Origin: a virus
Strand: one strand, 5' to 3'
Virus record (IMG/VR): IMGVR_UViG_3300025451_000012
Coordinates: 9,671-73,670 of that record
DNA length: 64,000 nucleotides
A program made the translations under genes and the position numbers. The notes beneath the pieces were generated by a model. The model did no database searches, was not told the DNA's origin, and saw only the letters and a list, made by a program, of their open reading frames with translations. This document shows, in pieces, positions 1 through 64,000 of this stretch (positions are counted from its first letter, which is position 1; each line of letters starts with the position of its first letter).

Positions 1-142
1 AAAGTGATGCAAGGGGAACTACCCCATGCGGCAGCAAGTTCAGAGGAAATGGATGAGTTTCTAAAGTTGGTAACGCATGTTGCTATGATTAAAACGGGTG
101 GTAGTGGTTATCAAACTGCTACCATTCAATAAAGGAGTTAGT

Positions 143-430
143 ATGATTTTTGGATGGCGTAAACGGCAAATTGCCAACACGGTTGATGCAGCTATTAACG
201 AGGAACCAACTGCAATTCCAGTTATACCTAAGGTAGTTGCTCCTCGCGACCCGATGAAGGATGATGCAGTGTACACAATCGGACGTAACCCTGCCGGCTA
301 TATTCAACTGCGTATGACCGGCGATGGCTACACCGCATCTACACTGACAATGAGTACAAGTGCAGTCCGATCTCTGATCCGGCAGCTTGAAGCAGCAATT
401 CCCGAAGAGGAAGACGAATCTAATGATTGA
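143..430 (+). CDS. hypothetical early protein (start refined from track ORF 98..430; AAGGAG RBS 7 nt upstream of ATG 143)
   Basis: ORF track; strong SD aaggag before ATG at 143. Confidence 0.5.
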   Translation: MIFGWRKRQIANTVDAAINEEPTAIPVIPKVVAPRDPMKDDAVYTIGRNPAGYIQLRMTGDGYTASTLTMSTSAVRSLIRQLEAAIPEEEDESND

Positions 431-818
431 GTGTTTACTGTTAGGTGATAGTATTGCAGTTGGCGTAGCACAGTATCGCCCTGAGTGTGAAGTTCATGCT
501 AAGGTGGGAATTAATAGTCGCAACTATGTTGATAGAAATATCACAAAGGATCTTGCAGCCAAAACAGTAATTATCAGTTTGGGGTCAAATGATTCCAAAA
601 ACATGAAAACTCTTGCAGAGTTGTTTGTACTTAGAGAAGTGGTTGATGCAAAAAGAGTATATTGGATCGTCCCTGCAATAAATGCAAACGCACAAGAGGC
701 AGTGAAAATTGTTGCTGGCAAGTTTGAGGATAAGATTTTGTTCATTCCTCAACTTTCAAAAGACAAAGTTCATCCTACAACAAATGGTTACAAAGAATTA
801 GCAAACAGTACACGGTGA
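423..818 (+). CDS. SGNH/GDSL-family hydrolase (start refined to internal ATG overlapping upstream stop, ATGA-type coupling)
   Basis: GDS motif LLLGDSIAVG, block III SLGSND, DxxH-like DKVHPT; RBS GAGGAAG upstream of ATG 423. Confidence 0.55.
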   Translation: MIECLLLGDSIAVGVAQYRPECEVHAKVGINSRNYVDRNITKDLAAKTVIISLGSNDSKNMKTLAELFVLREVVDAKRVYWIVPAINANAQEAVKIVAGKFEDKILFIPQLSKDKVHPTTNGYKELANSTR

Positions 819-823
819 AGAAA

Positions 824-1288
824 ATGGCAAAATGTTATCAATTAGTCGGAGTGCCCGCAGCAGGTAAAAGTACTTGGATCAAGAACCAAGCCTGGGCTAG
901 TGATTGTACTATTGTATCTACCGACATGTGGGTTGACATGGAAGCCGAACGACTTGGACTAACCTATAACGAAGTGTTCAAAGACTATATGCCACAAGCC
1001 GTAAAGCTAATGGCTATTCAAGTTGAGAATGCTCGGGACCTGGGCCGAGATATCATATGGGACCAAACTTCTACTACAGTTAATAGCCGTAAAAAGAAGT
1101 TTAATATGTTGCGTGATTATGAGCATGTTGCTGTGGTGTTCCGCACACCCGTACGTGACGAGTTAGATGTGCGATTGAGTGGTCGCTTTGGTAAACACAT
1201 TCCGAAAAATGTTGTTGATAGTATGATTGCAGGTTGGCAAGAACCAACTAAGGATGAAGGATTTATTGAGGTACGATATGTGGATTGA
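824..1288 (+). CDS. polynucleotide 5'-hydroxyl kinase domain protein (T4 PseT kinase-domain-like P-loop NTPase)
   Basis: Walker A GVPAAGKSTW; collinear similarity to T4 Pnk kinase domain (DQTSTTVN~DTNLNP, VFRTPVRDEL~VFDVPWTEL, KHIPKNVVDSM~KAVPIDVLRSM); no HAD phosphatase domain. Confidence 0.6.
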   Translation: MAKCYQLVGVPAAGKSTWIKNQAWASDCTIVSTDMWVDMEAERLGLTYNEVFKDYMPQAVKLMAIQVENARDLGRDIIWDQTSTTVNSRKKKFNMLRDYEHVAVVFRTPVRDELDVRLSGRFGKHIPKNVVDSMIAGWQEPTKDEGFIEVRYVD

Positions 1289-1742
1289 GAATGTAGCTGC
1301 TAGTGATATCCCAACTCGCTTCCATCATGAAGCAGGTGAGAACTCTATGCTGATTAGCATTACAGATCCTGCAGGTTGGAAGCCAGAAGCAAAGCACGTG
1401 TTCAAGGAACGTCATAACTTTGAGTTCCTTGACATTGAATTGCATGACTATGCATTGGAAGAAGAAATGCGTTGCAGCCAAGAACAAGCTAACGAGTTGG
1501 TTCGATTGCTGCAACATGCAAAAGACAATCGCATGAACGTGGTTGTTCACTGTACTATGGGCATTTGCCGTAGTGGTGCAGTTTGCGAAGTCGGTGTAAT
1601 GATGGGATTTGAAGACACTGGAAGATTTCGTAGCCCTAACTTGTTAGTCAAGCATCGTATGATGAAGGCATTGGGTTGGACATATGATGAAAACGAAAAG
1701 CCAAACTTAGATGATTGGCGAACTTTTAAGAATGATTTTTAA
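1278..1742 (+). CDS. Cys-based (CX5R) protein-tyrosine/dual-specificity-type phosphatase
   Basis: classical PTP signature VVHCTMGICRSGA (VHCxxGxxRSG); start refined to ATG 1278 overlapping upstream stop. Confidence 0.65.
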   Translation: MWIENVAASDIPTRFHHEAGENSMLISITDPAGWKPEAKHVFKERHNFEFLDIELHDYALEEEMRCSQEQANELVRLLQHAKDNRMNVVVHCTMGICRSGAVCEVGVMMGFEDTGRFRSPNLLVKHRMMKALGWTYDENEKPNLDDWRTFKNDF

Positions 1743-1960
1743 TGTTTAAAGTAAAAGGTAAGACTGTTTCATTTGATGCAATGACATTGGATGAAGCAAT
1801 GCACACCGCTAAAGTAATGAACGAGTTTGTGACCATCACCGGTCCAGACTTTGAAATCGTAGGTATGTTCGGAGTTGATACTATCAAAGACGGCAAATGT
1901 CCAGATGGGGTTGCATACGACTGGAATAAGGCTAGTCGGATCGGACAGACCAAACGATGA
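1742..1960 (+). CDS. hypothetical small early protein
   Basis: ORF track; ATG overlaps upstream stop (TAATG). Confidence 0.5.
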   Translation: MFKVKGKTVSFDAMTLDEAMHTAKVMNEFVTITGPDFEIVGMFGVDTIKDGKCPDGVAYDWNKASRIGQTKR

Positions 1961-2027
1961 TTTATCTGCCCGAAAGTACTTGCTTCATTATTGTATTGAG
2001 TGTTATAATGACGCTAGAGAAATATAT

Positions 2028-2306
2028 ATGATCCATCTTAACCTCACAATTCAAAATCCATGGAGTAACACATTCAAAACTGTGTTTGTTAAAGCCGGCC
2101 AACTAACTAAAAACAAGTCTTGGGAAATTGAATGTTACCGATGTGGTGTGTTAATTAGTTTTAGCTTTGAGATGACTTTCCGTAGAGACCACGGAGGACT
2201 CTGCATAGAGATGGGGTTTTTGGGATACACAATCGGTGCACAAATTTATGACAACCGACACTGGAACAGTGGAACAAATACTTGGGTGAAACATGACAAT
2301 GACTAA
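2028..2306 (+). CDS. hypothetical protein (start refined from 1875 to internal ATG 2028 to avoid long overlap)
   Basis: ORF track frame; weak promoter-like TTGCTT..TATAAT in the 68-bp gap upstream. Confidence 0.4.
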   Translation: MIHLNLTIQNPWSNTFKTVFVKAGQLTKNKSWEIECYRCGVLISFSFEMTFRRDHGGLCIEMGFLGYTIGAQIYDNRHWNSGTNTWVKHDND

Positions 2307-2526
2307 AGAAGAAGTAATCCACATGATGTGCCTAGAGTACAGGCATGATTTTGGATTGCGAAAACAACCTACTGACCCTTCTTGGGAAGCAGGGATGACA
2401 GAGCGTGATGCCAAAATACTTTACAGTGTAATGGAATTCATCTATAATGAAATTATCAAATTAGCAGACTTACAAACCCTTAAAGGAAAACAAAATGCAA
2501 CTAAAAGACGTAAACGAAAGTCTTGA
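2293..2526 (+). CDS. hypothetical basic protein
   Basis: ORF track. Confidence 0.45.
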   Translation: MTMTKEEVIHMMCLEYRHDFGLRKQPTDPSWEAGMTERDAKILYSVMEFIYNEIIKLADLQTLKGKQNATKRRKRKS

Positions 2527-2992
2527 ACATCGTATCAATGGCGGCAGCGAATATGGCTGGAAGTGTTACGGTCCTAACGCCCGCTTTCTAGATTATGAAA
2601 GTGCTTATGCAACTGGGTCATGCGTATTTGATACGACAGATCAAGTAGTCTACGAAATTCATGTTGAAATCAAAGATTCAGAACAAAAGCCTTATCGTTG
2701 GTTGAATCCTCTGTTTAAGAATGTTATGTATGAGGAAGCATCGTACCGTACAATAGATGCAGACCAAGCATGGGATGATGTTAAGTGGATTGACTTGGAG
2801 ACAGAAGAAGACTTCCTAGAAAAAGCAAGTGCTATTTTCAAAGGTGAAGACTTTGACAAACGTGTTAGTGTGCCGATCAATTTATCCAAAGATGAATTGT
2901 TTACTATGATGCAACTTGCGCACGAGAAAGATATCACACTCAATGAGTTAGTGGTTGAAATTTTACAAGCAGTGATTGATAAACATGAATGA
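2495..2992 (+). CDS. hypothetical acidic protein
   Basis: ORF track; RBS aaagga before ATG. Confidence 0.55.
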   Translation: MQLKDVNESLEHRINGGSEYGWKCYGPNARFLDYESAYATGSCVFDTTDQVVYEIHVEIKDSEQKPYRWLNPLFKNVMYEEASYRTIDADQAWDDVKWIDLETEEDFLEKASAIFKGEDFDKRVSVPINLSKDELFTMMQLAHEKDITLNELVVEILQAVIDKHE

Positions 2993-3275
2993 TGCGGTAG
3001 CTAGTATTTTTACTTGGATCAAAGATGACTATAAAACTTACCCTGTTCGTTTTGTCGTTGAAATTATGGCTTGGGCTATTTCAATCGCGTGTTCGATCAC
3101 AATGGCGCTCACTGTACCCAATCCGCCTCTTATCTATCTTTATCCTATATGGATTTGTGGCTGCGCTATGTACGGTTGGGCTGCTTATACTCGTAAATCG
3201 TTTGGTATGATTGCAAATTATTTGTTGCTTGTCACTATTGACAGCATTGGTTTAATTAGAATGTTGGTAAATTAA
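2976..3275 (+). CDS. hypothetical membrane protein
   Basis: ORF track; 2-3 predicted TM helices (WAISIACSITMALTV, IWICGCAMYGWAAY). Confidence 0.5.
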   Translation: MINMNDAVASIFTWIKDDYKTYPVRFVVEIMAWAISIACSITMALTVPNPPLIYLYPIWICGCAMYGWAAYTRKSFGMIANYLLLVTIDSIGLIRMLVN

Positions 3276-3276
3276 T

Positions 3277-3747
3277 ATGAATGAAAATAAAACTTTTACA
3301 GTTATCGTTGAGGAAGATCCTGAGACAGGTGATCTAATTCTTCCCTTCCCCGAAGGTCTGTGTGATCAGCTGGGCTGGGAAATTGATGATACTCTCAACT
3401 GGGAACCCAATGATGATGGTTCGTTTACTCTGTCTAAGAAGGTAGAAACTCAATGGGTTCTCGTTGAATGCGTTAGTACGTTCCGCGACCGCTATATGGT
3501 CGAAGTTCCTATTGGTGTTGATGATTTCGGTAAAGATAAATCTACATGGGCATTGGATACCGTAACGATGGAAGAAGCCAAGACATTCAGTTCAGAGCAT
3601 TTAGGTGAACAAATTGTGTCGCATCGTGTTGTTACTAAGGCAGAGGCACTGACCTTGTGTGACAAAGATAATGACTACACTACTTCTTGGGATGAAGAAA
3701 CTAAGATCAAAAACTTCTTTACAACTTGGAAAGAACAAGGGCAATAA
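3277..3747 (+). CDS. hypothetical acidic protein
   Basis: ORF track; tight packing. Confidence 0.55.
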   Translation: MNENKTFTVIVEEDPETGDLILPFPEGLCDQLGWEIDDTLNWEPNDDGSFTLSKKVETQWVLVECVSTFRDRYMVEVPIGVDDFGKDKSTWALDTVTMEEAKTFSSEHLGEQIVSHRVVTKAEALTLCDKDNDYTTSWDEETKIKNFFTTWKEQGQ

Positions 3748-4071
3748 ATGGCACAAGCAATTCAAATGACCCATACTAAAACTGGTATCGTCAAAGACGG
3801 ATACATTGGTTTTAGCTATAGCTATTTCTTTCTAGGCATCTTTAGTCTAGGATGGATTGTACCGCTTTATCGTGGTAATCTCGTAATGTCATTGATTTGT
3901 CTAATCTTTCACATGTTCACATTACCACTGTGGATGCTTACTGCATTGATGTTCGGGTTGTTCTTTAACAAATTCTACACATTGCGACTTATCGAAGAAG
4001 GTTACCGATTCACTGACAGTGATGAGGAACTTGTCGCCCGAGCAAAAACAATTTTAGGAGTATCAAAATAA
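3748..4071 (+). CDS. hypothetical membrane protein
   Basis: ORF track; TM helices; ATG immediately after upstream stop. Confidence 0.55.
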   Translation: MAQAIQMTHTKTGIVKDGYIGFSYSYFFLGIFSLGWIVPLYRGNLVMSLICLIFHMFTLPLWMLTALMFGLFFNKFYTLRLIEEGYRFTDSDEELVARAKTILGVSK

Positions 4072-4403
4072 TGGAAACTGGTAACTGGGTTAATACAGAT
4101 GTTGCGATTACTGATGAGATGGAACCTAAACTGCACGAGTGGCTTAAGGGAATGCTAGCAATCGGTGAAGCAACTATTACTTTCACTAAAGTTGATGGCA
4201 CGGAGCGAGTAATGAAATGCACATTGGAAGCAAGCAAGCTACCTGTAGTTGAATTGAAAGAAGGTGCAAAGCCCCGCAAACAATCTGATAGTACAAAGGC
4301 ATTGCGTGTCTTTGACTTAGAAAAAAATGAGTGGCGCGCATTCACTATCAAAAATATCAAACGCATTGAATTCTCATTAGGAGAAAGTAATGATCCGGTA
4401 TGA
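4071..4403 (+). CDS. hypothetical protein
   Basis: ORF track; TAATG overlap. Confidence 0.55.
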   Translation: METGNWVNTDVAITDEMEPKLHEWLKGMLAIGEATITFTKVDGTERVMKCTLEASKLPVVELKEGAKPRKQSDSTKALRVFDLEKNEWRAFTIKNIKRIEFSLGESNDPV

Positions 4404-4626
4404 TGAAACTACGTCAGTCAAATGTGTTGACAACAACCAAACTGTAACTGCTGAGGTACTTGACTTTAAACCTAATGTGCTACTCAGCATCAGCCTTGAT
4501 CGGAGCATCAAATTGGTGTTGAAGTACAATGTTAAAAGTGACGAGTACCAGGGAGATTTGTATGGAAGAACTTTTATCAGCAAAGGTCCAAAAGGTAAAC
4601 ACTACACCACTGGTCGCCAAGGTTGA
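4390..4626 (+). CDS. hypothetical protein
   Basis: ORF track. Confidence 0.45.
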   Translation: MIRYDETTSVKCVDNNQTVTAEVLDFKPNVLLSISLDRSIKLVLKYNVKSDEYQGDLYGRTFISKGPKGKHYTTGRQG

Positions 4627-4651
4627 CAATAAATACTCATTGTGTTATACT
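4623..4651 (+). promoter_or_regulatory. sigma70-type early promoter (TTGACA-17-TATACT)
   Basis: read directly from sequence; member of the repeated early-promoter family. Confidence 0.6.
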
Positions 4652-4815
4652 ATGAGTTATGAAAAAGGTAATATCTTTCACTGTTGAACAGCCCAAACAT
4701 CGGGCACATAGGGTGCTTTTCTGCGAGAACACCCCGTTCAAACCTAAGGTTGTCCAATCCAAAGTGCAGTACCGTCGTAAGAATAAGCACTGCAATCGCC
4801 CTGAGACCTAAAAGG
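4652..4815 (+). ncRNA. candidate small non-coding RNA / leader region between two early promoters
   Basis: ~160 nt with no convincing ORF, immediately downstream of promoter 4623..4651; contains GGGTG...CACCC stem; speculative. Confidence 0.2.
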
Positions 4816-4844
4816 TTGACATTAAATGGTTTCCGTGATACAAT
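4816..4844 (+). promoter_or_regulatory. early promoter (TTGACA-17-TACAAT)
   Basis: sequence. Confidence 0.6.
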
Positions 4845-4873
4845 ACATGTATTGAAACGATAAGGAACTGGAA

Positions 4874-5020
4874 ATGAACTTCACGCTGATTACATCAAAT
4901 GGTAAAGTTCTCACATTTTTCGTCAAAGCCGTAGCTGAAACGTATCAGCAAGCATACGGTGGTGTTATCGTCACAAACACAATTCTCACACAAAAGGAAA
5001 TTCAAAATGTCTCTTAAACT
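4874..5020 (+). CDS. small ORF (48 aa) not in track; translationally coupled to next gene (TAA overlaps ATGTCTCTTAAA)
   Basis: RBS aaggaactggaaATG; own translation MNFTLITSNGKVLTFFVKAVAETYQQAYGGVIVTNTILTQKEIQNVS. Confidence 0.3.
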
Positions 5021-5249
5021 CAAAGCTCTACTCATTCTGGCTGGATTCATGGCTGGTACAGTCGCCGCAGCAGGCCTAGTACATTACATTGCACACAATG
5101 TCTCTGTGGAGACAATTCAAACTGCATTTTCAGTCGGTATAATGAGTGTACTATTGTACACCGTGTATGGATTAATCCTTTCTAAGTTGGAACATGATAA
5201 AAAAATTGACGAAATCTCTGCAAATATCAACAAAATTACTTCCAAATAA
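5007..5249 (+). CDS. hypothetical single-pass membrane protein (start refined from 4959)
   Basis: RBS aaaaggaaattcaaaATG; TM segment LKALLILAGFMAGTVAAAGLV. Confidence 0.5.
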   Translation: MSLKLKALLILAGFMAGTVAAAGLVHYIAHNVSVETIQTAFSVGIMSVLLYTVYGLILSKLEHDKKIDEISANINKITSK

Positions 5250-5497
5250 TGAGTAAGACTATTCCAGAAGATCACCGAGACCTTCTGGGTCGTACTGTGG
5301 CAGAGGGTGATGCAGTCGCATACACCCATCACAATAGCCTTTATGTGGGTAAGGTTATCAAAATCACACCCAAGCAAGTTCGTGTCGTTGATATGCTATC
5401 AAAATACCGTGATGATACTGGTTACCTAAAGTACACGTGTCAATGCGTACTGATCGGCGGCCCTGACCTAACAATGCACCTATTGAAGAACCTATAA
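5249..5497 (+). CDS. hypothetical protein
   Basis: ORF track; TAATG coupling. Confidence 0.5.
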   Translation: MSKTIPEDHRDLLGRTVAEGDAVAYTHHNSLYVGKVIKITPKQVRVVDMLSKYRDDTGYLKYTCQCVLIGGPDLTMHLLKNL

Positions 5498-5502
5498 AAA
5501 GG

Positions 5503-5531
5503 TTGACGGTAAATGGTTTCGGTGCTATAAT
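5503..5531 (+). promoter_or_regulatory. early promoter (TTGACG-17-TATAAT) with conserved leader
   Basis: sequence. Confidence 0.65.
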
Positions 5532-5563
5532 AGAATCTTAGACAGTAAAGAACAGGAACTAAA

Positions 5564-5851
5564 ATGCGTGAAAAACACAGTCCAACAATCAGTGCAGCAT
5601 ACATCAAGGACAAGAAGTGGTTCAAAAAGTATAGCGACTACGACAATCAACCGGTTGCTTGGTTTATCTATGACCCTGAAGGTTATGACCAGTGCGGCTA
5701 CGATGAGGACGAGATTGACCGCGCAGGCAATACAGAGTCTGCCTACTACTATCTAGCGGATGATGGCACTGAAGGTGATTGCAACGACTTCTATGAGGAG
5801 ATAGCAAATGAATGGACTTTTGATGGGGTGAAACCTGTTAAAAAAGGTTGA
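5564..5851 (+). CDS. hypothetical acidic protein
   Basis: ORF track; conserved leader/RBS cagtaaagaacaggaactaaaATG. Confidence 0.55.
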   Translation: MREKHSPTISAAYIKDKKWFKKYSDYDNQPVAWFIYDPEGYDQCGYDEDEIDRAGNTESAYYYLADDGTEGDCNDFYEEIANEWTFDGVKPVKKG

Positions 5852-5876
5852 CAATAAATCACTTTGGGTATATAAT
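5848..5876 (+). promoter_or_regulatory. early promoter (TTGACA-17-TATAAT)
   Basis: sequence. Confidence 0.65.
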
Positions 5877-5908
5877 AGAATCTTAAACAGTCGAAACAAG
5901 GAATCAAA

Positions 5909-6181
5909 ATGACTTTGCAAGAAATCAATCGTTCTATCATCGCAGGCACTTTCTCTAACGAAGACCTGAATTCAATCAATGATGCAATCAAATTTGCTCG
6001 TGGTCAAATCGCAACGAAAAACAAATTCACCCTAGTCAAGGGCTCACAAGTAAAATTCACTAGCTCACGCTCCGGTCAGACTGTGATTGGTTCAGTTGAA
6101 AAGGTGAATCGTAAATTCATTATCGTCAAGTCTGGTATGACCAACTGGCGTGTCCCTGCAAACATGTTGTCTGCTGCTTAA
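5909..6181 (+). CDS. hypothetical protein
   Basis: ORF track; conserved leader. Confidence 0.55.
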   Translation: MTLQEINRSIIAGTFSNEDLNSINDAIKFARGQIATKNKFTLVKGSQVKFTSSRSGQTVIGSVEKVNRKFIIVKSGMTNWRVPANMLSAA

Positions 6182-6203
6182 TTTTTAAACTCTAGGAAAA
6201 ATC

Positions 6204-6419
6204 ATGGAAAAAGTTGTCGTTGTCGTTGGTGCAGTTGTTCTTGGTATCATGGGCATTCTGTTTCTCAGTTTCTTGCTGAGTTGGCCGGTGTACATGTTGT
6301 GGAACGGTTGCTTGGTCGGCGCCATCGCAGGAGTGGCCGAAGTGACTTGGTTGCAAGCATGGGGCTTGACCGTACTGAGTGGTTTCTTGTTTAAATCTAC
6401 CGTGAGCAAATCAAAATGA
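6204..6419 (+). CDS. hypothetical membrane protein
   Basis: ORF track; RBS taggaaaaatcATG; two TM segments. Confidence 0.5.
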   Translation: MEKVVVVVGAVVLGIMGILFLSFLLSWPVYMLWNGCLVGAIAGVAEVTWLQAWGLTVLSGFLFKSTVSKSK

Positions 6420-6583
6420 GCCGAATGTCTGAACTCTACTACGATATTGAACTGATGCTGGAACAGGGCGATTCACCTGTCAAAATCGCTCAATATCTAC
6501 AAGTGCCCATCAAATGGGTGTACGAAGTTTCCGAGTCTTCGGATGAAGAACTGAGTCCATTCAAAACTGTCAACTCTTAAGGT
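6416..6583 (+). CDS. small ORF (~55 aa) not in track; possible HTH-like protein
   Basis: ATGA overlap with upstream stop; own translation MSRMSELYYDIELMLEQGDSPVKIAQYLQVPIKWVYEV... Confidence 0.35.
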
Positions 6584-6596
6584 TCCTATGCTTATC

Positions 6597-6734
6597 CTCA
6601 ATTTATTGTGCCTCATAGCCTGTGCCTACTTTGTAGCTATAGACAGAACTTGGAGTCTTGCATGGTGGATAAGCGGAATCGGAGTCATTTTCAACACCTT
6701 CGCAGTGCTTACCGTTCTAGCCTAAATTTGACAT
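6597..6734 (+). CDS. small hydrophobic peptide ORF (45 aa) not in track
   Basis: own translation MLILNLLCLIACAYFVAIDRTWSLAWWISGIGVIFNTFAVLTVLA; weak RBS. Confidence 0.25.
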
Positions 6735-6756
6735 TAAATGGATATTCTGCTATAAT
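6728..6756 (+). promoter_or_regulatory. early promoter (TTGACA-17-TATAAT); overlaps 3' end of preceding small ORF
   Basis: sequence. Confidence 0.6.
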
Positions 6757-6789
6757 ACATACATAGACAGTAAAGAACAGGACATTGAA

Positions 6790-7011
6790 ATGCGTACAGA
6801 ACTCGGACAAGTGGCTCAAAGCAAATTCAACAATAAGTGGAGTATTACCCTAGTAAGTTACAAGGGTATTCCCGGACAAGAATATGTCTGCTCTGAGGTT
6901 GAAAGTGCTGCGGTTTTTGCTACAGAAGACGAAGCATACGCAGGCGGAACTCGTGCCCTTGATATTCTTGAAGAAACCGGTGTCTTCCCTAACATGTGTG
7001 AAGCATTTTAA
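6790..7011 (+). CDS. hypothetical protein
   Basis: ORF track; conserved leader. Confidence 0.55.
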   Translation: MRTELGQVAQSKFNNKWSITLVSYKGIPGQEYVCSEVESAAVFATEDEAYAGGTRALDILEETGVFPNMCEAF

Positions 7012-7024
7012 AGGTTGACATTAA

Positions 7025-7053
7025 ATGGTTTCGGTGATATAATAGAATCTTAA
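7025..7053 (+). promoter_or_regulatory. early promoter (TTGACA-17-TATAAT), consensus copy
   Basis: sequence. Confidence 0.7.
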
Positions 7054-7076
7054 ACAGTAAAGAACAGGACTATCAA

Positions 7077-7487
7077 ATGGCTTACATGAATCAAGAACGC
7101 AAAGCAGAACGTGCCCCAGCTATCAAAGCAATTTTGAAAAAGTACAACGTCAAAGGTTCGCTTGCTGTGCGCAATCACATGACTTTGGTTTTGAACATCA
7201 AGAGTGGTTCTATTGATTTTATCGGCAACTTCAACGATACCGTTAGTGCTGATCCGTATCTCTCTGCACGAGGTTTCAATAAAGCGGAAAAGTCTCTGGA
7301 CGTGAATCCTTATCACTATCAAAATCATTTCAGCGGTGACGCTAAAGCATTCATGCAAGAAGTTTTTGCAGTTATGAATGGTGGCAATCACGACCGCAGC
7401 GACATTCAAACCGACTACTTTGACGTGGGCTGGTACGTTGACGTGAACGTTGGTCAATGGAACAAACCTTACACAGTTGGTGCATAA
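7077..7487 (+). CDS. hypothetical protein
   Basis: ORF track; conserved leader. Confidence 0.55.
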   Translation: MAYMNQERKAERAPAIKAILKKYNVKGSLAVRNHMTLVLNIKSGSIDFIGNFNDTVSADPYLSARGFNKAEKSLDVNPYHYQNHFSGDAKAFMQEVFAVMNGGNHDRSDIQTDYFDVGWYVDVNVGQWNKPYTVGA

Positions 7488-7642
7488 TATGAACAGTTAT
7501 CGGGTCCGAGTTTTTATGAGTGAATCCTACTATCAGGATATGGTCCTTTCAGGTGATACTTGCTGGGTTGCAGAAGGTATGGGGCGAGGTATGAGCCCAA
7601 TCGGTAAGGCAATCTTTTTGGGCGAAGCCTAATAAAAACGGC

Positions 7643-7671
7643 TTGACACAAAAAGTGTTTGGTGTTATAAT
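7643..7671 (+). promoter_or_regulatory. early promoter (TTGACA-17-TATAAT)
   Basis: sequence. Confidence 0.65.
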
Positions 7672-7701
7672 TAATTTTTAAACTTCCTTAAAGGAAATGA
7701 T

Positions 7702-7953
7702 ATGACAACTAATGATGAGTACTATGCAGGTATGATTGAAGGTGTACTTGATGGTTTTGCTTTGCGAAAAACGCAAGAAATTCCAAGAACTAATGTATCT
7801 GCCGGCGCCAAAGCCCTAATGAGTGTAGTTGAAGGGACAGAAAATCCCAAAACTATCCCTGGACCTAAAATGACAGCCATAATGGGAAGTTGGGGCACAC
7901 GTAACGATTATGTATTGGTTCCGGGAACGCACCCGAAACTTGTTCGCAACTAA
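7702..7953 (+). CDS. hypothetical protein
   Basis: ORF track; RBS aaaggaaatgatATG. Confidence 0.5.
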   Translation: MTTNDEYYAGMIEGVLDGFALRKTQEIPRTNVSAGAKALMSVVEGTENPKTIPGPKMTAIMGSWGTRNDYVLVPGTHPKLVRN

Positions 7954-7971
7954 TAATGGGTAACACACTGC

Positions 7972-8000
7972 TTGACAATAATGCCAAACTGTGTTATCAT
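7972..8000 (+). promoter_or_regulatory. early promoter (TTGACA-17-TATCAT)
   Basis: sequence. Confidence 0.55.
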
Positions 8001-8061
8001 TGTAACAGTGCTGATGATATCGGCACATTTTTAAACTTAGCTCTTATCTATAAGGAACACA

Positions 8062-8454
8062 ATGGCTAATCAATCTTTCAAAGTCGCTGGTATCACTACA
8101 CATGGTACTTCTACAAAAGTTCGCTTCACGGATGACCTCGTTCGTCGGGTGAAACAATTCTCTAAAGGTGGTGCATCACGCATTGACTTGATGGAGTTGC
8201 CTACTTCAATGACAAAACTTGAGGCACTTGCGTATCTGCAAGCACACGCTGATTTTCAATCCCCGTCCGATCAGGCTACGATCAATGATGCGATTGAGGA
8301 CCGTTCTAAGGAAGCAAACAAAGGTATCGTCAAGGTCAAAGTGACTAAGGCAAAAGCAAAGCCTAGCATTGATGCAATCAAGGCACGTGCTAAGAAAGAA
8401 TTGACCCCCGAACAAGTGCTTGCACAAGCATTGCACAACGTGGACCCAGCATAA
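8062..8454 (+). CDS. hypothetical Lys/Ala-rich protein
   Basis: ORF track; RBS taaggaacacaATG. Confidence 0.55.
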   Translation: MANQSFKVAGITTHGTSTKVRFTDDLVRRVKQFSKGGASRIDLMELPTSMTKLEALAYLQAHADFQSPSDQATINDAIEDRSKEANKGIVKVKVTKAKAKPSIDAIKARAKKELTPEQVLAQALHNVDPA

Positions 8455-8642
8455 TGAAACTCTCTACTAAACTTGCAAAGTGCGGTGATAGCCTGACTGT
8501 CAACATGTACGACAACGGCTTCATGGTTGAAGTGTCCGGTCGTGACGATAAAGACGACTGGAAGACTGCAAAGGTCATGTGTACTACATTGGATGAAGTC
8601 TACGCAGTTATCAAAGACGCTACCGACATGCCCCGCGAATAA
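8454..8642 (+). CDS. hypothetical protein
   Basis: ORF track; TAATG coupling. Confidence 0.45.
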   Translation: MKLSTKLAKCGDSLTVNMYDNGFMVEVSGRDDKDDWKTAKVMCTTLDEVYAVIKDATDMPRE

Positions 8643-8849
8643 ATGATCTTAACCACATTCCGTAAAGCGTTTGCTGAACGCCGAGAGTTCAATCCAGCTG
8701 ACAAAAAAGATTTAGCTGAATTGAAATACTTTAAGGTAAATGGTAAATGGAAACAGGGTTGCCCCTTCTATTTGGAAGACCCCTACATTGAAGTGCCTGC
8801 AATGTGTGATCATAAATTTACAAATTACATGCTAATGAAAGTAAAATAA
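8643..8849 (+). CDS. hypothetical protein
   Basis: ORF track. Confidence 0.45.
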   Translation: MILTTFRKAFAERREFNPADKKDLAELKYFKVNGKWKQGCPFYLEDPYIEVPAMCDHKFTNYMLMKVK

Positions 8850-8876
8850 AAAAGCCCCGAAAGGGGCTTTTTATTT
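8848..8876. terminator. bidirectional intrinsic terminator (AGCCCC-GAAA-GGGGCT flanked by A-run and T-run) between convergent + and - gene blocks
   Basis: perfect 6-bp GC stem, GAAA tetraloop, TTTTT 3' and AAAAAA 5'. Confidence 0.8.
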
Positions 8877-8878
8877 GG

Positions 8879-10594
8879 TTAGAATGTGTACCATTGCGTA
8901 CTTGATGACGCACTAAATTCTACCCTACTGTTTGACGTTAGTACAAACGCAGCGTTTGCAGCCAATGAATTAATTGTGCCACCTGCAGCAGGAAAAACGT
9001 TTACACTGTTTGCACTGGTGTTTACTATTTTGATTGAAACACCTGTAGTTGGAGTAGGCAGTACTGCACTATTAGCTCCGTTGATTGAGGCAGTAATAAC
9101 ATTCAACTGTTTGGTCAATGCAACTGCCGCTGATTGAGTTGCTCCTGTACTTGATACTGATGCAGCTACTGATTGTGACACTAGATTGGCTACTAGAGTA
9201 TCAGTAGTAACTGATCCAATCACTGAAACATTGCCACCAACGTTTAAGTTCTCACCGATACCTACGCCACCCGCAACCCTTAATGCGCCGGTTGTAGAAT
9301 TAGTTGATGTGGTCAAAGTGTCCACTTGTACATTTCCTGCTGCAACTTGTATCGCATACGGATTTGTGAGTGTGATATTGCCACCTGCGATCGGTGCGCC
9401 TGCAACATAGAATGATGCAGCTTTTGTCACCGTGACAGTATAATTTGCAGCAGCAATTGTTGGTCTAGCAATAGTATGAATATGTGCATTTGCTACATTG
9501 CCTGATGCAAGAGTTGAATTATCAGTATATGTCGCACCTGTTGCAATAAAGCCTATACCAGTTGTTCCCCATGCACTAGTTATCTTAGCACCTGAAGTTG
9601 TCACCGTTACACCCTGTACGGTACGGGTTGTAATGAGATTACCACCAGTGATGTTACCAGTAGCAACAACTTGTCCGGCAGTGGTCAAATTACCACCAAT
9701 TACGTTACCTGTTACATTGGCAACTCCTGCTGTAACTAAATTGCCTGCGTTTACATTACCCGTTACATTCGCAGTAGTGTTACTAAGAATCTTTGCTGCG
9801 ACTAGATTGCCGACTAACGTAATATCATTAGGAATCTCTACTGTGATAGTTCCTGATTGGGTGATTGGACTGTTTAATACAGTCAACGTATTACTCGCTA
9901 CATCAACACGAGTTACTGTGCCAGCCGCTTTCAGTGTAGATGAGATAGTAATTTCACCAGTGATTCCACTTAGCTCAATACCAGTACCAGCTGTAAGACG
10001 AGTCACACCTGTATTGGTAATTACAATTGTTCCGTTACCGATAATAGGACTACCGGTAACTGCGATTCCATTGCCGAACGCTTGCATTGCTACACTAGTT
10101 ACTGTACCGGCTGATGCAGTGTTTGTGATGCTAGTGATTCTACCGTATGCGTCTACGGTCATTGTGGGTGCAATATATTGACCCGGACTAAATTGTAGTC
10201 CTTGTTCTATCATAGGCAATTCAATACCAATGATACCTGCACTGATAACTGGACTATTTGAGACAGTGAGTGTGCTTGATGTTACGCCAACGCTAGTAAC
10301 ACCTGTATTTCCGTTACCCGATGCAGAGATAGTAACGTTACCGGCTGTGTTCGATACAGTAACGCCTGTTCCTGCAAGTACATTTAGTACTCCTGTATTG
10401 GTAATAGTAACTGTATTTCCGGATTTTTCAGTAAGTATGCCATTACCTGCTGTAAAATTTTGATAAGGACTAGCTGTTGAAAATAGTGTAGTGAAGTTTT
10501 CTTCTGTTTTGGTAAATGCAGAAAATAGACTATCTGCGCCTGTTGCTTGATTTTCTACCCCTACTTGTATGTGTTGTTGTCCTGAAATAGCCAT
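8879..10594 (-). CDS. tail-fibre-like / beta-helical repeat protein (Gly/Thr/Asn/Val-rich, almost no charged residues)
   Basis: 571-aa ORF; repetitive GNxxxTGNV motifs typical of phage fibre/adhesin shafts; late-promoter-like motif upstream. Confidence 0.65.
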   Translation of the reverse strand: MAISGQQHIQVGVENQATGADSLFSAFTKTEENFTTLFSTASPYQNFTAGNGILTEKSGNTVTITNTGVLNVLAGTGVTVSNTAGNVTISASGNGNTGVTSVGVTSSTLTVSNSPVISAGIIGIELPMIEQGLQFSPGQYIAPTMTVDAYGRITSITNTASAGTVTSVAMQAFGNGIAVTGSPIIGNGTIVITNTGVTRLTAGTGIELSGITGEITISSTLKAAGTVTRVDVASNTLTVLNSPITQSGTITVEIPNDITLVGNLVAAKILSNTTANVTGNVNAGNLVTAGVANVTGNVIGGNLTTAGQVVATGNITGGNLITTRTVQGVTVTTSGAKITSAWGTTGIGFIATGATYTDNSTLASGNVANAHIHTIARPTIAAANYTVTVTKAASFYVAGAPIAGGNITLTNPYAIQVAAGNVQVDTLTTSTNSTTGALRVAGGVGIGENLNVGGNVSVIGSVTTDTLVANLVSQSVAASVSSTGATQSAAVALTKQLNVITASINGANSAVLPTPTTGVSIKIVNTSANSVNVFPAAGGTINSLAANAAFVLTSNSRVEFSASSSTQWYTF

Positions 10595-10610
10595 ATATTC
10601 ATCCTTATTT

Positions 10611-10620
10611 AGTATTTATC
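10611..10620 (-). promoter_or_regulatory. T4-late-promoter-like element (GATAAATACT; 7/8 match to TATAAATA) ~25 nt upstream of fibre-like gene ATG
   Basis: rc of plus agtatttatc; followed by RBS AAGGATG. Confidence 0.3.
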
Positions 10621-10947
10621 TCAAACACTAAATGAGCTACCGCAGCCGCACGTTGATTGTGCTTGGGGATTCTTTATCTTGAAACTAGCACCCATTAGTT
10701 CTTCTACGTAGTCAACCTCAGCACCCTCTAGATATTGTGCGCTCATACTGTCAACTAATACACTACTATTACCGGCCGGAATCTGCCAGTCATCTTCATT
10801 TATTTCTTCATCTAGGGTAAAGCCGTAACTAAATCCACTGCAACCGCCACCTTGTACAAACATACGTAGGTGTATTGCTGGATTATTTTCTTCCGCTAGG
10901 ATATCTGCAATTTTATTGCGGGCAGAGTCTGATATTGTGATGTTCAT
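10621..10947 (-). CDS. erpA: A-type iron-sulfur cluster carrier (HesB/IscA/ErpA family)
   Basis: [11 protein letters not shown] and C-terminal [11 protein letters not shown] motifs; near-collinear similarity to E. coli ErpA. Confidence 0.8.
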
Positions 10948-10980
10948 ACAGTATTTAGTGTGTATGAACGTGGCTAACGA

Positions 10981-11196
10981 TTATCGGCGACGTGTAATAC
11001 GACCCTTGCTCAAGTCATATGGACTGAACTCAATCTCAACTACATCACCTAGCAATATTTTGATTGCATGTTGACGCATTTTACCTGATATATACCCGGT
11101 CACCGTAGGACCTGAGGTTAATACTACTCTAAAAACAGCATTGGGCAACACATCAGTTACCGTACCGTCCATTCTAACACCTTCTTCTTTTGCCAT
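10981..11196 (-). CDS. infA: translation initiation factor IF-1
   Basis: 71 aa; [24 protein letters not shown]...ISGKMR...[20 protein letters not shown] closely parallels bacterial InfA (S1-like OB fold). Confidence 0.85.
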
Positions 11197-11215
11197 ACTA
11201 TTTGCCTTAAGCTCC

Positions 11216-11539
11216 TTATTTAAATACTCGGGCTTGCAACTTTGCCCACATGAATTTCTTCATTTCTTCTTCATCTTTGGTTACATACTGATATATGCCA
11301 GTAGTACGCTCTTTGATAATCTTTACACCACCACGTGGACCTTGACGCCAAACTTTGTCGCTAACTGTGGTAAGTCTATTGAATCTCAATAAAGAACGAG
11401 GCCCGTCAGTTGTGAATGAATAGGTGCCAGGCCTAATATCAGCACGGTCAAGTGTGACCTCACAGTAATATGTAAAATCAGCCACGGCGCATCCTTGCGA
11501 TATCAATTGCATCTTGGTCACAGAATACTGGAACTGCAT
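11216..11539 (-). CDS. hypothetical protein
   Basis: ORF track; 5' end overlaps upstream gene (true start may be internal). Confidence 0.45.
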
Positions 11540-11873
11540 TGCTCTTATGCAGTTGACCGATACCTAGCATTTTTGTACCTGTGTATTTAGGAGATTCTTT
11601 GTACGTGCCAGCACCTGCTTCACCTGTATTAAGAGAAGGGAAGTGCTTAGTTGTTCGTTGAGTAGGCGTAGTAATACTATACTGCAATGGAGCAGCTTTG
11701 AGCGCACGATTACGCTTCTTTTCTTCTTGCTCTACGCCCCATTTATTTTGCAAGTCTTTCCAAGAGGCATCAAGTTCGCGGGCACGTTGGGCCTCAACAG
11801 CATTCTTGAATTTAGTTTTACCCTTGCGCTTACCACCCATAGTTAGTGAAGGGTGCATCAGATGCATAGTCAT
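11478..11873 (-). CDS. hypothetical basic protein
   Basis: ORF track; early promoter upstream. Confidence 0.5.
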   Translation of the reverse strand: MTMHLMHPSLTMGGKRKGKTKFKNAVEAQRARELDASWKDLQNKWGVEQEEKKRNRALKAAPLQYSITTPTQRTTKHFPSLNTGEAGAGTYKESPKYTGTKMLGIGQLHKSNAVPVFCDQDAIDIARMRRG

Positions 11874-11905
11874 GGCTTAGCTTTAGTCATAGTTGATATG
11901 AGTCT

Positions 11906-11933
11906 ATTATACACGGATCTGATTAAAAGTCAA
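11906..11933 (-). promoter_or_regulatory. early promoter (TTGACT-16-TATAAT on - strand)
   Basis: plus strand reads ATTATA..AGTCAA. Confidence 0.5.
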
Positions 11934-11936
11934 GCA

Positions 11937-12326
11937 TTATCGCTTTAATATTGCCCACATTGCTTCTTTTTCAATGATTTCTTTTTCCAATGCTACGTAA
12001 GCCTCACGTAAGCCTCGTAGATTTTCCCATTTTTCTTCTAGCTTTTCGTTTGGGTGAAGGATAGCTAGTCGTGATTCTATGTTTTCTAGTAATTCGGACA
12101 ACTTCTTACCCTTAATAGTAATTTCACCGTCAAAGTTTGCATCACCTTTTACCTCTAATGACTGGCCAGCGAGATTAGTGCTACCGGTAATAGAACTGAG
12201 ATTAGACCAATTTATGCTATTAGTACCAGTTGTACCAGTTGCACCAACGGTGAGGTATGTGCCATTACTAATAGAGGTAGTGTATACCGGAACGGATGCC
12301 ATAGTATTGTTAATTGTATAAGTCAT
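11937..12326 (-). CDS. hypothetical protein with Thr/Gly-rich fibre-like N-terminus and coiled-coil C-terminus
   Basis: ORF track; TGTTGTNSINWSNLSSITGSTNLAG segment. Confidence 0.45.
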   Translation of the reverse strand: MTYTINNTMASVPVYTTSISNGTYLTVGATGTTGTNSINWSNLSSITGSTNLAGQSLEVKGDANFDGEITIKGKKLSELLENIESRLAILHPNEKLEEKWENLRGLREAYVALEKEIIEKEAMWAILKR

Positions 12327-12517
12327 TCTTTAATTGCTTTCGTCAGTACAAACTGACCTTCATCATCTAACCCAAACTGAATATCATCGCCAGTTTTCCA
12401 TCCTAGCTTTTTCAGCAAGTGAGGGGGAATGGGTAATAGTATGTCTCCGGTTATATCATCTTTCTGAGTGATGACCTCATAGCTGTCAATATGACCTTCG
12501 GGTAATTCATTGCTCAT
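12323..12517 (-). CDS. hypothetical acidic protein
   Basis: ORF track; ATGA coupling. Confidence 0.4.
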   Translation of the reverse strand: MSNELPEGHIDSYEVITQKDDITGDILLPIPPHLLKKLGWKTGDDIQFGLDDEGQFVLTKAIKE

Positions 12518-12518
12518 G

Positions 12519-13076
12519 TTATTGTTGTCCTAGATAGGGAGCGTAAATCTTTTCCAATTGCTGGATAGTGTTTTGTGTGGTCTCATCAATGTGCTTCACG
12601 GCAATGCCACCATGTTCAGACCATGCATTTAGGTACTTGTCATAGTCATCAACTAGCACATTGGGTTGACCACCTGCGGTTGCATACTTGTATTTGGCGC
12701 TAGTGAAGATTGCGTCTTTACTTGTGCCTGGATTGTGTGCATCTAACCACTCTCGCTTGCCCTGCTTACTTGCTTCGGGTTCAATTCTGATAGGAGCGCT
12801 CAGTACAGTATATGGGATGTTGTTCTTCTGTAGCCATTCTACTATAGCATTGCCACCGTGTAATGGTTTCAAATCACGGAAGAATTTGTACACTTGTTCT
12901 GGTCCTGCACTAGCCAATTTTACAATTGACGCTTCGTGGTCAGTGATGTGCTTATAGTGGTGCACATTCTCGTAGTCTGCCCATGCTTGAAAAAAGTCGG
13001 CTTGTACTCCATCCATATCCAGGTATAGATGGGGCATCTTGTCTGTAGCTGATTCCATAATGTCTCGTATCCTCAT
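12519..13076 (-). CDS. HAD-superfamily 5'(3')-deoxyribonucleotidase-like phosphatase
   Basis: HAD motif I LYLDMDGV near N-terminus; size/fold typical of phage dNMP nucleotidases. Confidence 0.65.
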   Translation of the reverse strand: MRIRDIMESATDKMPHLYLDMDGVQADFFQAWADYENVHHYKHITDHEASIVKLASAGPEQVYKFFRDLKPLHGGNAIVEWLQKNNIPYTVLSAPIRIEPEASKQGKREWLDAHNPGTSKDAIFTSAKYKYATAGGQPNVLVDDYDKYLNAWSEHGGIAVKHIDETTQNTIQQLEKIYAPYLGQQ

Positions 13077-13136
13077 TAAAATATTTATCTTATTATAGCA
13101 GTATATTTTAATAAATACAAGACATTAGGAGAAACC

Positions 13137-13343
13137 ATGGCAACCACTTTCATTTTAGATCAGTTGAACAAATTACGGGAATTTGACATTGAAGTAGATA
13201 TTCCCGAAGGATGCCATCTTCCAGGCATCATTCCGTTCAACGCTACTATCAATGAGAACAGGGGTAAATTTAAAGTCTTTGCTACTAGTTTTACCGAAGC
13301 GGAACAAAAAATTCAAGACTACATAGCAAAAAACACTGTCTAG
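13137..13343 (+). CDS. hypothetical protein
   Basis: ORF track; RBS ttaggagaaaccATG. Confidence 0.45.
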   Translation: MATTFILDQLNKLREFDIEVDIPEGCHLPGIIPFNATINENRGKFKVFATSFTEAEQKIQDYIAKNTV

Positions 13344-13382
13344 CTATCTAGCGACATATATCTTTTGATCTAAGTCAACTAA

Positions 13383-13404
13383 ATATGTATATAACTATAC
13401 ATAT
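13383..13404. repeat. perfect AT-only palindrome ATATGTATA-TAAC-TATACATAT
   Basis: read from sequence; 9-bp arms, 4-nt spacer; intergenic. Confidence 0.6.
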
Positions 13405-13415
13405 CGGAGCAACTA

Positions 13416-13619
13416 ATGATAAGAGGTATATTAAGTACCCTATTGCTCAGTTCAATTACCACTACAGTAGTCCCCGGGACTATACTAGCAGAAATGCTAA
13501 GAGATCGTCCTCAGTGCTTACGTTGGGCTTGGAGTGGGGACGTATACAATCGTACAGTATGGTGTTTAGAGTGGTCTAAGCCTGATACTACTAAGAAGGA
13601 TCAAAAGAAAAATGCTTGA
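13416..13619 (+). CDS. hypothetical protein (alt frame 13385..13579 also open)
   Basis: ORF track; RBS tatcggagcaactaATG. Confidence 0.35.
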   Translation: MIRGILSTLLLSSITTTVVPGTILAEMLRDRPQCLRWAWSGDVYNRTVWCLEWSKPDTTKKDQKKNA

Positions 13620-14229
13620 TCCTATCACCATTGGTTTGGCTTTTACAGCAGCACAATCCGCAGTCAGTCACATCAAGCAAGCCATTGCTCTAGGTAAGGA
13701 TATCAATAGCCTTGCTGGCCAGTTTAACACCTTCTTTGATTCGGCTGATAGTGTGCATCGTGCTAGAACCGAAGCAAAAGTAAAGGCAGCATTGCTCGGA
13801 AAGACTGATGCTGAGTTGGGTAAAGAGGCATTACAGATAGCAATGCACAGTAACTCATTGCGTGAAGCCGAACGAGAGTTGAAAGATATGATTATTTGGC
13901 AACTGGGTAAGCCGCAAATATGGGAGGATATGATTAAAGAACGTAACCGACTATTCAAGGAAAGAGCACAGGCCAGACGTGAAGAAGAAGAAAGACAACT
14001 AGAACATAAGAAAAAAATGGCAAATCAATTTATGATTGCTATGTATTTTATAGGATTTTCTATTGTTGCATTTTGTACTATTATGGCAGGTGTCGGAATA
14101 TACGGTGCGATAGAAGATAAAAGAATATATGAAGAAAAAGTAGAAGCACGTAGACAATCAGTATACAGGCAACACCAAGCTAGGCTAGCTGAGGATAAGA
14201 AAGCATTAGCAGACTATGCTAAAAATTAA
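13612..14229 (+). CDS. hypothetical membrane-anchored coiled-coil protein
   Basis: ORF track; C-terminal TM segment FMIAMYFIGFSIVAFCTIMAGVGIYGAI; charged coiled-coil region. Confidence 0.55.
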   Translation: MLDPITIGLAFTAAQSAVSHIKQAIALGKDINSLAGQFNTFFDSADSVHRARTEAKVKAALLGKTDAELGKEALQIAMHSNSLREAERELKDMIIWQLGKPQIWEDMIKERNRLFKERAQARREEEERQLEHKKKMANQFMIAMYFIGFSIVAFCTIMAGVGIYGAIEDKRIYEEKVEARRQSVYRQHQARLAEDKKALADYAKN

Positions 14230-14260
14230 TATTAAATAAATATACAATAGGAGAAACATT

Positions 14261-14797
14261 ATGGCAGAAGAAAAGAAACCCCTTTCACGTAGCGAACGTG
14301 AAGCACAGATCAAAGATAAGGCTGGATTAGTCATTGTCTTTATGGCATTGTTCTTGGCGGGCAATACTTATTTGTCTAACAACTTTAGTGGTGTGGCACA
14401 AACCAACTTGCTCAAAGCGAGTAACACCTATGGGTTTTATCAGTCAAAGAGTATCAAGCAAACTATTGCTGAAGGGCAATTAGAAGATGCTAAGAAAGAA
14501 AAAGACAAAGTTCGTATTGAAAAACTACAAGCTAAGATTGACCGCTATGAAAGCGATCCTAAGTCTGGCGAAGGTAAGAAAGAATTATTAGCAAAGGCAC
14601 AGGCACAAGAAGCAGCACGTGATGAAGCAAGATTACACAGCCCTTGGCTAACTTTCTCGGGTATGCTATTTCAATTAGCAATCGTATTGTTATCGGCAAG
14701 TATTTTAGCAGTTAACAATAAAATGTATACTGGTAGCATTGCGGTTGGTGCATTAGGATTAATTCTAATGGCGCAAGGTTACTGGTTATGGTTATAA
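14261..14797 (+). CDS. hypothetical membrane protein (N- and C-terminal TM helices, charged coiled-coil middle)
   Basis: ORF track; RBS ataggagaaacattATG. Confidence 0.55.
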   Translation: MAEEKKPLSRSEREAQIKDKAGLVIVFMALFLAGNTYLSNNFSGVAQTNLLKASNTYGFYQSKSIKQTIAEGQLEDAKKEKDKVRIEKLQAKIDRYESDPKSGEGKKELLAKAQAQEAARDEARLHSPWLTFSGMLFQLAIVLLSASILAVNNKMYTGSIAVGALGLILMAQGYWLWL

Positions 14798-14816
14798 CCA
14801 GTGAGGTACTATTTAT

Positions 14817-15032
14817 ATGAAGAAACTATGGGAGAAAATCTGCCAAATTTCTAAATGGGTAATAGAAGCAATACCACTAAGGACTTTGTGGCAAATATGG
14901 GCACTAGCTAATTTAGTGATCATATTTGTATTAGTTGTTGAATCAATTTTTCTATCGGGATCAACTGATAATATAAGCCGGGCTTTGCTAGGATTGTACT
15001 TAGGTGAGCCGCAGTGTAGATCAATTAGATAA
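14817..15032 (+). CDS. hypothetical small membrane protein
   Basis: ORF track; good SD GTGAGGT 8 nt upstream; preferred over antisense ORF 14813..15148. Confidence 0.4.
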   Translation: MKKLWEKICQISKWVIEAIPLRTLWQIWALANLVIIFVLVVESIFLSGSTDNISRALLGLYLGEPQCRSIR

Positions 15033-15393
15033 TCATTGCCCAAGCAATAAACAGATAGACAAGTTGATGCGCCATCTGGTCTAATCCAAGATGATTCCAA
15101 AAAGCAGGGGTAGAAATATCCCTGTTTCCATAATTCATTTTTGTCCAATCAATATGATAGTGCAATACGAAATCTAAGAATCCAAGAATTGCAGCGAATG
15201 CAATATACGGTGTACCAACTGCTAGTACGATAGCTATCATAGTGCCGATACCTTGCTTTGCACTATGATTAACACCCTCACGATCTCCGTAGATGCCTTT
15301 GCTAACAACTTCGTTCATTGATTGATTTACGAAATCAATGTACCAATGTTTGATTTGAAGAAGAATAAGTAAGATAAAAATTGAGGTAGTCAT
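15025..15393 (-). CDS. DUF3307-like integral membrane protein (start refined to ATG 15393, abutting upstream stop)
   Basis: ORF track frame; HWYIDFV...NHSAKQGIG...HYHIDW pattern. Confidence 0.45.
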   Translation of the reverse strand: MTTSIFILLILLQIKHWYIDFVNQSMNEVVSKGIYGDREGVNHSAKQGIGTMIAIVLAVGTPYIAFAAILGFLDFVLHYHIDWTKMNYGNRDISTPAFWNHLGLDQMAHQLVYLFIAWAMII

Positions 15394-15394
15394 A

Positions 15395-15655
15395 TTATTT
15401 CCTGATGGGTACGTAGTCAACGTATGGTTTGGGTGAGTAATCTTTAGTGATATTGGTTCTAATTTCATCACCGTACTTTAACGTGATGTAACTAAAAATC
15501 TTCTCGGCATCTTTCTTGTACAGGCTGATACCAATCTGTAAATAATGTGTCCATCGAGTTTTTTCAGTCACAAACTTTTTAAGGGCTATGTCTTTTAGAA
15601 TGTCATCAAAGTTATTGCTCTCGCGGTAGAAGGTATAGTATTTCATGTTTTCCAA
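15395..15655 (-). CDS. hypothetical protein
   Basis: ORF track. Confidence 0.5.
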   Translation of the reverse strand: MENMKYYTFYRESNNFDDILKDIALKKFVTEKTRWTHYLQIGISLYKKDAEKIFSYITLKYGDEIRTNITKDYSPKPYVDYVPIRK

Positions 15656-15843
15656 AGTATAAAATTAACGTAGTCTGTTTCTTCATCAAAGTAGAATCGA
15701 TACATTCCCGCATCTCTACCTGCTGACTCTATTATATCATAGCTCCAGTTATTTGCACAGTAGTCACTTGCCCATTTGATAACAGGGCCAAGTTGTCCAA
15801 ACCCTATTTCAACGTCAATCTTGAACAGGGCATTGGGTAACAC
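15643..15843 (-). CDS. hypothetical protein
   Basis: ORF track. Confidence 0.4.
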   Translation of the reverse strand: MLPNALFKIDVEIGFGQLGPVIKWASDYCANNWSYDIIESAGRDAGMYRFYFDEETDYVNFILWKT

Positions 15844-16342
15844 TTACACCACTCTTTTCTAAGAATTTTACTCCCGCCACGTCCCGATAACTATTGCGAT
15901 AGAATACGCTAGATATACCAGATTGGTAAATGAGCTTGGCACAATCAAGACAAGGAGCATGAGTAATAAAAACACTAGCATCACAGCCGCTTTGGCTCGA
16001 TTTGGCCAGCTTCGCAATCGCATTGGATTCAGCATGTAACACCTCTGGTTTAGTTTTTAAACGATAACGTCTGGCATAACCTAAATCGGGGTCTAGGTCA
16101 TCTTCAACAAAGGGCCAGCTTTCGTAAATCTCTTCTGGACTTAGCCAACCACCAGCATCTCTGCTCATGTATTCAACGTTCTCACAATTGTTATCCCAAC
16201 CTGCAGGCATACCATTGTAACCATAGCTGATAACTGAGTCATCTTTTACAATGACTGCTCCCACTTGCAGGCGTTTAGCGTGGCTTAACTTTGCAGTGCG
16301 ATCTGCCCAGTCCATATATAAGTCAATATATTTTTGTTTCAT
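15815..16342 (-). CDS. cd: dCMP deaminase
   Basis: zinc-binding HAESNAI ... PCLDCAKLI motifs of cytidine/deoxycytidylate deaminase family. Confidence 0.8.
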   Translation of the reverse strand: MKQKYIDLYMDWADRTAKLSHAKRLQVGAVIVKDDSVISYGYNGMPAGWDNNCENVEYMSRDAGGWLSPEEIYESWPFVEDDLDPDLGYARRYRLKTKPEVLHAESNAIAKLAKSSQSGCDASVFITHAPCLDCAKLIYQSGISSVFYRNSYRDVAGVKFLEKSGVSVTQCPVQD

Positions 16343-16584
16343 TTAACGTAACCGCAGTATTCAATATGCTTCATGGCATCTTCTTGTTCTCTAAACATAC
16401 TTAGTACTCTATCACTGCACTGGAATCTTTTTCTAAAGGCTCTACCAAAATTGTCACCTCTCAGCTTATCAAAGATATATTCTTTGCAGAATACTTCATA
16501 GTCTTTTTTACTGATCGGAATGAACTCAGTGTCTTTAAATGCATCACTAGCTATAGTAGAAACTATAGGGCCCCATGGATCCAT
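16339..16584 (-). CDS. hypothetical protein (start refined to ATG abutting upstream stop; track ORF 16339..16722)
   Basis: ORF track frame; avoids 137-nt overlap. Confidence 0.35.
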   Translation of the reverse strand: MDPWGPIVSTIASDAFKDTEFIPISKKDYEVFCKEYIFDKLRGDNFGRAFRKRFQCSDRVLSMFREQEDAMKHIEYCGYVK

Positions 16585-16585
16585 A

Positions 16586-17122
16586 TTAGTCCCAGAGACT
16601 TCTGTAGTATTTGCCGAACAATTCAAGACCTTCTTGGATTCGTTCTTCATGCTTTTGATGCCCAACGTAATCGTACCAGTGTTCACTGGGATTCTTGTCA
16701 ACCATTTGATAAGTAGGTTCAATTTTACCAGTGATAGGATTAGGATACGTCTTATCAGACTTTACCCAATCAAATTTTGCATCTCCGTGATGATATTGAC
16801 TATCATAATCTTTGTAAGCAATTTGCTGAAAGCTCCAGATTATTTTGTCTAATACTTCATCCCATCTTTTACATGCGAGTTCCCATGATTCATTGTGGGT
16901 ATCTTTGTAGAAATCAAAACAACTTTGATCAGTCCAATCTTCTCCACCAACATCATTCACTAACTCACTAGGAACACCGTGTTTTGATTCTTTCAACTGA
17001 ATCAACATTGGATAGATAATCTTAGCAAGAGTACTATCCATATTCCAAGTATCCCAGTTGTCGATATGTATATCAACTTTCTGATTTCCATTTTTAGGAA
17101 ACTTACCTATGTTGATTTTCAT
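16586..17122 (-). CDS. hypothetical protein
   Basis: ORF track. Confidence 0.55.
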   Translation of the reverse strand: MKINIGKFPKNGNQKVDIHIDNWDTWNMDSTLAKIIYPMLIQLKESKHGVPSELVNDVGGEDWTDQSCFDFYKDTHNESWELACKRWDEVLDKIIWSFQQIAYKDYDSQYHHGDAKFDWVKSDKTYPNPITGKIEPTYQMVDKNPSEHWYDYVGHQKHEERIQEGLELFGKYYRSLWD

Positions 17123-17457
17123 TTTGTTTCCTTTACTTCACCGTCCATAAAGATAACAATCTTGTCGTCATGCATCACGGATGCAAACTGAATGTTATTG
17201 TGCTCTTTGCATCGGGAAGCTAGTTCAGCTAGGGTTTTACCTTGGCAAATAAACATGTCTTGGTCATCGTACAATAGAATGGAGTCGGGTGTTGCAGTAG
17301 TTTTTAGCTTAAACACTTCTACTACGTCAGTGGTATCTTCTTCTGATTGTGCAATACTCAACATTACATATTGGATTCTTTTAGCTAGATATACCTCACC
17401 CAGAAAGAATCCAATAGCGAACACTACGACAAATTCAAGAAATTCTACATACATCAT
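17119..17457 (-). CDS. hypothetical membrane-anchored protein
   Basis: ORF track; N-terminal TM FVVVFAIGFFLGEVYL. Confidence 0.5.
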   Translation of the reverse strand: MMYVEFLEFVVVFAIGFFLGEVYLAKRIQYVMLSIAQSEEDTTDVVEVFKLKTTATPDSILLYDDQDMFICQGKTLAELASRCKEHNNIQFASVMHDDKIVIFMDGEVKETK

Positions 17458-17735
17458 TTGTTGATAGTCAAATTAGACCACACCTTTAGTTTTTCAAATT
17501 TATTCTTCTTAGCCAATGCTAGACCTTCGGTAGTCACCCCGATATCTAAGTCAGTTAGCAATTCAACCATTGCCAAAAAGTCACCAATTTCTTCTTCAAG
17601 CATACCGATGTTGGACACTTCCTTGTTTGGCTTGATTTGATCGGGACCAAAACGCATACACTTGCTCACCGCTTGAATGACCTCTGCACCTTCTTCTTGC
17701 AGGATCAACATGATTTCTCTTGTTTGGTCGTTCAT
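17454..17735 (-). CDS. MazG-like nucleoside triphosphate pyrophosphohydrolase (small all-alpha NTP-PPase)
   Basis: EEGAEVIQAV and LEEEIGDFLAM motifs resembling MazG EExxE/EExGD boxes. Confidence 0.45.
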   Translation of the reverse strand: MNDQTREIMLILQEEGAEVIQAVSKCMRFGPDQIKPNKEVSNIGMLEEEIGDFLAMVELLTDLDIGVTTEGLALAKKNKFEKLKVWSNLTINK

Positions 17736-17950
17736 TTTCGTTTTATCGAGTTCAACACAGTAACTAAATCTTCAAGCGGTTCTGATACTTCCCAAGTACC
17801 ATGAGGTGGACAGAATACATAAGTGATGCGCTCTGTTACTCCATTCTCCCGGGTGACTAGTGCGTCATGCACCGTAGCAATTAGATTTGCATTAATTGCT
17901 ATGCTATTTCCCTTATGGGCTTCGGTTGCGTTTGTTAATGTTACGTACAT
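17732..17950 (-). CDS. hypothetical protein
   Basis: ORF track; ATGA coupling. Confidence 0.45.
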   Translation of the reverse strand: MYVTLTNATEAHKGNSIAINANLIATVHDALVTRENGVTERITYVFCPPHGTWEVSEPLEDLVTVLNSIKRK

Positions 17951-17951
17951 A

Positions 17952-18485
17952 TTATTCTTTCTTTTTGCTTGCAGCTTTTACTACATATTTTTGATGATAG
18001 TTTTTCCATCCACTTAGATAATCTGTCCACTTGATCCAGCGATGCAGACCTTTCTTAGTTTGTACTAGAAAGCCCCATTCACGTTGTTGACGACCCATGA
18101 AGAACAATGTAGTAGCAGGTCCTACACTTTCATCTAGTTCAAGCCAGTGAAACTCATTTGCACTACGCTTGATGATAGAGCCCGGACCACGCCATGTTTG
18201 AAACTCTGCTAATTTTCTACCATCGTTGGCAAAGATAGGAGTGTGTTCCCAGTAACCACCTTTAAGGATAATCGTCATGTAGCCCCACGGGTGATCATGC
18301 ATGATTTGGTCATCACTGCGAACAATTTTGTGCAGTGTGACGTTGAAGGGGAACCAACTACGGTCCTTCAGGAACAGATAGTACCGATGTAGATAGTCTT
18401 CACCTGTCGCACGATCTGGAATCAATCGATATCGACCTAGTTTGTTCATAATGTTGTGAAAGAAACTCATAATACTCCTAGTCAA
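17952..18485 (-). CDS. cupin-domain protein
   Basis: HDHPWGYMTIILKGGYWEH resembles cupin metal-binding motif HxH..E..H. Confidence 0.45.
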   Translation of the reverse strand: MTRSIMSFFHNIMNKLGRYRLIPDRATGEDYLHRYYLFLKDRSWFPFNVTLHKIVRSDDQIMHDHPWGYMTIILKGGYWEHTPIFANDGRKLAEFQTWRGPGSIIKRSANEFHWLELDESVGPATTLFFMGRQQREWGFLVQTKKGLHRWIKWTDYLSGWKNYHQKYVVKAASKKKE

Positions 18486-18489
18486 TATC

Positions 18490-18522
18490 TAAAAATTTGT
18501 AATGGGCTTTAGGTGCCCATTG
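18490..18522 (-). terminator. intrinsic terminator (AATGGGC-TTTAGGT-GCCCATT, T-run on - strand)
   Basis: 7-bp stem; minus-strand transcript reads hairpin then ACAAATTTTTAG. Confidence 0.55.
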
Positions 18523-18536
18523 AACCTTATAGCAAA

Positions 18537-18797
18537 TTAAGCCTTTGCAAGTGCTTTGTAACCAGCAGCGACAACTTCGCGGCTAGGGGTACCCAAACGA
18601 TACTTAGTGTAAGTATCACCTAGTTTGTTGGTACGCTTATTAGCATAAATTGCCAAACCGACACGCAAGCGCAAGTCGCTTACAGTTGCAGTTGGATTAG
18701 CAAAACCAAAACGTTGGGTAATTTGCTTTGCAGTTAGTTCCTGCCCTTTTGTAAATGCCTCAACAAGGCGTTCGCTTTTAGTAGTCATAGTCATCAT
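18537..18797 (-). CDS. hypothetical basic protein
   Basis: ORF track. Confidence 0.5.
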   Translation of the reverse strand: MMTMTTKSERLVEAFTKGQELTAKQITQRFGFANPTATVSDLRLRVGLAIYANKRTNKLGDTYTKYRLGTPSREVVAAGYKALAKA

Positions 18798-18838
18798 AAA
18801 TTTCCTTTAATGTTTCGCTGTTCGTCACAGCGTGATAC

Positions 18839-18867
18839 TATTGTAACAGAACTTGATGTCCTGTACA
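18839..18867 (-). promoter_or_regulatory. promoter-like (TTGTAC-17-TACAAT) embedded in an imperfect inverted repeat ATTGTAacAG...CTgTACAAT
   Basis: sequence; possible operator. Confidence 0.35.
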
Positions 18868-18892
18868 ATAGTATTCGGTGAACAAAGTAAAC

Positions 18893-19735
18893 TTAGATGT
18901 CCAGAAACTTCAACTCAAAAATATCGGCATGTTCGTCATGACCTGCATAGCCTCGAGGGTTGCAAACCACACGAGTTTCACCAACTACATAGTCAAACGG
19001 ATCATGAGTGTGACCATGAGTCCACAATTTGATCTGAGGACGATCCATGATGAACTCGCTAAGGTCCGAGCGGTAACCACCGTTCATAAGGTCCTGACCG
19101 ACATAGCGTTCATGCGTACTCAGAGTAGTAGGAGCGTGGTGCCCAACAACTACAAACTTTTCATCATGCATACCTTCAACAATGTTTTTGATATAACTGA
19201 GACTATTCCTATGACGACTAACCGTATGAGCAGGACGTAGTTTAGTATATCCAGCTTCATCGTTACGGATGATGCGGAAGTCGTTCATCATGTCAGTCAA
19301 GGCATGAAGTGTCAATGGATCACCTTTGTTACAGTCGGTCCACAATGTACAACCAATGAACGTATGCTCACCGATAGTCTTGATATCGTTTTCCAAAAAG
19401 TAAACGTTAGGTAATTGACCGCATTGAAAGCGCAGGTCATCAATAGAACCCTTCCACTTACCGTGATAGAATTCGTGATTGCCTGCAACATAGATAACAT
19501 GCGGGAACTCAAAACTGCAACGCTTTAGGAAGTCACGGAATCGTACACTCATTAACATTTTGTGACCAAAGTCACGCATACCACCTGATGTGTATGGATC
19601 GGGTGCAGGATGGTCATGCAAATAGTCAGCGACCATAATGTCACCTGACAGAATAAGGACCTCTGCACCCTCTGTGTTCTTGAGGTTGATATCTTGAAAC
19701 TCTAAGTGCAGGTCACTGCATAATGCTATTTTCAT
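18893..19735 (-). CDS. calcineurin-like metallophosphoesterase
   Basis: motifs CSDLHLE, GDIMVADY, VAGNHEFY, GHTHD. Confidence 0.75.
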   Translation of the reverse strand: MKIALCSDLHLEFQDINLKNTEGAEVLILSGDIMVADYLHDHPAPDPYTSGGMRDFGHKMLMSVRFRDFLKRCSFEFPHVIYVAGNHEFYHGKWKGSIDDLRFQCGQLPNVYFLENDIKTIGEHTFIGCTLWTDCNKGDPLTLHALTDMMNDFRIIRNDEAGYTKLRPAHTVSRHRNSLSYIKNIVEGMHDEKFVVVGHHAPTTLSTHERYVGQDLMNGGYRSDLSEFIMDRPQIKLWTHGHTHDPFDYVVGETRVVCNPRGYAGHDEHADIFELKFLDI

Positions 19736-20055
19736 TTTGTTAACAATTCTATTAATTTCTTTTGGGTGATCACCTCGTGAACACCTTTAACTTCTTTTAC
19801 TACCATTTCAATCTCAACGATTTCCCAATCTGATATTTTGTGACTCTGATGTTGGTTTGACATAACACCTGTCAGGAATGTACGCAATTTACCAATCTTT
19901 TGAAAAACTCTTCCCATATTGTCATAGTGATTATAAGTTGGAGTACCACTCACAAACATCGCTGGGTTGTCTTTACTTCTAATCTTGTAATAAATCATGC
20001 TATCGCTACCAAATGCTTGCAAGCACCCCGAAACATATATCCGGGGCATGTACAT
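19732..20055 (-). CDS. hypothetical protein (true start may be internal ATG 19998)
   Basis: ORF track. Confidence 0.45.
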   Translation of the reverse strand: MYMPRIYVSGCLQAFGSDSMIYYKIRSKDNPAMFVSGTPTYNHYDNMGRVFQKIGKLRTFLTGVMSNQHQSHKISDWEIVEIEMVVKEVKGVHEVITQKKLIELLTK

Positions 20056-20327
20056 GTTTTTGCTTCTGTATCAATAGAGTAGACTGCACCTTTGCTACCG
20101 GACACTTTGATAACTGTATCTTTTTCTTTGATCACCTTGAAGGGATTAACTTTGACAGCTACAAACTTGCGACCACGCTTGTCAATTGTGATCGGGTTTT
20201 TAAAGTAGAAAGGAACTGTATCACCTCGCTTGACGTATGCAACCATCTTGCTACCATCAAACAAGTAAGTATGATTGCCTAGAACACTTTTGTCTGACCA
20301 TTCAGTCGTTTCTACTACTGCTTCCAT
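19995..20327 (-). CDS. SWIM zinc-finger protein
   Basis: C-terminal CTCPGYMFRGACKHLVA = CxCx(n)CxH SWIM pattern. Confidence 0.5.
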   Translation of the reverse strand: MEAVVETTEWSDKSVLGNHTYLFDGSKMVAYVKRGDTVPFYFKNPITIDKRGRKFVAVKVNPFKVIKEKDTVIKVSGSKGAVYSIDTEAKTCTCPGYMFRGACKHLVAIA

Positions 20328-20560
20328 TATGCTTCAACTCCAAAATGTTCTCGAATCTGTTCATCAACAAATTCAGCATCACCATAAGTTGATATATTCA
20401 TCACATGGTGCTTGGCAATGTCAGCACATTCCTTAACAATCAACTCGGCGAACTTTTCTTTATCAAAATTTTGCCACTGCCAAAGTTTGTCCAGGGTAGA
20501 AAACTGCTTATCATCGAGCCATCCAGCCTGTTCAGCAAGTTCTCGGATTCGTTCGTTCAT
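20327..20560 (-). CDS. small-protein paralog family member A (start refined to MNERIRELAEQ)
   Basis: shares N-terminal MNERI(R/K)ELAEQAG, central KFAELIV(K/R)EC and C-terminal (R/K)EHFGVE with 26998..27222 and 44780..45007. Confidence 0.5.
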   Translation of the reverse strand: MNERIRELAEQAGWLDDKQFSTLDKLWQWQNFDKEKFAELIVKECADIAKHHVMNISTYGDAEFVDEQIREHFGVEA

Positions 20561-20757
20561 ACCTTTGCCACCTGTTCTGGAAATTTCAAACATTCATCTG
20601 CCGAATATGACCAACACTTATCGGTCAATTGGATCTTTACTTTCTTTGGGGTGAACCCAATGATGACGCCCATTGACAGTGAATCTGTATAACCATTTTG
20701 GGGTATTAATACAATATTATCACCCACTGTTAACAATTTGCCAGTTACATCGTTCAT
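20557..20757 (-). CDS. hypothetical protein
   Basis: ORF track; ATGA coupling. Confidence 0.45.
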   Translation of the reverse strand: MNDVTGKLLTVGDNIVLIPQNGYTDSLSMGVIIGFTPKKVKIQLTDKCWSYSADECLKFPEQVAKV

Positions 20758-20933
20758 TTTTCAATCCTTACGCAACGCATTCTAACGGAGCCTGTTTTGC
20801 CTTGTGCGTCTTGGTCAAACGCAACAATAGCAGCTTCACATTTTTGCTGAGTAGAAAACTCCATAGTGGGCACAACGGTATGGACAAAGTGACCGTTAGA
20901 AACTAATGCGATTAATACCCAAACTGTGTTCAT
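20754..20933 (-). CDS. small ORF (59 aa) not in track
   Basis: own translation MNTVWVLIALVSNGHFVHTVVPTMEFSTQQKCEAAIVAFDQDAQGKTGSVRMRCVRIEK; ATGA overlaps at both ends. Confidence 0.3.
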   Translation of the reverse strand: MNTVWVLIALVSNGHFVHTVVPTMEFSTQQKCEAAIVAFDQDAQGKTGSVRMRCVRIEK

Positions 20934-21094
20934 TCTTCAACTCCATACTTAGCAAGTTCTTCAAAGGTGTCGATAGTGCCGTCTTCAATCAATGCAATGA
21001 GACAATCAAACTCGTCACGCTCACTGGAGTCATACACTTCGTCTTCCTTGAGATATGCAAGGGCTAGTAGCTGTTCCGTAATACTATTGTTCAT
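20930..21094 (-). CDS. small acidic ORF (54 aa) not in track
   Basis: own translation MNNSITEQLLALAYLKEDEVYDSSERDEFDCLIALIEDGTIDTFEELAKYGVEE; TAATG coupling. Confidence 0.3.
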   Translation of the reverse strand: MNNSITEQLLALAYLKEDEVYDSSERDEFDCLIALIEDGTIDTFEELAKYGVEE

Positions 21095-21519
21095 TATGCA
21101 GCCGCCATTTCTTTAGCAAGAGCCTCGCTCAACACGGTCCACTCTGCACCTTCACTCACGAACCAGACACCGTCTTTCATCACGTAGAAATATTCAGCGT
21201 CAATGCCCTCAAACAACTCTTGGTCATTGAAAAATGTTTTGAACTCGATACCAGTCTCACCGCGATCACGACCATAGAAACGACATTGTTTAGCAATGTT
21301 GTCACCTTCGTAAACCATGCGGTCGTTGAAGTCAATTTTCTCGCCGATTTCTTTGCCCAACACGCTCATGTCACCCATTGCAACCAAGAAGTTAGCCTTG
21401 GACGAATCATAGTTAGCAAGCAGGACCTTGCCATTGTAGCTCAAGTAGCCGTCAGAATGACAGTAAATTGCTTTACACACATCACCATGCATCACACCAA
21501 TTGCTGAACGAGTAGACAT
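21094..21519 (-). CDS. hypothetical protein
   Basis: ORF track; early promoter 30 nt upstream. Confidence 0.55.
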   Translation of the reverse strand: MSTRSAIGVMHGDVCKAIYCHSDGYLSYNGKVLLANYDSSKANFLVAMGDMSVLGKEIGEKIDFNDRMVYEGDNIAKQCRFYGRDRGETGIEFKTFFNDQELFEGIDAEYFYVMKDGVWFVSEGAEWTVLSEALAKEMAAA

Positions 21520-21549
21520 TTTGATTTCCTTTTGACTGTTTAAGATTCT

Positions 21550-21578
21550 ATTATATCACCAAAACCATTTAATGTCAA
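21550..21578 (-). promoter_or_regulatory. early promoter (TTGACA-17-TATAAT, - strand) with conserved leader
   Basis: plus strand ATTATA..TGTCAA. Confidence 0.7.
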
Positions 21579-21820
21579 GCCATAGTCAACTGAATTGCCA
21601 AATCTTCCCAAGTTCCAGCGATACCGCATGCACATTGGTCAGCGATTCCATCTCCGGAGCGGGTGAATTCTAGTGCATCAAGCGCCTTTTGAGTAGCAGC
21701 ATTGCACTTGTAAAAGTCACCGACATTATTGCGAATCTGTTTAGCGGTAGAATAGAAACATGCTGGACCAACGATAACACGAAACTTCTGGGTCTGTTTG
21801 AAACGCTTGATAACTAACAT
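21575..21820 (-). CDS. hypothetical Cys-containing small protein
   Basis: ORF track. Confidence 0.5.
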   Translation of the reverse strand: MLVIKRFKQTQKFRVIVGPACFYSTAKQIRNNVGDFYKCNAATQKALDALEFTRSGDGIADQCACGIAGTWEDLAIQLTMA

Positions 21821-21852
21821 TTTGAGTCCTTTTCTTTACTGTCTAAGATTCT

Positions 21853-21881
21853 ATTATATACCCAAAACCATTTAATGTCAA
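21853..21881 (-). promoter_or_regulatory. early promoter (- strand)
   Basis: ATTATA-17-TGTCAA on plus. Confidence 0.65.
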
Positions 21882-22177
21882 GCGATTTCTGCGAGGATCC
21901 GATTGTAAACATCGGCCTTTGCCATGTAGTATTCGTAATCACGTTCGCCGGGACGAAAGTTTTTCCATTGATTCTGACCTGCATAGGACAGGATATCTTG
22001 TTCCAAAGTACCATCAGAATAGTTGGAGATGAAACCGTACATGTCATAGTGTGCAATGAAACCACTGCACAGATACAAAAAGTTGTAACCAGTCTTGTTC
22101 AGGTTATCAATGTTTTTCACTGCCTTGACCACGTTATTGACAATGAGAGTTTTTTGACGTTCTGTGAGTGCTTGCAT
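21878..22177 (-). CDS. hypothetical protein
   Basis: ORF track. Confidence 0.5.
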   Translation of the reverse strand: MQALTERQKTLIVNNVVKAVKNIDNLNKTGYNFLYLCSGFIAHYDMYGFISNYSDGTLEQDILSYAGQNQWKNFRPGERDYEYYMAKADVYNRILAEIA

Positions 22178-22210
22178 TTTCGTGTCCTTTAATTAACTGT
22201 CTATGTATGT

Positions 22211-22239
22211 ATTATATACCCAAAACCATTTAATGTCAA
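22211..22239 (-). promoter_or_regulatory. early promoter (- strand)
   Basis: ATTATA-17-TGTCAA. Confidence 0.65.
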
Positions 22240-22454
22240 GCCTTGAGAATGTCAGTGATCCGTTTGTGGATCATGTCCATTTCACTTTGTTCCAGATAGA
22301 AGTCGGTAGTAGGATCGTAGTACTGACCTTCTTTGTTGTCATAATACAACACTCGTCCCGAGAAGTTGAACGGGCCCTCAAGACCTTTGCGAGGACCGTA
22401 CTTTGTACGCATCATGTCCATTGTGTCTTTGTCTGCAACGATCTTGTAACCCAT
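22236..22454 (-). CDS. hypothetical protein
   Basis: ORF track. Confidence 0.5.
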   Translation of the reverse strand: MGYKIVADKDTMDMMRTKYGPRKGLEGPFNFSGRVLYYDNKEGQYYDPTTDFYLEQSEMDMIHKRITDILKA

Positions 22455-22484
22455 CTTGAACTCCTCTTGACTGTTTAAGATTCT

Positions 22485-22513
22485 ATTATATCACCAAACC
22501 CATTTAACGTCAA
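22485..22513 (-). promoter_or_regulatory. early promoter (TTGACG-17-TATAAT, - strand)
   Basis: ATTATA-17-CGTCAA. Confidence 0.6.
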
Positions 22514-23046
22514 ATATTGGTTACCTTCATTTTTGCTTTGGTATAGAAGATGTGCTGACCAATCTGTTGTATTTTTGCAACAGGATCACGCCACTTTGGA
22601 CTGACGTATTCAGCATGGTAGAACATTGCGTCCTTAAGAGGTGTAACCCGATCTCCGTGCAATACTCGGTGAGCGACCCATTGACTATCAGCCCACGCCG
22701 TGCCACTAGGTTTCTCTAACTTCTTTTTCAATGTCCAGGAAAACTGACTTTTTGCATGGACTACGCTGCAAACGCTGTTACCCCATTTACCGGATTTCAA
22801 TCGGTTGAGTGTAACTTGTGCGACTGCATATTTGCCTTTTTCACTTTCAATGCCAGCTTCGTAGTAAACATTTTTAGCTAAACAATCTTGGTCTTTTTCA
22901 GTGAATGCAACCTGCTCATTCGTTTGAGTAATGAATGCTTGTTTAATTTCAGCTACATCCTGTGAAATTGTTGCCAGTTGATATTGTTGAACTCCAAGTA
23001 CCGCGACCAGTGCAGTACAAGTGACGCCGATTAGGACTTTGCTCAT
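22510..23046 (-). CDS. secreted SleB-like cell-wall hydrolase (Hydrolase_2 family) with signal peptide
   Basis: N-terminal hydrophobic leader; NVYYEAG, VAQVTLNRL, HAKSQFSW, FYHA motifs. Confidence 0.6.
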   Translation of the reverse strand: MSKVLIGVTCTALVAVLGVQQYQLATISQDVAEIKQAFITQTNEQVAFTEKDQDCLAKNVYYEAGIESEKGKYAVAQVTLNRLKSGKWGNSVCSVVHAKSQFSWTLKKKLEKPSGTAWADSQWVAHRVLHGDRVTPLKDAMFYHAEYVSPKWRDPVAKIQQIGQHIFYTKAKMKVTNI

Positions 23047-23078
23047 TAACCATCTCCAGTGTGTCTGTGTAAAGATAC

Positions 23079-23107
23079 ATTATACACCCAAATTGATTAA
23101 ATGTCAA
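23079..23107 (-). promoter_or_regulatory. early promoter (- strand)
   Basis: ATTATA-17-TGTCAA. Confidence 0.6.
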
Positions 23108-23136
23108 CCAAAAAAAAGAGTACCGAAGTACTCTTT
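23108..23136 (-). terminator. intrinsic terminator (AGAGTAC-CGAA-GTACTCT with A8 upstream on plus = U-run on - strand); identical hairpin recurs at 29030..29060
   Basis: sequence. Confidence 0.65.
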
Positions 23137-23151
23137 CCTATATGCTACCGA

Positions 23152-24243
23152 TCAGAATGCATCCATGTAGCTGTAAGTCTTTTCTTTGACTTTGGTCAAA
23201 GTCACTGATTCACCTTCTTTGTTCATGAAGATGAATGTACCAGATTGTGGATCAATCTTTTGCAAGTCAGCTGGAACAAAGTGTGCTTCTTCCCAATCGT
23301 AGTTATTATCAGCATCATCCTCGTCATCAGTGGGGTCAGGTGGAAGCATACGCTTGTAGCCGATTTCAATTTCAGCTTGCAAAGGATTACCTTTCCATTC
23401 TTTGTTATTGAGCTTGTCGGGTTCAACTGGCACACCCTTGATTGTCAACGACACATTGTATTTGTTACCACTGTCAAACTCTGGCTTGACGTTAAGCATA
23501 CGCAATGCAGCTTCTGGAGGTTCGTTGTAACGATTCATTTCTTCAACCAATGCCTTAAGCATATCAAAGTTGAATTGGCTGAACAAACTTGTGATAGCAC
23601 AGATACGTTCAATATGGCTCTTGTCGTTCAAGTTGTCATTACAGTATTCAATGATGAAATCCTGTGTCAAACCCTTGTAGTCCAGCATGTAGAAAATACG
23701 ACCAGGACGATTACGCATGTGACTGTCAACCCGCCATTTGTCGTTACATGTAATCACAAACAATTTCTTGCTTGGGAACACACCATCCAACAATGTCAAC
23801 ATTGCTTCTTGGTCATCAGAACTGTAGACTTTTTCAAACTCGTCAAACAACACCATACAAGGTTGCTCAATAGATTGAATAAGTTGATTGAACTTATCAC
23901 CAGTCCACGGCTGATTGATAACAATAGTTGGGATACCCATCGTAGCAGTTTGGATACTCAATGCTTTGGCAAGCAAACTTTTACCAGAACCTTTTTCACC
24001 AGTCAGCATTACGCCAGTGCTAGCTGCACGTGACATGAAGGTACTGATGATACGGTCAGTGTTACTGTCCAGATCGCCGTAACGCTTGCCCTTAATCTCA
24101 AAGGACTCAATCTGTTCTAGGAACAGATTACCCATCATATCTGCTTTGATGGTGTAATTGCCGGCGGGCAAATAGTCATGCAAGTCCATTGCCTCTTTTG
24201 AAGACACTCGGAACGTGTTACCAGATTTCAGAAAATAGCTCAT
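23152..24243 (-). CDS. AAA+ family ATPase
   Basis: Walker A GEKGSGKSLLAKAL, Walker B VLFDEFE; acidic C-terminal region. Confidence 0.7.
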   Translation of the reverse strand: MSYFLKSGNTFRVSSKEAMDLHDYLPAGNYTIKADMMGNLFLEQIESFEIKGKRYGDLDSNTDRIISTFMSRAASTGVMLTGEKGSGKSLLAKALSIQTATMGIPTIVINQPWTGDKFNQLIQSIEQPCMVLFDEFEKVYSSDDQEAMLTLLDGVFPSKKLFVITCNDKWRVDSHMRNRPGRIFYMLDYKGLTQDFIIEYCNDNLNDKSHIERICAITSLFSQFNFDMLKALVEEMNRYNEPPEAALRMLNVKPEFDSGNKYNVSLTIKGVPVEPDKLNNKEWKGNPLQAEIEIGYKRMLPPDPTDDEDDADNNYDWEEAHFVPADLQKIDPQSGTFIFMNKEGESVTLTKVKEKTYSYMDAF

Positions 24244-24284
24244 TTTAAATTCTCTATTGTGTGTTAATGTGTGTACAGTATACT

Positions 24285-24320
24285 ATAAAAATGAGGGCTT
24301 GTCAAGGCCCTCATTGTTTT
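24285..24320 (-). terminator. intrinsic terminator (ATGAGGGC-TTGTCAAG-GCCCTCAT) downstream of NadV
   Basis: 8-bp stem; A/T runs both sides. Confidence 0.6.
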
Positions 24321-25752
24321 ATTTACGAGCGTTTGCCCGAACTTCTTCAAAGGTGATTTCTTTTACAAGAGCACCATCACGGTAGACTTCTTCAAGAACC
24401 TCAGTCCAAACCGTACCTTTATCAGTCCATCCCATTGGCATAGTAACCGATGATTGATATTCGCCACCTGATTCCCAAAGTGTAACACGACCACGCTTGC
24501 TACGCTTGCCACTGTCAGTGACGGGGTCTTTGTACACATCGCGCCAGGTAAGTTTCCATCCTGACCCTTGATCACCGTCTTCTACCCATTCACGAATACC
24601 AACTGCACTGCACTTCATTGCCCACTGCATTGTGTCACGGTTTACTTGTTGCAGCAATGCACCACCTTGACCGAACGCCACGTTGTCTGCTGAGAACCCT
24701 GCGATTTCCATACAGAACAAAATGCTGTGGATGCTAGCGTGATTGATACCATCACCCTGAAGGATACGCACTGCTGGGTTTAGTACACGGTAGCCTTTAG
24801 CATTAGTAGTAGAACCAAAATGTTTTTCAAGAATGTACAAACACTTTACAACCACATCACTGGGGTTACCCGAGTCTGGGCGGACGACCAAAGTTGCGCC
24901 ACTGTCAAGGACGTCTTGTTTGAGTACGGTGCCCCAGAGTTCGCAGGCTTGGTAAATGTCGTAGCTGTCCGAGACTGCTGCAAAGATGCCACCTTGCTTG
25001 GCATTTTGTTTGACCATGTTGCGGTATGCGTCAACTTCATTTTCTTTTCCCCATGATGTTACTGTAGAGTGCTCCATAGCTGGGATACTAAATCCAGCGA
25101 TATCAGCATTGTAATACTCCCGAGCAACAAGTAAAGCGGATACAGTGTCCGACCCCATAAAATTAATGAGGTGGGCTGCTCCGCCGAGTCCCGCTGACTC
25201 CATAGAAGAAACACCGCGAGAGCCAAAGTCATGCAACTTAAAATCGATAAGAGTAGGGTCACCTGTTTTCTCCAATGCAGCAAGGATAATTTTTTTAGAT
25301 TCGTAGCTATTAGTTGCTACAGTAGTAGGATACCAAATTGCGCGGAGCAATGCAGTTTCTAGGAAACTTGTAAGCCAGAAGCATTTTGGATCGGTGTTTT
25401 CGATAGTAGCCAACACATTTTTTGTGGGGATGATAAGTCCCTCTGGGGCGCTCTTGATAACGACGGGGAGTCGTCCACCATGGGCTTCCAAGATATAGTC
25501 CCAACCCGCTCGATTGAACGGTTCGCCGTGCGCTGTGATAATGGCTTCTGCAACATCAATGTCTTCCTTTGTAATTGGGGTGGTGAGATACTCTTTAATA
25601 AATGCTTGCAGTCCAAAATAGACTGTATCGTTCCATTGTCCGCCGCGCGATTCAATGTAAGAGTAAACATACTCAGTACCTGCTGGATACTGGTTGAATT
25701 GACTGTATTTGTAGCTATCCGAATTGAGGATAATGTTTTTTGCGAGTTTCAT
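24319..25752 (-). CDS. nadV: nicotinamide phosphoribosyltransferase
   Basis: 477 aa; family-wide conserved segments (FGSRGVSSMESAGLGGAAHLINFMGSDT etc.). Confidence 0.9.
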   Translation of the reverse strand: MKLAKNIILNSDSYKYSQFNQYPAGTEYVYSYIESRGGQWNDTVYFGLQAFIKEYLTTPITKEDIDVAEAIITAHGEPFNRAGWDYILEAHGGRLPVVIKSAPEGLIIPTKNVLATIENTDPKCFWLTSFLETALLRAIWYPTTVATNSYESKKIILAALEKTGDPTLIDFKLHDFGSRGVSSMESAGLGGAAHLINFMGSDTVSALLVAREYYNADIAGFSIPAMEHSTVTSWGKENEVDAYRNMVKQNAKQGGIFAAVSDSYDIYQACELWGTVLKQDVLDSGATLVVRPDSGNPSDVVVKCLYILEKHFGSTTNAKGYRVLNPAVRILQGDGINHASIHSILFCMEIAGFSADNVAFGQGGALLQQVNRDTMQWAMKCSAVGIREWVEDGDQGSGWKLTWRDVYKDPVTDSGKRSKRGRVTLWESGGEYQSSVTMPMGWTDKGTVWTEVLEEVYRDGALVKEITFEEVRANARK

Positions 25753-25808
25753 AATAAAGTTCCTTTATTTTCTAAATTGCCTAGAGTCTATCTCTAGGAC
25801 TTAATAAC

Positions 25809-25837
25809 AGTATAACATAAAACCATTTTTATGTCAA
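25809..25837 (-). promoter_or_regulatory. early promoter (TTGACA-17-TATACT, - strand)
   Basis: sequence. Confidence 0.55.
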
Positions 25838-25841
25838 CCTT

Positions 25842-26072
25842 TTACAACCACTTTAGGGCAAATATCATTGCGTCCTTGTGTTTAGTAAATCTAAAGTTAG
25901 CAGCTTGAAAACTTTCTTGTTGTTTCCAACCTGCTTGTGCATTCTTATTGCACCAAACTTTCAGTGTGTATAGATGATCATCCCATTCAAAATATCGCAT
26001 GTTGTTAGGTTGTTTCAACACGATTGTATGTGGATGATTTCGTTCTGATTGCCGACGTTGCTTGCTGTTCAT
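25842..26072 (-). CDS. hypothetical basic protein
   Basis: ORF track. Confidence 0.45.
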   Translation of the reverse strand: MNSKQRRQSERNHPHTIVLKQPNNMRYFEWDDHLYTLKVWCNKNAQAGWKQQESFQAANFRFTKHKDAMIFALKWL

Positions 26073-26671
26073 GCAAATTCTACTAGGGTAACGGAGCCAC
26101 CTTTGGCAGCAACACCGTATGCAAATGCTTCAATCATACTAATGATAGCATCCTTATCACCACCTGCAAGTCCCATGCCAATGTAGGGTAAGCCGATTCG
26201 CTTGTCACCATACACATGAATGAGTTTTAGCAAAATCAATTCAAATGCCACATACTCAAAAACATCTGTACCTTGACTCATATTGTATTGAGTGTAGGCG
26301 TTGATGATAGTGAATTTACCAGAATCAAACTCTGTCCAATTGCCTAACTTCATATGTTCGCCACGTTCGGTTAGTCGGTCAATTTCTTGACACATGGGAT
26401 AGCGTTCTGCAATCTCTCGGGCAATGCCGCCGCCCATTGTGTTAAAGCAGTTACAGCCCTGCACAATAATATCAAACTCACCTGCTTCTGCTAGGTCAAG
26501 TAGGTTACCTTTTGTATGTTTTAGTTTATCGATATTCATTGGAAAGTCAATTGGGTTATCTGTGTTTGTATAGTGTGGAAATATAATTCCGGCTTCTGCC
26601 GCCATTTTTAGTTTGTCTGCTACTGTAACAATTGTTTCATTTGCCATCATTCGACCTCTCCGGTACTTCAC
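26069..26671 (-). CDS. macro-domain protein (ADP-ribose binding/hydrolase)
   Basis: FDIIVQGCNCFNTMGGGIAREIAERYP resembles macro-domain N..GGGV..AI motif. Confidence 0.65.
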   Translation of the reverse strand: MKYRRGRMMANETIVTVADKLKMAAEAGIIFPHYTNTDNPIDFPMNIDKLKHTKGNLLDLAEAGEFDIIVQGCNCFNTMGGGIAREIAERYPMCQEIDRLTERGEHMKLGNWTEFDSGKFTIINAYTQYNMSQGTDVFEYVAFELILLKLIHVYGDKRIGLPYIGMGLAGGDKDAIISMIEAFAYGVAAKGGSVTLVEFA

Positions 26672-26849
26672 TTAGTATATCTTCACACGATTGCAAACCT
26701 CGTTCCCATCGTGCCATCTGTTCACGGAATTCAGCAATGTTTGCACGATTGTGGAACAAGTCTCCGCTCCAAATTGCAGCGTCAATCTCGTCCATTGGTC
26801 CGTTTTCTAAACGATTGTAATGTTGTGTTGTCATTTTGCTGGAATCCAC
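26637..26849 (-). CDS. hypothetical protein
   Basis: ORF track. Confidence 0.4.
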   Translation of the reverse strand: MDSSKMTTQHYNRLENGPMDEIDAAIWSGDLFHNRANIAEFREQMARWERGLQSCEDILSEVPERSNDGK

Positions 26850-26997
26850 TGTACTGTTACACGAAAGCTACCTTGCATGATACCGTTGTCATCTTGCGGA
26901 ATATCAAAATCGTCAATCAATGAATCAGAAAAGAATTCATTAACATCACGATCCATATCTACAACGGATTCACCAATATACTCTTTATCAAATATAA

Positions 26998-27222
26998 TCA
27001 TTCTTCAACTCCGAAATGTTCTTTAATCTCTTGTGCAGTTCCTTTAAGAGTAACGCACCATTCGTCACCACTGTCTTCTGTAGGTTCAACAATGCTCAAA
27101 CATTCCCGAACAATCAACTCGGCGAACTTTTCTAATTCATTGTTACGAAATACAAGCCCGCTAATGCCTGCCCTTCGGCCAGCGCCAGCCTGTTCAGCAA
27201 GTTCTTTAATTCGTTCGTTCAT
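26998..27222 (-). CDS. small-protein paralog family member B (start refined to MNERIKELAEQ abutting upstream stop)
   Basis: see 20327..20560. Confidence 0.5.
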   Translation of the reverse strand: MNERIKELAEQAGAGRRAGISGLVFRNNELEKFAELIVRECLSIVEPTEDSGDEWCVTLKGTAQEIKEHFGVEE

Positions 27223-27223
27223 A

Positions 27224-28249
27224 TCAAGCTCCAACTGCCCACATGACCATGTCATAGTGGTCTTCAAAACATTCTTCACTACGCACCTCTGCGATAGGAA
27301 CCCATCGTGCTTTTTCAGCATCGTCACTGCCTTTTACTTTTGGCAACTCACCGTCGGGCAATACGATTTTGAAACAGTGTGTGATAATACGACCACGTGG
27401 TGAGCGATCCACAGCATCAAACACACGATTGTCAACAATACTACCGCGCAGTACAGGACCGGGCACTTTGATTAATGTTTCTTCACGCAATTCACGAATA
27501 GCCGCATCCAATACAGTCTTGTCAGTGTTTGCGTTAACATAACCACCGGGCAATGCCCACAAGCCACGACCTGGTTCAGCACGGCGTTTAATCATTAGTA
27601 CATGCCCTGATTGAATCACGACAGCATCCGCAGTAGAGAAAATAGGAGGGTATTTCAAGCTAGAATATTGTTTTGCGTTCTCAATCAAAAACTCACGCTC
27701 ACGGATAACTTGTTCGTATTCTTTGGACTCTTTGAATTGTTCCAAGAAGTCAAAAGTAGTAGGAGGAACAACGTTACGGATAAAATTCATATTCACATCA
27801 CGCTTGAAATACAAACTGCGAATGTCAGTAGCATCAAGTGGCTCTAGCAATTCAACTTCTTCAAAGCCCCATTGAGGGAACATGTCTAAGTAGAATGAGC
27901 TTGGGTCTTTTCTGTGACCGATGATACCAATTTTGTCACCGGGCTTAGTGTGTTTAGCAACCAATGCCTGTACACGAACTGCCCATGCTTGGTCGTTGTA
28001 AATTGTATCTGGGTTAGGTTCTACACTAACTGTTAGTGTACCACTGAAGCCATTTGTGGCATACTTAATCATTTGCCTACGTTCATCAAAGGTAAACGGA
28101 TTCTTATAAGTGCGGGGCTGATTAGCACTACCGCAGATAAAGATCAAATTGTCAGCTAGTGCAGTTGCACGACCTGCCAATAGTAAGTGAGCAGTGTGAA
28201 ATGGTTGAAAGCGTCCAATGAGGACTAGGGTATCGTACTTTTTTGACAT
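27224..28249 (-). CDS. natV: bifunctional NMN adenylyltransferase / Nudix ADP-ribose pyrophosphatase (NadM-Nudix, NatV-like)
   Basis: N-terminal GRFQPFHTAH (HxGH-type nucleotidyltransferase); C-terminal Nudix box GGYVNANTDKTVLDAAIRELREETLIKV. Confidence 0.85.
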   Translation of the reverse strand: MSKKYDTLVLIGRFQPFHTAHLLLAGRATALADNLIFICGSANQPRTYKNPFTFDERRQMIKYATNGFSGTLTVSVEPNPDTIYNDQAWAVRVQALVAKHTKPGDKIGIIGHRKDPSSFYLDMFPQWGFEEVELLEPLDATDIRSLYFKRDVNMNFIRNVVPPTTFDFLEQFKESKEYEQVIREREFLIENAKQYSSLKYPPIFSTADAVVIQSGHVLMIKRRAEPGRGLWALPGGYVNANTDKTVLDAAIRELREETLIKVPGPVLRGSIVDNRVFDAVDRSPRGRIITHCFKIVLPDGELPKVKGSDDAEKARWVPIAEVRSEECFEDHYDMVMWAVGA

Positions 28250-28313
28250 TGAAAAATCCTTTCAATAATGTCAGCGCGGAGTCTATCTCGTTGCTTGTAT
28301 GTTTATTTATCTT

Positions 28314-28342
28314 ATTATATCAGACTTTACTTTTTCTGTCAA
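28314..28342 (-). promoter_or_regulatory. early promoter (- strand) upstream of natV
   Basis: ATTATA-17-TGTCAA. Confidence 0.6.
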
Positions 28343-28574
28343 ACTTTAATCGCCAGAAAAGTCTCCAAACTCTTGACTGCTTTGTCCGATGCAGGCTTTT
28401 GGTCCCTGTCAAAAACTTGTTGCCGCACAACATACCGAAAGGTTTAGCTTTTGGCTGACCCTTCAGTAGTTTTTCGGCTATACGTTCGTATGTAGTCATT
28501 CTATAGTGCATATTCTCAACCCAATCTTGCTTTGATTTCCATGTAAAAAGTATGATACTTTGCCATCCTAGCAA
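28320..28574 (-). CDS. possible small basic protein (uncertain; overlaps promoter and 3' end of HD gene)
   Basis: ORF track only. Confidence 0.25.
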   Translation of the reverse strand: MLGWQSIILFTWKSKQDWVENMHYRMTTYERIAEKLLKGQPKAKPFGMLCGNKFLTGTKSLHRTKQSRVWRLFWRLKFDRKSKV

Positions 28575-28959
28575 TGTCTTTTTCAGTCACACCTTTCAAT
28601 CGACGGATATCAGTGTTGTGACGTAAATCAGCCATCTTGACACGCATTGCATCTACGTTCGCAAAGACACCTTCTTTGTATTCCTCAAGAGTTTGACCGG
28701 GTTGCTTGGTCAGTCTCCAGATACCATCAATAACTCTTTCACTGATACCAGCATCACGAAGGTCCTTGTAAGTCACCGAAGTGTCTTCAATTACATCATG
28801 ACCAAGAGCCATGCACATCAGTTCCTCGTCATCACTTTTCAGGTAATGCATAACTTTCAGAGGGTGCAGAATGTAAGGAGCTCCGCCTTTGTCAAATTGA
28901 CCGTCATGTGCGTTTGTAACAATGACAAGCATTGTAGCTAACATGTGACCTTTTTTCAT
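28516..28959 (-). CDS. RelA/SpoT-type HD-domain small alarmone hydrolase ((p)ppGpp pyrophosphohydrolase-like)
   Basis: AHDGQFDKGGAPYILHP, ALGHDVIEDT, KMADLRHNTDIRRL, AKYHTFYMEIKARLG track RelA/SpoT HD hydrolase signatures. Confidence 0.8.
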   Translation of the reverse strand: MKKGHMLATMLVIVTNAHDGQFDKGGAPYILHPLKVMHYLKSDDEELMCMALGHDVIEDTSVTYKDLRDAGISERVIDGIWRLTKQPGQTLEEYKEGVFANVDAMRVKMADLRHNTDIRRLKGVTEKDIARMAKYHTFYMEIKARLG

Positions 28960-28989
28960 AATTTGTGCCCTTTCTCTTACTGTACTTAC

Positions 28990-29018
28990 AGTATATCATA
29001 CCATCCATTTACTGTCAA
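28990..29018 (-). promoter_or_regulatory. early promoter (TTGACA-17-TATACT, - strand)
   Basis: sequence. Confidence 0.55.
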
Positions 29019-29029
29019 CCTTTTAACCC

Positions 29030-29060
29030 GAAAAAAAGAGTACCGAAGTACTCTTTTTCT
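29030..29060. terminator. intrinsic terminator AGAGTAC-CGAA-GTACTCT flanked by A7 and T5 (bidirectional); terminates rIIB transcript
   Basis: identical hairpin to 23117..23134. Confidence 0.7.
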
Positions 29061-29062
29061 AC

Positions 29063-30103
29063 TTAACCCATTTCATTAGGGAAGGGCCAAGGACCATCTG
29101 CTGCGTTTGATACTGGGGCAGTCTTTGCGACGGTCACGTATTGATACCGAGGGGCGACTCCCCATTCAAAATCGTCCGTACCTTTACTAAAGCCTTCTTC
29201 GTAGTCCCTGTTGTAACGAACACCAGGGTTGTGCTCATTGAATTCTTCGTAGCCATCAGTGTAACCACGATAGAATTCACTAGAGCCAGTCTTAGGAGCA
29301 GTTACTACTGGCTTATGAATGTTGTTACTTGCGTTACTTTGCACCGGCTTAGAAAATGCAGTATCAACTTCATCACCATCATTACCGATTTCACCGATAA
29401 CTTCGTACTTGCATGTACGACCCTTAGCGTTGTTATAGTCGCTAGGGATAGAGACCACATCAGCAGGATTGATTTTCAAAATCATAACACGGCTGTCAGA
29501 ACCATTACCAAAGTGTGGCAGATATTCCTGTGAGCAGAAGTGCAAACCAGTACTACAAGTTTGATCCTTGTTGTCGTCAACTTCGTTGCGTTCCATTTCA
29601 CAGATGTAACCAACACTGTTGTTAAAGGTACCACTGTGAATGTCCATGTAATCGCTGCGAACTTTCTTGTAAGCCAAGAAGCAACCATCAGGAGTGATTG
29701 GCAAACTGTTCTTTTCCAAGAAGCCATACAACTCAGTGACAGCCCGCTTAGATGGGTTAGCCATCAAGTTTTCCATGAACGCCACGAGAGGTTCAACTGG
29801 GAAGCCATCTTGCAACATTGCAATCATTCGGCTAGTCAATGCATTGTGCATTGGTTTGCCTTTCCAGAACAATTCCTCACCCTGGACACTTACGTTACCA
29901 GCACCAAAATTCAACACAACCTTGATAGGCTCGATGATATTCTTAACCAAGTCCCAATCACTTGCCTTGATAGCATCCAACACCTTTTGATAGGTGATGT
30001 GTGATTTACTAATTGTGTGTGGCTTGTTGCCAATCACTACGGTAATGTTATTACCTTGAACGATATACGGAAAACTCATTTTAGACTCCTTTAGCCTGGT
30101 CAA
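29063..30103 (-). CDS. rIIB: rIIB protector-from-prophage-induced-early-lysis protein
   Basis: collinear similarity to T4 rIIB C-terminal half (NPSKRAVTELYGFL; DQTCSTGLHFCSQEYLPHFG; DVVSIPSDYNNAKGRTCKYEV). Confidence 0.9.
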   Translation of the reverse strand: MTRLKESKMSFPYIVQGNNITVVIGNKPHTISKSHITYQKVLDAIKASDWDLVKNIIEPIKVVLNFGAGNVSVQGEELFWKGKPMHNALTSRMIAMLQDGFPVEPLVAFMENLMANPSKRAVTELYGFLEKNSLPITPDGCFLAYKKVRSDYMDIHSGTFNNSVGYICEMERNEVDDNKDQTCSTGLHFCSQEYLPHFGNGSDSRVMILKINPADVVSIPSDYNNAKGRTCKYEVIGEIGNDGDEVDTAFSKPVQSNASNNIHKPVVTAPKTGSSEFYRGYTDGYEEFNEHNPGVRYNRDYEEGFSKGTDDFEWGVAPRYQYVTVAKTAPVSNAADGPWPFPNEMG

Positions 30104-32237
30104 TCAAATTAATATACTCTGCCAAATCAGCACCTTCGATGCTGTACTTGCTAAGACTTTTAATTAGCGGGTAACGCTTTTTAATAGTCTCAACCTCTTT
30201 TCTGTACTTATCAATCAGTGTAGTTGGGTCAACATTTGTTGACGTAGCTACCTTGTACTGACGGCACAACCATTCCAAACTCTGACGCAAACTAGTGTCA
30301 GCTTCTTTCACATCCTTGAACGTGTTGAACAACACTAGATAAGGGCTTGTTGCACTTTTCACAAGCATAGTAGCATTATACTGGAAAAGTTCTTTGTAGT
30401 CAATACTCTGTTTGACCAAACCCATCACATCAGCTTGTCCCAACAGAGCCAGTTTACCCTTAATGTGTTCGTCAAGGTTAACCCAGTTCTTTTGAGTTTT
30501 GATGTTTTCAATATCAGTCTTACGCACACCGTAAATGTCTTGAGTGTAGATACCACTCTTGCGCAGATGAACGTCCAAACTCTTAACATCCTCAACAACG
30601 CCGAGGTTCTTGTAACCACTCAAGGGCAAGTAGTAGTAAGTTTTAGTAGCATCAAAGTTAGAGGCCTTACCACCGTCATGCCATACCATCGGGGCACGTT
30701 CATTGTACCTGCGTCGGCTACCTTCTTCCAAGCGCATGATAGTAACGTTCTGGCCAATACCACTTGCACGTTCCTTCTCAAGCAAAGAACTTGCTACCAC
30801 AATCTTATCTTCCGGAGGACTAGACAATGCAGCAAAGAATGCCTTTGTGTTCACTGGCTTAGTCTTATCAACCACATCAATCACATATACCGAAGTGTTA
30901 TGATTATCACTCTTAGAATTTTTCCAGTGAAATTTAGCTCGTTCAGTAGCACCGACCTTTGTATCGTTGATAACAAAACAAACACTGCTATTTACTGAAA
31001 TTTCCCATTCATCAAAGTAAACAGTAGTACCGTTAACATTGTTGTATCCATGAACTGGCTTGATCGTAGAGCAAGCATTGTAACCACGACTCCGACTGAA
31101 AGCACGAATAGTAATATTGTACTTGGATGCCAACTCTTTCACTGGAAATTTGAATTTCTTCATAGCATTCCAACGATTGAGGTTCGGGGTATACAACTCA
31201 AACTTGGTGTCAGTGATATACTTGACAACAGCCTGATTGAACAATTTTTCCTCATGACGCTTTTCCAAATAGAAAGCACGTTCCCACAAGTTGGTAATCT
31301 TGTCAGCCTCAGTAGCAATGTGAATTGCCAATTGTGCGTTCAACAGTTCCAACTTATTTTTGATAGCGTTGATAGTTTGTGGAATGTAGCTCAAGCCCTC
31401 ACGACTTGCTTGGAAGTCAAGTTCGCCGATAGCAAACTCCATCACTAGTCCACAACTCAACAAACCTTGCAGACCACCGAGAGCCTTATCAGCACTAGGA
31501 ATGTCAGTCAACGGATACTTGATGTTACCCATGATAGCATAGCTATATTGTCCGCCATCAGTATAGTGAACACCAGGGATGATGTTTTCTTCCTTGTACG
31601 CAGGGTCTCGGAACTTGAATTCAGAGTAACCACTAACTACTGGACGCAGTTTGAAGTACTCGTAAACATAGCGGGCCTCAGTACGAAACTTGTCAAAATC
31701 GGAACGATCTTCCACAGCAAACTTAACCTCAACACCAGCTGGGTCAGTAGTTTGTTCTTCCATCATTTTAGCGATAGACGGGACACCTGCTTCATTGATA
31801 AAGGCTGTGTAAACACCCTTAACGCCATCTTTAACCGCAGTGACTGTAAAGTTGTCGGTGTAACTGAAGGGAGATTTTGAACCGAGACCCAATGCTCCGA
31901 TGAATTCGTTAGAATCAGTCTTTGTGGACTCAAAATAAGTGGTGTAGATGTTAGTGACTTGATCACCTGAAAGACCTGTACCATAGTCACGGATACTGAA
32001 CCAAGGTTCAAGACTGTTGGGCAAGTGAACGTCAAAGGGCGTGTCTTGTTTACCGGCTGCGGTATGCGAGTCAACCGCGTTGCAAGAAAGTTCACGCACG
32101 ATTGCACGAATCTTGTTTGCGTACAAACCTGATGAAAGAATGTTAAAAGCCTTCGCACTATTGCGAATGCGGAACTCACCAATCTGTCCTACGTTGGACA
32201 TGATTGCTTCGTTTTGCGGTGCTGCATTGATAATCAT
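30081..32237 (-). CDS. rIIA: rIIA protein
   Basis: 718 aa; N-terminus SAKAFNILSSGLYANKIRAIVRELSCNAVDSH matches T4 rIIA ([30 protein letters not shown]); GALGLGSKSPFSYTDNFTVT conserved. Confidence 0.9.
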   Translation of the reverse strand: MIINAAPQNEAIMSNVGQIGEFRIRNSAKAFNILSSGLYANKIRAIVRELSCNAVDSHTAAGKQDTPFDVHLPNSLEPWFSIRDYGTGLSGDQVTNIYTTYFESTKTDSNEFIGALGLGSKSPFSYTDNFTVTAVKDGVKGVYTAFINEAGVPSIAKMMEEQTTDPAGVEVKFAVEDRSDFDKFRTEARYVYEYFKLRPVVSGYSEFKFRDPAYKEENIIPGVHYTDGGQYSYAIMGNIKYPLTDIPSADKALGGLQGLLSCGLVMEFAIGELDFQASREGLSYIPQTINAIKNKLELLNAQLAIHIATEADKITNLWERAFYLEKRHEEKLFNQAVVKYITDTKFELYTPNLNRWNAMKKFKFPVKELASKYNITIRAFSRSRGYNACSTIKPVHGYNNVNGTTVYFDEWEISVNSSVCFVINDTKVGATERAKFHWKNSKSDNHNTSVYVIDVVDKTKPVNTKAFFAALSSPPEDKIVVASSLLEKERASGIGQNVTIMRLEEGSRRRYNERAPMVWHDGGKASNFDATKTYYYLPLSGYKNLGVVEDVKSLDVHLRKSGIYTQDIYGVRKTDIENIKTQKNWVNLDEHIKGKLALLGQADVMGLVKQSIDYKELFQYNATMLVKSATSPYLVLFNTFKDVKEADTSLRQSLEWLCRQYKVATSTNVDPTTLIDKYRKEVETIKKRYPLIKSLSKYSIEGADLAEYINLIDQAKGV

Positions 32238-32270
32238 TTATGTTTCCTGTTCTCTACTGTTTAAGATTCT

Positions 32271-32299
32271 ATTATATCACCGAAACCATTTAATGTCAA
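32271..32299 (-). promoter_or_regulatory. early promoter (- strand), consensus copy upstream of rIIA
   Basis: ATTATA-17-TGTCAA + conserved leader. Confidence 0.7.
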
Positions 32300-33445
32300 T
32301 TATTGGTAAGAAGCACTAGAATTGTAGGGCCCGATTCCAATTACGTTTCCCCGAGATTTAGGAATCAACCACGGAACCCAATTAACAGATTGGTCATCAA
32401 CTAGCAAAGTTGAAATTCCTGTAGAAAAATTATAAGCCTGTATTGCCATTCCTCGATACCAACCACCTACACTGGAGTTATCACTGGTTCGACTGACGTA
32501 CAACATAGCCACACTGTTAGTAGTAATGATAGTGAAGTCGTTGACTACACCGTGCCCGGGAAGCGGTGGGATTACAGTTGTAGTGTTACCAAAAATGCCA
32601 TTTCCATCACCGTACCACACCTTAGTAGGACTTGATGTCGCTCCATTCTGATCCCAGTCATTACCGCTTGCAATGATATCAATAACTCCGTCATTATTTA
32701 AATCGACTAACTCAACATTGAAGTAGCCCGTAGTTGTATTATCATTGATTCCGGTTGGTTGCTTGACGAAGGTACCATTACGTTGGTTTATAAAAATAGC
32801 TAATGTGCCGCCAGCAGCACGAACTAAATCGGGATACACATCACCGTTTATATCCGCAGCCGATACACCGTGATTGAATTCTGCGTCTAGTACATCGCTT
32901 AGTACGTAGTTACCTCGTCCATTGCTGAGTAAGAGTTTACTTTTTTCTCCGGGGAAAGGAACATCGTCATAGCCATGACATGCAACTAGTACATCCGGGA
33001 TATCATCTTTGTTAAAATCTGCAACAATCGCTTTGCGTGGATGCAAACACCCCTTGACGCTTGACACCTTAGTAAGTGTTTTATCCGAATTTATAGTCCA
33101 AAAAGTGAAGTCACTTAGGTATTTCACATCACTGGTTACAGTTGAAAAGCTATCGTGCTGCGTTGTATAATTTTGATTAGCAGTGAATACCCCAAGTTCA
33201 CCTTGCTTGTTGAACTCACCAAACCCATATGCTACAGGAACCCAACCAGACAATCCGTAATTGCTTGTAGGGAATGTAATCGTATCTATAGGATAAGATT
33301 TAAAATTCTTGTATGAGGTATCATAGAGCGATCCAGCTATGGCAGGCGCTGTTACAGTCACCGGTACGACTGGATTGGTACCTCCGCCTCCCCCGCATGC
33401 GGACAATAGAAGTGAAATTAGGATGACTGGTAAAGTATGTTTCAT
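32300..33445 (-). CDS. lipoprotein with FG-GAP (integrin-alpha-like beta-propeller) repeats
   Basis: lipobox LLSAC + G-rich linker; repeated DxNxDGxxD-like motifs (ADFNKDDIPDVLVA, ADINGDVYPDLV, VDLNNDGVIDIIA). Confidence 0.6.
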   Translation of the reverse strand: MKHTLPVILISLLLSACGGGGGTNPVVPVTVTAPAIAGSLYDTSYKNFKSYPIDTITFPTSNYGLSGWVPVAYGFGEFNKQGELGVFTANQNYTTQHDSFSTVTSDVKYLSDFTFWTINSDKTLTKVSSVKGCLHPRKAIVADFNKDDIPDVLVACHGYDDVPFPGEKSKLLLSNGRGNYVLSDVLDAEFNHGVSAADINGDVYPDLVRAAGGTLAIFINQRNGTFVKQPTGINDNTTTGYFNVELVDLNNDGVIDIIASGNDWDQNGATSSPTKVWYGDGNGIFGNTTTVIPPLPGHGVVNDFTIITTNSVAMLYVSRTSDNSSVGGWYRGMAIQAYNFSTGISTLLVDDQSVNWVPWLIPKSRGNVIGIGPYNSSASYQ

Positions 33446-33451
33446 ACAGCT

Positions 33452-33480
33452 ATTATATCACCAAACCTAGTTAAAGTCAA
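33452..33480 (-). promoter_or_regulatory. early promoter (TTGACT-17-TATAAT, - strand)
   Basis: sequence. Confidence 0.55.
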
Positions 33481-33505
33481 CCTCAGAATTTTTGTTCTCA
33501 TAGAA

Positions 33506-33546
33506 GCAAAAAGCCCCAAAAATGGCACTTTTCAGGGCTGTTTGTT
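33506..33546. terminator. intrinsic terminator (AGCCCCAAAA...TTTTCAGGGCT imperfect long hairpin with flanking A/T runs) downstream of clpP
   Basis: sequence. Confidence 0.5.
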
Positions 33547-33559
33547 CTTATGAGAGCAA

Positions 33560-34150
33560 TTAAATTCGTTTAGTCAGAATGCTATCAATGAGTCCGTAAT
33601 CTAGTGCAGCTTTTGCACTCATGAAATTGTCACGTTCCATGTCAGCACTGAACTGGTCGAATGTTTTACCGGTACTGTTGTGGTCAACATAGATTTGGGT
33701 CAGCACTTTCTTCATAGCCAAAATCTCAGTAACCTGAATCAGCATGTCAGTTGCTTGACCGCGACTACCGCCCGATGGTTGATGGATCATGTGACGTGCG
33801 TTTGGCAACATCATGCGCTTACCTTTAGCACCTGATGTTGCAAGCAAGCTGCCCATTGAACAGGCTTGACCCATAACGATTGTTTGTACATCGGGCTTGA
33901 TAAACTGCATTGCATCATAGATAGCCATACCCGCAGTCACTGATCCACCCGGACTATTAATGTACATTGAAATGTCTTTGCCACTGTCTTCACTTTCCAA
34001 GAACAATAGCTGGGCAACAATCAGATTTGCCATTTGATCATGCACTTCGCCTTCGAGCAAAATGACTCGGTCACGCAACAAACGACTATAAATGTCATAA
34101 CTGCGCTCACCCTTGCTGGTTGTTTCGATTACGATTGGAACTAAACTCAT
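33560..34150 (-). CDS. clpP: ATP-dependent Clp protease proteolytic subunit
   Basis: catalytic Ser motif [10 protein letters not shown], His in MIHQPSGG; overall ClpP collinearity. Confidence 0.9.
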
Positions 34151-34236
34151 TTTTTTTGCCTTTGTTAAAAATAATTTGCGATAAATACAATATGTGTGAT
34201 AGAATCATCACTTCACTAACTTTATAGAGATTATAC

Positions 34237-35454
34237 ATGAGACATTACGAATTTGCAACAACTCTGGTAGAAGCCGTTGACCCATTAGCAGCTCCAGTTG
34301 TAGCTCCTCAACCGACGACTACACCCGTAGTGAAAGCTAAGCCAGTAGCAAAAACGGTGACCAAGCCAGAAGCTAAGCCAGTTGTCAAAGCACTAGTTAA
34401 GCCTACTAAGGGCGTAGACCCAACTGAGATTAAGGCTGTGACTAAACCCGAAGTAGAAGCAGTTCTACGAGCAGGTGGATACGAGGATTTCAAGATTAAC
34501 GGTAACAAAATCAATGTTATCGTACAGATTCCAGATGGTGCTAAGAAGAATGAGTACCGAGTTGCGATTATGAAAGAAGTTATCGCATTGCTCAAGGCTG
34601 AATTTGACGAGGCAGTGCAATATGTTAACGATCCTGGATTGAGTAGTCTAGGTGGCGCAGTATTTGACAACAGCCCTGTATGCGTAGTTATCAAGGATGC
34701 GGGTAAGCAAGCTGAAAAATCAGCCGGAATGAGCAATGAGCTTGAACTAGCTAGTACGATCCAGTCAGTAATTGAGAAATATGGCATGGCTAATGTCACT
34801 TTCAAAGACAAACGTGGCAAGAAAATGACTATCAAGAACGCAACCGAAGCAGAAATGACCGGTAAAGAAACATCTGGCGGTAGAAAAGCAGATATTGTGT
34901 TGCGTAGTGCAAGAGGTGTTCTTCCAATCAGCATTAAAGAACTTAGCGCAGACTTTTGGGAGAGTTCAGACACAGCTTTCGGGGCCAGAGCTAAGGAAAT
35001 CCTTCAAAAACTGCAAGACGAAGGTATTGTCAAACTAACTCAAATTGCAGAACGTACTAACAAGCGTACAGGTGAGAAAACCCCAGTTTGGAAGCTAAAC
35101 AAAGAAATTGTCATGGAACCTACTACACAAGAAGCTATGAATGCTATCTTTGGTAGTGACTTGAATCCAAGAGGTGGAATTGTTATCCAAGACTTCGGTC
35201 CTGAACACTTTACACAAAAAGGAAACAACATTGAAGTTGCTTGTCATGCAGTTATTACTAACAAGGATGAGATTCCAGAGAGTCATTTGATGGTTTGGCA
35301 GATCAGAAATGATAGCACACGTATGAATCCTCTTCCAGGATTGCGTACTCTTGCTGCTACACTAACACGCGGTATCGGTAAGAAGGGTACTAAGGATGTT
35401 ATTCTAGTGGATCAATATGGTAACGTAGTGAAGAATCCAAACATCACGTCTTAA
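34237..35454 (+). CDS. hypothetical protein with N-terminal Pro/Lys/Ala/Val-rich (KPxxK) low-complexity tail and globular C-terminal domain
   Basis: ORF track; PVVKAKPVAKTVTKPEAKPVVKALVKPTKG repeats. Confidence 0.55.
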   Translation: MRHYEFATTLVEAVDPLAAPVVAPQPTTTPVVKAKPVAKTVTKPEAKPVVKALVKPTKGVDPTEIKAVTKPEVEAVLRAGGYEDFKINGNKINVIVQIPDGAKKNEYRVAIMKEVIALLKAEFDEAVQYVNDPGLSSLGGAVFDNSPVCVVIKDAGKQAEKSAGMSNELELASTIQSVIEKYGMANVTFKDKRGKKMTIKNATEAEMTGKETSGGRKADIVLRSARGVLPISIKELSADFWESSDTAFGARAKEILQKLQDEGIVKLTQIAERTNKRTGEKTPVWKLNKEIVMEPTTQEAMNAIFGSDLNPRGGIVIQDFGPEHFTQKGNNIEVACHAVITNKDEIPESHLMVWQIRNDSTRMNPLPGLRTLAATLTRGIGKKGTKDVILVDQYGNVVKNPNITS

Positions 35455-35953
35455 ATAAGTCCTGATATTTAAACCACTTGCGCATTCTATGCGCAGTCTT
35501 TAGGGGAATGTTATGTTCCCCTAACCTATTTCTGAACGTAAAGAAGCTAGGGCCGTGACTCATTAACCAGTCTTTGCCCTGTCTTGCTCTTGCAGGCCCG
35601 TTTATATCCCATTGATGCTGATGAGCCATTTCGTGAGCTAGAATAGTCACAAACCACTGTCTACAGTGCCATTTATCCATCAACTCTATCTCACAATAGC
35701 TACCAGTCTTGTGCTGTTCTATGGATCCTATACACATTCCCCAGTATTTTTGTCTTCTAGCAGCTATATCAAGTGTTGGCATTAGTAATTCGCCGGCAAA
35801 AACCTGCTTATTAAGCAGGTTATATGTATACTTGGCTTCAGCTAGTGTAGGACGAAACATTAGTCTCCTTTGATATGTTATCGGCGGCAAAGGAGTATCC
35901 ATCAGTTCTTTGAGAGTTAGACTTTCGTAGTACATACAACTATTTAGTACCAA
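35444..35953 (-). CDS. SprT-like / zincin metallopeptidase (HExxH)
   Basis: ILAHEMAHQHQW zinc-binding motif. Confidence 0.5.
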   Translation of the reverse strand: MVLNSCMYYESLTLKELMDTPLPPITYQRRLMFRPTLAEAKYTYNLLNKQVFAGELLMPTLDIAARRQKYWGMCIGSIEQHKTGSYCEIELMDKWHCRQWFVTILAHEMAHQHQWDINGPARARQGKDWLMSHGPSFFTFRNRLGEHNIPLKTAHRMRKWFKYQDLFKT

Positions 35954-36010
35954 AAGTTTTTTTTCACGGTTCTAATCCTTTTCTAAATAGTAGTAGAAGG
36001 AGATTATAAC

Positions 36011-36301
36011 ATGTTCAAATCTATCAAAAAATTCTTTGGTTTCGGCGCTTCTGCTGCACCCGAAGTAGCAGTTCAGGAAGTAGTACCGTATAAGGTTGAA
36101 GTTGAGGCAGCACCCGTTGTCGTTGAAGCAGCTATTTCACCGGTGGCGCCAGTTGCTCCCGTAGTCAAAGCGCCAGCTAAACCTAGAGCACCCGCTAAGA
36201 AGGTTGCCGCTGGGCCAGCAGCTAAACCTAAAGCAGCAGCTAGAACCGTAGCTAAAAAGCCTGCAGCGGGCGCCGCAGCTAAAGCTAAAAGTGCAAAGTA
36301 A
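36011..36301 (+). CDS. histone H1-like / AlgP-like KPAA-repeat DNA-binding protein
   Basis: C-terminal PAKPRAPAKKVAAGPAAKPKAAARTVAKKPAAGAAAKAKSAK. Confidence 0.55.
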   Translation: MFKSIKKFFGFGASAAPEVAVQEVVPYKVEVEAAPVVVEAAISPVAPVAPVVKAPAKPRAPAKKVAAGPAAKPKAAARTVAKKPAAGAAAKAKSAK

Positions 36302-36325
36302 TTTGTTTTACTTGTACTAAAAGAA

Positions 36326-36345
36326 ATAGGACGCTAGCGTCCTAT
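36326..36345 (+). terminator. perfect 20-nt palindrome ATAGGACGCTAGCGTCCTAT downstream of H1-like gene (putative terminator or binding site; no strong U-run)
   Basis: sequence. Confidence 0.35.
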
Positions 36346-36363
36346 TCCCACATAAATACTTAT

Positions 36364-37059
36364 ATGAATTTTGGTTTTGATATCATAAGTGACTTACACT
36401 TAACACCCGACAGTCTTTTTGAATGGGACGACAAAGCAACAAGTTTGTATTGCATCATACCTGGTAATATAAGTGAGGATCTGACCGTAGTTAGAACAGT
36501 GCTTAAAACATTGTGTGAACACTATCAGGGAATCTTCTACATAGACGGCGCGCTTGAGAACTCTGGGATAAAAACTAGGCAGTTCACCCATAAAGAAATT
36601 AAAAAAATATGCAAACCCATGAGCAAGGTCGTGTATCTACATGACAACGTGGTTGTTATTGAAGGTGTTGCATTGATTGGGATCAATGGTTGGTATGGAA
36701 ATTATGTTCCCGAAGATGCAGCAGCAGAAGTTGAATTGATTGTTGCGGGGTATGAAGACTTTTCATACTTAGATAGTACGATTGACAAGTTACAGCTTCA
36801 CTTGGATGTGAAGAAAATTGTCATTATTTCAAATAGTGTTCCGTTAACTAAACTATTTTACGGAGAGATTCCTAAAATGTACGGTGACACCTCTCCAGAA
36901 GAATCATTAGAGAATGATACGGCGAATAAAGTTTCACATTGGGTATTCGGCTCTACCCAAAAAATAATTGATACTACTTTTGATAGTATCAATTATATAA
37001 ATAACCCCTGTTATAATAGAAGTCCGTACTATGCTAAACGCATAGAAGTAGAGATTTAA
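36364..37059 (+). CDS. putative metallophosphoesterase-like protein
   Basis: N-terminal FGFDIISDLHLTPD resembles motif I of calcineurin-like phosphoesterases; other motifs degenerate. Confidence 0.4.
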   Translation: MNFGFDIISDLHLTPDSLFEWDDKATSLYCIIPGNISEDLTVVRTVLKTLCEHYQGIFYIDGALENSGIKTRQFTHKEIKKICKPMSKVVYLHDNVVVIEGVALIGINGWYGNYVPEDAAAEVELIVAGYEDFSYLDSTIDKLQLHLDVKKIVIISNSVPLTKLFYGEIPKMYGDTSPEESLENDTANKVSHWVFGSTQKIIDTTFDSINYINNPCYNRSPYYAKRIEVEI

Positions 37060-37367
37060 GACGCAGCTTCAATCTTAACTTGTAGCGGGTAGCCTTCTGT
37101 ACGTGCTTCCATAGTTACTTCAATGCCTTTTTGTTCGGCAATTTCATACGGCAACACTGCAACTACTGCACTACCGGATTCATGAATGCCAGTAGTGATA
37201 CCAACTGCGGTGTCACTTGTATAATGAAAATGATCCACTAAAGTACGAATAACAAACTCCATACTAGTCAATTCATCATTGATATAGATTACCTTGAACA
37301 GCGGTGGCTCAGGGATATCAATGATGGGTTTAATGCTAACGACTGAATCAATTTGTGTTTGTGCCAT
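37056..37367 (-). CDS. clpS: ATP-dependent Clp protease adaptor ClpS
   Basis: FKVIYINDELTSMEFVIRTLVDHF... matches ClpS core (VxLxNDDxTxMEFV). Confidence 0.8.
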   Translation of the reverse strand: MAQTQIDSVVSIKPIIDIPEPPLFKVIYINDELTSMEFVIRTLVDHFHYTSDTAVGITTGIHESGSAVVAVLPYEIAEQKGIEVTMEARTEGYPLQVKIEAAS

Positions 37368-37396
37368 TTTTTTCTTTCATTGTGTGTGCAGTGTCT

Positions 37397-37426
37397 ATTA
37401 TATTACGTATTGTATTTAATAGCAAT
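37397..37426 (-). promoter_or_regulatory. T4-middle-promoter-like element (MotA-box-like aTTGCTAtTA, ~14 nt, TATAAT) upstream of clpS
   Basis: rc of plus 37397..37426; speculative. Confidence 0.25.
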
Positions 37427-37852
37427 ACTCTTTGGCTTCATTTCTTCAGGAAGTTTTCGTTCTAGGTGAAGAGTTAAGATACCGTTAGCATTTTCTGCAT
37501 CTTTGACTTCTACGTGTTCAGCGAGAGTAAACTCACGCACAAAATTCCTATTACTAATACCATGGTGTAGATACTCTTTAGGTTCATCAAAGTTCATGTG
37601 CTTCGTTCCGGTGATGACTAACACCCTATTTTCAATTTGGATATCAATTTCCCCTTCAGTAAACCCAGCAACTGCTAGTTCAATATCAAAGTCATTTTCA
37701 GAACGTTTAACAATGTTATAGGGAGGGTAGTTTGTAGTTGTCTGCCCTGCATTCATTCGCATCAGTTCATCTAACACTGATTCAAACCCAATACCAAACT
37801 TATGAATTGATGGAATATCAATTGAACGTAGCGTTAGTGTTCCATTAGACAT
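37403..37852 (-). CDS. small heat-shock protein (Hsp20/alpha-crystallin, IbpA-like)
   Basis: [23 protein letters not shown]...[12 protein letters not shown] pattern of IbpA/IbpB. Confidence 0.85.
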
Positions 37853-39746
37853 TCTTACTCTCCTTCACTTCTGCATCAACTACGTTATCATCAACCGGTG
37901 CTTCAGTAGCAGATGATTGCTCTGCTGCCTCTGCATCCTGTTTCACCTTAGTAATTGGTCCAATTGCTTCGTACAGTTTGGGAATAGCTTCTTGGATAAC
38001 AGATACGTCTTCACCCTTAACTGCTTCTTCCAATGCTTTGATAGCGTCTTCCGCTAGTGTTTTCTCTTCGGCAGTTACTTTGTCACCATACTTGTCAAAG
38101 TCTTCCTTGAATGTACGTAGTGTACCTTCTGCACTGTTACGTGCTTCAATTAACTCACGTGCCTTCTTATCAGATTCTGCATTAAGTTCAGCGTCTTTAA
38201 CCATTGCTTGAATTTCAGCTTCGGTCAATCCACTATTAGCTTTGATAGTGATCTTATTTTCTTTGCCAGTGTTCTTATCTTTAGCACTTACACTCAAGAT
38301 ACCGTTAGCATCGATGTCCAATGTAACTTCAATCTGAGGCATACCGCGTCTTGCTGGAACAATACCTTCAAGATTGAACTCACCCAATAGTTTATTGAAC
38401 TGTGCTAGCTCACGTTCACCTTGAAATGCTTTGATAGTAACTGCAGGTTGATTATCTTCCGCTGTACTGAATGTTTGACTAGCTTTAGTAGGAATAGTTG
38501 TGTTCTTTTGAATCAACTTACTCATTACACCGCCCATAGTCTCGATACCAAGACTTAGTGGAGTCACATCAAGCAACAATACGTCTTTACGTCCACCACC
38601 TAGCACATCACCTTGAATAGCTGCGCCTGCTGCTACTGCTTCGTCTGGGTTAACATCTTTACGAGGTGCCTTGCCGAAGAATTTCTCAACTGCTTCAACA
38701 ACTTTAGGCATACGTGTCATACCACCGACGAGGATAACCTCGTCAATGTCTGCGTTAGTAACGCCTGCATCTTTCATAGCAATCTTGCATGGCTCAATGC
38801 TACGTAGGATCAATTCTTCAACTAGACTTTCTAGTTTAGAACGATTGATTGTAATGTTCAAATGCTTTGGACCACTTGCATCCGCAGTAACGTAAGGCAA
38901 GTTAACACTAGTGCTTGCAGAACTAGACAATTCAATCTTAGCTTTTTCTGCCGCTTCTTTCAAACGTTGCAATGCAAGCATATCCTTTTTCAAGTCAATG
39001 CCCTGTTCTTGTTTGAATGTATCAACCAAGAAATCCATAATGCGTTGGTCAAAGTCTTCACCACCTAAGAATGTATCACCATTCGTAGACAATACTTCAA
39101 ACTGTTTATCACCATCAACGTCTGCAATTTCAATGATAGATACGTCAAACGTACCACCACCCAAGTCATAGACTGCAATCTTGCGGTCTTTCTTGTCTTG
39201 CTTGTCAACACCGTACGCAAGTGCTGCCGCAGTTGGTTCATTGATAATACGCAACACTTCTAATCCAGCAATACGACCTGCATCCTTAGTTGCTTGACGT
39301 TGACTATCATTAAAGTATGCTGGCACTGTGATAACTGCTTGAGTTACTTCGTGACCAAGATAATCTTCTGCGGTCTTCTTCATCTTACGCAAGACTTCGG
39401 CAGAGATTTGCGGGGGCGCTAGCTTATCTTCGTTGACTTGAACCCAAGCATCACCATTCTCATTCTTGATAATAGTGTATGGCATCAAGTCAATGTCTTT
39501 TTGTACAGCTTGTTCATCAAACTTACGTCCGATCAATCGCTTGCTAGCATAAATTGTGTTTTTGGGGTTTGTAACTGCTTGACGTTTAGCACTTGCACCT
39601 ACCAAGATTTCACCGTTAGCATATGCTACGATACTTGGCGTGGTTCTAGTACCTTCGCTGTTTTCAATTATTTTGGGGATTCCGTTTTCGATGACGGCTA
39701 CGCATGAATTTGTGGTACCTAAGTCGATACCGATGACTTTGCTCAT
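37845..39746 (-). CDS. dnaK: molecular chaperone DnaK (Hsp70)
   Basis: 633 aa; [22 protein letters not shown], full-length Hsp70 collinearity. Confidence 0.95.
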
Positions 39747-39805
39747 TTTTTTCTCCTTTAGAAAGCAAGATTTTTGTGATAGACCCCGAAGGCATCTACT
39801 ATAAT

Positions 39806-39833
39806 ATATATTGCACCCTCTTGTGCAATATAT
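39806..39833. repeat. 11-bp perfect inverted repeat ATATATTGCAC-cctctt-GTGCAATATAT in dnaK 5' leader / clpX 3' flank
   Basis: sequence. Confidence 0.6.
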
Positions 39834-39840
39834 GCGACTA

Positions 39841-41049
39841 TTAAATGATAGGAGCCGGGTTTATTACCCGTTCTTTATCAATTAACAGAATTGTTATGTT
39901 GTTTTTCTTATACAACCTAGTGTGAAACATGTGGCACATAAGCACACGTTCAATTTCTGTATGTAAGCCTCTAGCACCAGTCTTCAATAGCAGTGTGTTT
40001 TCTGCCATCTGTTCTAAAGCATCAGTAGTAAATGATAGCTGGATGTTGTCCAAACTTAACAAATACTTATACTGACTAATGTAGTTGTTCTTAACATCAG
40101 TGAGAATATGTACCAATTGCTCTTTATTCAATTCACCAATGCTTACTGTTGTAGTGAAACGTCCGATAAACTCAGGAATCATTCCATATCTAGTTAAATC
40201 ATCAGGACTAACCTTTGTTAGTTCACCTTCAACTTTGCTATCACTGATAGAAGCATGAAACCCAATGCTAGTGCCATTCATACGAGTGGCAATAACATCT
40301 TTCAATCCAACAAAGGCTCCACCTGCGATAAAGAGAATGTCTTTGGTGTTAATTTCTGACATTTCACCACCCGGATGCTTACGTCCACCTTGTGCAGGGA
40401 TACGACAAGTCGTACCTTCTACTAATTTGAGTAGTGCTTGCTGTACACCTTCGCCCGATACGTCACGTGTGATACTAGCACTTTCACCTTTGCGGGCGAT
40501 CTTGTCAATTTCATCAATAAAGATGATACCACGCTCTGCAAGTTTAACATCGCCATCGGCTGCATTGATAAGCATATTAATCATGCTCTCAACGTCATCA
40601 CCTACATAACCTGCTTCGGTCAAACTAGTCGCATCTGCTACGACAAAGGGCACTTTGAGATATTTCGCTGCTGTCTTAGCTAATAGAGTTTTACCACTAC
40701 CAGTAGGACCTACAATGAGAACATTACCCTTTTGAATTTCAATATCTTTTGGTGGATTGTTGATTCGTTTATAATGATTAGCAATAGCTACGCTAAGAAC
40801 CATCTTGGCTTCGTCTTGTCCAATAACATGTTTATCCAAATACTCTTTAATAGCTTCTGGATCATGTACTGGCTCAGGAGGTTCTGCTACACTAACCGAA
40901 GATTCATCTTCAATTAATGTTTGGCATAGATCAACACAGTCATTGCAAATAGCAATGCCCTCACCGACGATTAGTTTCTTTACAGCGTCTTTACTGTTGC
41001 CACAAAAGTTGCAATGGTCTATTAAATTATGGTCTTCGTTCATATTCAT
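39841..41049 (-). CDS. clpX: ATP-dependent Clp protease ATP-binding subunit ClpX
   Basis: N-terminal C4 zinc finger CNFCGN...CNDCVDLC; Walker [14 protein letters not shown]; ClpX collinearity. Confidence 0.9.
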
Positions 41050-41056
41050 ATACTTA

Positions 41057-42013
41057 TCATTCCCTAAACGGTTTTGTACTATTTGAACAAGTAGTTACTG
41101 CTGATAATTCTACTCGTGCCGCATTTGACAATGCTGTGGTCATTTCGGCGTCAATTTCAATTTGAATGACTGATTTTATAACTTCTCTGGAATCCACTAC
41201 ATAAGTAGAGGACGAATACGAACCAGAAAACACAGGTGGAATCATGAAACAGCGAGTAGCGATTGCCTGATCACTTCTATTAATCATAACTGCTTGAAGT
41301 TGCAACCCACCATTCATTTGTTGTTTAATCAGTGCATACTTACCATAGTCATTGAACTTATAGGAGCTGTGCCCTACAACTATACTACTAGGTGCATTGT
41401 ACGATCCATCCGAAAGCAATTTCAACGACTCATGCAATGATACTAAAAATGGTTTGCTCCAACGCATCTCAAATGGGATTACCAATACTGCGTTTCGTTG
41501 GGTGTTCAGTTTAAATTCATGAGCACCTTGTGTAATGTTAAATGCTCGGGCAGGATAGTCATTCAACACAGCACTTAGAAAATTATCACCACTTTTTCTT
41601 TCGGTGAGATAACTGAGATACTGATTTGAAAGTCTAGCCCCATCTAATTCTTTTTCATCCTTACCCTTATTAAGGATTCGTTCATGAATTTTACTAGACT
41701 TAACTACCACTTGCATAATAACTACGACACTATCTGGTTTAATAATAGTATCAATGATAGTAAAGGTATCAATGTAACCAGCGCTGTAGTCAACTATATC
41801 TTCTTTAACCAGTTTATTATTGGTAAGCTGATTTTCACTCAATAGTGCTGACCCCACTTTCATAGAGATAGCATTTTTGAAACCATTACGTTTTGCTTCA
41901 TCAACGGTTTTACCAATACCCATTACTTGGATATAGCCAGGATCGTTTTTGTCAACAGGTTGACTATGTGCTACTCCTACAAAAAGAAGTAGCACAATAA
42001 GCCAGCGTATCAT
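41057..42013 (-). CDS. secreted protein, LPP20/LpoB-like fold (signal peptide)
   Basis: N-terminal hydrophobic leader; GIGKTVDEAKRNGFKNAI segment. Confidence 0.45.
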   Translation of the reverse strand: MIRWLIVLLLFVGVAHSQPVDKNDPGYIQVMGIGKTVDEAKRNGFKNAISMKVGSALLSENQLTNNKLVKEDIVDYSAGYIDTFTIIDTIIKPDSVVVIMQVVVKSSKIHERILNKGKDEKELDGARLSNQYLSYLTERKSGDNFLSAVLNDYPARAFNITQGAHEFKLNTQRNAVLVIPFEMRWSKPFLVSLHESLKLLSDGSYNAPSSIVVGHSSYKFNDYGKYALIKQQMNGGLQLQAVMINRSDQAIATRCFMIPPVFSGSYSSSTYVVDSREVIKSVIQIEIDAEMTTALSNAARVELSAVTTCSNSTKPFRE

Positions 42014-42666
42014 TTAAATTTCTTGCTGAAATAGTTAGAAGCCGATTCGCTATCCTTGTCCCAACGAATAGTCACTGCGACTGTTTGACGGTCAACGATA
42101 GATTCATCCTGAACTTGGATACCTTTAAGGATACCAGCAGCCTGTGTGCGAATGCTTTCAGTTACAGTACGAACGGTGTCATTTGAGTTTTCACGAATTG
42201 CAAAGTTTGTGTCTTTTGCCGCATCCTCATCAGACATTGCAACTTCTTCGTCAGACTTGATTCGGTTCTTGATCCTGTCATTTGCTTTTTCAACGTTCTT
42301 GGTCATAACGTTTTGGACACTTGAGCTGTACACGTCTTCACTAATGAAATGACGCAGTTTAGCCTTAGCTTTCATTTCAGCGACTTTGAACGCAGCTTCG
42401 CGGTTGTTTTCACTGTTGCCATTGCTAGTCGCATACGCAGTAACTTCAATCGCTTTGATATCACCTTTGATGCAGGTAGATTCCAACATGCCTGTACCCC
42501 AAGCACAGTCCCACTCAATTTTAACACCCTTGCGTTTAAAATTCGTAGACAACTTTTGGGCATTGATAGCAGTGATTTGACCACCTTCAATACTAGGTGC
42601 CTGTTTAGTGGTTGAACATGCAGTAAGAGCAAGTAATAGTGCCAGTGTGGAAAGTTTTGTAAACAC
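42010..42666 (-). CDS. lipoprotein (LPP20-like); apparent GTG start
   Basis: lipobox LTAC; start codon is GTG with GAAGGA SD 7 nt upstream. Confidence 0.55.
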   Translation of the reverse strand: MFTKLSTLALLLALTACSTTKQAPSIEGGQITAINAQKLSTNFKRKGVKIEWDCAWGTGMLESTCIKGDIKAIEVTAYATSNGNSENNREAAFKVAEMKAKAKLRHFISEDVYSSSVQNVMTKNVEKANDRIKNRIKSDEEVAMSDEDAAKDTNFAIRENSNDTVRTVTESIRTQAAGILKGIQVQDESIVDRQTVAVTIRWDKDSESASNYFSKKFK

Positions 42667-42693
42667 GAGAATCCTTCAAGGAAGTTATAAGAT

Positions 42694-42729
42694 GTAGACA
42701 GTATAACTCAACATGGATATACTGTCTAC
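42694..42729. repeat. 12-bp perfect inverted repeat GTAGACAGTATA-N12-TATACTGTCTAC overlapping a weak promoter-like TTGAGT-16-TATAAC for the lipoprotein operon
   Basis: sequence. Confidence 0.6.
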
Positions 42730-42737
42730 TATTTCGG

Positions 42738-44270
42738 TCAATTGACTTTGATGTGATTAGTAATTGCTTCCTGCTCATAGTCAGTTAGCAACTCAGGATC
42801 ATATTCACCTGTACTAATCTTTTCCATTAAATGATGCAAATAAGCAACGTTGCCCAAATATGCGCCAGTAGCTTGTTTGTTTATTTCAATCCACTTGCTA
42901 CCATTGTTCTTGTATACAACGTGCGGCATAGTGTCAATTTTGATAAAAGTGTCACCCATCTTGGCTGCACTAGGCAATGAACTACCAAACCCAATTTCAA
43001 TTTCTCTTGGATTGTCTTCTTTTAAGTTGAACAAGTCTGGACGCAGTGACTGCAACACCCGCTTGCTCATTTTCTTACCTTCAAACTCAACATAGCCGTC
43101 ACCAACATCTTTGAATGATGAACTAGTCTTAGGTTCAAATACTGGACCAGTCTGAATCCATTCTTTAGTTACAGGATCTTTGATTCCTTCAAATGAAGCG
43201 AACTGTGGGATAGCAACTATTTCGGTATCCACAGTGTCCGCCATTTGTTCTTCGATAGATAATTCTGGTACCAAAAGTTCGACTGTAGTTGATTCTATTT
43301 TACTGAACGCTTCGTCTTCCTCAACGGTTGGTTCAATGACTAATATTTCTGCTATCGGTTCTTCTTCAACGGGTTTTTTTACTTCTTCTATAATAGGTTC
43401 TTCAACTATTTCAGGAAAATCTGTTTTGTATCCATCTTCAAAAACCTCATCGTCATCATCCCGGTATTCATTTACTGGAACTTCAATCTTAGGTTCTTCT
43501 TCGAGGTCCCATTCTTTACTTGCATTAGCTGCCAGTACTAGTGCAATAGCAAGTGGATCGAACACGACAACAAGCAAGATGATAACCCATCGTACTGCGG
43601 CTTCTAGCATGTTTGCATCAGCATTGTCACCGTAAATCAATGCAGCAATATACTTGATCGGACCTACTTCTGCTTCAATTTTTCGTAACTCACTTGCAAG
43701 AGGTGCTCGTTGCTCATTCAGTGATTGAATCTCTTTATTAGATGCTTCAATACTTTTTAGAATCTTTGCACGTTCAGGTGCTTGTTGCTTACGAATGGCG
43801 ACGCTTCGTTCTACGCTTCGTTCACTGTCGCCTTTGCTCATGATATCATTAACCTGAGTATCCATCTGAGCCAACATAGCACGGTCACTCTTGATATTCT
43901 CACGTTGGATACTGATCTTCTCGTCAAACAATGCTACCTTAGAGCCTGCATCACCTGATGTAATGCCTTGCTCCATGTGTGCTTTACTCAAGAATCCAAA
44001 GATGCCCATTGAGGTAAGTAGTGCAAGTGCAATGACTGCGGGCACTAGATAAAGTTTCAACATCCAGCCTGCACGTTTCCAATACTTACGCAGCCATACT
44101 GTCGTGGTGATCTTTCCTACTTCAAGAATAGACCCCATGATGATAACAGGAACGACCGCACCTGCAAAGATAGCGGTTAGTCCAATGATACTGTAATATG
44201 CTGCTACTGAACTAAGTGAGAGTGCCACTAATAGTGTAAGCTGGCTGAATGTGAATATTTTCTTTAACAT
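42738..44270 (-). CDS. membrane protein with N-terminal TM helices, long coiled-coil, acidic Glu/Pro/Ile-rich linker and C-terminal globular domain (start refined to MLKKIF)
   Basis: ORF track 42738..44330. Confidence 0.55.
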   Translation of the reverse strand: MLKKIFTFSQLTLLVALSLSSVAAYYSIIGLTAIFAGAVVPVIIMGSILEVGKITTTVWLRKYWKRAGWMLKLYLVPAVIALALLTSMGIFGFLSKAHMEQGITSGDAGSKVALFDEKISIQRENIKSDRAMLAQMDTQVNDIMSKGDSERSVERSVAIRKQQAPERAKILKSIEASNKEIQSLNEQRAPLASELRKIEAEVGPIKYIAALIYGDNADANMLEAAVRWVIILLVVVFDPLAIALVLAANASKEWDLEEEPKIEVPVNEYRDDDDEVFEDGYKTDFPEIVEEPIIEEVKKPVEEEPIAEILVIEPTVEEDEAFSKIESTTVELLVPELSIEEQMADTVDTEIVAIPQFASFEGIKDPVTKEWIQTGPVFEPKTSSSFKDVGDGYVEFEGKKMSKRVLQSLRPDLFNLKEDNPREIEIGFGSSLPSAAKMGDTFIKIDTMPHVVYKNNGSKWIEINKQATGAYLGNVAYLHHLMEKISTGEYDPELLTDYEQEAITNHIKVN

Positions 44271-44277
44271 AGTATAT

Positions 44278-44481
44278 TTATTCTTCTGGTTCACCGAACA
44301 AGTGTTTGTAGTGATCCATAAATTCTCCATACTTCATAACTAGTTTTCTGGGCAAGCTAGAACCCATACTAATGTAGTAGTGAACCCAAGGACCATCTTC
44401 ACGCTGTTTAATTTGCGCTACTTCAATCCTTGCACCGTCCGGAAAAACATGTGACATTCCTGTTAAGTCTTTCATTACCAT
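44278..44481 (-). CDS. hypothetical protein
   Basis: ORF track. Confidence 0.45.
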   Translation of the reverse strand: MVMKDLTGMSHVFPDGARIEVAQIKQREDGPWVHYYISMGSSLPRKLVMKYGEFMDHYKHLFGEPEE

Positions 44482-44783
44482 AACCTCAATGTTTTCATAA
44501 TTTCTGGCCAGTCTTCTTTCTTACGTGGAGCAAACACAATGCCCACTTCGTCATTGTCAAGTCTGCTTTCGGTGATAACTTTGCAGTGTTCAACCTTCTT
44601 CAACTCGGCAAATTCTTCGTCGCTTACCTGACAGGTAACTTTCTTAAAACTGTCTTTAAGCCAATCTTGTGTTTCGGGCAAGTGTTGAAATTCTAACCAA
44701 CCAATCAAGCCGGCGTGTGCAGCAACATTAAGAGCGTGACCAGTTGGCACCCACTCTTTGATTGCGATATACATTTTCATCAT
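44475..44783 (-). CDS. hypothetical protein (weak resemblance to PTH2-type peptidyl-tRNA hydrolase)
   Basis: ORF track; weak motif resemblance only. Confidence 0.4.
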   Translation of the reverse strand: MMKMYIAIKEWVPTGHALNVAAHAGLIGWLEFQHLPETQDWLKDSFKKVTCQVSDEEFAELKKVEHCKVITESRLDNDEVGIVFAPRKKEDWPEIMKTLRLW

Positions 44784-45007
44784 TCAACTCCGAAATGTTT
44801 CTTCAATCGTTCTTGATAGATAACCTCGTCACCAAATTCTCTATCACTATCGTATGGGACCAATCTCAATGTCTCAATACATTCCCGAACAATCAACTCG
44901 GCGAACTTTTCCATACCTGCTGCACTAACCCATCGTCCACTCACATCAGTATATGCATTTGCTGTGTCGGCTAGTTCTTTAAATTTATTATTCATCCTGA
45001 GCTTCAT
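44780..45007 (-). CDS. small-protein paralog family member C
   Basis: EKFAELIVRECIETL ... KKHFGVE; shared 22-nt DNA core with members A and B. Confidence 0.5.
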   Translation of the reverse strand: MKLRMNNKFKELADTANAYTDVSGRWVSAAGMEKFAELIVRECIETLRLVPYDSDREFGDEVIYQERLKKHFGVE

Positions 45008-45266
45008 ATGTTACTTCGTATCCACCTTTACGGTCAGTCCACCAATCATCTTCATCCATCCAGTCCCAATCAAGATAGACTTTTGCATCATTACTATCTT
45101 CAATAAGTTGCTGATAATCGTAGTCACCATCTGTGATTTCTTCCATCACGTTAGCGATTTCTTCATCATCCATATCAGGATAAATTTCTCGCACAGTGTC
45201 TTCATTGACTTCCATGCTATATCGTTTTTCAACTTGATGCCATTCGCTTTTTACAATTTGTACCAT
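44988..45266 (-). CDS. hypothetical highly acidic Trp/Asp-rich protein
   Basis: ORF track. Confidence 0.5.
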   Translation of the reverse strand: MVQIVKSEWHQVEKRYSMEVNEDTVREIYPDMDDEEIANVMEEITDGDYDYQQLIEDSNDAKVYLDWDWMDEDDWWTDRKGGYEVTYEAQDE

Positions 45267-45274
45267 ATCATTCC

Positions 45275-45532
45275 TTAAAGTTCTATTAGCTTCTTAATGT
45301 CTTTTGGTTTTACAATTATAACATTGTGAATCACATCTTGATACTTAATTGGGAGATCCAAGTGAATAGTTACTCTTGGACCTTCGACTTCGTTAACAAC
45401 AGAATCGTTGCCGACCGATCCGATAAAGGGGATTTTATTCCACTTACCGGACACCCGGTCACCGATCTGCCATTTACCGATATATCTGTTTGCTGCAAAG
45501 TATTCTGCAAGACTAGCCATTACAATCTCCAA
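45275..45532 (-). CDS. hypothetical protein
   Basis: ORF track. Confidence 0.5.
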   Translation of the reverse strand: MEIVMASLAEYFAANRYIGKWQIGDRVSGKWNKIPFIGSVGNDSVVNEVEGPRVTIHLDLPIKYQDVIHNVIIVKPKDIKKLIEL

Positions 45533-45714
45533 AAAGTTTTAACGCCGACCCAATGAGCTAGAGGAGGGATCCATAAAGGTAAACCTAGTACAAGACAATA
45601 TGCAAACTGTATGTACTCAATAGGACTAAATTTATAGAACCAAATATTAATGATGCCAGCGATAGAATAAACTATACTGACATATACCAACCACCATCCT
45701 GGACTAATTTTCAT
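45520..45714 (-). CDS. hypothetical small membrane protein
   Basis: ORF track; two TM segments. Confidence 0.45.
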   Translation of the reverse strand: MKISPGWWLVYVSIVYSIAGIINIWFYKFSPIEYIQFAYCLVLGLPLWIPPLAHWVGVKTFWRL

Positions 45715-45770
45715 TTTATTTCCTTATCGAAACGGACTTATTGACATTGCCGTTACGCACACTGCAGGGG

Positions 45771-46568
45771 TTATTTAGGCATCATCAATGCATTGAAGTT
45801 ACTTGGAACAACAATAGTCTGGACCTTGCCGTTCTTGATGCCTTCGGAGATGTTCAACATAGCTTGTGCTTGCATGAATGCAATTGAACTGCCACTGTTA
45901 TTAGCCAATGCTGCCATACGACGGCTTTCAGCTTCGGCAGTCTTAACTTCAACTTCCTTTTGCTTCAATTCGTTCTTACTACGAACCAATGCATTGGCAC
46001 TTTCAACAACGGTGTCGCTAGGCACAACATTACGAATCATTACTTGGCTGATAGTGATTGCACCGTCCAGCTTTTCTTCAGCCATGTTACGCACGATCTC
46101 GTCCTGAATGAACTTTTCCATTTCATTGCGCTTGTCAGCCATGTCCAATGCTTCGTGCTTACGTGCTGCCTTGTAGATAGCATTACGAGCAGTTTGCACA
46201 ATGTAGTTGTACATCACGTAAGTATCACCTTTGAACTCTGCGTGGAAACTCTTGTTCTTAGTTGAATACAATTCTGACACCTGCGATGGATTGATGTTGT
46301 AAACAACCACAGCATCAAAGTCCTTCATTGTGGAGTTGTCAGCAGCCACAGGAGTCATATTCTCCAGGGTGACATTAACGTCCTTGATAGGGAATGTCAG
46401 TACATCACCGATAAAAGTTTGATTGAAAGATCCAGGCAATAGTTCACCACTTTGGACCTGTTTGTCAAAGCCGACACGCACGCCAACCTCGCCAGTTTCA
46501 ATACGAGTACAACCTGTTGCCAAAACAGCAGCAGCCAAAATAGAGAGAGTCAAAATACGTTTCATCAT
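45771..46568 (-). CDS. SPFH/band-7 (prohibitin/stomatin-like) lipoprotein
   Basis: lipobox LATGC; SPFH-like core plus C-terminal coiled coil. Confidence 0.55.
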   Translation of the reverse strand: MMKRILTLSILAAAVLATGCTRIETGEVGVRVGFDKQVQSGELLPGSFNQTFIGDVLTFPIKDVNVTLENMTPVAADNSTMKDFDAVVVYNINPSQVSELYSTKNKSFHAEFKGDTYVMYNYIVQTARNAIYKAARKHEALDMADKRNEMEKFIQDEIVRNMAEEKLDGAITISQVMIRNVVPSDTVVESANALVRSKNELKQKEVEVKTAEAESRRMAALANNSGSSIAFMQAQAMLNISEGIKNGKVQTIVVPSNFNALMMPK

Positions 46569-46574
46569 GTTTCC

Positions 46575-46751
46575 TTAAAATAAAATTACTAAACCAACTA
46601 ACACTATCAGTGATAGTATTGAACACATTATAGCATAGGTTATTGATTTTGTCAAGCCCCATACTTCTTTTCCTGACAATGTTCTGACCCAAGATATACC
46701 AAATCCAAATACAACTGTCAATATCACAAATGCTAAAAATACTTTAATCAT
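46575..46751 (-). CDS. small membrane protein ORF (58 aa) not in track; contains the SPFH-gene promoter
   Basis: own translation MIKVFLAFVILTVVFGFGISWVRTLSGKEVWGLTKSITYAIMCSILSLIVLVGLVILF; ATGA overlap with ligase stop. Confidence 0.3.
   Translation of the reverse strand: MIKVFLAFVILTVVFGFGISWVRTLSGKEVWGLTKSITYAIMCSILSLIVLVGLVILF
46627..46655 (-). promoter_or_regulatory. early promoter (TTGACA-17-TATAAT, - strand)
   Basis: perfect consensus hexamers. Confidence 0.65.
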
Positions 46752-48109
46752 CATACTACCTGTTGTTTGTCATCACGAAACCGAACAAATCGGGGGAATC
46801 GTAGAGAATACGTTCCATCTTGATTTTGTGTAATCACGTCACACATGACCTCAGCGGTGCGACCAATAACGATAGCAGAGTCAGTCCAATAACTATCTCT
46901 ATCACCATCACTAAACCCACTACCAACATTGACAGTGATTTCCTTTCCGTCGTCCACTCCGGAGCAGACCAGTGCTCCAAGTCGACCTTCATTGCGTCCA
47001 GTACCTTCTTCAACACCTACGACCTCCAAGTCTACAGTAATAGTGGGTTTCCACTTCATCCAGTCAGTTGACCGTTTGCACAAATATGGAGCATCCATGT
47101 TCTTAATCATAATACCTTCGAACCCTGCGTTCACGTTGTCTTTAGCATAACGCTCAAGTTGATCCTTACCTGCGGCAGTGTCGAGGTCAACCATGATGTG
47201 AGGAAGTAGTTCAACATTGTCCATTGTATCAATCACAGGACGAATTGCATCAAGTAGTGCAATACGCTTAGTCAACTGAGCATTCCAATGACCTCGACGG
47301 AAGTCTTCAAGCGGGATAATGTCAAAAATATTGAGTACTGAATCGTCGGCTTGTGCGTCAGTTTTGCGGCGTGCTTGGCGCATGAGTTCTTGGAATGTAT
47401 TACCGATCACTTCACCATCAAGTACGAAACCATTAATGAGGCTGCGACCTTGATCTACGTTTGTACATGCACGAACTAGCTTAGTCCAACTGTTGGCAAT
47501 CTGGTCTTCAATGTGAGTAAAGTTTTCAAACACTTTACCATTGCGACTGAAACAGATAATCGTCACATCACCGTCACTAGGGATAACAGTGAACAATGCA
47601 CGAACACCATCCAACTTAGGCTCAAGTCGTTTCATGCCCTTCATTTCAGGACGACCTTCACTGTTAGTTGCAAGCTGGCAACCAAAGATTGGGATTTCGT
47701 ATTCTGTCTTTTTACAGATTTTGTTGATAGTAGTTGACGAGATACCTGCACGAAGGTCCCGACGCAACACTGCGGCACAGAATGTATTCCATTCTTCACT
47801 GTCAAAGCGTTCTGCCATTTCTTGAATAGCATCACGTGCAGCGTGACCAGTCAATTGGCGCTGTGATAGCTGAACCAATAGTTCATTGAAGTCACTCCAG
47901 GGATTTTCTGAATCAATTAGACCGACTGTATCAGGAACTTTCTTAACACCAAATGTTACGTAGGGATTGTAACATGCCTTAGCGAGTCCCAGAAATGCTT
48001 GCGAGTTGATGCTGCCCAGAATAGCAGCTTCCAATGCTTGCCTTACTACATCTTCTTTGTGAAGGCGACTGTCTGATTCGTTAAGTTTGTTGATCCAAGA
48101 TGCTGACAT
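46751..48109 (-). CDS. ATP-dependent DNA ligase (T4 gp30-like)
   Basis: adenylation motif I KLDGVRAL; nucleotidyltransferase + OB domain length/collinearity. Confidence 0.85.
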   Translation of the reverse strand: MSASWINKLNESDSRLHKEDVVRQALEAAILGSINSQAFLGLAKACYNPYVTFGVKKVPDTVGLIDSENPWSDFNELLVQLSQRQLTGHAARDAIQEMAERFDSEEWNTFCAAVLRRDLRAGISSTTINKICKKTEYEIPIFGCQLATNSEGRPEMKGMKRLEPKLDGVRALFTVIPSDGDVTIICFSRNGKVFENFTHIEDQIANSWTKLVRACTNVDQGRSLINGFVLDGEVIGNTFQELMRQARRKTDAQADDSVLNIFDIIPLEDFRRGHWNAQLTKRIALLDAIRPVIDTMDNVELLPHIMVDLDTAAGKDQLERYAKDNVNAGFEGIMIKNMDAPYLCKRSTDWMKWKPTITVDLEVVGVEEGTGRNEGRLGALVCSGVDDGKEITVNVGSGFSDGDRDSYWTDSAIVIGRTAEVMCDVITQNQDGTYSLRFPRFVRFRDDKQQVV

Positions 48110-48139
48110 TTTTACTCCGTTGTCTGATTTAAGCTACAA

Positions 48140-48168
48140 GTATAACACAGGTATGATTTATTGTCAAG
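48140..48168 (-). promoter_or_regulatory. early promoter (TTGACA-17-TTATAC, - strand)
   Basis: sequence. Confidence 0.5.
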
Positions 48169-48526
48169 CCTTTAGTGTCTTCCAGATATAGTTCTTTTCA
48201 ATGTCTGTCACATATTCAGTGCGGATACCCTTCTTGTCATTGCACCAATCTTCTACCCGTTCATAGCTACCCCAACTACCATTAGGAAGATTAGTCATAA
48301 TGAATCTACCGATAGCCCACATCATTTGTCGGTTACCGGTGTCAGCACTATTCACTGCACGAAACATATCACCAGCAAGCATACTAGTCAGAAACCCGCC
48401 GGGCTGCCAACCACGCAACAAGTAACTAGTGATTGCTTCTTGGGTATGCACAGGCACTTCCATGCCCATATAACCTATTTCGCTAGTATCAAAGTCAATC
48501 ATCTTGTCCAGTGTTAAGATAGTCAT
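48164..48526 (-). CDS. hypothetical protein
   Basis: ORF track. Confidence 0.5.
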   Translation of the reverse strand: MTILTLDKMIDFDTSEIGYMGMEVPVHTQEAITSYLLRGWQPGGFLTSMLAGDMFRAVNSADTGNRQMMWAIGRFIMTNLPNGSWGSYERVEDWCNDKKGIRTEYVTDIEKNYIWKTLKA

Positions 48527-48527
48527 A

Positions 48528-48959
48528 TTACCAACTTGAATTATAAAACACTTTGAAACCCAAGAACAATTCTACCTTAGCATCAGCACAAAATTTGAGG
48601 TCATGTTCGTAGTAGGTATTGTCGCTAGGCTTGCCAAAGAAGAAACCTTCAGTGAATGGAAGTTTTCCGTGTCGCACTACCTGTTCAAGGTCATCAACGT
48701 CTTGCCAAGTTAGCTCAAGTTCAATGCCATTAAAGTCAGCATCAGTGTTGCCTGTACCTGGCATACCTTTCTTCTGCCACAACTGTTCCATGTAACCATG
48801 CAATGAAGGATGCTTGCGCCAGTAAGCAAGTTCAATTGGTTTAGTTACAGGGCCTTTAGCAACCCATTCACGAGTTTCAGGATCCCAGTCACTTCCTTGT
48901 TCATTGTATTCAGAGCGTTGACCTTCACGGGCAATATAAGCGTACATGTCGAGACCCAT
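48528..48959 (-). CDS. hypothetical protein
   Basis: ORF track. Confidence 0.5.
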   Translation of the reverse strand: MGLDMYAYIAREGQRSEYNEQGSDWDPETREWVAKGPVTKPIELAYWRKHPSLHGYMEQLWQKKGMPGTGNTDADFNGIELELTWQDVDDLEQVVRHGKLPFTEGFFFGKPSDNTYYEHDLKFCADAKVELFLGFKVFYNSSW

Positions 48960-49159
48960 TATTTTGCTCCTTCTGTTGCGATTTCTTTTGTCTTAGCGAT
49001 ACCGTTGTCAAGCAACCTAGCAATACCACTAAAGCCTACAGTTGCGACAACGATACCAAACACGGTGCCAATTAGAAAGTTTTTCATATAATTACTCAAA
49101 AGAAAATTCACGAACCCAGTCAAACCTAGTAGTTGCTGGGACCCACTTGAAATGCTCAC
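48959..49159 (-). CDS. hypothetical small membrane protein
   Basis: ORF track. Confidence 0.45.
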   Translation of the reverse strand: MSISSGSQQLLGLTGFVNFLLSNYMKNFLIGTVFGIVVATVGFSGIARLLDNGIAKTKEIATEGAK

Positions 49160-49289
49160 GCTTACGGTCTATCTTTTCAAAGTCAAAACAAACCATAACC
49201 CAGTCCTTGTCAGTAGAGAAGCCTACGGTGTCAGCAACACGTACAACTTGGACTATCTTGCCATCTGTCATTTTTGCTACTATCACCAT
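49092..49289 (-). CDS. hypothetical protein
   Basis: ORF track. Confidence 0.4.
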   Translation of the reverse strand: MVIVAKMTDGKIVQVVRVADTVGFSTDKDWVMVCFDFEKIDRKREHFKWVPATTRFDWVREFSFE

Positions 49290-49306
49290 ATTAACTCCTA
49301 CAATTT

Positions 49307-49513
49307 TTAAGCTACAAAGTCAAACACGTATTCTACCGGAGTCTTGGAGATTTTCACCTTACCGAGACCAGCGTCATACGACAATTTGTGAAACACTGAA
49401 CGGGCAGTTTTTTCAGAACATTCAACAAACAGTGAACCATATGAGAATTCAGCACGTTCGCCAGAGTCAAGCAAAGGAGCGATGTTGTTGATAACTTGTG
49501 TTTCGAATACCAT
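49307..49513 (-). CDS. hypothetical protein
   Basis: ORF track. Confidence 0.45.
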   Translation of the reverse strand: MVFETQVINNIAPLLDSGERAEFSYGSLFVECSEKTARSVFHKLSYDAGLGKVKISKTPVEYVFDFVA

Positions 49514-49545
49514 TTTATAGTCCTGTTCTTTACTGTTTAAGATTC

Positions 49546-49574
49546 TATTATATACCCAAAGCCATTTACCGTCA
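49546..49574 (-). promoter_or_regulatory. early promoter (TTGACG-17-TATAAT, - strand)
   Basis: sequence. Confidence 0.6.
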
Positions 49575-49730
49575 ACCTTTATTTCTGTGTGTGAATCAAC
49601 CCTGTTTTAGTGTAAGTGATAGTGCCACCAGTTGAGGACTTGATAGGCTTTGGAAGTTGCGGTTGAATAGTTTTGATCATTGTGTGTTTGTTGTTAGGGT
49701 TGAGGATAGTCGCGGAAAGTGTAGTGATCA

Positions 49731-49901
49731 ATAAATTTCCTTGAGAATTTGAAATTGTGCAGTAGGATACTTCTCCATGAATTCCTCTGACTTCACGAAT
49801 TCATTGTATGCCTTAGCGTCAAAGAACACCTTACGAAATACGCTCGACAGCGTACCAATTGGGGTGACTGTGAGATAGACCGATTTTGCTTTGCCTGCCA
49901 T
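49731..49901 (-). CDS. small ORF (57 aa) not in track
   Basis: own translation MAGKAKSVYLTVTPIGTLSSVFRKVFFDAKAYNEFVKSEEFMEKYPTAQFQILKEIY; directly downstream of promoter 49932..49960. Confidence 0.3.
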
Positions 49902-49931
49902 GATGTATTCCTTGTTACTGTTTAAGATTCT

Positions 49932-49960
49932 ATTATATCACCGAAACCATTTAATGTCAA
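49932..49960 (-). promoter_or_regulatory. early promoter (- strand)
   Basis: ATTATA-17-TGTCAA. Confidence 0.65.
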
Positions 49961-50187
49961 CCTACAACGACTACTCGTTGAAAGGATTCGTCAAACATAC
50001 CAGCACCCTGAACCACTGTGCGGAACTCTTTGTTGAACTTTTCGTTGGGCAATGCTTTGCCGTCAAACACTTGTTTGATTGTCACGCAAGTAATGAAGTC
50101 ACCTTCTACCTTAGTCACAGTACCAACCATGTAGCAGTTCAAGTTGCCGGGGAAGTCAAAAGACTTGATGATAGTTCCGATTTGCAT
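49957..50187 (-). CDS. hypothetical protein (start refined to MQIGTIIK)
   Basis: RBS AAGGAA upstream of ATG 50187. Confidence 0.45.
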   Translation of the reverse strand: MQIGTIIKSFDFPGNLNCYMVGTVTKVEGDFITCVTIKQVFDGKALPNEKFNKEFRTVVQGAGMFDESFQRVVVVG

Positions 50188-50218
50188 TTGTGTTCCTTGT
50201 TTTTCAGTGTATGTGTAC

Positions 50219-50247
50219 ATTATATACCCAAATCCATTTAATGTCAA
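50219..50247 (-). promoter_or_regulatory. early promoter (- strand); part of a ~65-bp tandemly duplicated promoter-RBS-start cassette
   Basis: sequence. Confidence 0.6.
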
Positions 50248-50456
50248 ATTTTGGATACTTGCATCATGATCAGGTTGCTGTGAGTTGCGCACAGACGAAC
50301 CGAGTAAGGACGACCAAATTTGTTGATAACTTCAATGTCAATCCAAGGAACAGTCTCATATTGAGCATTTTCGCTCAGAACCACATTCTTGATAGAACCA
50401 TTCAGCAAGCCTGCAGCAGAAAACCATTCTACTTTGTCGTTGATATTGAGTTTCAT
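50244..50456 (-). CDS. hypothetical protein (start refined to MKLNINDK)
   Basis: RBS AAGGAA upstream of ATG 50456. Confidence 0.45.
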   Translation of the reverse strand: MKLNINDKVEWFSAAGLLNGSIKNVVLSENAQYETVPWIDIEVINKFGRPYSVRLCATHSNLIMMQVSKI

Positions 50457-50487
50457 ATTAGTTCCTTGTTTTTCAGTGTATGTGTAC

Positions 50488-50516
50488 ATTATATACCCAA
50501 AACCATTTAATGTCAA
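50488..50516 (-). promoter_or_regulatory. early promoter (- strand); second copy of duplicated cassette
   Basis: sequence. Confidence 0.6.
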
Positions 50517-50764
50517 GTTTTGGTTTCCGTAAAATAATGCACTGGAATCAGAACACCGTTGACCGGAACTTCCGTACGCTTCTCTACACTGTAGAACTCC
50601 ATTGTCTTGTAGTGCTTCCAGAAGTCACCGCAGGCGAAGTAGGCTTTAGAACTACCACAGATTTCCACTGCAAAGAAAAACTGGTCGTCCCAGGGCTTCT
50701 TGGAGTTCTGGCGGATGCTCTTGTACTTACGGATGACTTCTGGATGTGCTGTATATTTAAACAT
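50513..50764 (-). CDS. hypothetical protein
   Basis: ORF track. Confidence 0.5.
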   Translation of the reverse strand: MFKYTAHPEVIRKYKSIRQNSKKPWDDQFFFAVEICGSSKAYFACGDFWKHYKTMEFYSVEKRTEVPVNGVLIPVHYFTETKT

Positions 50765-50770
50765 GAGTGT

Positions 50771-50799
50771 ATTATATACCCAAAACGATTTAACGTCAA
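50771..50799 (-). promoter_or_regulatory. early promoter (TTGACG-17-TATAAT, - strand)
   Basis: sequence. Confidence 0.6.
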
Positions 50800-50805
50800 C
50801 CGTAG

Positions 50806-50832
50806 GAAAGCCCCGATTAAGGGGCTTTTTGT
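50806..50832. terminator. intrinsic terminator AAGCCCC-GATTAA-GGGGCTTTTT
   Basis: 6-7 bp GC stem + T5; lies just downstream of 50834..51100. Confidence 0.6.
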
Positions 50833-50833
50833 C

Positions 50834-51100
50834 TTACTTCTTAGTTGCTTGGTTCACGAAACCATACATCTTTTCAGCAGCTTCTAGAATCTTTTCCATT
50901 CCTGGAAACTCTGGCATTGCGATTGATGTAACGAGTTGCCCAGTCTTTTCATCTTTGGCAGCAGTCAGTTGCCAACCTGCAACCTTAACGTTATAGTCTT
51001 GCATGACGATGTCCTTAGCCATTGCTAGAACGTCAGCACGAATTTCATATCCGTTTTTGTTGAATTTAACTTCTGGAAGTTTTGGTGTAAAATCTGTCAT
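50834..51100 (-). CDS. hypothetical protein
   Basis: ORF track. Confidence 0.5.
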   Translation of the reverse strand: MTDFTPKLPEVKFNKNGYEIRADVLAMAKDIVMQDYNVKVAGWQLTAAKDEKTGQLVTSIAMPEFPGMEKILEAAEKMYGFVNQATKK

Positions 51101-51154
51101 GTCTATCTCCTGTGTGTGTTTATTTTATATCTATTTCAAGATATTGTCAAGCAT

Positions 51155-51709
51155 TTATGATGTGAAGATCCAAGGTAAACGATTTCGTTTACCCACATAA
51201 TCTAACATAGCAAAATTGCTATCCATGCCTTCTTTGATAAAAGTACCAAATCCGGGTGCGTCTAATTCAATGTCAGCTTCCGTCTCTCCGTGTTCAGTAT
51301 GAAAATGAATTCCATGCTTGACACACAAATGTCTGATAGCTCGGTTGTGGCTTAGACAAACCATACAACCTTTTAGTATATTATGAGTGCGACACCATTG
51401 AATACATCGTTTCATTAATGCATCACCCATACCCTTACCTTGATGGTCTTTAAGAACACTGAATGCCAGTTCCATACCATCAGTAGTAGCGATATGCCCT
51501 ACGGCGATAAACTCTAAATTGTCATTTTCAATACAAAACAAAATATGATGGGCGTGATCTGTATCAAAGCCATCGCACAGTTTGTCTAATATTTCATCGT
51601 TGACCATAAAGCCAAAGCGCAAGTGTCTACTCTCTACATCAAGTGCCTTCAAATGAGTACGGTATTTTTCGTACTCATGTTGAAGAACTTTTCTTACCAC
51701 ATATGGCAT
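51155..51709 (-). CDS. GNAT-family N-acetyltransferase
   Basis: HQGKGMGDALMKRCIQWC acetyl-CoA-binding-like motif. Confidence 0.5.
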   Translation of the reverse strand: MPYVVRKVLQHEYEKYRTHLKALDVESRHLRFGFMVNDEILDKLCDGFDTDHAHHILFCIENDNLEFIAVGHIATTDGMELAFSVLKDHQGKGMGDALMKRCIQWCRTHNILKGCMVCLSHNRAIRHLCVKHGIHFHTEHGETEADIELDAPGFGTFIKEGMDSNFAMLDYVGKRNRLPWIFTS

Positions 51710-51808
51710 GTTAGTACCAGAATGATTGTGGGTTGCGATTGTATCTAGCAGACTTAGCTTTTGAAATGGCTAGCATGACATCCCAGATTGAATTTAGAAT
51801 TTGCTTAA

Positions 51809-52003
51809 TCATATTACCCATCCAGCGCTATTACGACGGGCTTGCGCTTGATCAAACTGTCGTTGCAGTCTATCAATGTCACAGCCATCCTGAGGGTTAT
51901 GAGAAACAATATATGCTTCTAATGCTGAACCATAAGTTTGCGGTTTCTCAAAGACACTGAATAGATCAATCAAATAATTATTGAGTGATTTTAACAGGAC
52001 CAT
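51809..52003 (-). CDS. hypothetical protein
   Basis: ORF track. Confidence 0.4.
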   Translation of the reverse strand: MVLLKSLNNYLIDLFSVFEKPQTYGSALEAYIVSHNPQDGCDIDRLQRQFDQAQARRNSAGWVI

Positions 52004-52005
52004 GA

Positions 52006-52299
52006 TTAAACAGCCTTCTTAGCTTTGGCTTTAGTAGTTTTGAAAAGATCAGTAGCTGGTACTAGAGTTTTGATTTGTTCACTAACATCATCATAAAATG
52101 TTTTGCTAGAAAAAATCATACCTAAAGCCATCATAGATTGCATTCCTGCATCGGCTGCTGTTTTAGTGTACTTGCGTTGCGCTTCAACGAAACCGTTAAG
52201 TGCATTTTTGATACCGTCGTGCTTGACGGCTTGGTCGACAAATTTCAATTTGAAATCAGAAACGCCGTCGATAAAGGCGTGTGAGGATGCGTTAAACAT
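52006..52299 (-). CDS. hypothetical protein
   Basis: ORF track. Confidence 0.5.
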   Translation of the reverse strand: MFNASSHAFIDGVSDFKLKFVDQAVKHDGIKNALNGFVEAQRKYTKTAADAGMQSMMALGMIFSSKTFYDDVSEQIKTLVPATDLFKTTKAKAKKAV

Positions 52300-52549
52300 A
52301 ATTATCTCCTAAGTGTGTGTGTTTAATTGAGTTTTTATGAAGAACTCTAACTTCATATCTATTTATGCCAGCATATAGATTTCTCTATATTTCTGCATAG
52401 CTAATTCTCTAGAAAGTGCCAATCTACTAGTGACATAATCAGATAGTTCATCTGTATCATTATCACTATTGACTAGCTTCGGACGACTATATCCTCGTTG
52501 CAGATCCAGATCATCTGGACCATTAGAGTCGTCGTCCGAATCGTCTAGA

Positions 52550-52822
52550 TTACTTAGCTGCTGGAGCTGCGACGACTGCTGGCTTAGCAGGAACTGCTGG
52601 TACTGCGTCCTTGACAGTGCTTTTTGCAGGCGCTGCCTTTTTGTCCTTGCTATGGTCTTTCTTCTTAGCCAATTTGATTTCAGGCTTCGCCGGAGTAGAT
52701 GCTGCTGCAACTGGTGCGACAACTGCTGCGGGTGCGACTGGAGCTGCTGGTGCTTTAACTGCGTCTGCTGCGAAAGCGGTTACTGCAAATGCAGTGGCTA
52801 AGATTACGATTGCTGATTTCAT
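52550..52822 (-). CDS. secreted Ala/Pro/Lys-rich low-complexity protein (signal peptide); alternative overlapping frame 52363..52722 also open
   Basis: N-terminal MKSAIVILATAFAVTAFA leader. Confidence 0.35.
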   Translation of the reverse strand: MKSAIVILATAFAVTAFAADAVKAPAAPVAPAAVVAPVAAASTPAKPEIKLAKKKDHSKDKKAAPAKSTVKDAVPAVPAKPAVVAAPAAK

Positions 52823-52917
52823 TTTAAGTTTCCTTTAAGTTAATGAATAGAGAATTTTAATCTCTACATATATAACGCCTCTGCCAACGTTTCCGTTGAC
52901 ACGATTTGGGTAATTAT

Positions 52918-53078
52918 CCACCGCGCCCAGTTTTTCTAACCGGTGCGCCTGCAAAGCCCTTGCTTGGCTTTCCCATCTTTTGAGCAGGTGTTTTTGTCAT
53001 TGGTAGCCGTGGGCTGTTTTTCTTTGCTTCATTTGCCATGTTGATAAATGGGTTTGAGCTTTTCTTGGGTTCTATCAT
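52918..53078 (-). CDS. small basic ORF (53 aa) not in track
   Basis: own translation MIEPKKSSNPFINMANEAKKNSPRLPMTKTPAQKMGKPSKGFAGAPVRKTGRGG; ATGA overlap. Confidence 0.3.
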
Positions 53079-53497
53079 CTTCTTACCTTTAGTGATTTGA
53101 GATAAGAATCAATGTTACCATACAAGCTGACCATCATAGCAATCTTACTATCGTATAGTCTAATGTAGGGCTGATTCTTTTTACCTTCACTTTTATTTAC
53201 CCCCAGGTAATAGGGGCATTTGATTTTTCTGCTTAGTTCAAGTATGTAGCTATGATAGCTGCCCTCTATCTTAGCCGTAAAATCATATTGGTAAAACTCT
53301 ATTTCACCTAAACGGAAAGCCATGTCACCTATTTCTGTTAGACGAAGGCTATCTCCGCGCAAACCAGTTTGCCACCATTTCTTCATAGCCTCTTCTACGG
53401 TCCAGTCAGTCCAGCCCTCTGGCATCTGACCTACTACAGCTTGAGTTATAAGTTCCTTGACGGATGGTTTACTCATCGGGATAAACTTTAGTACCAT
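53075..53497 (-). CDS. hypothetical protein
   Basis: ORF track. Confidence 0.5.
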   Translation of the reverse strand: MVLKFIPMSKPSVKELITQAVVGQMPEGWTDWTVEEAMKKWWQTGLRGDSLRLTEIGDMAFRLGEIEFYQYDFTAKIEGSYHSYILELSRKIKCPYYLGVNKSEGKKNQPYIRLYDSKIAMMVSLYGNIDSYLKSLKVRR

Positions 53498-53777
53498 TGT
53501 TCATAAACACGACACTAAATTTATCACTTTTGAATTGTGCGTTAAGTTTACGACACAGGTTTCTTGCATGACCAGGATTACTGAAACTGGTCTTCTTGTA
53601 CTTAGGCACAGCTTCACTATCCAAGTAGTGTTGGCTTTTTAAGTTGATAGGTGATCCATCATAGAATACTGCCCATATGCCAGCGGCTTCTACAATCTGG
53701 TCACACTTGTAAGTTGTTTTGTCTACTAGTTCTAGTACGACTTTTGGTTGTGTCCTGCTCATATTACCATTTCCCAC
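53469..53777 (-). CDS. hypothetical protein
   Basis: ORF track. Confidence 0.45.
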   Translation of the reverse strand: MGNGNMSRTQPKVVLELVDKTTYKCDQIVEAAGIWAVFYDGSPINLKSQHYLDSEAVPKYKKTSFSNPGHARNLCRKLNAQFKSDKFSVVFMNNGTKVYPDE

Positions 53778-53952
53778 CTGACATTACAACTTGAATAGTT
53801 TCAGGTTCTTTAGTGTATTCACGTTGGTCTAATAAGATTTTCGTAAGCTCATCACGTAACTCTTTAGCATCATTCAATGTCAAAATGACTTCACGTGATT
53901 GTCTACCTTCAGCTACGGCGATCTTATCAATAAACTTCTTTATATTGCTCAT
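53764..53952 (-). CDS. hypothetical protein
   Basis: ORF track. Confidence 0.4.
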   Translation of the reverse strand: MSNIKKFIDKIAVAEGRQSREVILTLNDAKELRDELTKILLDQREYTKEPETIQVVMSGGKW

Positions 53953-54404
53953 ACACTATTTATGCTACTATTTGCCTCTTTTTCTGTTTTGAATGGGCCG
54001 ATGTAGTCATAACGTTGAATAAAGATATACTTCGGGCAAAAAATACTTACAAACTCAGTTCCTTGTTGAATGGCAAACCAGCCAGCAGCATAGTAGCATT
54101 TGCTTTTAGGCGTAGTAGTATATAGGTGTAGCTTTTTACGAACATCTAGTATGCTGTTATAGATAGTAGTTCGGTCAGTGGGGAATATTGCAAAGGGCGG
54201 GTCAGTAATCTTTGACTTTTCAATTTTAGAAAATTCAATATGCTTTGTCTTCTGAATGGCTTTAGTAGAATTGTAGTGTTCGATGTTGTTGCCAATTTTA
54301 ACATCAAATCCAGTACCCTCAGCGGTTACATTGCCTACTTTTTTGTCACCATCGGTTACTACCCAATATTGATTTTTGATAATTGGTTTAGCTATTAGAT
54401 TCAT
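53949..54404 (-). CDS. hypothetical protein
   Basis: ORF track. Confidence 0.5.
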   Translation of the reverse strand: MNLIAKPIIKNQYWVVTDGDKKVGNVTAEGTGFDVKIGNNIEHYNSTKAIQKTKHIEFSKIEKSKITDPPFAIFPTDRTTIYNSILDVRKKLHLYTTTPKSKCYYAAGWFAIQQGTEFVSIFCPKYIFIQRYDYIGPFKTEKEANSSINSV

Positions 54405-54852
54405 GTTGATCCTTTGTTAGTTCGCACAGAAACATAAAATGTTCGTATGCTTTTCGTACACTTGGTACTGAGAGTAATTTCTCTGCTTCTATTTGCATTG
54501 CTGCAACTGCGGCATCAGCAGCATCTTGTGCTGCTGGCCAAGTTAGATTGTATACATCATTGCCAAATTCTTCTGACAATTTTTTCCAAGCATTGCGCTG
54601 TCCTTCAGTAATAGGAGTGCTAGTAGGTCGTAGTGCTAATGCACTGCGAATTGAATCAGTAACTGCATCCTTACCATATCTACCTGCAGCAATCATTGGA
54701 GCAAATGCTGGATTAATTTTCTGACGACTTGATCCATTCTTATGCACTGATAGTAGATGATCACCGTAACCTATGCTTGATGAAAAGTTGTCATCATACT
54801 CAGAGATAGGAATATACTTCCTACCTTCCTTGACATAGAAAATTGTTTTCAC
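54388..54852 (-). CDS. hypothetical protein
   Basis: ORF track. Confidence 0.5.
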   Translation of the reverse strand: MKTIFYVKEGRKYIPISEYDDNFSSSIGYGDHLLSVHKNGSSRQKINPAFAPMIAAGRYGKDAVTDSIRSALALRPTSTPITEGQRNAWKKLSEEFGNDVYNLTWPAAQDAADAAVAAMQIEAEKLLSVPSVRKAYEHFMFLCELTKDQHESNS

Positions 54853-55067
54853 AGTTGAAACTTCTTAAGGTATGATTGTGCCAAAGAAGTATTCTCTACA
54901 CTGTAGTCAGGTACTTCAGGCTCAATATCATTATCTTCAAAGCCATACAATGAAGCATATTGTTCAATCATTGCATCAATCAATGTACCAAACTGTTCTT
55001 GATCAAGGATAGAGGCAATCTCACCTAGATTAATTCTAATATTTTTGTTCATGTTATTTACTTTCAA
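54849..55067 (-). CDS. hypothetical acidic protein
   Basis: ORF track. Confidence 0.45.
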   Translation of the reverse strand: MKVNNMNKNIRINLGEIASILDQEQFGTLIDAMIEQYASLYGFEDNDIEPEVPDYSVENTSLAQSYLKKFQL

Positions 55068-56061
55068 TTAAAGGACCGTTGTAAGTACTGTTGAGCCATT
55101 TTGAGTATGTTTCCGCTTGATCTGCAATCTTGGGTAAATCATACTTGCCCGCGAACTTCATTAAATGGATGCCAACTTGTGTTGTATTTCGGGGTTGCAA
55201 AGATTCCTTGATAGTTTTATCAAACGCATCTTTCAAATCTTGGGGCTGTGCTGTCAAATCGATAAGTGTGCGATTGCGTTCATATGCATCTTTGACACGA
55301 ACCTCATTGCCCTCATGATCGGACCAGCGTTGCAACATCAGATTGTTCCACGAAAATCCCATTTTGTGACGGTCTTCAAATGCCTCTTTGATACCAACTT
55401 TGTTTTTACTACCAACTTCACGCACTCCCGGAAAAGCACTGAAAATATTATCGCTTGAATCTCCCCTAATGCACTTGCGAAAAAGTAGATACTCAGGATC
55501 CTCAAGCAACTTGGGATTTTTTTCTTTGTCTAATACGGGCTTGCCCGACTCTTTAAAATATCCGGCCAGTGTTGCAAGCTCGCCGAGCACCCCATTATAT
55601 TGTTTAACTTTATCGGTGATCAACTGGTTGTAATCTGTATCGGTGCTGATGATAAAATGTTCGTCTTCGGGATGCAGTGCGAGGAATCGGGCAATCATAT
55701 CGTCAGCTTCTGCCTGAGGATGCCTGAGGACACTTACATTAGTACGGTCTTTGAGATACGTAGTGAATTTTTCATACGTGTCCCAAAAAAGTTTGCTTTC
55801 CTCAGCCTCAGCCTCAGTAACTGATTGTGCATCAACAATGCGATTCTTTTTATACGGAGCATACATGTCCTTGCGAAACGACCTGCCCTCTAAACAGAAT
55901 ACGACATGATCAATTCCATATTTGCGAACAGCTTGATTGACTGATGCGAATGTAATGTGCAAGGCTTGTGCAACTTTTTCTTCTGCGTCAGTGCCGCGCG
56001 CGGCCACGTGACGGGCACGAAAAAAAGTGTTGGCAGTATCGATGAGGGCATATGTAGTCAT
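55054..56061 (-). CDS. rnh: RNase H / 5'-3' exonuclease (flap endonuclease, T4 rnh-like)
   Basis: FEN/pol I 5'-nuclease pattern: YALIDTANTFFRARH, VFCLEGRSFRKDMYAPYKKNR, EADDMIARFLA, IISTDTDYNQL. Confidence 0.8.
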   Translation of the reverse strand: MTTYALIDTANTFFRARHVAARGTDAEEKVAQALHITFASVNQAVRKYGIDHVVFCLEGRSFRKDMYAPYKKNRIVDAQSVTEAEAEESKLFWDTYEKFTTYLKDRTNVSVLRHPQAEADDMIARFLALHPEDEHFIISTDTDYNQLITDKVKQYNGVLGELATLAGYFKESGKPVLDKEKNPKLLEDPEYLLFRKCIRGDSSDNIFSAFPGVREVGSKNKVGIKEAFEDRHKMGFSWNNLMLQRWSDHEGNEVRVKDAYERNRTLIDLTAQPQDLKDAFDKTIKESLQPRNTTQVGIHLMKFAGKYDLPKIADQAETYSKWLNSTYNGPLIESK

Positions 56062-56067
56062 GTGTCT

Positions 56068-56096
56068 ATTATAGTCGTATATTTAAAAAATGTCAA
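56068..56096 (-). promoter_or_regulatory. early promoter (- strand) upstream of rnh
   Basis: ATTATA-17-TGTCAA. Confidence 0.6.
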
Positions 56097-56097
56097 G

Positions 56098-56541
56098 TTA
56101 AATTTGTTCCAAATACTTGTCAGGATCATCGTTGATGCCCGAAAAGATATTAGTTGGGCTGAATGGGAGAAATTCTTTTTTCACTCTATAAATTTCAGGG
56201 TAGCTAACTTTAGCTCTTGTCTCTACAATATCTACTATACGTTCTCCGTCAATTTTAGATTCATCATGGAACCATTCTAATCTTTTCTCAAACAAGACCA
56301 ATAGTTGATCGCCGTACTCATTTTTGAGATAGTCTTCAAGTGCAGAAATTTCACTTGCCCTGCCGTAATAAAGATAATCAAATGTTTGAGTTTTGTTAAT
56401 ACTAGGGAGTATGTAATTTTTTACCAAATAGTTTTTGATGTTAGCATTTTTGATGTGCTTACCGAACCCCCATAAATCTGACTGATGATGATGCAATACA
56501 TACAACCAGCCGCACTTGTTAGGAAGAACTATATTAGGCAT
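56098..56541 (-). CDS. T5orf172/GIY-YIG-like domain protein
   Basis: N-terminal GWLYVLHHHQSDLWGFGKH resembles T5orf172 GYVYVL..KIG motif; tentative. Confidence 0.4.
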   Translation of the reverse strand: MPNIVLPNKCGWLYVLHHHQSDLWGFGKHIKNANIKNYLVKNYILPSINKTQTFDYLYYGRASEISALEDYLKNEYGDQLLVLFEKRLEWFHDESKIDGERIVDIVETRAKVSYPEIYRVKKEFLPFSPTNIFSGINDDPDKYLEQI

Positions 56542-57727
56542 TTTTTACTGCGTCAATAACATCAACTGCGTCCAAATAATTGTAAAGGTCATACCCATTG
56601 TAGTTAAAATCATTCGCATCGTTGGTCAGTGGATGAGATCCATGCAAGTTTTGATAAATTTTCAAAACAATAGCCAAAGCACAATTAGTTGAATTAAGTT
56701 TGTGATTTTTGATGTTAGGATATGCGTCAGTATGCCATGCAACGTGTGCTGCTTCTGTTTCTTTACGCAAGGTAGACAAATCAGTGAAACACTTTTTAAT
56801 GATAGCGTGAAAGTTATCCAAAAACTCACTCCATTGAGGACCGGTCATTGGGATATGTTTGGCTTTCATATTATCATACAAGTGACCATACAAGCCGTAC
56901 GCAGCACTATCAAATTTTGTGCCATGCCAGTATTTTTTGTGCGTACCCATAATAAAGTCAAGTGTCTTTAATTTCCAATTGTATATCGGGTCAACCCGAT
57001 CCAATGTACCTGCTTTGCCGCGTTGCGAATGATTTGCTTGGACAGGGATTGCTTCGTGCTTTTCGCAAATAGCTTGACGCTTTTCAGCATCCACATAAGT
57101 TTTATCTGTGGAATTATGTTGACGAACACCTACAACTTTGATTCGGTGAAAATCAAAGCCGGTCCATTTCTTTTGACCTTTACCATTTCGGTGATAGGCA
57201 GCTTCGTTGGCAAATGCTGTATCTGTGTTGTTAACAATAAAGAACGGGAATTCAAAGTCTTCCCATTTGGTCGGGTCTACCCCGTCCCACAAGCCATGCT
57301 TTGCAAATAATCCAACTACGTTAATGCCGTGTTGAGTATCAAATGAGGGATTAGTTTTACCGTCTGCGCTGACAGTAGCAAATACAGGGCTCAGTAACTC
57401 TTCCTGACAACCATTCATAATATCAGCTACGTGCTTTGCAATTACGAGTCGTTGGGTTTCTTCCAAGAAAGTTGCTCGTCCAATCTTTTGATTTTTGAAT
57501 ACGCCGATTTTGGCTGGATTAAACGTTTTGCCACGCTTTTTCAAATCTGCTAATACGTTAGCAACGAGAGGATTCTTTTCAAGCTCCGCTACTGATTGTG
57601 CTAATGTTTTAGGCTTTGCTGACTTCAACCGTTTACTATCAAGTGGATTTTTGATTTTTGAGATATCAACTAGCTGACCTTTTGGTACATCGGTCCAGGG
57701 AAATATGAATGCTATTTTAGTTGCCAT
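56534..57727 (-). CDS. conserved hypothetical protein (397 aa), possible nucleic-acid-modifying enzyme
   Basis: ORF track; own early promoter. Confidence 0.55.
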   Translation of the reverse strand: MATKIAFIFPWTDVPKGQLVDISKIKNPLDSKRLKSAKPKTLAQSVAELEKNPLVANVLADLKKRGKTFNPAKIGVFKNQKIGRATFLEETQRLVIAKHVADIMNGCQEELLSPVFATVSADGKTNPSFDTQHGINVVGLFAKHGLWDGVDPTKWEDFEFPFFIVNNTDTAFANEAAYHRNGKGQKKWTGFDFHRIKVVGVRQHNSTDKTYVDAEKRQAICEKHEAIPVQANHSQRGKAGTLDRVDPIYNWKLKTLDFIMGTHKKYWHGTKFDSAAYGLYGHLYDNMKAKHIPMTGPQWSEFLDNFHAIIKKCFTDLSTLRKETEAAHVAWHTDAYPNIKNHKLNSTNCALAIVLKIYQNLHGSHPLTNDANDFNYNGYDLYNYLDAVDVIDAVKNA

Positions 57728-57759
57728 TTTATGAATCCAGTTGCTTGTAAGAAGTCTCT

Positions 57760-57788
57760 ATTATAGCACCAAATTCATTAAATGTCAA
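57760..57788 (-). promoter_or_regulatory. early promoter (- strand)
   Basis: ATTATA-17-TGTCAA. Confidence 0.6.
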
Positions 57789-57795
57789 CCTTTTA

Positions 57796-58284
57796 TCAAC
57801 TTACTTCGGTTCTACCGTCGCCTAAGTCTTTAGTATTCATTTTTCGCAAGTCTCGGGCGTCTCGGTTCTCCGGATCCGCTTGGGCCTGCTCATAGACTTC
57901 TAAAGCTACGTTGCGGCATACGCTCTGAAACCATCGGTCAATGATGTCCGATTCTTTGTCGTTCTCTTTCATCTGGTAACCAACACGACTGAGATTCAAA
58001 ATGAACTTCTCATTCCAGTCTAGTTCGAAGGAACCTGCATTGATATTGTCTGGATCGACTTCCATGCTGAGAATATTGACATAGGGTTCACCTGCTAATG
58101 TAGCTTTTTCTTTAGCAGTAAGTTCCTTCTCAACCTTTTCAACCTTCTTTTCTTTGGGCTTGCGAGGTTTCTTCACCTTTACGGGCGCAGGCTCTGCAAC
58201 AGCAACGACAATGGGTTCGACTACTGGATCAGGCTTTTTAGAGAATAGGGTTTTTAGTTTGTTTAGCATTATTGTATGTATCAT
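57796..58284 (-). CDS. hypothetical protein with Pro/Val/Lys-rich basic N-terminal region
   Basis: ORF track. Confidence 0.5.
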   Translation of the reverse strand: MIHTIMLNKLKTLFSKKPDPVVEPIVVAVAEPAPVKVKKPRKPKEKKVEKVEKELTAKEKATLAGEPYVNILSMEVDPDNINAGSFELDWNEKFILNLSRVGYQMKENDKESDIIDRWFQSVCRNVALEVYEQAQADPENRDARDLRKMNTKDLGDGRTEVS

Positions 58285-59272
58285 AAAGTTTGAAGCTGGC
58301 TAAGTTTTTAGCTTTGCTTTCGCACATCATGTCAAAATTTTCATAGAAAGTCAGTGCCCAATCGTTCACTGCGTCATTCCAGTAATAGTCACTGTGTGCC
58401 CGTAGTTTTTGTTTATTGTGTCCTGCTGCAATCAGCGCGCCATGATCGGGTAGTTGTGCAACGGAATGACCTGTGAGTACATCTTCGCGGCTAACACTGT
58501 AATGGCAAGTAGGGCGAACGCCACGCCAAGAATCAATAACCCGTTGTACAATCGCATCATTAGGTTGAACGTATTCTCCCTCACGAATCCAATTATGGTG
58601 AATGTCCATGACCGTAGGGACGAGGTCAGATAACGATAAGCAGTCAAGTAGTCCATGTGTGTATTCTTCATTCTCTAGTGTAAGTGTGTTGCGGGCTTCG
58701 GGTGACAAACGATTGTATACATCACGAATGCCCTGCGGACCTTTACGACCACTGATGTGTACATTAACTTTGAAGTCTTGAAATGTCTTGCCATAGCCCA
58801 TCCAACGAACCATGTCAGTATGATATTCAAATTCTCTGATACTGTTATTTACTACTTCTTCACGGTCGCTTGCTAAAACTACAAACTGGTCAGGGTGAAA
58901 CGAAAGACGAACATCATTGGCTCGTGCAGTCTCACCGATGGGCGCAAACCAATGTGCTAGCTTGTTTTGAATGTCAGTGTCTTGCCAGAAACCTTGCCAG
59001 TCGGGATGTGTGTAGAATGAAAGCATGTCACTAGTAAGACGAACCATGCGTAGTTCGGGTCGCAGTGAGGCGACACGCTTGACCAGATTGTGAGTATGCA
59101 GGATGTTGCGTTTTGCAACTTCAATGATTTTTTCTTCTGCTACTGACTTACTTTGACGCTTTGCCCAGGCAAGAGTTGTGCCACCTGTGTTTAGTTCGGG
59201 TATACTAGATACCTCACCCTTGCTATTGATTTCAGAAAATTTGCAGGCAAAGCCGATACGTTTAATAGTCAT
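58238..59272 (-). CDS. uvdE: UV damage endonuclease (UvdE/UVDE family, TIM-barrel)
   Basis: RIGFACKF, LENEEYT, RAHSDYY segments parallel Bacillus UvsE (RLGYVCI, LENDDKT, RSHADYV). Confidence 0.75.
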   Translation of the reverse strand: MTIKRIGFACKFSEINSKGEVSSIPELNTGGTTLAWAKRQSKSVAEEKIIEVAKRNILHTHNLVKRVASLRPELRMVRLTSDMLSFYTHPDWQGFWQDTDIQNKLAHWFAPIGETARANDVRLSFHPDQFVVLASDREEVVNNSIREFEYHTDMVRWMGYGKTFQDFKVNVHISGRKGPQGIRDVYNRLSPEARNTLTLENEEYTHGLLDCLSLSDLVPTVMDIHHNWIREGEYVQPNDAIVQRVIDSWRGVRPTCHYSVSREDVLTGHSVAQLPDHGALIAAGHNKQKLRAHSDYYWNDAVNDWALTFYENFDMMCESKAKNLASFKLYDTYNNAKQTKNPIL

Positions 59273-59301
59273 AAGTCATCCATAAATATTGAGTAGAACG
59301 T

Positions 59302-59330
59302 ATCATAACACAAAGATGTTTAATTGTCAA
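59302..59330 (-). promoter_or_regulatory. early promoter (TTGACA-17-TATGAT, - strand) inside 3' end of epimerase gene, upstream of uvdE
   Basis: sequence. Confidence 0.5.
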
Positions 59331-60150
59331 CCTTTAACAATTCGTCCATAGTATAGAGGTTCCTCATGTAAGGTGACACGTCTTCTAATACCGAACTAGC
59401 AATGTCGCCCTTTCTTCTAGGACCATATTTCACATCAAAGTCAACATCATTGACGATCTGGAACTTGTCTACAATTTCTTGCACAGTGTATCCCACACCA
59501 TGCCCTAATGATTCAACACTGTTGCTAGGCTTCTCAATTGCTGTACGTAATGCATCACAGATTTCATTCACGTGAACATAGTCACGCACACACGTACCGT
59601 CACTGCTGATATCATAGTCTTTACCAAAGATAGTAAATTCACCTGTCTCTTTAGCTCTCAATAGATTGTACATCAGTCCGTCTGGATTTGTCGGGGCAAA
59701 GCCATCACTACCGATCACATTGTAGAATCTAAAGATAGTGTATGGAGTAACCTTGTGCTGAGTACAATATTCACGAACCACATCTTCTGCTGCTCTTTTG
59801 CTGATTCCATATGCTGACTCACAACTGACTGCGGCGCCGGTACTAGCAAATATAAAGTTCTTTGTCTTTATTTTACTTAGTACATTCATTGTGCCGTTCA
59901 AGTTAGTGATATAGTAACTCAGTGGTTTCAATTCACTCTCGCCTACGTTCACTAATGCAGCTAAATGAATGACTGCATCGTATTCGTAGTGAAGTTCAAA
60001 CAACCTACGAATGTCAATAATATGCTGCTTGTCAACATCAATTTTGTTAGGCACTAAATCTAGCCCGTGAATCTCGTATTCACCCTTCAACATCTTAGTA
60101 AGATGCGAACCGATGTAACCTGAGTTACCTGTAATCAAAATCTTTTTCAT
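59320..60150 (-). CDS. NAD-dependent nucleotide-sugar epimerase/dehydratase (extended SDR)
   Basis: Rossmann motif ITGNSGYIGSHL; catalytic YGISK (YxxxK). Confidence 0.75.
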   Translation of the reverse strand: MKKILITGNSGYIGSHLTKMLKGEYEIHGLDLVPNKIDVDKQHIIDIRRLFELHYEYDAVIHLAALVNVGESELKPLSYYITNLNGTMNVLSKIKTKNFIFASTGAAVSCESAYGISKRAAEDVVREYCTQHKVTPYTIFRFYNVIGSDGFAPTNPDGLMYNLLRAKETGEFTIFGKDYDISSDGTCVRDYVHVNEICDALRTAIEKPSNSVESLGHGVGYTVQEIVDKFQIVNDVDFDVKYGPRRKGDIASSVLEDVSPYMRNLYTMDELLKVDN

Positions 60151-61508
60151 GCGAATTCAAACAGACTTGCGCCTGTTACTTCCTCTACTGGTTTAAATGT
60201 TGGGTCTTTGCTTAAGTATGTGTCATTGTCAGTGTACCAAACATTGATAAACTTGTACTTGTTTGACAACACACTTTCAAAGTCTTCTCGTGCCAAATGC
60301 TTGCGATTCAACTGAGAAATGTAATCACGATACTTGATTGTCTCGTAAGTGTTAATCTTTGCGGCTGATGTATTACTACGCTTACCAACAAAGTTATCTA
60401 GAAAACTTACCCAACCATGTGCAACTTGGTCGTCTAGTTCACGTACATAGTCCAGTGCCTCCGTACTTTGTATTGATCCGTACACTGCGTTAATTGTCTC
60501 TGCTACATTCTTGACATTTACTTTATGAAAATATTTTTCATCAAAATTATCTGACCAATCTTGATTGTCTAATACTACGCATGGCATGTGACCAAGACAT
60601 TCCAAGAAAGCAAAAGGATAGTTCTCACGCAGACTTGGCATAAAGAACACACTAGAACTTGTGATAAAGTCTACTTTTTCTTGACCAGTGATGCCCGCTT
60701 TGATTTCATAATCAATAATACCTGCATCAGCAAACGCTTTCTCAAACTTCTTTGCACCATTGCTGTTAGTCATTACTTTGCAAGGAAGTTGTGCTTCTTT
60801 CATTGCACGAATATATGCATCTGGGTTCTTGCCTTCTTCCCAACGACCAATGAATAACACCCCACTTCGCTTAGTAACATTGTGTTCTAATAGACCACGC
60901 TCACTCATAGGCATGCGTAGAAGTGCGGTATTTGTCGCGCCGTACTTTGTTAACTCATCTATATTCTTTTGACTTTGTGTTCCGATGACGATATCAGTAA
61001 ACTCCATATGCTTGTTATAGAAATTATGATAGCTATCTAAGAACACATCGCTACCCTGACTATCACGAAAAATCATTGAATGTAAGTGGGTGTAGAATAT
61101 CACAGGGATATACTTGTTAATAGTCATAGCATAGGCAGCAGTCATTGCTTCCTGCGTATTACACACCACCATGTCATATACGTTTTCTTCAAATGCTTCT
61201 AGTAATGCTTTGCGAAAGTTGATAATCTTTTCAAAGTTGATGGTATCACTAAACGCAAAGGTAGCAGTGTGGTCACTGTACTTTAGTGGTTCAAGTGGCC
61301 ATACTAGATTTGCGCCTGCATTTTTAATAACTGTGTCAAAGGTACCAGTAGGCGCTTTGTCTAAGATAATGTCAACTTTCCAATTCAATCGGCCACACAT
61401 TTCTGTAAAACTCTTACAGAAGGAACCAATTCCACCGTGGGGGATAAAGTGTTGGTCACTTATTAAGAATGCAATTCGTTTGCTGTATAATTTCATTATT
61501 TTACCCAT
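60147..61508 (-). CDS. GT-B fold glycosyltransferase (GT4-like)
   Basis: C-terminal E-x7-E motif ENYPFAFLE; N-terminal HGGIGSF sugar-acceptor domain pattern. Confidence 0.6.
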   Translation of the reverse strand: MGKIMKLYSKRIAFLISDQHFIPHGGIGSFCKSFTEMCGRLNWKVDIILDKAPTGTFDTVIKNAGANLVWPLEPLKYSDHTATFAFSDTINFEKIINFRKALLEAFEENVYDMVVCNTQEAMTAAYAMTINKYIPVIFYTHLHSMIFRDSQGSDVFLDSYHNFYNKHMEFTDIVIGTQSQKNIDELTKYGATNTALLRMPMSERGLLEHNVTKRSGVLFIGRWEEGKNPDAYIRAMKEAQLPCKVMTNSNGAKKFEKAFADAGIIDYEIKAGITGQEKVDFITSSSVFFMPSLRENYPFAFLECLGHMPCVVLDNQDWSDNFDEKYFHKVNVKNVAETINAVYGSIQSTEALDYVRELDDQVAHGWVSFLDNFVGKRSNTSAAKINTYETIKYRDYISQLNRKHLAREDFESVLSNKYKFINVWYTDNDTYLSKDPTFKPVEEVTGASLFEFA

Positions 61509-61756
61509 TTCTTGTAATAGTCAATAAACTTTACTCGGTCTTCTATATCCGATATATGTTCTTCTACGTGCGTAGTGAACCGTGCTATGCACTTGTCAAC
61601 TGATAATATTTCTAAGAGGCTTATATCAAATTCAGGAAGTTTAACCGCATCAATCACAATAGTAATACCATGAATAGTGCCTCTACCAGTTAGAGGTACT
61701 TTTAATACTGCACCCATGTCATTGTCTATAATTCTAGTTGCAATCATGTGCCCCAC
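61496..61756 (-). CDS. hypothetical protein
   Basis: ORF track. Confidence 0.4.
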   Translation of the reverse strand: MGHMIATRIIDNDMGAVLKVPLTGRGTIHGITIVIDAVKLPEFDISLLEILSVDKCIARFTTHVEEHISDIEDRVKFIDYYKKWVK

Positions 61757-62592
61757 TCGTTCTTAAACAATGGCACCTGTAGTCTATCACTATAACGCCA
61801 GCCACGATTCATTGCTGCGATTGCAACATTCTTAGCATTTAGATTGTATAGTGATTCTACCCCACCGCATGGCATCAAGTAAATATGACCCTTGAATCCT
61901 TTACGCTTGTATGCTAACACTGTATCCTCAGCTTCTTTCACATCGGATTCAGTTGCTACTACAAACTTGAGATACACCGAGCCATAGTTTTGATATTGAT
62001 TGATCACATCGGGAATGATAGCATCTTCTGTTTTCTCACCGCTGATAGACAACTTTGGACTGACACTAAATGTGACCGAATGTTTCATTCTCATCTTTTG
62101 CCAGTCATGCAAGTACTGTCCAAACTCAGGTGTAATCATCTGAGTACCGTTTGTTTCAAATGTTAGTTCTTGCAAACCCTTCATTCTCTCATGCGAAAGT
62201 AATTCAGGATACGCTCTTTGCCAACCAAGAAGCGGTTCGCCACCCGTGATAACCAAGTGTTCATCGAGCCAACGATGTCCAGGCAGTAAATCACAAATGC
62301 TGTTAGCAATAGTATCGGAATCGAGCACAGGACTAAGATGTTTGAAACGAGGGTCCCAAGATGCATAAGAATCACAACCCGTGCTGACAAGTGGTAAGGA
62401 TTTATAATCCGTGTAATCTTCTGCCTTAACCGCAATAATATCTCTTTCATTACTCATTTCTCCCTTGGCCATACCAAAGCCACCGCATGTAAAATTGCAT
62501 CCGTATGTTCTAAGAAACACGGAGGGAACACCCATGTACTTCCCTTCACCCTGAATGCTATAGAACAACTCACTAATTTTTAATTTACTCAT
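61744..62592 (-). CDS. queE: 7-carboxy-7-deazaguanine synthase-like radical SAM protein (QueE family) with atypical Cys spacing
   Basis: N-terminus ELFYSIQGEGKYMGVPSVFLRTYGCN mirrors QueE (FQTLQGEGYFTGVPAIFIRLQGC); Cys cluster CNFTC...(~30 aa)...C. Confidence 0.7.
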   Translation of the reverse strand: MSKLKISELFYSIQGEGKYMGVPSVFLRTYGCNFTCGGFGMAKGEMSNERDIIAVKAEDYTDYKSLPLVSTGCDSYASWDPRFKHLSPVLDSDTIANSICDLLPGHRWLDEHLVITGGEPLLGWQRAYPELLSHERMKGLQELTFETNGTQMITPEFGQYLHDWQKMRMKHSVTFSVSPKLSISGEKTEDAIIPDVINQYQNYGSVYLKFVVATESDVKEAEDTVLAYKRKGFKGHIYLMPCGGVESLYNLNAKNVAIAAMNRGWRYSDRLQVPLFKNEWGT

Positions 62593-63071
62593 TATTGAAA
62601 CTCGTTATCTTCTCTACGACCTTGACGACCTGCCATGTTGTTATCTGTCTCACGCACTTCAACCCGTGTACACCAAACTCGTTCAGCTTCTGCACTGCCA
62701 CAGCTTGGCAAGAAAATTGTATTAACATATTCATACAAGAAGTCAGCAATGCCTTCGCATCCTGTCTTTTCTACTTCTGTAATCTTCGCTAGTTTCAGTT
62801 TACCCAAGTTAAGTAATTCTTCACGCATTGGGTCATCTTGTGCAACTAATAATGTGTGATCAAACCAATCTTCTAGCAATGCTTTGAGTGGCTTTAGTCC
62901 ACCAAAGTCAGTTACCCAGTTTCGTGCGTCTAGGGTGTCTGCTTCAAATTCAAAATGAAACGACATTGCATAACCGTGAATTAGATTGCAATGACTATCT
63001 GCACGCCATTGACGATAAGCAACTGGTCCAATCTGCTTGTATGTTTTTGTACTGAAATATTTCTTTGACAT
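62592..63071 (-). CDS. queD: 6-carboxy-5,6,7,8-tetrahydropterin synthase (QueD / PTPS family)
   Basis: HCNLIHGYAMSFHFEF (CxxxHGH-type zinc motif, HGY variant) and DFGGLKPL...DHTLL parallel E. coli QueD. Confidence 0.7.
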   Translation of the reverse strand: MSKKYFSTKTYKQIGPVAYRQWRADSHCNLIHGYAMSFHFEFEADTLDARNWVTDFGGLKPLKALLEDWFDHTLLVAQDDPMREELLNLGKLKLAKITEVEKTGCEGIADFLYEYVNTIFLPSCGSAEAERVWCTRVEVRETDNNMAGRQGRREDNEFQ

Positions 63072-63147
63072 TATTTTTCCTATGTTATATTATATCATAG
63101 GCAGCAGAATTTGTAAAGCGGGATGATGCCCTAAAAGGCCGCTACTC

Positions 63148-63606
63148 TTATTTACCTTTTTGTGCTTCCACTACTCTTTTTCTCAAGCTACTAGAGCTAA
63201 AAGAGTGGTCACGTCCATTGAACACTAATTCAATGTTTCTTTGGGCACAGATATCTTTGCCCGTAAATTCTTTGTCTCTGTACTCTACACCCAAAATGCG
63301 AACATCAATAGGTAGTGTGAGTAAGATATCTTCAAGGTCCTTCTCGGTGTTGTAGACTACGATTTCATCTACAAACCTTACAGCACTTAAACTAATCTGT
63401 CTTTCAACGATACTTTGAATAGGTTCGTTCTTTTCAGGACGATCCCATTGAGCATTGTTTTGCAGTGCAGCAATAAGATAATCACAATGGTTCTTAGCTT
63501 GACTAAGCATTGCAATGTGACCGGCGTGAAGTAGGTCAAATTGGGAAAAAGTTATCCCAATCTTTAATCCTTTATCTTTTAGTTCTTTGATCTTATTGAA
63601 TATCAT
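63148..63606 (-). CDS. cytidylyltransferase-like nucleotidyltransferase (TagD / RfaE-domain-II-like)
   Basis: HxGH motif FDLLHAGH and downstream RFVDEIVVY resemble glycerol-3-phosphate cytidylyltransferase. Confidence 0.55.
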   Translation of the reverse strand: MIFNKIKELKDKGLKIGITFSQFDLLHAGHIAMLSQAKNHCDYLIAALQNNAQWDRPEKNEPIQSIVERQISLSAVRFVDEIVVYNTEKDLEDILLTLPIDVRILGVEYRDKEFTGKDICAQRNIELVFNGRDHSFSSSSLRKRVVEAQKGK

Positions 63607-63796
63607 TTTTAGCCTTGTTTATCGCATCTTTCATTCTAACTTCGTGTTCTCTTTCAGAGATACTAAGTTGATGTAATCTATCTGCACAACTACGAATGTC
63701 TTCACTCAATTGACCGGTGCCTACTTCTGTCTCTACAGTACAGGCAACTTCATGTAATGCTATTACTGCATCAACTAATTCAAGATTTCTCATCAT
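63593..63796 (-). CDS. hypothetical protein
   Basis: ORF track. Confidence 0.4.
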   Translation of the reverse strand: MMRNLELVDAVIALHEVACTVETEVGTGQLSEDIRSCADRLHQLSISEREHEVRMKDAINKAKNDIQ

Positions 63797-63989
63797 CGTT
63801 CTCCGGTAGTATCTCTGTTAATTCGTCAAATCCAACACCGTCAGTTAGGTGATACTCTTTGCCTGCATGATGATACACTGTAGTCCAAGTATGTTGATTG
63901 TTACTTGTGTCAGTGGGTTTAATGAGCCTGAACACAGTTAACATATGTTCTTTCTCAACTCCCTCAATGATTCTACAAGACGGCCCCAT
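63780..63989 (-). CDS. hypothetical protein (window edge)
   Basis: ORF track. Confidence 0.35.
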   Translation of the reverse strand: MGPSCRIIEGVEKEHMLTVFRLIKPTDTSNNQHTWTTVYHHAGKEYHLTDGVGFDELTEILPENDDEKS

Positions 63990-64000
63990 TACATCACGTA

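Follow-up and report, generated by a model that had tools for sequence, protein, structure and literature searches.

A conserved chaperone and protease gene block with a ROSE-like dnaK leader in uncultured freshwater jumbo phages

Introduction

The window analysed here, a stretch of 64,000 nucleotides of viral DNA, carries genes for DnaK, a small heat-shock protein and Clp proteins in mixed orientation. This raises the question of whether the phage collected these genes piecemeal from its hosts or has long possessed them as a unit, and what they would do during an infection. The original prediction had described the phage as T4-like and the block as a mosaic acquisition.

Results

The phage and the proteins of the block

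No nucleotide match to the window was found among the deposited phages, and the best rIIA match among them is 37% identical. Its relatives are IMG/VR contigs of 245-524 kb. Judged by these comparisons, the window phage is an uncultured freshwater jumbo phage without a close deposited relative, and the description as T4-like was given up. The block lies where it had been placed, with rIIA and rIIB identified by profile searches directly downstream of it, and its genes are indeed outside the T4 core.

The profile searches confirmed the family assignments of ClpP, ClpS, Hsp20, DnaK, ClpX and the SprT-like protein, and also the continuation of the block into lipoprotein, SPFH and membrane genes (Table 1). 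On the minus strand, the order is clpX, a structured leader, dnaK, hsp20 and clpS, followed further downstream by the SprT-like gene and clpP, the latter about 5.7 kb from clpX. The strand alternation is real: three plus-strand genes sit between clpS and clpP, and both convergent pairs overlap at their 3' ends.

Table 1. Features of the block and its borders, in window coordinates.
Feature	Position	Strand	Evidence or remark
Terminator-like hairpin	33512-33539	-	11-pair stem and T run; just past clpP
ClpP peptidase	33560-34150	-	Pfam E 1e-79; NCBIfam subfamily NF001368, 310 bits (cut-off 249)
405-aa protein, function unknown	34237-35454	+	phrog_12709
SprT-like zinc metalloprotease	35444-35953	-	Pfam 27.4 bits versus 25.6; HEMAH motif
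96-aa A/P/K-rich protein	36011-36301	+	counterpart at same position in relatives
231-aa degenerate calcineurin-like phosphoesterase homologue	36364-37059	+	via distant relatives
ClpS N-degron adaptor	37056-37367	-	Pfam E 6e-23
IbpA-like Hsp20	37403-37852	-	Pfam E 3e-18; best NCBIfam match IbpA
DnaK (Hsp70), full length	37845-39746	-	equivalog NF001413, 975 bits versus 648
ROSE-like two-hairpin 5' leader of dnaK	39744-39807	-	covariance model, folds, Rfam
Perfect 11-bp inverted repeat ATATATTGCAC-N6-GTGCAATATAT	39806-39833		between clpX stop and dnaK leader
ClpX unfoldase	39841-41049	-	equivalog NF003745, 515 bits versus 359
Three envelope-type genes (secreted 318-aa protein, 218-aa lipoprotein, 530-aa membrane protein)	41057-44330	-	
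SPFH/Band-7 lipoprotein	45771-46568	-	Pfam E 1e-18
Perfect extended sigma-70 early-type promoter	46627-46655	-	TTGACA-N17-TATAAT with upstream TG

ClpX has the C4 zinc finger, the GYVG pore loop, the RKH loop and the IGF loop for ClpP docking, and ClpP has the Ser-His-Asp triad motifs, ERD among them, and no propeptide. By these motifs ClpX appears competent as an unfoldase and ClpP canonical. A prohead protease was rejected for ClpP, which reached 99 bits with the head-maturation model (cut-off 120). In DnaK the catalytic, linker and substrate-cleft residues and the contacts to the J-domain and GrpE are all conserved. Two of the substitutions that are specific to the phage clade, K166L and F216I, adjoin R167 and E217, which are J-domain contacts in E. 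coli DnaK; the J partner might accordingly be altered or specific to the phage, instead of simply being host DnaJ. Since the start of hsp20 overlaps the stop of dnaK by 8 nt and its ribosome-binding site AAGGAGA lies within the 3' end of dnaK, the arrangement implies translational coupling of the two genes.

ClpS retains the degron pocket (N34, D35, T38, M40, H66). ClpS docks on the N-domain of ClpA, and the ClpA-contact residues E79, E82 and K84 are invariant in 62 phage copies. ClpS is thus a ClpA adaptor and not, as had been proposed, the adaptor of the phage ClpXP. A clpA gene was found neither in the window nor in the flanks of relatives.

The three plus-strand genes encode less familiar proteins. 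The 405-aa protein has an A/P/K-rich N-terminal insert that is shared with its closest homologues (86-100% identical) and absent from more distant relatives taken from viral loci; its gene has promoter-like and terminator-like sites of its own. The 96-aa protein has an amphipathic helix (MFKSIKKFFGFG) at its N-terminus, a tail that is basic and of Ala/Pro/Lys type, and a PYKVE motif; it has a counterpart at the same position in all 21 examined relatives with both flanking genes. The ORF is real, but since the counterparts carry a transmembrane or amphipathic helix at the N-terminus, the likeness to histone H1 originally seen in it is one of composition. The 231-aa protein has no Pfam match itself and was assigned to the calcineurin-like phosphoesterases only through distant relatives that match Metallophos at 3.9e-5. 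Four of its five metal-binding motifs are lost, and it is probably not catalytic because just Asp10 and His12 of motif I remain. Instead of several metallophosphoesterases, the block therefore holds a single such ORF with a degenerate active site; an intact one is found outside the block at 18893-19735.

Among the minus-strand genes, the start codon of the SprT-like gene is uncertain (138 versus 163 aa by gene caller). The three envelope-type genes accompany clpX in relatives, 60 of 80 of which have a match to the 530-aa membrane protein within 10 kb of dnaK.

Transcription signals

The window contains 31 extended sigma-70 early promoters, where 1.4 are expected, and none of them lies within 33481-46626. 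A single early promoter heads the block, with the SPFH gene as the first one behind it, and the next minus-strand early promoter downstream, at 33452-33480, is past clpP. The minus-strand transcription unit likely ends at the hairpin beyond clpP. The contrast to the surrounding early region is therefore real, yet its cause lies in the early promoters, 0 of 31 being in the block, and not in the one proposed. In relatives, another inverted repeat takes the place of the one between clpX and the leader.

A ROSE-like leader precedes dnaK

The leader of dnaK consists of two hairpins. Hairpin I has the form GAU[G]CC..GGGUC, and in hairpin II the strand CUU[G]CUU, with the ROSE motif UUGCU, is paired around a bulged G with the AAGGAG ribosome-binding site. 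With a purpose-built covariance model, the leader scored 65.8 bits as the sole match in the window. Across 80 viral loci the same model gave 123 matches, almost all of them immediately 5' of dnaK or hsp20, whereas 80 bacterial dnaK loci yielded no match. In hairpin I, compensatory changes were observed at 6 of 8 pairs, and none of 500 shuffles matched the observed covariation score. Hairpin II is without covariation support because it is invariant, and part of this conservation could be due to selection on the ribosome-binding site as such.

When single sequences were folded, the bulged-G hairpin over the ribosome-binding site appeared in 6 of 7 leaders of relatives. The window's own leader folded no better than shuffles at 37 C (z = -0.9), and when the start of the coding region was added to the fold, UUGCUU was predicted to pair alternatively with GAGCAA at the start codon. 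Rfam ROSE_3 aligned in the same register with 32.2, 29.1 and 19.1 bits, all of them short of the 43-bit gathering cut-off. A third copy of the leader occurs in two relatives, in front of a phasin-like gene that is followed by the SprT-like gene and clpP, a hint of co-regulation. Taken together, these results suggest that dnaK carries a heat-shock-type ROSE-like leader, predicted to mask the ribosome-binding site, which is a new observation.

Conservation and origin of the block

Of 80 related IMG/VR viral loci, 71 have DnaK, Hsp20 and ClpS side by side, whereas none of the 80 bacterial loci examined shows this arrangement. In 23 of the viral loci ClpX adjoins dnaK on its upstream side, and 17 have the full set of ClpX, DnaK, Hsp20, ClpS, SprT and ClpP. 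In 23 of 23 loci the 231-aa gene has the opposite orientation, and the direction of the opposite-strand genes is retained in relatives whose proteins are 31-92% identical to those of the window. The block, opposite-strand genes included, is thus a conserved core of this lineage.

In a neighbour-joining tree, the 83 phage DnaKs formed one clade in 50 of 50 bootstraps, sister to the Burkholderiales. Identity to the window's DnaK is 77-85% among phages and 68-75% among bacteria (Burkholderiales), and the G+C content of dnaK is phage-like at 0.42, as compared to a bacterial median of 0.60. The G+C content is flat over the whole window. The mosaic acquisition of the original prediction is contradicted by these results: by the DnaK phylogeny that it had called for, and by the conservation and base composition of the block. 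In the phage collection, ClpX matched sequences from Proteobacteria, Firmicutes and other jumbo phages at about 50% identity, which gives no sign of a recent donor. The hosts of the lineage are probably Burkholderiales, because of the DnaK ancestry and because one relative has a betaproteobacterial-type permuted tmRNA with a tag ending in ALAA.

As predicted, partners of DnaK are missing: no DnaJ or GrpE gene was found in the window, nor, at 82 viral loci of relatives, any gene for a J-domain protein or GrpE up to 10 kb from dnaK. Bacterial dnaK loci have a nearby J-domain gene in 75 of 80 cases and GrpE in 77 of 80. It is therefore a reasonable inference that the phage depends on the co-chaperones of the host.

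Discussion

We consider it probable that the block is an old module for protein quality control, passed on vertically within a large lineage of freshwater jumbo phages that are uncultured and whose DnaK marks at least 594 IMG/VR stretches. The phage ClpX and ClpP would form a phage ClpXP protease, and DnaK would work with DnaJ and GrpE of the host. ClpS may dock on the host ClpA and steer N-degron substrates to ClpAP, or block other ClpA substrates. Together with Hsp20, the Clp proteins and DnaK would hold, refold or degrade proteins in a long infection when the synthesis of host chaperones has stopped. The leader would keep the translation of dnaK low until the hairpin opens. Short two-hairpin ROSE-like thermometers precede ibpA (PMC3669281), and IbpA represses translation via ROSE-like mRNAs until aggregates titrate it away (PMC10410725). 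The phage hairpin might be opened by warming or by aggregates that titrate the small heat-shock protein, as for E. coli IbpA and its own ROSE leader.

Alternatively, the module could serve counter-defence or host takeover, with DnaK and Hsp20 titrating host regulators such as sigma-32 or disarming chaperone-dependent defences, and ClpXP, ClpS and SprT destroying defence or nucleoid proteins. Iyer et al. interpret the ClpP, ClpS and SprT-like peptidases, patchily distributed among jumbo phages, as anti-host weapons (PMC7824862), and Perez-Hernandez et al. suggest counter-defence roles for phage heat-shock proteins (PMC12619734). The block is also located in the rII and auxiliary-gene region, away from structural genes, and the clade-specific changes in DnaK adjoin J-domain contacts. 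However, the substrate cleft and all catalytic residues of DnaK are unchanged, as in a general chaperone, and the heat-shock-type leader suggests a regulation by folding stress, so that we regard this as possible but rather unlikely. Counter-defence and protein quality control are compatible with each other. Unlikely, too, is a late-expressed module that folds and processes the large structural proteins of the virion, with ClpP acting in head maturation. Early promoters are absent from the block, ClpP-like head-maturation proteases occur in many phages (PHROG matches), and in most relatives a T4-late-promoter-like ATAAATA or TATAAATA box stands about 7 nt 5' of hairpin I in the dnaK and hsp20 leaders. 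This box is missing from the window's own leader, however, and TATAAATA is not enriched (2 versus 3.5 expected in the window, 79 versus 83 in relatives). In addition, ClpP scores as a cellular enzyme and has a ClpX partner, and structural genes are not nearby.

A recent piecemeal uptake from hosts would account for the mixed orientation. The genes have cellular homologues, three stand on the opposite strand, and the ClpX-ClpP extension is found in a subset of the lineage only, ClpX adjoining dnaK in 23 of 80 relatives. Against this, order and orientation are unchanged over the whole range of protein identities, the phage DnaKs are monophyletic with a phage-like G+C content, ClpX points to no recent donor and the composition of the window is flat; we therefore hold recent uptake to be very improbable. 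That bacterial DNA from a dnaK region was joined to a phage contig, as the similarity of DnaK to that of Burkholderiales might indicate, is refuted: independent JGI contigs carry the exact DnaK protein next to the same genes, rIIA and rIIB among them, the arrangement recurs in 80 viral contigs, grpE and dnaJ are missing, the G+C content is that of a phage and the phage DnaKs are a separate clade.

The closest parallels to the proposed quality-control module are found in other jumbo phages. Rak2-like ("group 2.2") phages, e.g. Agrobacterium phage Atu_ph07, have ClpX, ClpP, ClpS, Hsp20 and SprT-like peptidases, and their ClpS was read as an adaptor of the host ClpAP, as here (PMC6102473, PMC7824862). 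In Atu_ph07 the numbers of the Clp and chaperone genes lie far apart (gp2, 292, 492, 676, 708), whereas the window phage has them in one conserved block. Atu_ph07 also has ClpA, ClpB and DnaJ, with DnaK unlisted, whereas the window phage has DnaK and none of these three nearby. The window ClpX is 49% identical to gp2 and equally distant from bacterial ClpX, a comparison that shows no specific relationship. Perez-Hernandez et al. (2025, PMC12619734) described the Moraphages, jumbo phages of aquatic habitats that encode DnaK, DnaJ and Hsp20. They resemble the window phage as uncultured freshwater jumbo phages with DnaK and Hsp20 whose DnaK stems from the host lineage. Their DnaK, however, occurs in only 8 genomes, is nested in Flavobacteriaceae and was interpreted as recently transferred, and DnaJ is frequent in them (PMC12619734); in the window lineage, DnaK is sister to Burkholderiales with phage composition, marks the IMG/VR stretches counted above, at least 594, and has no DnaJ nearby. 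A ClpX/ClpS/ClpP block or an RNA leader is not described in the Moraphage paper (PMC12619734). The huge phages LR756501-08 and the Lak phages (GenBank) have a full-length Hsp70 with 48-57% identity; in four of the LR7565xx genomes, DnaK stands alone, with no Hsp20, ClpS, ClpX, ClpP, DnaJ or GrpE within 10 kb.

For the leader, the nearest likeness is to the Pseudomonas ibpA thermometers (ROSE_3, RF02523; Krajewski et al. 2013, PMC3669281), which are also about 60 nt long with two hairpins. Both share hairpin I, GAU[G]CC...GGGUC with a bulged G, and in both, U(U/C)GCU of hairpin II pairs imperfectly with the ribosome-binding site; in relatives, the phage leader also precedes the small heat-shock gene. 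It differs in that it is phage-encoded, stands also 5' of dnaK, has a shorter hairpin II and reaches 19-32 bits against a gathering score of 43. No bacterial ROSE element is known to control dnaK. No recognisable sigma-32 promoter precedes the phage dnaK leader. Finally, the proteins are orthologous to those of the bacterial grpE-dnaK-dnaJ, clpS-clpA and clpP-clpX operons, DnaK, ClpX and the ClpP subfamily passing curated thresholds. The partners grpE, dnaJ and clpA are missing in the phage block, and clpP and clpX, adjacent in bacteria, are apart; unlike in the bacterial loci examined, the phage dnaK is joined in an operon with hsp20 and clpS.

Gene content and transcription of the chaperone block

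The most fitting reading of the block of chaperone and Clp protease genes is a protein-quality-control module that is shared across the lineage and relies on host co-factors; unexpectedly, the block carries a heat-shock-type translational leader. The ORF listing and the profile searches agreed with the gene calls of the original prediction (Table). Its observation was largely right and its interpretation partly wrong, namely on mosaicism, the partner of ClpS, the likeness to T4 and the phosphoesterases. Three plus-strand genes, encoding proteins of 405, 96 and 231 residues, are interleaved in the minus-strand block. The 3' ends overlap in both convergent pairs, so there is no space for a terminator and the transcripts of the two strands must overlap. 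There is an overlap of 8 nt between the start of hsp20 and the dnaK stop codon, with the hsp20 ribosome-binding site placed within dnaK. Behind clpP stands a strong terminator-like hairpin.

Table. Features of the block and of its surroundings, in window positions
Feature	Position	Strand	Basis
SPFH lipoprotein	45771-46568	-	ORF listing and profile search
Several small ORFs	between the SPFH gene and the 530-aa gene	-	
530-aa membrane protein, 218-aa lipoprotein, 318-aa secreted protein	together 41057-44330	-	
ClpX	39841-41049	-	profile search
Two-hairpin ROSE-like leader of dnaK	39744-39807	-	
DnaK	37845-39746	-	profile search
Hsp20	37403-37852	-	profile search
ClpS	37056-37367	-	profile search
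231-aa protein	36364-37059	+	
Overlap of the 231-aa gene and clpS	37056-37059		
96-aa Ala/Pro/Lys-rich protein	36011-36301	+	
SprT-like protease	35444-35953	-	profile search, HExxH motif
Overlap of the 405-aa and SprT genes	35444-35454		
405-aa protein, no assigned role	34237-35454	+	
N-terminal insert of the 405-aa protein	34237-34461	+	
ClpP	33560-34150	-	profile search
FG-GAP lipoprotein, rIIA, rIIB	next after ClpP, reading from high to low coordinates	-	
Early promoter sites	4623-8000	+	
Early promoter sites	19287-33480	-	
Early promoter sites	46627-63117	mostly -	
Intact metallophosphoesterase	18893-19735		
Auxiliary genes	18893-28249 and 55054-63606		

An extended sigma-70 promoter, TTGACA-N14-TG-N-TATAAT, had 31 matches in the window, where 1.4 would be expected. 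This early promoter is stereotyped, often exactly TTGACATTAAATGGTTTCGGTGATATAAT with the spacer conserved as well, and marks short early genes. None was found between 33481 and 46626, which is the 13-kb chaperone block, and one perfect copy heads the block, preceding the SPFH gene. A T4 late promoter was also considered for the box in front of the leaders; since TATAAATA is not enriched in the window or the relatives, the box is taken as a resemblance only. Auxiliary genes are abundant in two regions of the window and encode NAMPT, an NMNAT-Nudix fusion, UvdE, an epimerase, an IscA-like Fe-S protein, dCMP deaminase, PTPS (QueD-like), a QueE-like radical SAM protein, an AAA ATPase, a 5'-3' exonuclease and a dual-specificity phosphatase.

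The Clp proteins and the smaller gene products

ClpX scored above the equivalog cut-off (NF003745, 515 bits against 359) and contains the zf-C4_ClpX domain (E 4.7e-13). Alignment to PDB 6sfw revealed the C4 zinc finger, the Walker motifs, the GYVG pore loop, the RKH loop and the IGF loop for docking to ClpP. Because it is about 50% identical to all of its matches, be they from Proteobacteria, Firmicutes or other jumbo phages in the phage collection, no recent donor is visible. ClpP passed the subfamily model NF001368 (310 against 249), narrowly missed TIGR00493 (300.5, cut-off 308.6) and has the motifs of the Ser-His-Asp triad. That it is a phage head-maturation (prohead) protease was rejected: NF045542 gave 99.4 bits, well below the cut-off of 120, and instead of structural genes its neighbours are clpX, dnaK, rII and metabolic genes.

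ClpS matched Pfam PF02617 with 80.8 (cut-off 23) and stayed under the cut-offs of all seven NCBIfam equivalogs (best 65 against 149). The window copy keeps the N-degron pocket (N34, D35, T38, M40 and H66) and the contacts to the ClpA N-domain (E79, E82 and K84); D36 is replaced by E. Among 62 distinct phage copies, N34, D35, T38, H66, E79 and E82 are invariant, K84 is present in 57 and M40 in 48. ClpS is the adaptor of ClpA, not of ClpX. The originally predicted ClpXP with ClpS as its adaptor is therefore wrong, and the residues contacting ClpA are indeed those kept. The window contains no ClpA- or ClpB-like gene, nor do the relatives have one within 10 kb of dnaK; an E. coli ClpA query gave weak matches only, to ClpX. 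We assume, as the simplest solution, that the phage ClpS partners with host ClpA.

Hsp20 matched the Pfam family HSP20 with 66 (cut-off 20.8), reached 117 with the IbpA equivalog NF008013, below its cut-off of 212, and carries the C-terminal I-x-I motif as IAI. The SprT-like zincin is a marginal match to PF10263 (27.4 bits against 25.6) with HEMAH as its HExxH motif; SprT-like matches were obtained in 22 related loci. The 231-residue protein had no Pfam match at E ≤ 1 and contains only DxH of the five metal-binding motifs (DxH, GDxxD, GNHE, H and GHxH). When it was aligned with 11 relatives, two that are 33-34% identical to it had all five motifs and a Metallophos match (3.9e-5). The alignment shows it as a descendant of the calcineurin-like phosphoesterases (PF00149), with homology but without the catalytic signature. 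Instead of the several phosphoesterases predicted, the block thus holds a single homologue with the first motif only, and the intact enzyme is encoded outside.

The 96-residue protein has a counterpart in the same place in the 21 relatives examined with both flanking genes, each with a transmembrane or amphipathic helix at its N terminus and, after it, a basic tail of low complexity. The N-terminal insert of the adjoining 405-residue protein, about 60 residues rich in Ala, Pro, Lys and Val, resembles this tail in composition; it is missing in more distant relatives, and the full length is common to 86-100% identical homologues only.

DnaK and its co-chaperones

DnaK is full length and exceeded the equivalog cut-offs (NF001413, 975 bits against 648; TIGR02350, 896 against 822.55), with an E value of 7.7e-255 for Pfam HSP70. 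In the window copy the ATPase residues D8, K70, E171, D194, T199 and D201 (E. coli numbering), the interdomain linker residues L390, L391 and D393 and the substrate cleft residues F426, A429 and V436 are identical, and the contacts for the J-domain and GrpE are kept (R167, N170, T173, G32, K55 and R56). All residues checked for catalysis, allostery and J-domain/GrpE contact are identical, as are nearly all of the substrate cleft. Among the 83 phage copies, the ATPase, linker and cleft residues named above do not vary, apart from F426, a tyrosine in 2 of the 83; of the catalytic, linker and contact residues checked, any that vary do so as in bacteria. Fixed differences between phages and bacteria are limited to six positions, and are sharpest at K166L (98% of phage copies against 0% of bacterial ones) and F216I (92% against 0%). 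They flank R167 and E217, which we take to be J-domain contacts of E. coli DnaK. Lying on the J-domain face, K166L and F216I could be the mark of a rewired co-chaperone interface, which is a lead and not a result.

As originally predicted, the phage chaperone has no DnaJ or GrpE partner beside it. Genes for J-domain proteins and GrpE were absent from the 64-kb window and from the dnaK flanks of the related viral loci (0 of 82), whereas dnaJ lies beside dnaK in 75 and grpE in 77 of 80 bacterial loci. A DnaJ query from Limnohabitans matched only 2 IMG/VR stretches, and of the matches listed for a J-domain profile, on 80 contigs, none lies on a contig with the phage dnaK. A DnaK without DnaJ and GrpE nearby, together with a ClpS without ClpA, would imply mixed host-phage machines, and these can be reconstituted in vitro.

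As bacterial DnaKs we used the 80 that matched best in 185,579 species genomes; almost all came from Burkholderiales or other Betaproteobacteria, and over the best-matching segment they were 66-79% identical. Neighbour-joining placed the 83 phage DnaKs in a single clade (50 of 50 bootstraps), whose sister group comprises 48 sequences, largely from Comamonadaceae, Limnohabitans, Polynucleobacter, Paraburkholderia and Oxalobacteraceae. The G+C content of the phage dnaK is the phage's own (0.42), against a bacterial dnaK median of 0.60. A relative, L070, encodes on its 353-kb contig a permuted tmRNA of the betaproteobacterial type (325-763, plus strand; 102 bits against 84), whose tag, ANADTFDFSAMSFTGNTVSGKSKVALAA, ends in ALAA. 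A C-terminal LAA is the classic ClpX degron. This tag hints at a link to ClpXP and is a clue to the host. The DnaK tree and the tmRNA suggest that these phages, which have no cultured member, probably infect freshwater Burkholderiales.

A ROSE-like leader in front of dnaK

In the 94-nt gap between clpX and dnaK, an 11-bp inverted repeat is followed by a leader, which nearly all relatives have conserved. The repeat was considered as a CIRCE-like operator and rejected, as it has the wrong spacing and is unique in the window. Hairpin I of the leader has GAU[G]CC...GGGUC at its top; the second part reads UCUUGCUU, 4-8 nt, AAGGAGA, about 6 nt and AUG. In 102 distinct leaders CUU[G]CUU pairs with AAGGAG leaving a bulged G (97.6% of cells paired), and UCGCU variants occur. 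The pairing strand contains the ROSE motif, UUGCU, and its pairing to the ribosome-binding site with one G bulged out is of the kind described for short ROSE-like ibpA thermometers (PMC3669281).

A covariance model built from 40 dnaK leaders found a single site in the window (65.8 bits) and, in 80 viral loci, 123 sites, which with few exceptions stand immediately upstream of dnaK or hsp20; most loci have one leader before each. In 80 bacterial dnaK loci it found none. Compensatory changes were observed at 6 of the 8 pairs of hairpin I, although these counts lean towards the structure of the model since the alignment was fitted to it. The covariation score of hairpin I was reached by 0 of 500 shuffles and was far lower in the shifted-register controls. 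Hairpin II is invariant and hence neither supported nor contradicted by covariation. Independent folding recovered the two hairpins in 6 of 7 relatives' leaders tested. At 37 °C the window leader is no more stable than shuffled sequence, and when the coding sequence is included an alternative pairing to the start-codon region is predicted. For hairpin II alone the predicted energy is -5.3 kcal/mol at 10 °C and -1.4 at 37 °C. The leader would be classed as ROSE-like, with temperature-dependent translation as a prediction from such energies.

Rfam at gathering thresholds found nothing in the whole window. Below the gathering score of 43, ROSE_3 (RF02523) matched in the same register the window dnaK leader (19.1 bits), the hsp20 leader of the relative L015 (32.2 bits, E 0.0099) and a leader of L075 (29.1 bits). 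The Rfam orphan motif freshwater-2 (RF02980) gave a weak full-length match at 39744-39828 on the minus strand (23.3 bits against 49.9); its threshold was reached by no locus examined, and the motif may belong to leaders of such phages. In two relatives (L075, 10285-10640; L031, 18709-19092) a third leader copy precedes a phasin-like gene of about 97 codons, missing from the window, which lies directly upstream of SprT and ClpP; this hints at a co-regulation of the module.

Conservation of the block in a jumbo-phage lineage

At the nucleotide level the block matched none of 50,697 deposited phage records, and rIIA is at most 37% identical to that of any deposited phage. The exact DnaK protein was found on JGI metagenome contigs with identical neighbours, and contigs bearing the end genes of the window stop near its ends. 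At least 594 IMG/VR stretches have DnaK relatives, of which the best 80, 76-85% identical, are on contigs of up to 524 kb. The window phage is a member of a jumbo-phage lineage, not a T4-like phage as had been assumed.

In these best 80 viral loci, DnaK, Hsp20 and ClpS are adjacent in 71, ClpX is directly upstream of dnaK in 23, and ClpX, DnaK, Hsp20, ClpS, SprT and ClpP occur together in 17; in 23 of 23 cases the 231-residue gene lies on the opposite strand. Identity to the window copies is no more than 31-92% for the remaining proteins of the block, and the G+C content is flat along the window. Since the arrangement is kept among such diverged relatives and the G+C is flat, we infer that the block is old and vertically inherited, its mixed orientation included. 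The alternating strands had been read as mosaic acquisition, yet what we found is a block conserved in the lineage, the very outcome named beforehand as refuting that reading. Because DnaK, the small heat-shock protein and ClpS are kept lineage-wide as a fixed unit, the phage evidently needs the whole set rather than stray host genes. In the relative L011 (32-8954), dnaK lies within an array of 17 tRNA genes, without Hsp20 or ClpS neighbours.

A possible chaperone circuit and its relation to known systems

E. coli IbpA binds its own ROSE-type mRNA and represses its translation, until aggregates titrate IbpA off (PMC10410725). By analogy, the phage IbpA-like protein and the ROSE-like leaders could work likewise. 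It is possible, if somewhat doubtful, that this freshwater lineage, seen on at least 594 IMG/VR stretches, has a stress-sensing chaperone circuit of its own. ROSE-like leaders would control the translation of both phage DnaK and the IbpA-like protein; these leaders would open on warming or once aggregating proteins draw off the phage small heat-shock protein, and the chaperone supply in the infected cell would thereby be self-regulating and independent of host sigma-32. If true, ROSE-type elements would be known for the first time from a virus, and for the first time before an Hsp70 gene.

All parts are of known kinds, the families are known from some jumbo phages, and phage Clp and chaperone genes as such are not news. 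The novelty lies in the fixed arrangement, in how widespread it is in nature and in the leader. A large environmental phage lineage, apparently undescribed, has DnaK, the small heat-shock protein and ClpS fixed as a unit, often with ClpX and ClpP; the leader, conserved, ROSE-like and about 60 nt long, stands before a virus-encoded Hsp70 and suits reporter assays. The literature, of which our coverage was incomplete, yielded no account of this lineage, of the conserved block or of a ROSE-like element in a phage.

ClpP, ClpS, SprT-like peptidases, ClpA, ClpX, DnaJ and Hsp20 have been described as sporadic jumbo-phage genes (Iyer et al., PMC7824862). In the four genomes examined from the deposited huge phages LR756501-08, DnaK stands by itself, and the other genes are absent from the 10 kb on either side. 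In the Agrobacterium jumbo phage Atu_ph07, ClpX, ClpA, ClpB, ClpP, ClpS and DnaJ are listed under widely separated gene numbers (PMC6102473), and its Hsp20 was recorded by Iyer et al. (PMC7824862); DnaK is absent from that list, whereas the block described here includes it. The moraphages encode DnaK, DnaJ and Hsp20, and their DnaK is of recent Flavobacteriaceae origin (PMC12619734).

Follow-up and report, generated by a model that had tools for sequence, protein, structure and literature searches.

Sugar-transfer genes in a putative QueC-less 7-deazaguanine DNA-modification cluster of a phage

QueD and QueE homologues lie in one phage locus beside a glycosyltransferase (GT), a GalE-like SDR, a nucleotidyltransferase and UvdE. 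This raises the question of whether these genes together make a glycosylated deazapurine in DNA, or whether an unrelated glycan module adjoins the deazaguanine genes. The window, that is, the whole 64,000-nucleotide stretch analysed, derives from a large uncultured phage.

Gene layout and transcription units

The region 58238-63606 on the minus strand contains seven intact genes; those named in the initial annotation are real, and none is truncated. The features are as follows:

63593..64000, minus strand: small ORFs c113 (63593-63796) and c31 (63780 to the window end), from cluster assignment and gene order
63148..63606, minus strand: HxGH nucleotidyltransferase, cytidylyltransferase-like, 152 aa; PF01467 1.8e-9, which clears the gathering score
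63089..63117, minus strand: predicted sigma70-like promoter, TTTACA-17-TATAAT with TG, within the 76 nt between QueD and the nucleotidyltransferase; 11/12 consensus positions
62592..63071, minus strand: QueD-like 6-carboxy-tetrahydropterin synthase, 159 aa; PTPS 8.4e-16, phrog_2389 7.5e-43
61744..62592, minus strand: QueE, 7-carboxy-7-deazaguanine synthase, 282 aa; phrog_2076 4.3e-53
61496..61756, minus strand: small ORF (orf86), 86 aa, GTG start; no family match
60147..61508, minus strand: GT-B/GT4-type retaining glycosyltransferase, 453 aa; EX7E motif, structure model, Foldseek
59320..60150, minus strand: GalE-like extended SDR, 276 aa; PF01370 1.2e-33, TIGR01179 8.3e-46
59302..59330, minus strand: predicted sigma70-like promoter, TTGACA-17-TATGAT with TG, just upstream of UvdE; 11/12 consensus positions
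58238..59272, minus strand: UvdE UV-damage endonuclease, 344 aa; PF03851 1.3e-37, phrog_8420 1.3e-79

The PTPS, PF01370 and PF01467 matches anticipated by the initial annotation were found, and the Glycos_transf_1 match of the GT (7e-5) fell below the Pfam gathering score. The QueE assignment was borne out by phrog_2076; the NCBIfam QueE models matched at 1e-10 to 9e-16, every one below its own cut-off.

The reading frames overlap by 1 nt (QueD/QueE), 13 nt (QueE/orf86), 13 nt (orf86/GT) and 4 nt (GT/SDR), the SDR start overlapping the GT stop. Judged by consensus match, strong promoter-like sites were present only before QueD and before UvdE. Read from the sequence, QueD to SDR is a single overlapping block delimited by predicted promoters. 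The orf86 slot is variable: other small ORFs occupy it in relatives, and tblastn found an orf86 homologue in just 2 loci. More than 80 independent viral contigs from metagenomes show the arrangement again, so it is not a chance juxtaposition. The small ORFs c113 and c31 are syntenic markers, located between FolE and the nucleotidyltransferase in four relatives (L018, L035, L036 and L048).

The deazaguanine pathway and its partner genes

The QueD of the window has the Cx3HGY motif of phiST QueD and is 70% identical to ACP17 QueD. The radical-SAM cysteines of QueE are arranged as C32-x3-C36-x36-C73, and Cys32, Cys36 and Cys73 are invariant in 55/55 homologues. A tblastn search of the whole 64 kb window for QueC, QueF, FolE, DpdL, four DpdA types, c11 and a PRT gave no match at E<=0.2, in agreement with the earlier remark that QueC and DpdA are absent from the window.

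The initial annotation had suggested that partner genes might lie beyond the window. Among GT-positive loci with enough flank, FolE was upstream in 62/63, a second GT4 (c11) in 52/53 and DpdL in 26/32. The DpdA-like gene c23 was present in 23 loci. No QueC was found in any GT-positive locus, and it was seen only in sister lineages without the GT. From synteny with relatives, we infer that FolE, c11, DpdL and a TGT/DpdA-like gene lie just past base 64000 of this genome. The suggestion stands for FolE and the TGT/DpdA-like gene, but QueC is not to be expected there.

DpdL was assigned by the LxxxHRHxF signature of PMC10516641, which the DpdL of relatives carries, and by tblastn matches to ACP17 (57%) and phiST CGPG_00067 (34%). 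The c23 protein contains the motifs DSGGFQ, HxLG and FDCxxP, and a chain of homology leads from it through GR7B_00174 (Pfam TGT 2.3e-5, CxCxxC motif) and ACP17 gp123 to an X1 protein annotated as 'queuine tRNA-ribosyltransferase'. A c23 homologue lies beside QueF, QueC and FolE in Vibrio phage 2.275.O. The AlphaFold model of a c23-type protein was of low quality (pLDDT 56), and its TIM-barrel matches were no more than weak. Motifs and transitive homology indicate that c23 is probably a divergent TGT/DpdA-like transglycosylase.

The dDG (2'-deoxy-7-deazaguanine) system of the Cellulophaga phage phiST consists of FolE, QueD, QueE, DpdL and DpdA3, and phiST replaces its G with dDG (Hutinet et al. 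2023, PMC10516641). The present clade resembles phiST in the QueC-less gene set, the QueD motif, a QueE insertion that separates the second cluster cysteine from the third, the DpdL homologue of relatives (34% identity), and the position of the cluster, which has the DNA polymerase gene on one side and further replication genes on the other. Unlike the window, phiST has no glycosyltransferase, SDR or nucleotidyltransferase, and its DpdA3 (259 aa) has no detectable similarity to c23 (roughly 490 aa). The phages ACP17 (Acidovorax), X1 and BUDD (Xanthomonas), PA5oct (Pseudomonas jumbo) and BUCT-ZZ01 (Synechococcus) carry FolE, QueD, QueE, DpdL and a TGT-like gene, with a c11-type GT4 beside DpdL in every one. 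ACP17 FolE is 62% identical to a relative's FolE. PA5oct has the backbone order polymerase, DpdA-like, GT4, DpdL, QueE, w162-like and exonuclease in common with the clade, and its DNA is restriction-resistant, which was interpreted as modification of G (PMC12191111). No nucleoside chemistry is published for these five phages, PA5oct being known only for this resistance. DpdL and DpdA of ACP17 gave no dDG in E. coli.

On these comparisons, the assignment of QueD and QueE to a phage 7-deazaguanine DNA-modification pathway with partner genes past the window end holds up. The pathway is of the type seen in phiST and ACP17 (PMC10516641), which leads from CDG to 7-deazaguanine (dDG), and not a preQ0, dG+ or dADG route; dPreQ0 and dG+ were among the nucleosides that the initial annotation proposed to look for. 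Relatives carry DpdL and a divergent TGT-like gene, and QueC occurs only in GT-less sister lineages.

QueD and QueE could also be auxiliary metabolic genes that raise the host's supply of queuosine/tRNA precursors while the phage DNA stays unmodified. In PHROGs, both families have the category 'moron, auxiliary metabolic gene and host takeover', and no transglycosylase is present in the window. However, preQ0 is impossible without QueC, relatives carry DpdL and DpdA-like genes alongside, phiST with the same gene set has dDG for G, and the restriction resistance of PA5oct DNA follows a pattern interpreted as modified G. We consider this explanation very improbable.

The sugar-transfer genes and their possible acceptor

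The AlphaFold model of the GT (pTM 0.78) has a GT-B fold, and Foldseek matched it to HepE, GlgM, MshA, BshA and WbnH with E values of 6e-11 to 1e-8 (GT4 enzymes, about 1e-10). E295 and E303 of its EX7E motif are invariant, both glutamates also in distant homologues, and the protein is extended by about 80 aa at its C-terminus. The SDR, which is short at its C-terminus, shows the GxxGxxG and YxxxK motifs in its translation. The nucleotidyltransferase has an HxGH motif and matched RfaE domain II (2.9e-18), TagD (3.3e-14) and phrog_7878 (7.6e-29).

A GT homologue was present in 81/81 related loci, which were retrieved with the GT itself as query, and the SDR comes after it in 77/81. All three genes were present in 60 loci and absent in 18, and 12 loci were mixed. 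GT, SDR and nucleotidyltransferase look, as the initial annotation proposed, like a donor-making and sugar-transferring trio, and in sequence comparisons they behave as an accessory module that co-varies as a unit. Sister lineages with 66–70% identical QueE have none of the three, so deazaguanine can be made without the module.

We propose, with a probability of roughly 0.55, that the block forms the promoter-distal half of a 7-deazaguanine DNA-modification island of the DpdL type, which lacks QueC and has a built-in accessory nucleotide-sugar module, and that the sugar is most likely put on modified DNA. Judging by homology and motifs, QueD and QueE convert the FolE product into 7-carboxy-7-deazaguanine (CDG). 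By analogy with phiST, DpdL (a proposed CDG decarboxylase) and the TGT/DpdA-like enzyme would decarboxylate the base to 7-deazaguanine and exchange it for guanine in DNA after replication. Domains, co-variation and operon structure suggest that the HxGH nucleotidyltransferase would make an NDP-sugar, the GalE-like SDR would epimerise it and the GT4 would transfer the sugar. QueD, QueE, GT and SDR, with their overlapping frames, would be co-transcribed. The acceptor may be a deazaguanine-derived base in the phage DNA or a first sugar set by the core GT4 c11, the latter modelled on the second glucose that T2 and T6 add to glucosyl-hydroxymethylcytosine. If so, a strain-variable sugar decoration would change recognition by host nucleases.

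The sugar-transfer genes within the deazaguanine cluster suggest a possible sugar-decorated form of this DNA modification. Glycosylated deazaguanine DNA is plausible, and the first interpretation of the locus is partly supported overall. Between a glycosylated deazapurine and an unrelated glycan module, comparative genomics favours the link: two different gene orders place the GT within the cluster, and DpdL almost always has a second GT4 as its neighbour, in many cases together with a GalE-like gene. The two orders are QueE-GT-SDR and QueE-FolE-GT-DpdA-DpdL-c11, the latter in L110, L166 and the cultured cyanophage BUCT-ZZ01. The c11-type GT4 adjoins DpdL in 47/48 independent loci that were collected with DpdL as the starting point; 27 of them also have a GalE-like SDR in their flanks.

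In T-even phages, hydroxymethylcytosine is glucosylated by alpha- and beta-glucosyltransferases, with a second glucose in T2 and T6. The parallel is that the base is modified first and a GT-B enzyme adds sugar after replication, and that sugar and linkage differ by strain under host-nuclease pressure. The T-even enzymes, in contrast, are of different GT families and act on a hydroxymethyl group of a pyrimidine; their UDP-glucose comes from the host, the phage encoding no donor pathway. 7-Deazaguanine offers no hydroxyl, which counts against a glycosylated base. GT-B enzymes can decorate 7-deazaguanine derivatives at a side-chain hydroxyl or the 2-amino group: mannosyl- and galactosyl-queuosine occur in eukaryotic tRNA, the mannosyltransferase being the GT4-family GTDC1, and huimycin and dapiramicin are sugar-bearing natural products derived from preQ0. 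These differ from the present case in being tRNA constituents or free metabolites, and they need preQ0/queuosine side chains, which are out of reach for a pathway lacking QueC. We found no description of DNA that contains a sugar-bearing deazapurine.

Further points count against the proposed DNA glycosylation. FolE, DpdL and DpdA are placed in this genome by synteny and not seen, and phiST makes dDG without any GT. The usual acceptors of GT4 enzymes are sugars, lipids, small molecules and proteins, and no known DNA glucosyltransferase, T-even enzymes included, was among the top 50 fold matches of the GT. Window-GT homologues are present in BUCT-ZZ01, X1 and BUDD; in X1 and BUDD (27% identity) the gene is unlinked to the deazaguanine cluster, about 40 kb away beside NAD-salvage genes. 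ACP17 and PA5oct are without the window-type GT, SDR and nucleotidyltransferase. A 26% GT homologue occurs in the Erwinia phages pEa_SNUABM_1 and _17, which are absent from the DpdL and c11 match lists and have no QueE match listed.

The nucleotidyltransferase, GT4 and SDR may instead be non-DNA cargo in an early-region insertion hot spot, glycosylating virion proteins or remodelling a host envelope glycan, with QueD and QueE serving only plain dDG. The unlinked GT in X1 and BUDD fits this, as do the Erwinia phages, in which the searches run showed no deazaguanine genes, and the close sister lineages without the module, where w162 and the exonuclease directly follow QueE. The structural neighbours of the GT are polysaccharide, LPS and small-molecule GT4s, and virion-structural matches lie nearby (w162 to phrog_13349; PA5oct gp160 and gp170, annotated structural). 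GT alleles about 43% identical share one slot between flanks about 70–79% identical. This allele replacement counts in favour of the main explanation, and surface-interaction genes typically show it too. Against it, two independent gene orders place the GT within deazaguanine clusters, in BUCT-ZZ01 between FolE and the DpdA-like gene; it overlaps its neighbours in the same unit, delimited by predicted promoters, as QueD and QueE; distant phages have a paralogous GT4 and GalE-like SDR arrangement with DpdL; and a single pattern-based scan across genomes of bacteria and archaea yielded no confirmed homologue. Non-DNA cargo is possible but, on this evidence, less likely than the main explanation.

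The product could also be a soluble glycosylated metabolite, either a deazapurine glycoside like actinomycete huimycin and dapiramicin, or a pterin glycoside like cyanobacterial tetrahydrobiopterin glucoside (FolE, PTPS, reductase, BGluT-like GT). On paper, FolE, a PTPS-fold enzyme, an SDR and a GT4 fit the biopterin-glucoside pathway. Tetrahydrobiopterin glucosyltransferases are among the GT fold matches (9v0l at rank 30, 5ze7 at rank 44), and BUCT-ZZ01 infects Synechococcus elongatus PCC 7942, the source of the 5ze7 enzyme. Yet these BGluT matches are not better than dozens of other GT4s. Sepiapterin reductases are of the classical SDR type, whereas the SDR here is an extended GalE-type nucleotide-sugar enzyme (TIGR01179 8e-46). 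With QueE, DpdL and the TGT-like gene, the pathway is committed to deazaguanine and nucleic-acid base exchange, and PA5oct DNA itself was read as G-modified (PMC12191111). A soluble product is very improbable.

UvdE and neighbouring cargo

The interval also takes unrelated cargo: UvdE, the Pyr_excise-like c46, a GP88-family gene, a Bax-inhibitor (BI-1) homologue, a class II aldolase and a DAO-type oxidoreductase. This fits an insertion hot spot and speaks for non-DNA cargo, against the main explanation. UvdE, which scored 120 bits against the TIGR00629 cut-off of 124, does adjoin the block as described earlier but is not a member of it, because it has its own strong sigma70-like predicted promoter and because in 9 relatives c46, with a weak Pyr_excise (pyrimidine-dimer glycosylase) match, replaces it between GT/SDR and w162. 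UvdE is thus a separate, independent putative UV-repair unit. Its rarity in phages was confirmed, with homologues in 118/50,697 phage records.

Organisation of the deazaguanine and sugar genes

The interval 58238–63606 contained seven contiguous minus-strand ORFs, none of which was degraded.

Genes of the interval 58238–63606 (coordinates, strand, product, length, family matches)
63148–63606, minus strand, HxGH nucleotidyltransferase, 152 aa; PF01467 1.8e-9, RfaE domain II 2.9e-18, TagD 3.3e-14
62592–63071, minus strand, QueD, 159 aa; PTPS 8e-16, phrog_2389 7.5e-43
61744–62592, minus strand, QueE, 282 aa; phrog_2076 4e-53
61496–61756, minus strand, small ORF (orf86), 86 aa; no family match
60147–61508, minus strand, glycosyltransferase (GT), 453 aa; Glycos_transf_1 7e-5 (below gathering score)
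59320–60150, minus strand, GalE-like SDR, 276 aa; PF01370 1.2e-33, TIGR01179 8e-46
58238–59272, minus strand, UvdE, 344 aa; PF03851 1.3e-37

The initial annotation had read QueD and QueE here, clustered with a GT4 glycosyltransferase, an SDR epimerase, a cytidylyltransferase and UvdE. This description was correct, since all seven ORFs were found undegraded, the motifs and family matches agreed, and the QueE, QueD and GT motifs and the GT fold checked out. Pseudogenes were ruled out because all motifs were intact. Every junction from QueD to the SDR overlapped (by 1, 13, 13 and 4 nt). The only strong same-strand sigma70-like sites within the interval were at 63117–63089, in the gap before QueD, and at 59330–59302, just before UvdE. 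The overlaps and the positions of these predicted promoters suggest a single unit of QueD, QueE, orf86, GT and SDR, with UvdE as a separate one. An Rfam scan of 56–64 kb detected no riboswitch (e.g., preQ1) at E ≤ 1.

QueD and QueE were both full length, with intact motifs common to the phage phiST (Cx3HG[H/Y] and three cluster cysteines). The radical-SAM cysteines of QueE (C32, C36 and C73) were invariant in 55/55 homologues. The QueE motif is split (C32-x3-C36-x36-C73) by a lineage-specific insert of 36 residues between the second and third cysteines, which is also present in the phages X1 and PA5oct, whereas this spacing is x7 in phiST and the canonical x2 in ACP17. QueD of the window carries Cx3HGY instead of the canonical Cx3HGH, and the HGY variant was also found in phiST and BUCT-ZZ01. 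In a multiple alignment, a tyrosine also takes the place of the first histidine that ligates zinc in E. coli QueD. The variant is probably functional, and its metal binding may be different. The SDR has both the N-terminal GxxGxxG and the catalytic YxxxK. It matched TIGR01179 at 8.3e-46, but with 156 bits, below the cut-off of 262, and its C-terminus is about 50 aa shorter than that of GalE; by its motifs it is assigned to the GalE/extended SDR family.

UvdE matched PF03851 with 130 bits (cut-off 24) and phrog_8420 at 1.3e-79, and its TIGR00629 score was borderline (120.4 against a cut-off of 124.45). Only 118 of 50,697 phage records contained homologues, and jumbo phages of Erwinia, Aeromonas, Vibrio and Dickeya made up most of them; this agrees with the earlier remark that UvdE is rare in phages. 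Nine relatives had a protein with a weak match to Pyr_excise (pyrimidine-dimer glycosylase) in the place of UvdE, between GT/SDR and the window ORF w162. UvdE was rejected as a member of the module because it has its own predicted promoter and a different gene occupies its place in some relatives. Its position has the look of a slot in which UV-repair genes are exchanged, which would make sense for phages of aquatic habitats, and it seems unconnected with the modification genes.

Gene order in relatives and the type of deazaguanine pathway

The 64 kb window was searched by tblastn with QueC, QueF, FolE, DpdL, four kinds of DpdA/TGT-like protein, a second GT4 (c11) and a phosphoribosyltransferase, and nothing was found. 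Pfam analysis of the larger window ORFs also showed no TGT, QueC, FolE or thymidylate-synthase-like protein. These results confirm the earlier observation that no QueC or DpdA-like gene is visible in the window. A megablast of 56–64 kb gave no DNA-level match among GenBank phages.

The ORFs of 80 loci were clustered to compare gene order (clusters are prefixed c, and window ORFs are prefixed w). The conserved order was DNA polymerase – c45 – c36 – c23 – (c30) – c16 – c21 – c11 – ... – FolE – c15 – (c31) – nucleotidyltransferase – QueD – (variable genes) – QueE – (small ORFs) – GT – SDR – (GP88-like gene, opposite strand) – UvdE – w162 – (w397, w147) – exonuclease. The cluster in which the window ends is c31. 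In the nearest relatives by gene content (loci L008, L036 and L048), one or two small genes separate this point from FolE, beyond which come c11, c16 and c23. Among loci that carry the window-type GT (GT-positive) and have enough upstream DNA, FolE was present in 62/63, c11 in 52/53 and c16 in 26/32, the last counted in relatives with at least 8 kb of upstream flank. FolE of locus L029 matched Pfam at 1.9e-61. From synteny, FolE of this phage would lie within approximately 1 kb past base 64000. All four public contigs shown with an identical nucleotidyltransferase (L084–L087; nine were read) start within 250 nt upstream of it (~63606–63850), which points to a recurrent assembly break between FolE and the nucleotidyltransferase, caused by a repeat, microdiversity or hypervariability. 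The terminal small ORF of the window was absent from public records.

The signature LxxxHRHxF, replacing CxxxHGH, marks DpdL, a QueD paralogue (Hutinet et al., PMC10516641) proposed as the decarboxylase of the QueD/QueE product CDG. Most members of c16 carry LxxxHRHxF (LENEHRHLF in BUCT-ZZ01), and c16 matched DpdL of ACP17 (57%), gp166 of PA5oct (62%) and CGPG_00067 of phiST (34%). On these grounds c16 is assigned as DpdL.

The c23 protein (approximately 490 aa) has the motifs DSGGFQ, HxLG and (I/M)xFDCxxP, which we take to be the counterparts of three elements of Zymomonas TGT: the Asp102 loop, the MGVG strand and the 'MFDCVLP' motif with Asp280. It is homologous to GR7B_00174 of a Vibrio phage, which has a Pfam TGT match (2.3e-5) and a CxCxxC zinc motif. 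GR7B_00174 in turn matched gp123 of ACP17, an X1 protein annotated 'queuine tRNA-ribosyltransferase' and a protein of Achromobacter phage Motura annotated 'tRNA guanine transglycosylase'. In Vibrio phage 2.275.O, a c23 homologue lies beside QueF, QueC, Gat and FolE. Searches of Pfam, PHROG and PDB with c23, and of PDB with c23 profiles, gave no direct match, and its AlphaFold model was poor (pLDDT 56), with weak TIM-barrel matches. An hhalign comparison of the c23 profile, which is shallow (Neff 1.4), with DpdA3 of phiST and the DpdA-like protein of BUCT-ZZ01 found nothing beyond DSGG. The TGT assignment thus comes from motifs, transitive homology and gene context, by which c23 is probably a TGT/DpdA-like transglycosylase. 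The backbone of PA5oct resembles that of the window clade: polymerase – gp168 (c23-like) – gp167 – gp166 (DpdL) ... gp162 (QueE) – gp160 – gp159 (exonuclease).

QueC, QueF and Gat were found only in five loci without the window-type GT (GT-negative), three of which also carry a phiST-type DpdA3. Since c16 is assigned as DpdL, c23 is probably DpdA-like, and QueC, QueF and Gat are confined to GT-negative loci, the predicted pathway is QueC-less: GTP → CPH4 → CDG → (DpdL) 7-deazaguanine, inserted by DpdA, as in phiST. In phiST, dDG replaces dG (PMC10516641). A preQ0, dG+ or dADG pathway was rejected because QueC, Gat-QueC and QueF are lacking. The initial annotation had looked towards a preQ0 route and had listed UvdE with the cluster, next to the block; the preQ0 route and a membership of UvdE were abandoned, and the combination of a deazaguanine pathway with a trio of sugar genes was retained. 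Some deazaguanine clusters also contain a purine phosphoribosyltransferase and a GMP-reductase/IMPDH-like gene (e.g., L081:7119–7706 and L025:3174–4250), whose putative role could be to recycle the guanine freed by base exchange.

Two glycosyltransferases and their probable link to the deazaguanine genes

The AlphaFold model of the window GT showed a GT-B fold (pTM 0.78), and the nearest structures in Foldseek were the GT4 enzymes HepE, GlgM, MshA, BshA and WbnH (probability 1.0). The EX7E glutamates (E295-x7-E303) were invariant, even among homologues of only 20–44% identity. The Glycos_transf_1 score was 22.8 bits, under the gathering cut-off of 26.4, and precomputed PF00534 matches were found on several homologues 81–86% identical to the window GT. 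The GT is a divergent member of GT4. No similarity to the T4-type DNA glucosyltransferases was seen: no alpha-GT or beta-GT was among the top 50 PDB fold matches, and sequence searches gave no match to them. PDB sequence searches with the GT and with its profile found nothing significant (best profile match, E = 0.05), and none of its close homologues pointed to a sugar donor or acceptor. A pterin-glycoside pathway (FolE, PTPS, sepiapterin reductase and BGluT) was rejected because the SDR is of the extended GalE type, QueE is present and DpdL accompanies these genes in relatives; BGluT structures ranked 30th and 44th among the fold matches of the GT, no better than generic GT4s. An hmC/hmU acceptor appears less likely, since, within the window, the scanned ORFs of at least 196 aa had no thymidylate-synthase or hydroxymethylase match. 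Protein pI was uninformative as a clue to DNA binding because DpdA-like proteins are acidic too.

Relatives of the GT numbered more than 100 in IMG/VR and 1,880 in a large protein collection, and they form at least four subfamilies. No homologue was confirmed in bacterial and archaeal genomes scanned with the GT alignment, and viral contigs searched with the GT of BUCT-ZZ01 yielded no match. When loci L094, L095, L097, L099, L100 and L105 were compared with the window, the GT alleles in the slot between QueE and SDR were only about 43% identical. The QueE and SDR flanking these variant alleles were about 62–79% identical to those of the window (medians about 70%), alike in both allele groups. 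This suggests cassette-like replacement or diversifying selection at the GT slot. In one close relative, a gene of the S-AdoMet lyase family (PF23780; L086:3797–4372) follows the GT in the place of the SDR. S-AdoMet lyase is a known type of anti-restriction function.

The second glycosyltransferase, c11, is a real GT4. Its copy in X1 exceeded the gathering score of Glycos_transf_1 (8e-12), and conserved features include the R-x3-EK-x-P motif and the glutamate of the catalytic region. The copies of the window clade, BUCT-ZZ01, ACP17, X1, BUDD and PA5oct are mutually homologous.

Copies of c11 (locus and coordinates, source)
L048:4039–5250, window relative
L092:8992–10020, ACP17 gp124
L093:8947–10107, X1
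L089:10617–11678, PA5oct gp167
L001:10690–11856, BUCT-ZZ01

The c11 genes of the window clade and BUCT-ZZ01 were 67% identical at the DNA level. In five cultured phages, c11 lies beside DpdL or within approximately 1.6 kb of it, and in most of them a DpdA-like gene is adjacent. Eighty IMG/VR loci were retrieved with a DpdL alignment, and counts were made on the 48 independent loci that had 3 kb or more of flank on each side. A c11-type GT4 was present in 47/48, a c23-type DpdA-like gene in 43/48 and a GalE-like SDR in the flanks of 27/48; the SDRs read as examples were full length (311–327 aa) and downstream of c11. The median gap between DpdL and c11 was 605 nt (66 loci with both genes). The text of the paper that defined DpdL mentions no glycosyltransferase (PMC10516641). 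The counts suggest that GT4 and GalE-like genes accompany DpdL more widely, an association that had gone unremarked. At each deazaguanine cluster seen with the window-type GT, c11 was present too.

The link between the window-type GT and the deazaguanine genes was weighed against a reading in which GT, SDR and nucleotidyltransferase are unrelated glycan cargo in an insertion hot spot. Among 100 IMG/VR loci with adequate flanks, the three genes were all present in 60, all absent in 18 and mixed in 12. In sister lineages whose QueE is 66–70% identical, w162 and the exonuclease come directly after QueE, and GT, SDR and UvdE are all missing, which speaks against a link. The interval also gathers unrelated genes, including a GP88-family gene, a Bax-inhibitor homologue, a class II aldolase, a GDSL hydrolase, a DAO-type oxidoreductase and a GMP-reductase-like gene. 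The GT homologue of X1 and BUDD (27%) is unlinked to the cluster and adjoins NAD-salvage genes, and Erwinia phages pEa_SNUABM_1 and _17 carry a 26% homologue with no deazaguanine genes found in the searches run. However, a second, different gene order, QueE-FolE-GT-DpdA-DpdL-c11, also places the GT within a deazaguanine cluster; it was seen in L110, L166 and BUCT-ZZ01, a cultured cyanophage with a GT 41% and a QueE 49% identical to those of the window. QueD to SDR also form an overlapping unit behind one predicted promoter. Overlapping junctions, the shared predicted promoter, co-variation, the second gene order and allele replacement are evidence for the link, and unrelated cargo is the main rival and the less likely reading.

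Proposed modification pathway and other genes of the window

Our preferred reading, to which we give a probability of roughly 0.55, is a deazaguanine island of the phiST/ACP17 type in which a co-varying nucleotide-sugar module is embedded. The supply of CDG by QueD and QueE is supported by their homology. Synteny and the phiST precedent suggest that base conversion and insertion into phage DNA would fall to DpdL and a DpdA-like enzyme. Domains, co-variation and predicted co-transcription suggest that the nucleotidyltransferase and epimerase would provide an NDP-hexose, which the GT4 would transfer. We speculate that the acceptor may be the modified DNA, perhaps by way of a sugar that c11 has attached beforehand. 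A sugar-on-sugar acceptor would suit a GT4, since the usual GT4 acceptors are sugars, and the c11-first scheme would fit the presence of c11 at each deazaguanine cluster seen with the window-type GT. There is a real chemical difficulty, because 7-deazaguanine has no hydroxyl. Candidate linkages would be N2, O6 and the electron-rich C7 or C8; the carboxylate of CDG would be another, provided that DpdL has not acted beforehand. DNA glycosylation specifically is put forward as a tentative idea. An equally tentative, more detailed version is that DpdL-type phages go beyond plain 7-deazaguanine: the core c11, often with a GalE-like epimerase nearby, would add a sugar to a deazaguanine-derived DNA base, and in the window lineage the second, fast-evolving GT4 with its own nucleotidyltransferase and epimerase would extend or vary this sugar.

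To our knowledge, the known 7-deazaguanine DNA modifications all have small side chains and none has a sugar, and the known glycosylated DNA bases are all pyrimidines. A literature search found no report of a sugar-bearing deazaguanine in DNA. The version with c11, if true, would be the first sugar-bearing purine hypermodification of DNA. If the GT4s act on DNA, they would represent a new class of purine hypermodification, relevant to how phages evade restriction and modification-dependent nucleases and to the enzymatic labelling of DNA. DpdL and DpdA of ACP17 alone gave no product in E. coli, and dDG reconstitution failed (PMC10516641); base glycosylation could also explain this failure. Cultured phages with the genes exist, which makes the idea open to testing at present: ACP17 and PA5oct have c11 only, and X1, BUDD and BUCT-ZZ01 have both GT4s. 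If the glycosyltransferases are unrelated cargo, the finding shrinks to one more example of the phiST-type pathway, from a clade of large phages that is abundant and uncultured.

Pfam analysis of the larger window ORFs also identified Hsp70, ClpX, ClpP, NAMPT, an NMNAT-Nudix protein, DNA ligase and a 5'-3' exonuclease. No tRNA genes were found in the window. ClpP (33560–34150), a full-length Hsp70/DnaK (37845–39746; PF00012 7.7e-255) and ClpX (39841–41049) lie close together, which we believe to be an unusual chaperone/protease set for a phage. NAMPT (24319–25752) and the NMNAT-Nudix fusion (27224–28249) are NAD-salvage genes, and the equivalent NAD genes of Xanthomonas phage X1 lie directly beside its homologue of the window GT.

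Promoter-like sites in 54–64 kb numbered 44, compared with 26 ± 5 expected from shuffles. Two intergenic minus-strand sites (56068–56096 and 57760–57788) had a perfect 12/12 sigma70 consensus (TTGACA-17-TATAAT). A basic protein of 397 aa (56534–57727; pI 9.1) had no Pfam, PHROG, NCBIfam or PDB match, and a PDB sequence search with it gave nothing significant. It is paired with a 147-aa ORF (56098–56541) behind the perfect site at 57788–57760; the pair was found in about 30 relatives and was missing or replaced in others.
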